A program made the position numbers and the translations under genes. The notes beneath the pieces were generated by a model. It was not told the origin of the DNA. It saw nothing but the letters and a program-made list of their open reading frames with translations, and searched no databases. DNA of 32,000 nt from Candidatus Paracaedimonas acanthamoebae (GTDB lineage: Bacteria > Pseudomonadota > Alphaproteobacteria > Caedimonadales > Caedimonadaceae): positions 720,001-752,000 of the forward strand of contig CP008936.1 in the NCBI GenBank assembly GCA_000743035.1, written 5' to 3'. This document shows, piece after piece, positions 1 through 32,000 of the stretch. The stretch's first letter is position 1, and the number at the start of each line of letters is the position of its first letter.

Positions 1-9554: not shown

Positions 9555-9914
9555 TCAAGGCTTAAATTTTACATTATTTTTTAATATCTCAAAAATTGTA
9601 CCAAAATAATATTTGGGATTTTGTTCCTGCTGTTGTTTATAGGTATTTATTAATTTGCTTATTCTTTTTTCAAGAGTTTTATAATTTTTAAAATCAGTTT
9701 TATATTTTTCAAAAAATATCGCTAATTCAGTTGGATCTGGATAATCATTATGCTCATTATCATCCTTTATTTTGTTTAACCTTTTTGCAGGAGTTAGTAT
9801 TCTAGAAAACTTATCATCTTCTTTTTCTTCTTGGCTAGTAGCTAAACAGAAATTTTGAGACGCCAGTATAAAAATTAAAAAGAAACCGAAAGTAGGTACA
9901 TTTAATAAACTCAT
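9555..9914 (-). CDS. Small exported hypothetical protein
   Basis: AGGAGA lies 8 nt upstream of the internal ATG at 9912-9914, which is preferred to the track start at 9944. The leader is MSLLNVPTFGFFLIFILASQNFCLATSQEEKEDD. The rest is lysine-rich and no family is recognised. Confidence 0.55.
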   Translation of the reverse strand: MSLLNVPTFGFFLIFILASQNFCLATSQEEKEDDKFSRILTPAKRLNKIKDDNEHNDYPDPTELAIFFEKYKTDFKNYKTLEKRISKLINTYKQQQEQNPKYYFGTIFEILKNNVKFKP

Positions 9915-10119
9915 AAACTGTTTCTCCTGTAAATTATTAATCAATCAAGCATTGGTATTCTCAAAGCATTTATTAAAAATATCCTTTTAGGAACCAATTT
10001 TTTCTTTTATGCTTATAAGGAAACCTATCGTTATCATTCAATTCTAAAAAATGCTTAGCTAATTTTATCTTAAAAAAATATATAAAGAAATATGTAGTAT
10101 TTTTAATATAGATAAGGCG

Positions 10120-10220
10120 ATCCTAATGGTATGACCAAAGCGCCATTTAGAATCATTCATCCCATCATTTACTACTTTCTATAGACCTTGGATGAATCTA
10201 TCAATTTTTGCAACACGGCC
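10120..10220 (-). mobile_element. Solo end of a second IS6-family copy (IR plus first ~15 transposase codons)
   Basis: 10205-10220 TTTTTGCAACACGGCC matches 6566-6581 TTTTTGCAACAGCGCC. The adjacent ~60 bp are also similar (GGATGAATCTATCAA vs GAACGAATCCTCAAC). The minus-strand ATG gives MNDSKWRF... versus MKDFKWRHF... in the full copy. Homology is lost below ~10120. Confidence 0.5.
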
Positions 10221-10413
10221 CCTGGAATTGTGTGAGTTTTTCGTTCCATGGTTTTGTGCCTGATTTTCAAGATGCCTGCTCACTAGCCTTTTCATAATCT
10301 ATTGCAATACTTTCTCATTTAATAAATATTCTATTGAGAATAAGTAAGTTTGACTTTAAGGTAATTATGGGATAACGACTTGCTGTTAAATAATTTATAA
10401 TAAAAGGACACTC

Positions 10414-11880
10414 ATGCAATTCTTACGCCTTCTTTCTTTTGCATTGATGCTCGCTGCTCAAGGCATCATGCAGAATCCTTGCCTCGCCTCAGCTGATGAA
10501 GAAGAAACTGAACCTGCGAAGAAACGCCAAAGAAGAACCCGCGCTCCTTTACTTAAAGAGCTTTTGTTAGAAAGCCAGGAAGAGAAAAGTTTGCCTGATG
10601 AAGTATGGATGCATATTTTTGATTCATTAAGCTTTCGTGACCTTGGTAGAGTACGACAAGTATGCCGCCATTGGAATGCTCTTGGCCAAGATGAGTGGCT
10701 TTCTCTTCCTAAACAGATTGAAATTAAGCCTTTATCCATTTTATGGGAAAAGCTAGAAGGCGCCTCTGATAAGCACTATCAACAGTTTTTTTCTTTTCCG
10801 CACGCTCTTGAGAAAGTCTGCGCAGATCCAATTGTTCTTGAAGAAATACTTCAAACCCCTTCTTTCCTCCCTCTCTTCTTTCAAAGTAAGATTACAGCAG
10901 CAAGAATCTATGAAGCTTTATCGAGAGAGACATTAGGAGCTAAGCAACAAACAGCCTTAGAAGCTTATGCTGGAGTAGCTCCTATCTTCCCACCTGATAA
11001 AAGCTTGTTCTCCCAAGACTTTATAACCTTTGCACAAGCGCATGCCGCTCGGTATAAAGCCCTTTATCTGTTATCCTTATTTAAATTTCCAGATAGAAAC
11101 CCTATAATAGAATTATTCAGGCGAGCTAATAACGAGGTTATTGCAGAAGATAATTTTGCAATAAAGGATGAAGAGGAGGCGATCCTTCTTCCTAGAGCAC
11201 TGACCCACTTTCCTAATATTCCGCATGAAGAAGCATTCAATATTGCAGAGTTTTGCCATTCATGGGCTGAGAAAGCATCTAAGGATTTAAAAAGTGAATG
11301 GCTAAACTTGGCAATGATGTTCTGCCAAGAATCGGCCAGGCAAGGCGATAGGGACGCACTCTTCAAACTTAGTCTCTTCTTAGATGAATGTTATCAATTT
11401 AAAGAGGCAGAAATTATTTGGCTTCATCTTGCCAATCACGGAGATAAAGAGGCTCAATGTAATTTAGGGATACACTACGAAGCTCAAGGCGAGGAGGATA
11501 AAGCAGAGTTCTATTACCGCCAAGCTGCAGACCAAGGAAATATAGAAGCACAAATTTGTCTGGGGAGTCTTTTGGAACGCAAAGGAAACCCTGAAGAAGC
11601 TGAAAGCCACTATCGCTCTGCAGCTGAACAAGGAGATGCACTCGCCCAAAATAATCTAGGTCTCTTATTAGAAAAGAAGAATGACTTTGTCGGGGCCTTC
11701 AACAACTATGGAATAGCTGTAAATCAAGGGATTAATTTTGCTTGCCTCAATCTAGCTTATCTTCTTGAGCAACATCCTGAGGTTTTCTCAGGCTCCCAAG
11801 CAGAGAGAATCAACAAGATTATGCAACTTCGAAAACAAGGGGAAGAAAAATTTGAGGAATGGTCCCAAGCTCGAAGATAA
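10414..11880 (+). CDS. Exported F-box domain / Sel1-like repeat (SLR) protein, eukaryote-like effector candidate
   Basis: 488 aa. The leader is MQFLRLLSFALMLAAQGIMQNPCLASADEEE. The F-box consensus lies at aa 60-96 (LPDEVWMHIFDSLSFRDLGRVRQVCRHWNAL; nt 10591-10701). At least three or four Sel1 repeats lie at aa ~305-452 (GDKEAQCNLGIHYEAQG, AADQGNIEAQICLGSLLERKG, AAEQGDALAQNNLGLLLEKK). Confidence 0.88.
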   Translation: MQFLRLLSFALMLAAQGIMQNPCLASADEEETEPAKKRQRRTRAPLLKELLLESQEEKSLPDEVWMHIFDSLSFRDLGRVRQVCRHWNALGQDEWLSLPKQIEIKPLSILWEKLEGASDKHYQQFFSFPHALEKVCADPIVLEEILQTPSFLPLFFQSKITAARIYEALSRETLGAKQQTALEAYAGVAPIFPPDKSLFSQDFITFAQAHAARYKALYLLSLFKFPDRNPIIELFRRANNEVIAEDNFAIKDEEEAILLPRALTHFPNIPHEEAFNIAEFCHSWAEKASKDLKSEWLNLAMMFCQESARQGDRDALFKLSLFLDECYQFKEAEIIWLHLANHGDKEAQCNLGIHYEAQGEEDKAEFYYRQAADQGNIEAQICLGSLLERKGNPEEAESHYRSAAEQGDALAQNNLGLLLEKKNDFVGAFNNYGIAVNQGINFACLNLAYLLEQHPEVFSGSQAERINKIMQLRKQGEEKFEEWSQARR

Positions 11881-12383
11881 AAATTTTCCTCTAGATTTCA
11901 TGAGGTGATGGGAAGTGTTACAAATTTGAGCTAAAGGAGTAGGCTTGAAGGTATAAATAACCTTGTATGCTTAGGATGAAACCTTAAGACTTTCACTATT
12001 GACAATTTTTGCCTATGATTTCCTTTTGAAGCATGTTTTTAAGGTCGTACTTTTTACACGAATGGAGTTGATCCCCTAAGTAAGTCGCCTTTAGAGCTAA
12101 CCAAACAGATACATTAAATGTACTCACATTTATAATTTCCTTTGAATAATCTGCTTTTATAAGATTTTATAGGCGCTTAAAGGTGTTTTTGATTATAAAT
12201 TATAAGGAATACTCATGAAAATACTATCGTCTCTTGAATTTTTTGATAATTCATTTATGAATAGATGATAAAGAATAATATCTTTAAAATAATATTAGAA
12301 CTATACTTGTATGTCTGATTAAGCCCGACCATTCATTAATAGTCATAAGAAGATTTATAAAATGCAAGAGATAAAAACTTTAA

Positions 12384-13091
12384 ATGAAGCCCTTTAAGAT
12401 CATCTTTACTTTTATCAGCCTATGGGGCCAGCATCATCTTGGATATGCCACAGAAGATTCTCCTCTTCCAGCTGGAAGAATGCCTTCTATAGCGCTTATT
12501 CCGCAAGCTCAAGAGTCAGACATTGCGCGTTTTCTAACGCGTAAAGGTGTGCAAACAGGGCCGAGTGGCAGTGGTACAAGCACCCCTCCTCCTAGAACCA
12601 TCCCTGAGCTTTCAATATCTGAACCTTCTGAAGAGCAAACTCCCCCTCAAGAAGGAAAGAAATCAAGACGCAAGAAAAAGAAAGGATCAAAAAAACGCCA
12701 CGGCGAGCTTGCTCCTTTAGAAGATCCTGCCAACAATTTTTACATGCCCAAGGGAAATTTTTATACTCCAGAAAGAAAGACCTTACATAAAGCACAAGGG
12801 TTACAAGAAGTTGGCGGTATCATTACTATAACAGAGGGAGAGCAACCTGATTTACCTTCAGTTAATTTTATTCCTTCTACAAATAGCTTCCTTGAAAAGG
12901 CACAAGATGTTAAGGGGATTTTACCCCATAAGAAAAAAAGAGGCAAAAAAGAGATACCAGATCCTTCTTCAGCTGATTATTATAAGTCTTTGAGAAAACA
13001 AAATTTCCCTGTATCTGAGGAATTAATGAGGATTAATGGCAATACTGTCCCCGTGCCTGGCAAGATACTTACGACAAATGATAAGCTTTAA
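12384..13091 (+). CDS. Exported hypothetical protein with two Lys/Arg clusters
   Basis: 235 aa with an N-terminal hydrophobic leader and a Pro/Ser/Thr-rich segment. Basic clusters are KKSRRKKKKGSKKRH (nt 12657-12698) and HKKKRGKK (nt 12927-12950). No family recognised. Confidence 0.55.
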   Translation: MKPFKIIFTFISLWGQHHLGYATEDSPLPAGRMPSIALIPQAQESDIARFLTRKGVQTGPSGSGTSTPPPRTIPELSISEPSEEQTPPQEGKKSRRKKKKGSKKRHGELAPLEDPANNFYMPKGNFYTPERKTLHKAQGLQEVGGIITITEGEQPDLPSVNFIPSTNSFLEKAQDVKGILPHKKKRGKKEIPDPSSADYYKSLRKQNFPVSEELMRINGNTVPVPGKILTTNDKL

Positions 13092-13373
13092 AAAAGAGGA
13101 GCTAAGCACTCTTACTAAAAACTGCATTAGAAAAGCAAAATAATTATTTTTTAGCAGCCTAAGTGCGACAACATTTTCCTTTATTTAATATAATTTTATT
13201 GATGCTTTTTATGTAAAAAAACATAGATAAGAAAAGATAATGCTTTTAATAAGCTTCTCCTTCCTCTCAGTTATGCGGGTATATAAGCCCTTGCAGTGAA
13301 GACAAGTAATCTCTACTCTATAATAGCTTTTTAAATTTATAAGGCTTTAACTTCTTGGAAGGAGACAAACCAC

Positions 13374-13871
13374 ATGCGTACTTCAATTAATGTTTTAATA
13401 TCATCGGTTGCTCTAATGACTGTAACTTCTACACAGATTCTAGCAAGAATACTTCCAGAAAAAGACGACCAAGCAAGTAGACGAATTATTAATTACAAAG
13501 TTGAGTCCTTAGACCAAGGATATAGAGTTACTGAAGATTATATGACAGGAAGCAGAAGAACTGTAACGGTTGTGCCTGGCTTACTCTCTAAAGATCGCAC
13601 CGTTCATCGCGACCAAAGCGAATCAACTTATCTTATTGGGGCAATGTATTTACCTGTAAAGCCTCTTTCTAAAGAAGCCCGTGAAGAGCAGGATGAGCTT
13701 CTAATCAAGAAAGTCCACCAAAAAAGAAGATTGCAAAAATGGTTAGGACACGCCCGCGAATTCAAGCGCACAGGAAAAATGCCTTCTAAAAATAAAAGCC
13801 TTCTACTCATTCCTTCTCATGATGGGCTCGACAGCCAAGAGAGTGATATGTCGGTTGATTGGGGTCTATAA
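13374..13871 (+). CDS. Exported hypothetical protein
   Basis: 165 aa. GGAGAC lies upstream of the ATG. The leader is MRTSINVLISSVALMTVTSTQILA. No family recognised. Confidence 0.5.
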   Translation: MRTSINVLISSVALMTVTSTQILARILPEKDDQASRRIINYKVESLDQGYRVTEDYMTGSRRTVTVVPGLLSKDRTVHRDQSESTYLIGAMYLPVKPLSKEAREEQDELLIKKVHQKRRLQKWLGHAREFKRTGKMPSKNKSLLLIPSHDGLDSQESDMSVDWGL

Positions 13872-13939
13872 ATAAAGCAAGGGTTCTCTAGTATTAAATC
13901 AGGAAGAAATATGCCATAATAAAAGCTGGGCTTAATAAT

Positions 13940-14188
13940 ATGCTTGATTATGTTTGTAATGAGAGTCCACAAGCAGCCCATAAACTGAATGAAGAAATTC
14001 AGACCAAAATAGAGATGCTTTCAGACTTCCCTTACGCTGGAAGAGTTGGAAAGGTATATAGTACAAGAGAATTAATACTTTCAGATTTTAAATACACCGT
14101 GGTATACCGCATACATAATAAGAATATTCAGATCTTGAGATTACTGCATGGAGCCCATGCAGTGGACGTAAAACAAACTTTTGTTTAA
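13940..14188 (+). pseudogene. RelE/ParE-family toxin, N-terminally truncated, with no antitoxin gene
   Basis: The 82-aa ORF has a ParE-like core (SPQAAHKLNEEIQTKIEMLSDFPYAGRVGKVYSTRELILSDFKYTVVYRIHNKNIQILRLLHGAHAV). In-frame codons 13898-13939 still read IRKKYAIIKAGLNN, a ParE-like N-terminus. They start directly after a TAA with ATC, not ATG. Only 68 bp separate it from the preceding gene. Confidence 0.65.
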
Positions 14189-14421
14189 CTCTGATCATCC
14201 TGCTCGTTTTGAGGATTTGTAAAAGTCAGAGTTATTTCTGTTGAGTTATTCACTTTGCCTACAAGTAAACTTCTACAACCTTAATTTAGGCAATTACGAC
14301 TTTTTCAGAGTGCTCATATGTTTTCATATACCCCCCTTTCCTACCCTGAATCATTTTTCTCACCAGTTTAGACTGATCTGTGTAATAAAAGACTTAAGTC
14401 TCAGATGATAGAGTTTGTTCA

Positions 14422-14874
14422 TTGGGGATAGAAAATGCTTATTATCAGAGAACCAATAGTCATGGTACTGGTAGAATAGAATTATGTAGTACCGTCAATG
14501 ATTTATCCCCTCTTTCGACTGCAAGATTTTTTGATATTGTCTCTCATGAAACAGGTCATAGCATTCTTGATGCTTTAAGAGCATACTTTTATGGTCATGA
14601 CTCACTTTCACCTCTTGCAGCATTCCATGAAGCTTTTGGAGATCTTTCAACATTTTTTGCTTCTGTAAGACTTGCAAAAATCCTTGGGCATAATGATCAA
14701 GTTGTGACTTTATTAAGGAATCCAAGCATTAGTATTAAGTTAATAAATTCTGCCGTAACAAATCAATTAGCTCAGACAACAACCTCATTGCAAAGTTGCA
14801 TGATTAAACAGTCTGGTACTACTCTTTTGCCTAATTTGAGTAGGTTAAGTTTAAATCCCAATAATTACACTTAA
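14422..14874 (+). pseudogene. Fragment of a thermolysin-like (gluzincin) zinc metalloprotease
   Basis: The 150-codon frame (TTG start in the track; open from 14398) contains NAYY, the HEXXH motif (VSHETGHSILD) and a downstream HEAFGD Glu-ligand motif 24 residues after the second His. It lacks the N-terminal domain and any leader and is far shorter than family members. Confidence 0.55.
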
Positions 14875-14885
14875 ACAGATTCATA

Positions 14886-14914
14886 TTATCTAGGGTTCTA
14901 AGAACCCTAGATAA
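14886..14914. terminator. Perfect 29-bp palindrome between convergent genes (candidate bidirectional terminator or protein-binding dyad)
   Basis: TTATCTAGGGTTCT-A-AGAACCCTAGATAA, with 14-bp arms centred on A14900. It lies 12 bp after the 14874 stop and 86 bp after the 15000 stop of the minus-strand Nudix gene. There is no clean U-run on either side. Confidence 0.4.
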
Positions 14915-14999
14915 ATATTTCAAAGGATTATTTGTTGCAAAGCAGTGTTGCATGATTAAAAGCAATTGCAACAGATTTTCCACCTTTGCAAGTGATTTA

Positions 15000-15512
15000 T
15001 TAGAGGCTATGAAATATCTTACGTAAAGTAGTAAGCATGGTTGGATACCTAAAGTTATCTTCTGTAAGTTCATCTATGTGAAGAAACTTTACCTTACTTA
15101 TTTCTTGTTTGGATGAGTTCAGGATAGGCAGCGGAGAATCAACATTAATTTCGTCTAATAACATTCCCGCATACACATGGAAGAATGCCTTATTATAATT
15201 ATTTTCAGGGATTTTCGCCAAGAGATTTCCAATTTTAATCTTTATTCCTGTTTCTTCATAAGCCTCTCTGGCAGCCGTTTCTCTTGGAGTCTCACATTCC
15301 TTGGGTGCCCCAGAAGGAATATCCCATTTATTGTTTTTCTTCAAGCAGACCATAAGAATATATGAGCCCTTTTTTACAATACATCCAGCATTTGCTTGAT
15401 ATCGCTCATTATTACAAGTCATTCTATCCTTATATATTATTCTATGCTGGCATCCACAGAGATACAACAGCAGTAAGCTAGTTACTAACGTCATATTTTT
15501 TGAGCGGCCCAT
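15000..15512 (-). CDS. Nudix hydrolase with lipoprotein-type signal peptide
   Basis: There is a perfect Nudix box GX5EX7REUXEEXGU at aa 68-90 (GAPKECETPRETAAREAYEETGI; nt 15243-15311). The N-terminus MGRSKNMTLVTSLLLLYLCGCQ has a charged n-region, a hydrophobic core and an L-C-G-C lipobox-like site. Confidence 0.85.
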   Translation of the reverse strand: MGRSKNMTLVTSLLLLYLCGCQHRIIYKDRMTCNNERYQANAGCIVKKGSYILMVCLKKNNKWDIPSGAPKECETPRETAAREAYEETGIKIKIGNLLAKIPENNYNKAFFHVYAGMLLDEINVDSPLPILNSSKQEISKVKFLHIDELTEDNFRYPTMLTTLRKIFHSL

Positions 15513-16026
15513 TATTGAAATCCTTCTTTTACTTTGTAGTATACAATATCTGTCGCTTTTATCCTTTGAATACTTTTAGACGAAGCAGATTTAGGTATTA
15601 TTGATTTCTTTAGAAGAAATATACTAATCATTTAACTGTTATTGGATTAATGGCTCATTAAACGTTCGTTTGTTGAGGCAAACAATTAAAGATGTGCATT
15701 AATTAACTTTTAATAAATGAGATATGCATTGTATTAGAGATGATAGAAACTGCTCATACTTTCGAGGAGAAAAGCCCAATGAAGTAGACAAGAAATTATC
15801 AGGTGCTACTTCTCAATATAATTTGATTAAATAGAATCAGCCTTACACTGACATGACTGAAGAGAAAGAATTACATATAGGACATTGTTGGTAATATAAA
15901 TGGATTATCATTTGTAACTGGGTTCCATTAATGACTAATGATTTCGTAAGAGGAACCCATAGTTGTAAGTAGTATAAGCTAATTTTAGTAAATTTATATC
16001 CTTGCTGATTTTATTCTTATTAATTT

Positions 16027-19000
16027 TTAAAATTTATGTCCTAATTTGAGAGAGATTTCGTGAGCTTTGTATTTTGCACTGAATTGAGCATCATAAGCTG
16101 CTGAGATGAAGAGTCCTGAGTTAGCTTTATAATCAAGGCTAAGTCCTGGAGAGAACTGATGCTGGGTTTTGTTGGAACCTGCGGCAAGGAAAGATCCAGG
16201 TTGGCCCACAAGGTTAGCGGTGATTTCCCCCTTCTTCAGCGGATGCTTATTCACATAAGAGAGCTTCACTTTTGCTGTGAGGAGGCCTTCTTCGAGTTTA
16301 TAGTGACGGTAGAAGTTAAGACCTGGTTCTGTCCGAAGGGAAGTATTTGTCTTGCTTCTGATATGAAGGTTAAGGGCGCCTGCATCTTTTTCTTGATAAC
16401 CTTTTTCATGAATGTGCACATAATCTTCACGGATGAATGGCACAACCTCGATGCCATTGATTAAAGTAAATCCATGCCCAATCTCAAGGCTTGGAGCTAA
16501 GACATAGCCGTTATGGCGACTGCGTGCTGTTCGATCAATAGTCGCAAAAGTCATGCGGCGACGGATATTATAACGGTTATAGGCTCCTGTTATTGAGGCA
16601 TTGATATAGAGCTTATTGTGGAACCAAGTACTATAGACACTGGCGAGATAATCTCTAATCCTTCCTTGAGAGACACCTCCGGTCCATTTGATGCGACTTT
16701 GATCATATCCAATGCTGGCACCGACAAAGAGATCAGGTTTGAACTTATAATCCACCCCAATTAAGGATCCGCCTACTCTATTGCGATAGCCTAGATCTCG
16801 GGCTGTTGATTTTTGTTTGGAGTAATTACCGAAGCCTTGGATCCAGATGCCGCCTTTAGGTCCCATCATCAGAGCATTGTCTTGCATTTGCTGCCCAATA
16901 TTGAGCGCCATGGAAGAGCCCCGTGCTTGTCGTCCATCGGCTTTCATTTGTCCAAAAGCTTGTTTGATATGATTCATGAGGGAGGTAGCTCTTTGGTTTT
17001 TCGTTGTGGTAAAGGCAGCGACGGCCACAGCAGAGGTTGCCATATCTCGCAGATAATGCATTCTAAACCCATTGATCTCATTGATGAGCGTTGCAGTCTC
17101 TTCAGTCTGAATCTGTAATAACTCGTCTGGAGAAATCTCTGAGAAAATATCTGTAATTCCATGTGCTTCTGGTCGTGAGTTAAAGATAGATATAATATTG
17201 CTTAAATCAGAACCTGGAACAGGTGAAAGATTATCAAAATAATGAGCTGAAGCTATATAGTTTGGATTATCGCTTACAGAACGGACGATCTCTTCAAAGA
17301 GAACATGCCCATCAAACTTTAGGAATACTTTATTGGGATCCATGATATAATCAGCAACCCATTTATAACGCACATGTGAACTTTGAATAGCGCCAAATTG
17401 ACCATCAATGAGATTATCAGAGCTTAAGACTTCAAAAGGAGGATGGTTTTCATAAGCATTGTTATCCCCTGGTGTCACCTGCACAGAAAGAATACTGTTA
17501 TTAAGATGGGCAGTTCCTTCAACATGAAGTTTATTGGATTGCTCAGAATTGACAGCAATTTGAGTAATACCTTGGGATGAAGGAAGATAATCTCCTCTTA
17601 TCGTAAATATTCCCACAGGATCACTTGGCGTTACAATACTATTGTTGACCACTGTTCCTACAGAGCTAGTTCCTGTTAAAGTAGCACCAGCATCTACAGT
17701 GACATTTCCAATAGAGCCATCAACAACAAGCGTTCCTCCTTTAACATGGGTGTCGCCTATGTATAAATTAGCCTTCGTGAGGGTCAAAGAACTACTTCCT
17801 GTTTTATCAAATCCTCCTGCCCCATTGATCATGCTAGCAATTGTTGTTGGGGAATCTGTTTGAAGAATGGCTCTCCCTCCTTGAAGTGTTATAGGATTCG
17901 TGAGGGTCAAAGGTGTTCCAATGTTTAAGGTGGTTTGATCATGAAGCGTGATAGGTCCTGAGCCTTGAGCTGTTAGAGAAGAGATACGAATGCCGCCTTC
18001 TTCAATAGTCAATCCTCCACTAAATGTATTGTTGCCTCTGAAGGTCAAGAAAGCAAGCCCACGCTTAACAACTTTACCCCCATTACCCTTAATCTGACCT
18101 GCAAAGGCTGATGGTTGAGCAGCGTTTAGCATATTCACAGTGAGAGTCTTATCGCCAAGGTCAATTTGGCTATTTGTAATCTGTGAGTTTGTTGAAAAGA
18201 TTGAAGCCACAGTTTGGTTTTGAGCGCTCATATCAAAGACAGAATCATTAGTCGTAAAAATAAGTGAGCTATTGGAAGGAAGAGTACTGCTAGCCTTCAT
18301 GGTAAGCTTAGCCTCATTAATTGTCCAAAGAGGCGTCTTAAGGTTCTCTCCTCCTAAAGTAAGATCCGCATTAAGAATAACTTGAGAGTTTACCCCACCT
18401 TCAAGAGTTCCATCAACGACAGAAGATCCATTCAGCATCAAGGATTGATTCCCCCATTTAAAGGAGGTATTTGCACTTCCTTGTAGAGAAGAAAGGATAA
18501 GATTATTCCCAGAAGCACTTGCATCAAAAGAGGCGTTTTCATCTGCAAGAATGATAGATGTTGTTGCAGCTAAGCTGGCCCCTTGTGTCAAAACAACTTT
18601 CCCGTTCTCATTAACCTGAAGGGTGCCTAGTGCACTATTGGCTCCTCCCAATGTCAATGTCGAGCTTCCATCTACAATCACACGGCCACCAGAACTACTG
18701 TTGAACACGCCCTTAAAAAGTGAATTTCCTTTTAAGGTAAGTTTATTGTTGCCTAGAATCACACGGCTATTGGTTTGGCCATTTAATTTTCTCAAGGTCA
18801 CAGGTGCAGCAAGGCTGATGTCAAAGGTGGTGCCTTGATCTCTAAGCGTTACATCACTATTGTTAGGAAGACCTCCACCTGTACCCAAGGCAAAAGTTGC
18901 GCTATCACAAAGTTCGATGCCCCCTGTTAAGAGATTTTGAGCCTTGCTTATGAGAGTCCCTGAGCCTTTGATAAGAAGTTTATTAGCGCCTTCTATAACA

Positions 19001-22000
19001 CCTGTTAGAGTGGAGAGGAAAGTTCTTGTATCAAAGCTAATTCCTTGATGAGGACCTGGGGCCGCTGCATTGAGTGTAAATTTATTCCCCACAGTTACAT
19101 TTGCGCCCCAGTAAAGGGTGGTGTTATCTGCCATGGCAACAGGGCCAGCGCCTAAAGCTGTATTTGTAGAAAAGGTAACAGCGGTATAACCATTTGGCAG
19201 TTCAAGTCCACCTGTAAAGGTATTTTGACCGCCTAAACTTAAATCATTTGCCACAATCAGTTTCCCGCCTCCACTGATTGAGCCATTGAGCGTTCCTAAA
19301 TACCCTCCTGGTTCCATCGTCACAACTCCATTAAGTGAGAAAGGGTTGCTTAAGGTTCCATCCGCTCCCCATGAAAGAGTTGTGTTGTTACCAAAAGTTG
19401 CTGCCCCTGTTCCAAGAGCGCCATTCTTAAAAATGGCTATGGTACTATTGGGAGCGAAATATGTTTCCCTACTATAGGTATTGGGAGATTGCTGAGTTGC
19501 ATTTCCTAGCCATATCTCGCCTGCCATAATAAGTTTTCCAGGGCCACTGATGACTCCAGCTAATCCCCCACTTGTTGTTGTTCCATCGAATGTAATGCCG
19601 ACAGGATTATTCGCAACTGTATTGAGGATAAACCCATTATTTAAAGTGTTGACGGATCCCCATTTAAGCATCGTCCCATCAGCCATCGTCACAGGTCCTG
19701 TCCCTAACGATGTAGAATTGTCAGAGATGGCAATAGTCCCCTTTTCCAGAGTGGTGCCACCGCTGTAAGTATTCTGACCAGAGACAAACCAAGTCCCAGT
19801 CCCTTGTTTTACAACTTTGCCACCTACCCCTTGAATCACACCCTCAAAAGTTGAGTCATTCCCTGTGCCAAAAGTTAAAGTATTGCCTCCAAGGTTAATG
19901 ATGCTGCTGGTGTCCCCCGTGAGATCACTCAAAACTTGAGACCCTAAACTCATATCAAAAGTAGACCCAATGCCGACAAGTGAGAGAGATTTGTTAGGAC
20001 CCACAAAAATATTTGGGAGGCCTGCTTTAAGGGTTGTCCCTGCTTGGACTGCAGTGCCTCCTTGATGAGACATAACACCCCCCAATGTTAAGATACTGCC
20101 GCCCTTAATAATGAGATTTGTGAGAGTGCCAACAGCTTGTGAGATGGCTCCGCTCAGTGTACTTGCATACCCTCCTGTATTGATTGTGACGGTATTTCCA
20201 TTTAAAGTCATTGGATTTGTAATGGTTGCAGGCGCCCCAAACTTTAATGTTGTGGCATTGGCCATCGTCACGGCACCTGTGCCAAGCGCGCCCGATTTAA
20301 AGAGGGTAACAGCTTTATTGGCGCTGATGTCTGTACCGCCAGAATAGGTGTTTGCTGGACTCCCTGCTTGGCCTAAGGTTAGATTATCAGAAATAAGGAG
20401 TTTACCAGCACCTAGAGTCGCATCTGAAATAGCCCCTTTTAAGGCTCCATTAAACCCATTAGTATTTGTAGTCACTGTGCCGCTTAGCTTAAAAGCATTC
20501 TCAAATACTGCATCTGCGCCCCATTTTAAGGTTGTTCCACTCCCCATTGTTACAGGACCTGTACCGAAGGATGTATTGTTTCTAACTTCAACCCCTCCTG
20601 AAGAAATGGTGGTTCCCCCAGAATATAAGTTCTGAGCGTTAAGCATAAGATATCCTATCCCTTTTTTGGTCAAAGAACCATTTCCAGAGATCACCCCACT
20701 CAATGTCACGGGATTATTACCTATATCAAAAATACCTCCTCCTTGATTAAGAGTAATAGGACGATTTAATGTCAAAGCAGGCCCATTGGTGAATTTTAGC
20801 ATTCCAGAGGTATCATTAAGCCCTGTATTTGTTCCTAAGGTAATAATCGCATCCGGTGCCGTAACAGGATGATAAGCCTTACCTAAATTACTATCACTGC
20901 TAATGGATATAGTTCCATTTTTAACTTCTGTGCCTCCCTCGTATATATTAGCACCATTAAGGACCAGCGTGCCTAATCCATTTTTGGTCAGAGGGACACT
21001 TCCATTAGGAGATGAAATTACATTATTGATGCTTTGAGTGACACCTTGGACAACAGAAAGAGTGATACCTTGAGAGCTTACGAAGTTAGGATTAAGCTCA
21101 ATATTATTGTTAAACTCAATTCCAGGCCCATTAAATAGCGTCGTTGATCCTGACAATCTTAGAGAGCCTGCCCCAGACCACTTACTGTTGGCATCTAAAC
21201 GGAGTAAGTCAAAGTTGAAAAAACGATCATTGTTTATAATTTCTCCAATATTGATGAACGTTTTTCTGTTTGAAATTGAGCTTGCGTCTATCGTTATTGT
21301 ACCGGTGTTAGTGAATTGATTGTTATTTTCCAATATGGTTGCGTACTCTAAAGTCATGGCACCTGAATTCGTAAGCTGAGTACTTAAGGTAATTAATTTA
21401 TCTGAAAATGTACCCTGTCCTGAGAGAATAGTTGTGCCATTTTGAGCAACTGAAGAATCAATAAACTCTAAAATACCTTGACTAGCGCTTGAAAAGTCGC
21501 CTGAGAAAGTCAACGTCTTTCCATTATTATCAATTGTACTAGAAGCCCCAAGAGAGATATCATTGTCAAGTGTGAGAACATTCTGATCTGCTTGGAGGGT
21601 TCCTCCTTCTAAACTAACCACCCCTGTGCCTAGAGCTGAATTATGTCTAACTTGAACCGTTCCTGCAGAAAGGGTGGTTCCGCCAGAGTAATCGTTATTC
21701 CCAGAAACACGCCAAGTGCCCTCCCCTTGTTTGACAATCTTACCATCTACTCCTTGAATCACACCCTCAAAAGTTGAGTCATTCCCTGCGTCTATATCCA
21801 GGGTAAGAGTTTTGTCTCCTAAATTAATCTCACTTCCGACATTGCCATCCAAGGAAGCAAGGGTTTGTGGTGCATCAGCCATATTGAAGATTGCCTTATT
21901 AGCCCCTGAACTGATAAGAGAAAGAGAACTTTCAGCTGCCAAAGAGCTGCCTGCTTCCATCTTCACTGTCACTGGATTTGCCGTGGCATCAGCTGTCAAA

Positions 22001-24579
22001 AGACCTGTATTTGTATTTTGTCCTCCTAGTGTTAGGTTATTCTTGGCGGTAATATTTCCTCCAAGCCCCGAGAAAATACCATCAAAGTTTGAAGGTTGGG
22101 TTAAAGTTAAGGTACGAGTATCTAGAAGAACTTGACTGGTATTTCCCCCTTGCAAACCTCCTAGAGACTGGTCAGCTTGCCTCATATCAAAAATAGTGTT
22201 CTGTCCTAAAAGATTGAGGTTACCCGACACGGCATTGGCAATACCTGCTTTAAACGTTGTATCATCCTGAACTTCAATCCCTCCTGAGTGGGAAGCAACA
22301 TTATTTAACGTTAGGACATTTCCTCCTTGAATAATGAGTTTCATCACACTGGCTCCAATCTGTGTGATAGCCCCCGATAAGATGCTGGCAAATCCTCCTG
22401 TATCAATCGTAGCTACCCCTGGATTGCCTGAGCTCCCTGAATCAAGCACCAAGGGATTGTTGATGACGAGGCCACCTATTCCAAACTGGAGTGCCGTATT
22501 ATTTGACAGCTTAATTGTTGAAGTTCCAAAGCTGGTGTTTGACCTTGCAGTTACGCTTCCTTCTTGAAAGAGAGAGTTGCCTCCATAAGCATTCGAATAT
22601 AAAGTTAAGTTCCCATTCCCCGCCTTAACAACGGAAGCATTAACTCCTCCTTCAATTGTTCCCTTATAATCTGAATCATCATCACTTTCTAAAGTGAGTG
22701 TTTTATCACTCCCAAGCTTAACCTTACTTGTTACTGCGGAGCCATTAAGATCTTTAACTGTTTGAGATTGATAGGATAAATCAAGAACTGAATTACTCGC
22801 GATTGAAATTGACGGTGCTTTGGTAAAAGGACCTTTTGTCGTTAATTGTGAATTTGCCTCAATCCCAATTCCTGTAAGATTAACATTTCCCTCAGTCGTA
22901 AGATCCCCCCATACATGCATTGTAGAGGCACCAGACTCTCCAATAGAACCTGTAAGAATGCCTTTATTTGTCACGTTATTGCTCACAGTATTAATATTAC
23001 CACGCGTACCGATAACAAAATTGTTTTGAAGCGTGGCATCGGCTTCAAGCGTCAGAATTGCATTAGATCGAAGCGTGACAGTATTCGTGCCCAAAGGTTT
23101 TGGATTGGATCCTATCATAACAGTGGCTTCGTCGACGTCGAGAGGACCAGAAAAGGCAGAATTATCAGCTGTTAGCTTAAGGATACCTTGGGATGGAGAG
23201 CTACTTGTTACATTTAACCCACCATTCCCGCTTAGAGGGCTACTGATTGTAAGGTTTTTTCCTGATTGAATATCAAAGGTGTTATTCTCAGCTAATTGTA
23301 AACTAGGAATATCTGCAGGACTAAAAGTCGCATCTTGATTAACGATAATAGTTCCATTATCGAGTTGAAATGCCCCTACCTTAAGAGCACCTCCATCAAG
23401 CCAAAGCTGCGCACCATCTTCAATAATAAAACTGTCGGCTTCGAGAGGTTGTCCCATCGTTGATGGTAAAGATAGCTGGCATAAAGGTGATATAAGCTTA
23501 AAGATACCAGAACCACCAATGGGATTATTATCATCATCTGTTGTCGAGACGCGAAGGCTTCTGCCATCACTGATCGTGTAATCACGATCAAGCGTAAGTT
23601 GTTGAAGGATAGACCTACCTGGTTGCGTCCAAGCCTCTGGGGCGAAAAACATGCGTATACGCCCACCGCTCCCTGTTTCTAGTGCATATAATTGTCCTGT
23701 GCTCTCATTTAATGCTAAAGCAATAGGACGATTAAGCTCACCTATAGGAGTCTGGTCTTTATATTGGTAATTTGGTGGATTAGTATCAGTAGCATAATAT
23801 TGGATATTGGATAATCCTTTGTCAAGAATCCACACTGGTCCAAAAGTATTTGTATTGAGAGTTACAATGCTAACTGGTTCAACTAAATTTCCATTAAGAT
23901 TTGAAAAATCAAAGGCATTCAAAGTTGTTGTATCTATGGCGCTAACTCTACCTTGATCAGTAACTTGATTCTTAATTGTTGTATAAAGAATGCCTTTTAA
24001 AGAATTAACACTAAATCCTGTTGCAATTTCATTAGCATTGAGAGGAATAGAAGCACTATTTGATGAACTTCCAACATTATAAACTTTTATTTCTGAATCT
24101 GGGGTTGTTAAGTAAATTGAGTTGGCTGTCCCATTGACGTTTGTACGAACTGTTATGTTGGTAGGTGTACTATAGGCGGTTGACGAAGTAGATAATAAGG
24201 ATCCATTTGAGAGAGCATATTCACTTATTCGGTAGTTAGTATCGGTTCCATTTGGAGTTCGCATGATCCATATATTGGGGCTACCATCCGATCTTTTACT
24301 TGTAGCTATCCCTAATGGCTTGGAATTGGGAGCACTAAAAAAAGAACTTTGACCAATTCCTGTAGACTTAAAAGAATAAACAGTGTTTGCTATCGTGTCG
24401 GAGACAAAAACACGTCCGGTGATAGGATCAACAGCAATGCCAGATGGCTGTTGAAAAGCATTGTTTGTCGCGAAGCTATGAATATAAATTGGACTCGTAG
24501 AGGCCGGGGAATTTATAAAACACAAAAGAAGAAGATAGATGAATCTTTTAAACAATAAGTTCTTTAGTAATTTTCTCAT
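16027..24579 (-). CDS. Giant autotransporter (type Va): signal peptide, NHL-like N-terminal region, PATR-repeat passenger, C-terminal beta-barrel
   Basis: 2850 aa. The leader is MRKLLKNLLFKRFIYLLLLCFINSPASTS. NHL-like units occur in aa ~30-320 (PSGIAVDPITGRVFVSDTIANTVYSF; RPIALALNESTGQLYALETGSGGRIRMF). At least ten autotransporter-associated beta-strand repeats are present (e.g. KQGEGTWRVSGNNDYSGGTTLSAGTV, KNGLGTLVLNGANIYEGGTEVKNGTI). The last ~275 aa (nt 16030-16856) form a typical autotransporter barrel (GGIWIQGFGNYSKQK...GVDYKF...ending HKF). Confidence 0.92.
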   Translation of the reverse strand: MRKLLKNLLFKRFIYLLLLCFINSPASTSPIYIHSFATNNAFQQPSGIAVDPITGRVFVSDTIANTVYSFKSTGIGQSSFFSAPNSKPLGIATSKRSDGSPNIWIMRTPNGTDTNYRISEYALSNGSLLSTSSTAYSTPTNITVRTNVNGTANSIYLTTPDSEIKVYNVGSSSNSASIPLNANEIATGFSVNSLKGILYTTIKNQVTDQGRVSAIDTTTLNAFDFSNLNGNLVEPVSIVTLNTNTFGPVWILDKGLSNIQYYATDTNPPNYQYKDQTPIGELNRPIALALNESTGQLYALETGSGGRIRMFFAPEAWTQPGRSILQQLTLDRDYTISDGRSLRVSTTDDDNNPIGGSGIFKLISPLCQLSLPSTMGQPLEADSFIIEDGAQLWLDGGALKVGAFQLDNGTIIVNQDATFSPADIPSLQLAENNTFDIQSGKNLTISSPLSGNGGLNVTSSSPSQGILKLTADNSAFSGPLDVDEATVMIGSNPKPLGTNTVTLRSNAILTLEADATLQNNFVIGTRGNINTVSNNVTNKGILTGSIGESGASTMHVWGDLTTEGNVNLTGIGIEANSQLTTKGPFTKAPSISIASNSVLDLSYQSQTVKDLNGSAVTSKVKLGSDKTLTLESDDDSDYKGTIEGGVNASVVKAGNGNLTLYSNAYGGNSLFQEGSVTARSNTSFGTSTIKLSNNTALQFGIGGLVINNPLVLDSGSSGNPGVATIDTGGFASILSGAITQIGASVMKLIIQGGNVLTLNNVASHSGGIEVQDDTTFKAGIANAVSGNLNLLGQNTIFDMRQADQSLGGLQGGNTSQVLLDTRTLTLTQPSNFDGIFSGLGGNITAKNNLTLGGQNTNTGLLTADATANPVTVKMEAGSSLAAESSLSLISSGANKAIFNMADAPQTLASLDGNVGSEINLGDKTLTLDIDAGNDSTFEGVIQGVDGKIVKQGEGTWRVSGNNDYSGGTTLSAGTVQVRHNSALGTGVVSLEGGTLQADQNVLTLDNDISLGASSTIDNNGKTLTFSGDFSSASQGILEFIDSSVAQNGTTILSGQGTFSDKLITLSTQLTNSGAMTLEYATILENNNQFTNTGTITIDASSISNRKTFINIGEIINNDRFFNFDLLRLDANSKWSGAGSLRLSGSTTLFNGPGIEFNNNIELNPNFVSSQGITLSVVQGVTQSINNVISSPNGSVPLTKNGLGTLVLNGANIYEGGTEVKNGTISISSDSNLGKAYHPVTAPDAIITLGTNTGLNDTSGMLKFTNGPALTLNRPITLNQGGGIFDIGNNPVTLSGVISGNGSLTKKGIGYLMLNAQNLYSGGTTISSGGVEVRNNTSFGTGPVTMGSGTTLKWGADAVFENAFKLSGTVTTNTNGFNGALKGAISDATLGAGKLLISDNLTLGQAGSPANTYSGGTDISANKAVTLFKSGALGTGAVTMANATTLKFGAPATITNPMTLNGNTVTINTGGYASTLSGAISQAVGTLTNLIIKGGSILTLGGVMSHQGGTAVQAGTTLKAGLPNIFVGPNKSLSLVGIGSTFDMSLGSQVLSDLTGDTSSIINLGGNTLTFGTGNDSTFEGVIQGVGGKVVKQGTGTWFVSGQNTYSGGTTLEKGTIAISDNSTSLGTGPVTMADGTMLKWGSVNTLNNGFILNTVANNPVGITFDGTTTSGGLAGVISGPGKLIMAGEIWLGNATQQSPNTYSRETYFAPNSTIAIFKNGALGTGAATFGNNTTLSWGADGTLSNPFSLNGVVTMEPGGYLGTLNGSISGGGKLIVANDLSLGGQNTFTGGLELPNGYTAVTFSTNTALGAGPVAMADNTTLYWGANVTVGNKFTLNAAAPGPHQGISFDTRTFLSTLTGVIEGANKLLIKGSGTLISKAQNLLTGGIELCDSATFALGTGGGLPNNSDVTLRDQGTTFDISLAAPVTLRKLNGQTNSRVILGNNKLTLKGNSLFKGVFNSSSGGRVIVDGSSTLTLGGANSALGTLQVNENGKVVLTQGASLAATTSIILADENASFDASASGNNLILSSLQGSANTSFKWGNQSLMLNGSSVVDGTLEGGVNSQVILNADLTLGGENLKTPLWTINEAKLTMKASSTLPSNSSLIFTTNDSVFDMSAQNQTVASIFSTNSQITNSQIDLGDKTLTVNMLNAAQPSAFAGQIKGNGGKVVKRGLAFLTFRGNNTFSGGLTIEEGGIRISSLTAQGSGPITLHDQTTLNIGTPLTLTNPITLQGGRAILQTDSPTTIASMINGAGGFDKTGSSSLTLTKANLYIGDTHVKGGTLVVDGSIGNVTVDAGATLTGTSSVGTVVNNSIVTPSDPVGIFTIRGDYLPSSQGITQIAVNSEQSNKLHVEGTAHLNNSILSVQVTPGDNNAYENHPPFEVLSSDNLIDGQFGAIQSSHVRYKWVADYIMDPNKVFLKFDGHVLFEEIVRSVSDNPNYIASAHYFDNLSPVPGSDLSNIISIFNSRPEAHGITDIFSEISPDELLQIQTEETATLINEINGFRMHYLRDMATSAVAVAAFTTTKNQRATSLMNHIKQAFGQMKADGRQARGSSMALNIGQQMQDNALMMGPKGGIWIQGFGNYSKQKSTARDLGYRNRVGGSLIGVDYKFKPDLFVGASIGYDQSRIKWTGGVSQGRIRDYLASVYSTWFHNKLYINASITGAYNRYNIRRRMTFATIDRTARSRHNGYVLAPSLEIGHGFTLINGIEVVPFIREDYVHIHEKGYQEKDAGALNLHIRSKTNTSLRTEPGLNFYRHYKLEEGLLTAKVKLSYVNKHPLKKGEITANLVGQPGSFLAAGSNKTQHQFSPGLSLDYKANSGLFISAAYDAQFSAKYKAHEISLKLGHKF

Positions 24580-24715
24580 TCTTTACCCGCTCCCTGTTAG
24601 CAAATAAGTTTTCTTATATTTTTCTTAAAGTTACGTTGTAATAGTGAAAAAATTATTAAAATTTTTATTAAAGTTTAAGTCTAAATTTTGTCCATTTGAG
24701 GAAAATACATAGATT

Positions 24716-24743
24716 TTTAATAAGGTGGATCCACCTTATTAAA
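24716..24743. promoter_or_regulatory. Perfect 28-bp palindrome in the divergent autotransporter / LysR intergenic region (operator candidate)
   Basis: TTTAATAAGGTGGATCCACCTTATTAAA lies 137-164 bp upstream of the autotransporter ATG (24579, minus strand) and ~330 bp upstream of the LysR start at 25072. Confidence 0.4.
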
Positions 24744-24812
24744 GGCTGTATTGAATTTTATAAAACCGCGGCAAGAAACAAGAAAATAGATTTTAGATAC
24801 AGAGAATTTAAA

Positions 24813-24856
24813 AGAACCAGTGAGATTAGGGGGAGAAAAAGGTGTCACTGGTTCTT
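24813..24856 (+). other. Hairpin H1: 12-bp stem with a 20-nt G-rich loop containing TAGGGGGAG
   Basis: AAGAACCAGTGA (24813-24824) pairs perfectly with TCACTGGTTCTT (24845-24856). The loop is GATTAGGGGGAGAAAAGGTG. It is related to H2 and to a hairpin inside the R repeats. Confidence 0.6.
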
Positions 24857-25071
24857 GTAATCATATTATGACGCCTTAAATAAAATGACTAATGCTAAAT
24901 CAAAACAATAGATATGATTAAATGTTAAATCAGGATGGGCTAATAAAAATATTTATCTTTTAATTGGTTAACTGTAATTTTCCCCTGAAAAATGAAATCT
25001 ATCTTTCTTTTTTAATATTAATTACTATATGGTAATTAAAAATTGTAATAATAAAATAAATGGGGTGGAAA

Positions 25072-25956
25072 ATGAATCTTAATTTATTGAAAATGTTCTA
25101 TACTATCGCAAGTGCTGGCAGTTTAACTAAGGCAGCACAAATTTTGAATATTAGTCAGTCCGCCCTAAGTCGCCATATGCAAATATTAGAATATCAGCTA
25201 AAATTAGAACTTTTTAAAAGGCATCCACGAGGGCTTTATTTAACTGTGGATGGGGAAAGAGTTTTTAATTTAGCCAAGAGGATAGTAAATGAAAGTGATA
25301 ACTTTATAAGAGAGATAAGAGATAATAAGACAGATGAGGGCGATTTAAAAATCATTACAACACCAGGGATGGCGTCTATATGGTTATCTGAATTGCTTCC
25401 AAATTTCTTGGCTGAGTACCCTAAAATTCGTTTAGAAGTAATTTGTTCTTTTCTAGAGTCAGATCTTAATCCAGATGACAGTGACATTGTAATTAGAACA
25501 CATATCGATCATCATTTAGATCTTGTTCAAGAATTAGTACTAGAGTCACACCATAAGATGTATGATAGTTCTGTATATCTAAAACAATTTGGTGAACCTA
25601 AAACAGTAAGTGAATTAAGTAATCATAGATTAATTATTTTTGATAGACCTAAAATCAATAACTTGGCAAATAATCATTGGATTATTGATGTAGGAACTAG
25701 CTTGAAGGAACGGCGTGAACCTTTTCTTATTCTTAATTCCCTTGAAGGCTTAATTCATTGTGCCAGAAGAGGATTAGGAATAATTGGTATGCCGAAAGAA
25801 TTAATAGATTTGAGAAATCAGGATAATGAATTAATTAATATTCTTCCTGAAATTTTGGGACCTAAAACGGATATTTATGCAATCTACTCAACTAAAAAGA
25901 AACAATCGAAAAAAATAAATTTATTTATTGAATACTTAAAATCGATGATTTTTTAG
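25072..25956 (+). CDS. LysR-family transcriptional regulator (paralogue 1)
   Basis: N-terminal wHTH (MNLNLLKMFYTIASAGSLTKAAQILNISQSALSRHMQILEYQLKLELFKRHPRG) plus a LysR substrate-binding domain. GGTGGA sits upstream of the ATG at 25072, preferred to the track start at 25060. It is divergent from the autotransporter. Confidence 0.9.
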   Translation: MNLNLLKMFYTIASAGSLTKAAQILNISQSALSRHMQILEYQLKLELFKRHPRGLYLTVDGERVFNLAKRIVNESDNFIREIRDNKTDEGDLKIITTPGMASIWLSELLPNFLAEYPKIRLEVICSFLESDLNPDDSDIVIRTHIDHHLDLVQELVLESHHKMYDSSVYLKQFGEPKTVSELSNHRLIIFDRPKINNLANNHWIIDVGTSLKERREPFLILNSLEGLIHCARRGLGIIGMPKELIDLRNQDNELINILPEILGPKTDIYAIYSTKKKQSKKINLFIEYLKSMIF

Positions 25957-26139
25957 CAATTAACACTGTCATATTTGGAGGGGAAATTGGCTCTAAATGA
26001 ATAATATTCATGATAATCCTCTAATGTTAAATAAATTCTGCTATGCAAATTTTGGATATCATAACCTTGCTAGTAGGACAAGATTAAATAATTAATTTTT
26101 TATAAACTTCTAGTTATTTTTGGATATTACATTTGGGTA

Positions 26140-26397
26140 ATGATGAAGGACAGCCAAGAGAACCTTTTTTTCAAATTACATCCATTGAAGGATTACATCA
26201 AGCAGCTGTCCAAGGGTATAGTGCATTTAACAGAAGAATATGTTAAGGATAAAGGTAACCAACTTTTTCCTATATTGCCAGAATTACAAGGCCCAGAAAT
26301 AGATTTGTATTATATATTTCCTCAGCGGTTTAAGAAGTCGAAGAGTGTAATGACTTTATATGAGTTTCTGTTAACTAAATTTAATAGTACTGAGTGA
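26140..26397 (+). pseudogene. C-terminal remnant of a LysR-family paralogue
   Basis: The 85-aa ORF aligns by eye to the last ~85 residues of the neighbouring LysR proteins (ILPELQGPEIDLYYIFPQRFKKSKSVMTLYEFL vs VLPDITAPTVEIYYIYSTRMEESKKIHAFETFI). There is no HTH or N-terminal part upstream. Confidence 0.65.
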
Positions 26398-26600
26398 AGC
26401 AACAGTTATGCATAGTACAAGATAAATGGGCTGATATTTATTTGCTAATCTCCTCATAATGCATATCCTTTCAGAGTACATGCCAACAAGTACTTCTTAA
26501 CTTCTTACCTAACGTTTAAAGAATATTCAATATCTATTATGCATTAAAGTCATAACGTCATGAGAGATGGTAATAGCGTTAAATTAGTGAAGGTAGGGGG

Positions 26601-26651
26601 AAGAAGAATCGGTGGGTAATAGGGGGAGAAAAAGGGTAACCGATTCTTCTT
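26601..26651 (+). other. Hairpin H2: 13-bp stem with a 25-nt G-rich loop containing TAATAGGGGGAG
   Basis: AAGAAGAATCGGT (26601-26613) pairs perfectly with ACCGATTCTTCTT (26639-26651). The loop is GGGTAATAGGGGGAGAAAAAGGGTA. A further TAGGGGGA lies at 26594-26601 abutting the stem. Confidence 0.6.
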
Positions 26652-26908
26652 TGTTGGTCCTAAGTTGCTTTTGGGCAACCTCAGAATACTTTAACCATAT
26701 TAAATGCTTTAGGAGATGACTACTTCTCATTTGATATATGAGGTTTGCATATCTGAATACCTCACGCATTATAGCCCATGTTTTATAATTAAATAGAATT
26801 TTTCCTTTTTAAATCAAAATGTAATCCTATCGACTATTGATATGTCCTATAAAATCCCTATATTTTTAAAATAAACAGAAAAATAGTGAAGTGGAGGCAC
26901 GATGGATC

Positions 26909-27172
26909 TTGCGCTAGGAAGTTAAATACTTTCTGGCACGTTTGGATTTTTGAAAATCAATGCTTAAAGCTAAGTTGCATTCCTAAAAGAATATCCAGAG
27001 GCCCGAAGGCCACTGGATTAAGTTAGGGAGGGAAGACTAAATGAGGAGCATTTATCTCCTCAACATCTGGTGCTTAATAGGGGAGCACCAAATTTCTTTT
27101 CTCAAGTCCCCATAAGAGGGTGAGAGAGCCTAAATAGCTCAAGGCTGCTAAGCTCTCTCTGGGGAGGGACTT
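26909..27172 (+). repeat. R1: copy 1 of a sharply bounded, hairpin-dense ~250-264 bp repeat (candidate structured RNA or small mobile element)
   Basis: It starts TTGCGCTAGGAA and ends GGGGAGGGACTT, as copy 2 does. The core 26986-27129 is identical to 28483-28626 except for one base. GC-rich hairpins include CCAGaGGCCcgaaGGCCaCTGG, GAGGAGcatttatCTCCTC, GGTGCTtaataggggAGCACC and AGTCCC...GAGAGAGC-[22 nt]-GCTCTCTC...GGGACT. It also has a 13-nt insertion (26921-26933) relative to copy 2. Confidence 0.85.
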
Positions 27173-27366
27173 TGAACTTTGTTGTATAAACATTTTATGA
27201 TTCATGCTTCTGTTCAATGTATTTTATTTCCCTATTTTGCCTTTTAACTCATTAGGGCCTTTGTATTTAAAGATAATATAAATTATTTACATTATATAAA
27301 ACAATTATTATGTTTCTATATAAACTATATAAAAAATATATAGTAATTGTAAATTACGGAGAACCT

Positions 27367-28260
27367 ATGAATTTAGAGAGGCTGAAAGTATTTTATTTTA
27401 TTGCTAAAAATGGAAGTTTTACTAAGGCTGCTGCAGCTTTAAATATAACACAGCCTCCTCTAACGGTTGCTATTAAATTGCTAGAACAAGAACTGCAAGC
27501 TAAATTATTTGAGAGGTCTTCTAAAGGGGTTACTCTTACTTCTGAAGGGGAAAAGCTTTTTGAATTTGCAAAAAAAGTTATCGAGGAAGCTGAAATAACT
27601 AAAAAATTAATAAAAGATAATGGAGAAGAACCACAAGGGGAATTGAAAATTGTATCTACTCCTTATCTAGCCTCAGTTTGGATACCTCACCATCTTTCTT
27701 CATTTTTTAATAAATATCCTAAAATACACCCCTGTATTACAGGAACATTTGAAGATATTACAGTGAATAGAGCAGATATTGCTATTCGCACCTTTATCCC
27801 TCATCATCCGCACCTTGTTCAAAAGCATTTTTTATCTCTTCATCACAGGTTATGGGCAAGTCAAGATTATCTTAATAAGTATGGGGTACCTCGATGCGCG
27901 GAAGATCTTGATGATCATCAACTGATAACATTCGATAATAAATCATATGATATGTATGGTAGTGCTCATTGGATTTTGAATGTCGGTGCCCATAAGAAGC
28001 CACGCAAGCCTTATATAACATGTAATTCAGTAGAAGGGCTTATAAACATAGCTGAAAAAGGATTTGGTATAATCGAAACCTCAGAAGAATATGTTGACCT
28101 AAAAGCGCATAATCTTGTAAAGGTCCTGCCTGATATAACTGCCCCTACCGTTGAAATTTATTACATTTATTCAACGCGTATGGAAGAATCCAAAAAAATA
28201 CATGCTTTTGAAACTTTTATTTATGAAAATTTCAGTAAGTTCGTAAAAAGTTCTACCTAA
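27367..28260 (+). CDS. LysR-family transcriptional regulator (paralogue 3)
   Basis: GGAG lies 6 nt upstream of the ATG at 27367, preferred to the track start at 27310. The wHTH is MNLERLKVFYFIAKNGSFTKAAAALNITQPPLTVAIKLLEQELQAKLFERSSKG. A full substrate-binding domain is present. Confidence 0.9.
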   Translation: MNLERLKVFYFIAKNGSFTKAAAALNITQPPLTVAIKLLEQELQAKLFERSSKGVTLTSEGEKLFEFAKKVIEEAEITKKLIKDNGEEPQGELKIVSTPYLASVWIPHHLSSFFNKYPKIHPCITGTFEDITVNRADIAIRTFIPHHPHLVQKHFLSLHHRLWASQDYLNKYGVPRCAEDLDDHQLITFDNKSYDMYGSAHWILNVGAHKKPRKPYITCNSVEGLINIAEKGFGIIETSEEYVDLKAHNLVKVLPDITAPTVEIYYIYSTRMEESKKIHAFETFIYENFSKFVKSST

Positions 28261-28418
28261 TAAAACTAACGCTTGGAATTTCTTACAATAGCTATCATAA
28301 AACCAGGGTAAATATTGCCACATGTTTCAACTTTTAATTCTTTCATAGAGATCTATCCTTAATTTTTTTCTTATTAGCTTAAAATTTTAAATAAATAAAG
28401 TTTAATTTAAAAATTATT

Positions 28419-28669
28419 TTGCGCTAGGAATGGCACATGTGAATTTTTGAAAATCAATGCTTAAAGCTAAGTTACATTCCTGAAAGAATATCCAGAGGCC
28501 CGAAGGCCACTGGATTAAGTTAGGGAGGGAAGACTAAATGAGGAGCATTTATCTCCTCAACATCTGGTGCTTAATAGGGGGGCACCAAATTTCTTTTCTC
28601 AAGTCCCCATAAGAGGGTGAGAGAGCTGAGAAATCTTAAAGTTCCCAGACTCTCTCTGGGGAGGGACTT
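28419..28669 (+). repeat. R2: copy 2 of the structured repeat, same orientation as R1
   Basis: It has the same ends and core as R1. The apical segment 28627-28649 (TGAGAAATCTTAAAGTTCCCAGA) is replaced relative to R1 27130-27151 (CTAAATAGCTCAAGGCTGCTAA), while the flanking stem GAGAGAG/CTCTCTC is retained. Confidence 0.85.
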
Positions 28670-28997
28670 AGTTAATAAGAGTTTTAATTTCAAATTCCCC
28701 TTTATGCATAAGTCTCAGGCTTAACTCCCTTATTATTTTTATAAGTAAAGAAGGCTTATTACCATTAAAGTACCGCAATAGTAATTACATGTCAATAAAA
28801 AATTATCAATTATTACAACGACTTATAATGTTCCAATAAAGAATTATTTACTAAAAAAAGTTCTTTACAGGTATTATTAAAAAAATATGAAAAAGGTTAA
28901 AATTGGAAATAATGCTCAGATGCCTCAGCATTTATTGCTAATTAAGCGTAAATAGGGCATTTTAGCTGGTTAAATAGTTGGGAAAGCAGGGCTAGCT

Positions 28998-29949
28998 TTA
29001 ACTTAAATACTTAGGGTATACTCTCATTCCAGCATTATCTGGGTGCTTGCTTTCTTTTTCTAGGGCTTCTACAAGATATTCTCCTAAAGCTGTTATCCGT
29101 TTTTGATTTTCCAATTTTTTTGGATATACGTAGTGAATATCTATTATGGGGCCTTCTATGTTTGGAAGGATTTCAATAAGTTTAGAGCCCTTAAGCACTT
29201 CATGATACTTTGACAATGAAACTATACCCATTCCGTCCTGTGCAAGCTTAGTGAGACCCAAGGCAGAATTAACTTGGATAAAAGGCATCCGTGTTTGGCC
29301 AGGTTTACACCCTAAGTTTAAATGCCAATCTACATTCCCAAAAGTTATCTTCTTGTCTTTTGAAAATGCTAGCAATCGATGGTTATCTAAGTCTTCAGGT
29401 TTCCGGGGGATGCCATATTCTGCTAAATATTCTTTGCTCGCGTATAAGCCAAGAGGATAAGATAAAAGATATAAATGTACCAATTCTGGATTTTTAGGGA
29501 CAAAAGGTCTTATAGCAACATCAGCTTCTCGCGCTTGTAAATCCAAACTTTCATCGGTACCTACAATGCTTATTTTCATATTAGGGTATTTTTTTAGAAA
29601 CCCTTTCATGTATTTAACGAGCCACACAGAAGCATGCCCTGTTGTCGTTGCAATTTTTAAATTTCCACTAGCTTCCTCGCTATTTGTAGGTATAAAAGTT
29701 TCAATAACCCGAGCTTCATATATTATTTTTCTTACAGAATATATTATTTATCTTACAGAATCTAAAAGCTGCTCACCTTCCAGTGTAAGCTTGATACTTC
29801 CATAATGCTTTTCTAAAACCTTAAATTTTCTATATCTTTTATCTGGCGACTAATTTATGGGGAGTAACACCAATTTGCTCTGCTGCAGCTAGATAACTTC
29901 CAGCTTTTACAATTTGATAAAAAAGAACTAGCTGATTTATATCGATCAA
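28998..29949 (-). pseudogene. LysR-family regulator (paralogue 4) with a disrupted N-terminal HTH region
   Basis: The C-terminal 209 codons are open (28998-29627). Upstream, the wHTH is recognisable but broken: (TTG)IDINQLVLFYQIVKAGSYLAAAEQIGVTP, then a frame change to ISRQIKDIENL, then another to VLEKHYGSIKLTLEGEQLLDSVR, then an in-frame TAA created inside a 21-bp tandem duplication (29720-29761). Confidence 0.8.
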
Positions 29950-30100
29950 CGATTTTATCTCTATAATTAATTGCCCTTAATAGCGTATTAAGCTAAGGGT
30001 TTATTGATGTTTTTTAAAGATAAAAAATTTTCATTGCTAAAAAATGATTTTTAAGTTTATTGCTGCTTAACTGGACAAAATGCATAGGGGGATTTAATTA

Positions 30101-32000
30101 ATGCGGTCTATTAAAGTTTTAGCACTACTCATTTCAATTGTTTCTTTTCAACCACTCCAAGCAAGTTCTTCGACACCTCAACAAAATTCTTTAGAATCTT
30201 CTTTGATCGTAAAGTCGGAACCTTCTTCAAAAGAATCATCAGGCTTGTGGGGACAAACAAAAAAATTCATTTCTTTGTGGTTTTCTTCATTTAGATCCTC
30301 TTCTTCCAGCCCAAAAAACCTTTTGGAGCATACAGAAAATCCGAATTGGTGGGCTGCTTCTGAAAAGGATGACCAACCTTGGGCAAAAGAATGGAGTAAA
30401 TTGGTTGGACATGTGGCAGAAGAAAACGCCAAGCAAACAAGAATACTTTTAACGCAAATGGTGTATCGAAAAGGTGAGTTAGAACAAAGCTCGGACGAAT
30501 ATTATCAAGAACTTGCCGAATCTTTCAAAAAAACGCCTGACTTTATTAAAGGGCAAGATATAAATCTTATCAGTAAGCTTGGAAGTACAGGTTTAGGAAA
30601 AAGATTAATTTCCTTAGTAAATAGATCAATAAACTATTTAGAAGATCAACATACAGCAGAAGGAAGATCAGCTCTTATTGAGTATACTCGTCTTCTGTCT
30701 GATTTCTACCTTAGTATTGAAGCAGAAGGCATAGATGATGATCATTTTGATCAAGATTTATTTCAACAAGGTTATGATTATAAAAATGTATTAGTTAAGA
30801 TTAGTAAACTTAAAAGGCATCCAGGAAACCTTGCTTCCCTTAAAAAGCTCATTAAGGATCTTTATATCAAACTTGATGGCGGTAGATTAAGTGAGCTCTC
30901 TCATGATACATTGAGTTCTCTAGGAATAGAATTTGGTCAACCTCACAGAAGATCAAGCTGGCTTTCAAGTCAGAAAGTAGGCACAGGGCTTTTGTTCTTA
31001 GTTGTTTCCAGTGGGATGATTACCGCCGCTGCTGCCGCAAGGCCTCCGCTTTTAGATGCTTTCTGCTCCACAAATGAATTCAATTATGGGACTTGTGAGA
31101 CATCATTTAGTACGCCGATTGGATTTGACACCGAAATCGCTAGCCTTAAAAGCAATTCTTTTTTTCAAGATATTATTACGAATACCATTACTCAGACAAG
31201 TCGCTCCAGTAGCATATCTGACACACTTGATAGGCTTAGTTCTATAGGCACTCAATTTTATGGAGAAATTATTACCGCAAGAACAGGCTCTTTTTCGGGT
31301 GGGAATGTTACTTCAACTATGTATTTTGACATTCCACCCTATTTAGGGATGAGAGATGCCCCTATATCAAGCACTCAGTATGATCGCATTACTTTTAATA
31401 TGACAGCCATGAGTGATACAACAATGCAAACCATCAACTCTTACACACGTACAGGCCCGATGGGACCTTCTTACTATGGACAAATCCCAAATAGCGAGCG
31501 GATGATTCTAGCGATCACCGATGTCAACCAAACCTGGCCGATCTATGGGGTTGTGATAGATCGTCCTTCTGGCGGAGTACCAACTATTATAAGAGAGGGA
31601 ATTATCACATCAACTGTACAGGCCGTCTATCCTGACTCTCTTTCAATAACCCCCGTGAATAATGTGAATCCGAACGGTCTCCTTCCGGTTGAAAGCGTTG
31701 ATAGCTTTGTAAGCAGCCTTTATAGTGGACAAGTAGCAGGACCAGATGGTTTAAATCCCCGTCCTATTGCTCAATATTTAGAGGATATTGGTTTTTCAAC
31801 TTCAAGCTCCTTTCTTGCAGCCAAAAATTGCCTAGAAAGCCCCGGGGTAAGCCCTTTGGCCTGTAGCTCTCAGTTTGCTCAAAACTCTGGTTTTACCACG
31901 GCATTATATGTTTATGCGACACAACCTAATTCGGTTGTCACTCTCTCCCGTAATCTTTTGCAGGGGACGAATTACACCGAAGGAACCTATCAAGCTGGCA
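30101..32000 (+). CDS. Large exported/membrane hypothetical protein, 5' part only (open to the window edge; not in the supplied ORF track)
   Basis: The ATG at 30101 is preceded by TAGGGGGA at an 8-nt spacing. By my hand translation there are 633 codons with no stop to position 32000. The leader is MRSIKVLALLISIVSFQPLQASS. An internal hydrophobic segment is GTGLLFLVVSSGMITAAAAA. The gene is divergent from the LysR pseudogene. No family recognised. Confidence 0.75.
   Translation, partial: MRSIKVLALLISIVSFQPLQASSSTPQQNSLESSLIVKSEPSSKESSGLWGQTKKFISLWFSSFRSSSSSPKNLLEHTENPNWWAASEKDDQPWAKEWSKLVGHVAEENAKQTRILLTQMVYRKGELEQSSDEYYQELAESFKKTPDFIKGQDINLISKLGSTGLGKRLISLVNRSINYLEDQHTAEGRSALIEYTRLLSDFYLSIEAEGIDDDHFDQDLFQQGYDYKNVLVKISKLKRHPGNLASLKKLIKDLYIKLDGGRLSELSHDTLSSLGIEFGQPHRRSSWLSSQKVGTGLLFLVVSSGMITAAAAARPPLLDAFCSTNEFNYGTCETSFSTPIGFDTEIASLKSNSFFQDIITNTITQTSRSSSISDTLDRLSSIGTQFYGEIITARTGSFSGGNVTSTMYFDIPPYLGMRDAPISSTQYDRITFNMTAMSDTTMQTINSYTRTGPMGPSYYGQIPNSERMILAITDVNQTWPIYGVVIDRPSGGVPTIIREGIITSTVQAVYPDSLSITPVNNVNPNGLLPVESVDSFVSSLYSGQVAGPDGLNPRPIAQYLEDIGFSTSSSFLAAKNCLESPGVSPLACSSQFAQNSGFTTALYVYATQPNSVVTLSRNLLQGTNYTEGTYQAG

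Follow-up and report, generated by a model that had tools for sequence, protein, structure and literature searches.

In the oxyR/oxyS pair, the small RNA (sRNA) gene is divergent from the gene of the LysR-type regulator that activates it. The same holds for gcvB, which is transcribed divergently from gcvA, the gene of its LysR-type activator (PMC1557403). In another system the regulator is VtlR, a LysR-type transcriptional regulator (LTTR) that activates the AbcR sRNAs, and these bind their targets through the motifs CUCCCA and GUUCCC (PMC7486931, PMC5461406). One of the two motifs, M1 (CUCCCA) and M2 (GUUCCC), lies in or near a hairpin while the other is single-stranded between hairpins (PMC5461406). 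Besides these sRNAs, VtlR activates genes that encode small hypothetical proteins (PMC7486931). A further group, the CcsR or cuckoo RNAs, carries the sequence CCUCCUCCC as an anti-Shine-Dalgarno (anti-SD) motif in hairpin loops; these RNAs are present in multiple copies and are linked to the gene of a small DUF1127 protein (PMC8034643).

Here, we focus on two copies of a hairpin-rich repeat, R1 and R2, found in a window of 32,000 nucleotides (the whole stretch of DNA analysed) from the amoeba endosymbiont Candidatus Paracaedimonas acanthamoebae. The likeliest explanation is that both encode a small regulatory RNA that has not been described before, as sibling copies of one gene read from the minus strand; the gene occurs beside LysR genes in this endosymbiont and its relatives. 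Our preferred reading, to which we assign a probability of about one half, takes them as sRNA genes that are siblings of each other and under the control of a LysR-type regulator, with a layout like that of gcvA/gcvB or VtlR/AbcR and a motif resembling that of the cuckoo/CcsR RNAs.

The repeat copies and the LysR array

R1 (26909..27172) and R2 (28419..28669), both assigned to the minus strand, are direct copies spaced 1497 nt apart, one on either side of an intact LysR gene (27367-28260), as the preliminary description of this DNA had reported. The window contains two copies in all; a 34-nt probe from the core has two exact matches there, with none expected from shuffled sequences. On the minus-strand reading, the conserved functional part of R1 is limited to about 26984-27172. 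Most of what had been said about the sequences of the two copies stands as well. The 144-nt core (26986-27129 in R1) has a sole difference between them (A27084 in R1, G28581 in R2), their alignment contains a 13-nt indel, and the tip of the long hairpin H4 is swapped (22 nt, 27130-27151, in R1 and 23 nt, 28627-28649, in R2). The unit is also richer in GC than its flanks (41-45% compared with 22-33%), and it folds far more stably than shuffled sequences on either strand, with z-scores of -5.2 and -5.1. The change at position 27084 had been interpreted as a U-A pair turning into a U-G wobble, which is correct for the plus strand; on the minus strand, it creates a C-A mismatch.

The abrupt ends of the homology had been taken as the mark of a discrete unit, a conclusion that comparison with related contigs overturns. 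Positions 26540-26912 of the window align to the upstream region (26540-26901) and the first 11 nt (ATGGATCTTGC, 26902..26912, plus strand) of LysR genes that are intact in those contigs, with R1 following directly and its first 4 nt overlapping this gene start. Because R1 adjoins the first 11 nt of a lost gene of the LysR-A type, its left edge is a deletion scar, that is, a rearrangement junction. At the related locus L004, the two copies (L004a and L004b) have more in common than the unit itself, namely an AT-rich block and about 100 nt left of the core, and therefore the repeated unit there is larger than the element first described. In the window, the AT-rich block (28379..28418, unstranded) lies immediately left of R2. 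It is kept across taxa, being found left of L004a, of L004b and of the second L002 copy of a related element, E2, as well as after a small open reading frame (ORF) in L015.

The intact gene between the repeats, LysR2 (27367..28260, plus strand), matches IM40_03890 of Candidatus Paracaedimonas acanthamoebae with 100% identity. None of the curated subfamily thresholds, including those for GcvA and OxyR, was reached by the LysR proteins, and the top PDB match is an unnamed LysR protein. The end of R1 lies 195 nt from the start of LysR2, and the two are divergent if R1 is read on the minus strand, a layout that is repeated in L004, L015 and L009. R2 does not share it: the gene to its right, a LysR gene on the same strand, is truncated. 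This gene (LysR3) is one of the decaying LysR modules in the array, along with the remnant of LysR-A and the fragment of a pseudogene at 26140-26397. R1 and R2 are 98-99% identical, compared with about 40% amino-acid identity among the LysR paralogues, and homogenisation at the DNA level is therefore indicated. Recent gene conversion or re-duplication inside an old tandem array of LysR modules would account for the near-identity of the two copies. After R2 on the minus strand there is a small conserved ORF of 26 aa (28266-28346), which recurs in L004, L001 and L002, and a Pfam search with this ORF family returned no match.

The element matches no known RNA family. None had been recognised in the preliminary description, and the cmscan run that it proposed gave no match at the Rfam gathering threshold over the whole window. 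At E<=10, Rfam 15 yielded three matches within 26800-28800 and none on the core at 26984-27172; a weak lncRNA match (E 7.2) covers the variable left part of R1 only. In four related loci searched at E<=5, nothing relevant was found, the ohsC match in L003 (E 3.7) being at chance level. ARAGORN predicted no tRNA or tmRNA in the window. The guide RNAs of transposons, either the bridge RNA of IS110 or the omega RNA of IS200-605, were considered and discarded. The only transposase-like ORF is an IS110 fragment at 4322-4720, 22 kb away, and the bridge RNA idea was rejected because the repeat has no copy in its vicinity and is neighboured by LysR genes. Integron attC sites, CRISPR and retrons were dismissed as well: no integrase, Cas or reverse transcriptase domain was found among the ORFs scanned, and the repeat has two copies at a spacing of 1497 nt.

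Anatomy of the element on the minus strand

Provided that the minus strand is the one transcribed, the element has the layout of an anti-SD sRNA, with an exposed C-rich motif and a Rho-independent terminator at the 3' end. The unit has two anti-SD-like C-rich motifs on this strand (UCCCUCCCC and UCCCUCCCU). In the proposed transcript, motif 1 (UCCCUCCCC, 27161-27169, minus strand) would form the 5' arm of H4, to be followed by H3, H2, the single-stranded motif 2 (CUUCCCUCCCUAAC) and finally H1 with its U tract. H4 (27104..27172 in R1 and 28601-28669 in R2, minus strand) is a long hairpin with outer and inner stems that are kept in R1, R2 and L004a; its tip is not conserved, and the continuity of the hairpin is retained with three unrelated tip sequences. 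It is missing in L004b and the L001-type copies. Next in order on the minus strand is H3 (27068..27090 in R1, 28565-28587 in R2), a GGUGC/GCACC hairpin that holds the single core difference between R1 and R2. H2 (27042..27062 and 28539-28559, minus strand) pairs UGAGGAG with CUCCUCA and shows one compensatory change, from U-A to C-G in L001.

Motif 2 (27025..27037 in R1 and 28522-28534 in R2, minus strand) reads GUCUUCCCUCCCU followed by AACUUAAU and is a putative anti-SD-like seed, single-stranded between H2 and H1. It is unpaired in the minus-strand folds of single sequences and in the consensus fold, where it sits directly upstream of H1 and the U tract, and it becomes partly paired when an 86-nt fragment is folded in isolation. 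H1 (26993..27018 and 28490-28515, minus strand) is a GC-rich hairpin with a C(UUCG)G loop, followed in R1 by AUAUUCUUUU (plus coordinates 26984-26992). This hairpin and its U tract form a putative intrinsic terminator at which the transcript would stop, giving the 3' end of the RNA. Whichever copy is considered, the sequence after H1 is AUAUUCUUUU, AUUCUUCUUUU or AUUUUGCUUU on the minus strand, compared with AUUAAGUUAGGG on the plus strand, and the U tract is kept in L004a, L004b and L001. A long-range plus-strand helix around H2 and H3 (GAGGGAAGA/UCUUUUCUC) was set aside as a candidate, as it is present in R1 and R2 and is not kept in L004a or L001.

Transcription would start in the short intergenic block common to R1 and the divergent LysR2, from promoters placed back to back. 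This putative promoter/operator block (27285..27319, unstranded) carries hexamers in both directions, TTTACA-N17-TATGTT toward LysR2 on the plus strand and TAGAAA-N16-TATAAT toward R1 on the minus strand, with the minus-strand TATAAT at about 27291-27296. The block is kept in L004, L015 and L009. The spacing between the TATAAT and the element is variable: the window has about 110 nt and L004 about 30 nt. To the right of R2, which lacks a divergent LysR gene, a search revealed no recognisable promoter block; for R2 to be expressed, transcription would have to come from a different promoter or read through from the truncated LysR3.

Other LysR orthologues are preceded by shorter versions of the element, which consist of promoter, C-rich motifs and terminator. 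On the minus strand of L015 and L009, the promoter block leads into AAAGCCUCCCUGU, next into UUCCCCCCUAAAA or UCCCUCCCCCUAAAA and then into a canonical terminator with at least six U residues. This order of promoter, motif and terminator is sensible on the minus strand only and is one of the observations in favour of the minus-strand reading, along with the U tract after H1, the end of cross-species homology at that tract and the perfect minus-strand TATAAT of the promoter block. Two related elements are found nearby on the same strand. E2 (26603..26649, minus strand), upstream of the LysR-A remnant, is a 13-bp hairpin with UUUUUCUCCCCCUAUUAC in its loop and is kept in L002 (two copies), L004 and L001. 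E3 (24813..24855, minus strand) is a 12-bp hairpin with the loop UUUUUCUCCCCCUAAUC, followed by UUUUAAAUU; it lies between LysR1 (plus strand) and an autotransporter gene (minus strand) and is kept in L001. Every LysR paralogue of the array has a C-rich motif in or beside a hairpin located upstream on the opposite strand (E2, E3 and R1). The 4-kb LysR array holds eight of the nine C-rich tracts that the window has on its minus strand and none of the 13 that it has on its plus strand.

By analogy with gcvA/gcvB, oxyR/oxyS and VtlR/AbcR, the RNA would be transcribed under the control of the adjacent LysR protein. Its exposed anti-SD-like motifs could then pair with G-rich ribosome-binding regions and repress the translation of the targets. 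The neighbouring giant autotransporter gene is a candidate target: motif 2 is predicted to pair with its initiation region at -21.3 kcal/mol, a value that 0 of 60 shuffles reached, through complementarity of the generic anti-SD/SD kind. For other neighbouring genes, the predicted pairing was no better than with shuffles. It had also been suggested that the apical 22-23 nt of H4 might stand in a guide or target relationship, but nothing in the window or in any related locus matches them over more than 12 nt; the tip may simply be sequence without constraint. We regard as improbable a more elaborate proposal, in which the LysR array of the Paracaedibacteraceae would be a multiplied, undescribed module of three parts (LysR, divergent C-rich sRNA and 26-aa peptide gene). 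The tip of H4, kept in structure, would then give each sibling its specificity, for example through a kissing loop or a protein partner, and parallel circuits of RNA and micropeptide would control surface proteins such as the 2850-aa autotransporter.

Conservation in relatives and competing readings

Homologous copies are found at the same positions beside orthologous LysR genes in two other lineages of Paracaedibacteraceae. The first is that of L004, with copies at 9693-9838 and 11306-11389 on both sides of the LysR orthologue, and the second comprises L001, L006, L007 and L008. Between the window and L004, the core of about 115 nt is 88.7% identical, compared with 69.8% for the neighbouring LysR coding sequence, and the spacers left of the core could not be aligned. 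Homology between species ends at the U tract of H1, and the next 75 nt or so, the variable 5' part of R1, are not kept. The comparison rests on five distinct sequences from three taxa, and because these contain one compensatory pair only, support from covariation is negligible. Counting G-U pairs against A-C mismatches in the stems was equivocal and did not tell the strands apart, with 5 G-U pairs and 10 mismatches on the plus strand and 6 and 9, respectively, on the minus strand. A scan of the genome collection with a 22-mer found no matches, while a degenerate 31-mer scan of the genome and metagenome collections found the Caedibacter sp. 38-128 lineage only.

The element might instead be a minus-strand 5' leader or attenuator of the next gene (the 26-aa ORF after R2 and, ancestrally, R1; the autotransporter after E3), with regulated read-through of H1, or release from a 5' UTR by processing as in some CcsR loci, linking the RNA to that gene. 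The CcsR RNAs of S. meliloti apparently originate in the 5' UTR of an mRNA for a small protein (PMC8034643), and in most contexts a minus-strand gene does lie within 150-300 nt (the small ORF after R2 and in L004, L001 and L002; the autotransporter after E3). We nevertheless consider this unlikely. The short form in L009 is without any gene downstream on the minus strand, the stretch of 75-130 nt after H1 is not conserved between taxa, and pairing of the element with the initiation region of the small ORF is no better than with shuffles. Moreover, the conserved AT-rich block between H1 and the small ORF contains promoter-like hexamers on the minus strand (TTTAAA-N16-TAAAAT), which suggests that the small ORF has its own promoter. 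Somewhat less probable again is an RNA from the plus strand, running rightward from the AT-rich block (in R1, from the leftover LysR-A promoter) to end at H3/H4 and serving as an sRNA with a G-rich motif, a leader of LysR2 or an RNA for a tiny peptide. The AT-rich block could hold a plus-strand promoter. The best-scoring promoter-like site of the region, TTGATA-N16-TATATT just left of R1 (26837-26864, plus strand), is that of the deleted LysR-A gene, and it was the deletion alone that brought it next to R1. On the plus strand, H3 together with the AAAUUUCUUUU after it has a terminator-like score, and at position 27084 and the same position in L004a the substitution gives U-G there and C-A on the minus strand. 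However, the short forms in L009 and L015 would be read with the terminator first and the motifs after it, the first 75-130 nt of the transcript would be non-conserved, and LysR2 has a conserved promoter of its own downstream of the element. A strong SD-like GGGAGGG precedes an ATG by 8 nt, yet the internal plus-strand ORF was rejected as coding: it is 24 aa long in R1, is cut to 12 aa by a stop in L004a and has ACG in place of the start codon in L001-type copies, where the U-to-C change is compensated in the stem of H2. With the ORF not conserved and pairing with the 26-aa ORF at shuffle level, the type-I-toxin-like cassette proposed in the preliminary description is abandoned.

That the array is plainly made of duplicated and decaying LysR modules, that R1 and R2 appear homogenised as DNA and that the strand count is as neutral as a DNA palindrome would make it could all be accommodated by a feature without RNA function. 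This would be either a leftover of LysR module duplication, with gene conversion and palindromes that are at most protein-binding sites, or a MITE-like element with a variable tip. Neutral leftovers are not, however, expected to exceed adjacent coding sequence in conservation across species, and neither the compensatory change in H2 nor the continuity of H4 over three unrelated tips is expected of them. The mobile version, which had also been put forward earlier with the tip as a cassette, is contradicted by synteny in three taxa, a left end that is a deletion scar and the absence of a transposase nearby. At its ends, the unit has TTGCGCTAGGAA and AAGTCCCTCCCC (the right end given as its reverse complement), which do not form inverted repeats, and no target duplication was found in the flanks. 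In a related genome the pattern was found just once, and neither viral contigs (searched with the 31-mer pattern) nor the plasmid collection (searched with the repeat) gave any match. We therefore hold a feature of DNA alone to be the least probable of these alternatives. The evidence favours the remaining explanation of the preliminary description, a structured sRNA or leader tied to the LysR paralogues, with amendments: the minus strand is the likelier one, the element would be a divergent partner and not a leader, and it belongs to a wider set of C-rich elements.

Significance and comparison with known systems

To our knowledge, hardly any regulatory RNAs have been charted in Holosporales and related obligate endosymbionts. 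If the sRNA reading is true, the locus would provide a candidate sRNA family with long and short forms and the hairpin variants E2 and E3. It would come with a regulator hypothesis, the adjacent LysR paralogue, and with a candidate class of targets, namely ribosome-binding sites rich in G, of which the giant autotransporter gene nearby carries an example. The alphaproteobacterial theme of LTTR, C-rich sRNA and small protein (VtlR/AbcR and CcaF1/CcsR) would thereby be extended to a reduced intracellular genome. For annotation, hairpin-rich repeats and the spurious ORF calls of 40-85 aa that cover them in related contigs would be better treated as RNA genes than as mobile DNA or proteins.

As a short, hairpin-rich repeat that is richer in GC than the AT-rich genome of its intracellular alphaproteobacterial host, the element resembles MITEs, Rickettsia palindromic elements and REP sequences. 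It differs from these in having two copies in 32 kb, which are syntenic across taxa, with a deletion scar as one boundary, without inverted repeats or target duplications and without matches elsewhere. The likeness to gcvA/gcvB and oxyR/oxyS is one of layout, with a LysR gene and a terminator-ended unit back to back over a short promoter/operator region held in common. R1 and R2 resemble GcvB or OxyS neither in sequence nor in Rfam searches, the seed of GcvB is G/U-rich whereas that proposed here is C-rich, and the arrangement here, with its putative regulation by the LysR protein, is multiplied in an array of paralogues.

The CcsR/cuckoo RNAs are comparable in motif and setting. Like these, the elements belong to Alphaproteobacteria, have several siblings per locus and a small-protein gene close by on the same strand, and present C-rich anti-SD motifs in hairpin loops (E2 and E3) or beside hairpins. 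In contrast, the motif is UCCCUCCCU or UCUCCCCCUAA and not CCUCCUCCC, the motifs of R1 and R2 are not placed in two simple hairpin loops, and the small ORF is not a DUF1127 gene. The copies alternate with LysR genes instead of lying in tandem in one transcript, and there is no Rfam match. With respect to AbcR1/AbcR2 (alpha-r15) and VtlR/LsrB, no alpha-r family of Rfam matches here even at E<=10, the long form is about 190-300 nt with four hairpins, and the small ORF of the present locus has 26 aa and no Pfam match. What the two systems do share is an alphaproteobacterial host, sibling sRNAs under an LTTR (putatively so in the present case) and two short C-rich motifs, with CCUCCCUG or UCCCUCCCC and (G)UUCCCCCC or CUUCCCUCCCU standing here beside M1 and M2 of AbcR.

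The repeat pair and its edges

Two direct repeats, R1 (26909-27172) and R2 (28419-28669), lie to the left and right of an intact LysR gene, LysR2 (27367-28260, plus strand), at a spacing of 1497 nt. The preliminary description took them for genuine copies around this gene, and a 34-nt core probe agrees, with exactly two matches against 0 expected; neither BLAST nor nhmmer found a third copy within the 32-kb window. Its finer points hold as well: 26986-27129 is the same in both copies except for A27084/G28581, the left part carries a 13-nt indel, the tip of the last hairpin is replaced (22 nt in R1, 23 nt in R2), and the unit is richer in GC than its surroundings (41-45% vs 22-33%) and matches no known Rfam family, even at E<=10. 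On either strand the unit folds far better than its shuffles (z about -5).

The sharp ends, however, had been read as those of a discrete unit, and this did not survive comparison with relatives. Positions 26540-26912 have a base-for-base counterpart in the related contigs L002, L004 and L001: the DNA upstream of an intact LysR gene together with the gene's opening 11 nt (ATGGATCTTGC). R1 starts at the end of this homology to the LysR-A-type paralogue, with an overlap of TTGC, and its left end is a scar. L004 keeps an intact LysR-A-type gene and, after it in this order, a small ORF, an AT-rich block and the element copy L004a; a deletion in the window lineage has therefore taken out the LysR gene body, small ORF and AT block. 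Besides the core, L004a and the second copy, L004b, share some 100 nt left of it and the AT block.

Judged by its sequence, the LysR array is a set of old tandem modules. Since R1 and R2 are 98-99% identical, as against only about 40% protein identity among the LysR paralogues, recent gene conversion or re-duplication is indicated; L004a and L004b are 78% identical. The tip of the last hairpin, H4, is wholly different in R1, R2 and L004a with hairpin continuity retained, and the match to another locus that had been envisaged for it was not found elsewhere in the sequences compared. We read the tip as constrained in structure and free in sequence. Its escape from the homogenisation that kept the stems identical might reflect the capacity of long heterology to block or end conversion tracts.

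The array is decaying. Besides the remnant LysR-A start, it includes a C-terminal LysR pseudogene fragment (26140-26397, plus strand), clearly similar to the LysR2 C-terminus and without a Pfam match, and the truncated LysR3 (28998-29627, minus strand), reduced to the substrate-binding domain. Upstream of LysR3, where the sequence is degraded, two tandem copies of a 21-nt unit (ATATATTATTTTTCTTACAGA; 29718-29759) are 95% identical, and the roughly 2.4 kb past the fragments (29600-32000) hold no ORF longer than 84 aa.

Candidatus Paracaedimonas acanthamoebae, a member of the Holosporales (Alphaproteobacteria) that lives as an endosymbiont in amoebae, has a protein, IM40_03890, with 100% identity to LysR2. 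This origin fits the content of the window, which holds a 488-aa protein with F-box and TPR/Sel1 repeats (10414-11880, plus strand), a eukaryote-like combination typical of amoeba symbiont effectors, as well as a 2850-aa autotransporter. What is probably the remnant of a decayed insertion sequence is also present: a 132-aa fragment, limited to the C-terminal domain, of an IS110/IS116/IS902-family transposase (4322-4720, minus strand).

Conservation and neighbouring features

Relatives were compared on contigs with orthologous LysR genes. In L004, homologous copies (9693-9838 and 11306-11389) flank a 65% identical LysR orthologue exactly as in the window, and the Caedibacter sp. 38-128 lineage (L001, L006, L007, L008) has a single copy at the R2 position. 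The core common to the copies spans about 115 nt, from hairpin H1 to slightly beyond H3. Between window and L004 it is 88.7% identical vs 69.8% for the adjacent LysR coding sequence, and the spacer left of it is unalignable. The right end (GGGGAGGGACTT), shared by R1, R2 and L004a, coincides with the base of H4. Outside these lineages, no match came from a BLAST of plasmids or from pattern scans of genome, metagenome and viral collections.

A C-rich motif lies upstream, on the opposite strand, of every LysR paralogue examined. Two such sites are minus-strand hairpins with 12-13-bp stems and large loops containing UUUUUCUCCCCCUA(A/U)U: E3 (24813-24855; loop UUUUUCUCCCCCUAAUC, then UUUU), flanked by LysR1 and the autotransporter, and E2 (26603-26649; loop UUUUUCUCCCCCUAUUAC), upstream of the deleted LysR-A. 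Orthologues of the pair are present in L002, L004 and L001; E2 has conserved copies in each of these, and E3 is conserved in L001. Inside the 4-kb array lie 8 of the window's 9 minus-strand C-rich tracts and 0 of its 13 plus-strand ones. Upstream of the LysR-A-type start, a near-palindrome (TGAGGTTTGCATATCTGAATACCTCA, 26739-26764), equivalent to a perfect 26-nt palindrome in L002 (TGAGGTATGCATATATGCATACCTCA, ~6155-6180), is likely an operator of that paralogue.

The small ORF (28266-28346, minus strand; MKELKVETCGNIYPGFMIAIVRNSKR) lies directly downstream of, and convergent with, the LysR2-subfamily gene. It and its counterparts (L004 ~10880-10960, L001 6389-6490, L002 7221-7301, L015 ~2790-2860, L017 ~2270-2345) are 23-31 aa long, with the consensus MKKLxxExxGNIYPG/AFxxxIxK and a normal SD; the family has no Pfam match. 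Its presence in six lineages makes a genuine micropeptide gene probable. Between it and the element lies the AT-rich block (TTAAAATTTTAAATAAATAnAGTTTAATTTAAAAAT; 28379-28418; L004 9545-9590 and 11155-11200, L002 7400-7450, L001 ~6520-6560, L015 ~2880-2920), conserved beyond expectation for neutral intergenic DNA, with promoter-like hexamers (TTTAAA-N16-TAAAAT, minus strand) facing the small ORF.

Strand and identity of the element

On the minus strand, a C(UUCG)G loop (UUUG in two copies) caps the GC-rich H1 stem of 10-11 bp, and in every copy the hairpin is followed by AUAUUCUUUU, AUUCUUCUUUU or AUUUUGCUUU (plus strand: AUUAAGUUAGGG); it thus resembles a minus-strand terminator. Cross-species homology stops at its U tract, which accounts for the variability noted earlier in the 5' ~75 nt. 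A putative promoter block between R1 and LysR2 (27285-27319), kept in L004, L015 and L009, carries hexamers for both directions, with TTTACA-N17-TATGTT towards LysR and TAGAAA-N16-TATAAT, including a perfect -10, towards the element. In L015 and L009, whose LysR is about 60% identical, what comes after this block on the minus strand is AAAGCCUCCCUGU, then UUCCCCCCUAAAA or UCCCUCCCCCUAAAA, then a canonical terminator with at least 6 U. These short forms make sense on the minus strand only, and R1, R2 and L004a look like their long form: motif 1 (AAAGUCCCUCCCC, the 5' arm of H4), H4, H3, H2, the single-stranded motif 2 (CUUCCCUCCCUAAC) and H1. Stem asymmetry (G-U vs A-C) is neutral (5 G-U and 10 mismatches on the plus strand, 6 and 9 on the minus); terminator-like H1, the TATAAT facing the element and the short-form order point to the minus strand.

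A LysR-associated set of small RNAs is the most economical reading, and we give a probability of about one half to R1 and R2 being a sibling pair of minus-strand sRNA genes in a lineage-specific, LysR-linked, C-rich family. A cis-acting leader of the downstream small ORF or autotransporter would use the same strand; L009 has no downstream gene on the minus strand, and we consider a leader unlikely. Less likely still is a plus-strand RNA. Debris of a duplication at the DNA level, or else a mobile element, is the least probable of these accounts; the element is conserved and syntenic in relatives, not mobile, and the mobile-element explanation is rejected.

A toxin cassette had also been proposed. 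Behind a strong SD-like GGGAGGG, the plus strand does carry an internal ORF, which varies in length: 24 aa in R1, 17 aa in L004b, 12 aa in L004a. In the L001-type copy ACG replaces the ATG, and this U-to-C change is paired with A-to-G opposite in stem H2, the sole compensatory pair among the copies. On these grounds the ORF is not taken as coding, and the toxin reading is rejected. Where other short ORFs overlie structured elements (L004 9763-9912, minus strand, 49 aa; L002 6173-6340, plus strand, 55 aa; window 28571-28693, minus strand, 40 aa), the gene calls are probably spurious and cover RNA or hairpin sequence.

Proposed mechanism and known systems

Beyond the observed anatomy and conservation, we infer a mechanism in which transcription of the RNA would be under the control of the neighbouring LysR protein, bound to the divergent promoter region that the two genes share. 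The RNA's exposed C-rich motifs, which resemble anti-Shine-Dalgarno sequences, would base-pair with ribosome-binding regions rich in G. Predicted pairing of motif 2 with the initiation region of the autotransporter (GCUAACAGGGAGCGGG...AUG) reaches -21.3 kcal/mol, a value attained by 0 of 60 shuffles; with the small ORF or LysR2 it is no better than chance. The autotransporter (16027-24579, minus strand) has PATR repeats and is divergent from LysR1. Its ribosome-binding region is unusually G-rich (ACAGGGAGCGGG), and the C-rich motifs are complementary to UUAGGGGGGAAU in the equivalent gene of L002.

The RNA biology of Holosporales is almost unexplored; the mechanism itself has precedents. The layout of R1 and LysR2 is like that of oxyR/oxyS. 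It also matches gcvA/gcvB (PMC1557403). In Alphaproteobacteria, VtlR/LsrB activates AbcR sRNAs and small-protein genes (PMC7486931), and here too the layout matches; the AbcR motifs are CUCCCA and GUUCCC (PMC5461406). The multi-copy CcsR/cuckoo RNAs, which are tied to a gene for a small protein, carry CCUCCUCCC anti-SD loops (PMC8034643). Unlike that CcsR-linked gene, the window's small ORF is not DUF1127; the LysR proteins of the array fall below every named-subfamily threshold, and neither the element nor its related loci match Rfam; membership in the gcvB, OxyS, AbcR or CcsR families is therefore unsupported. The likeness to these systems is one of function and architecture only.
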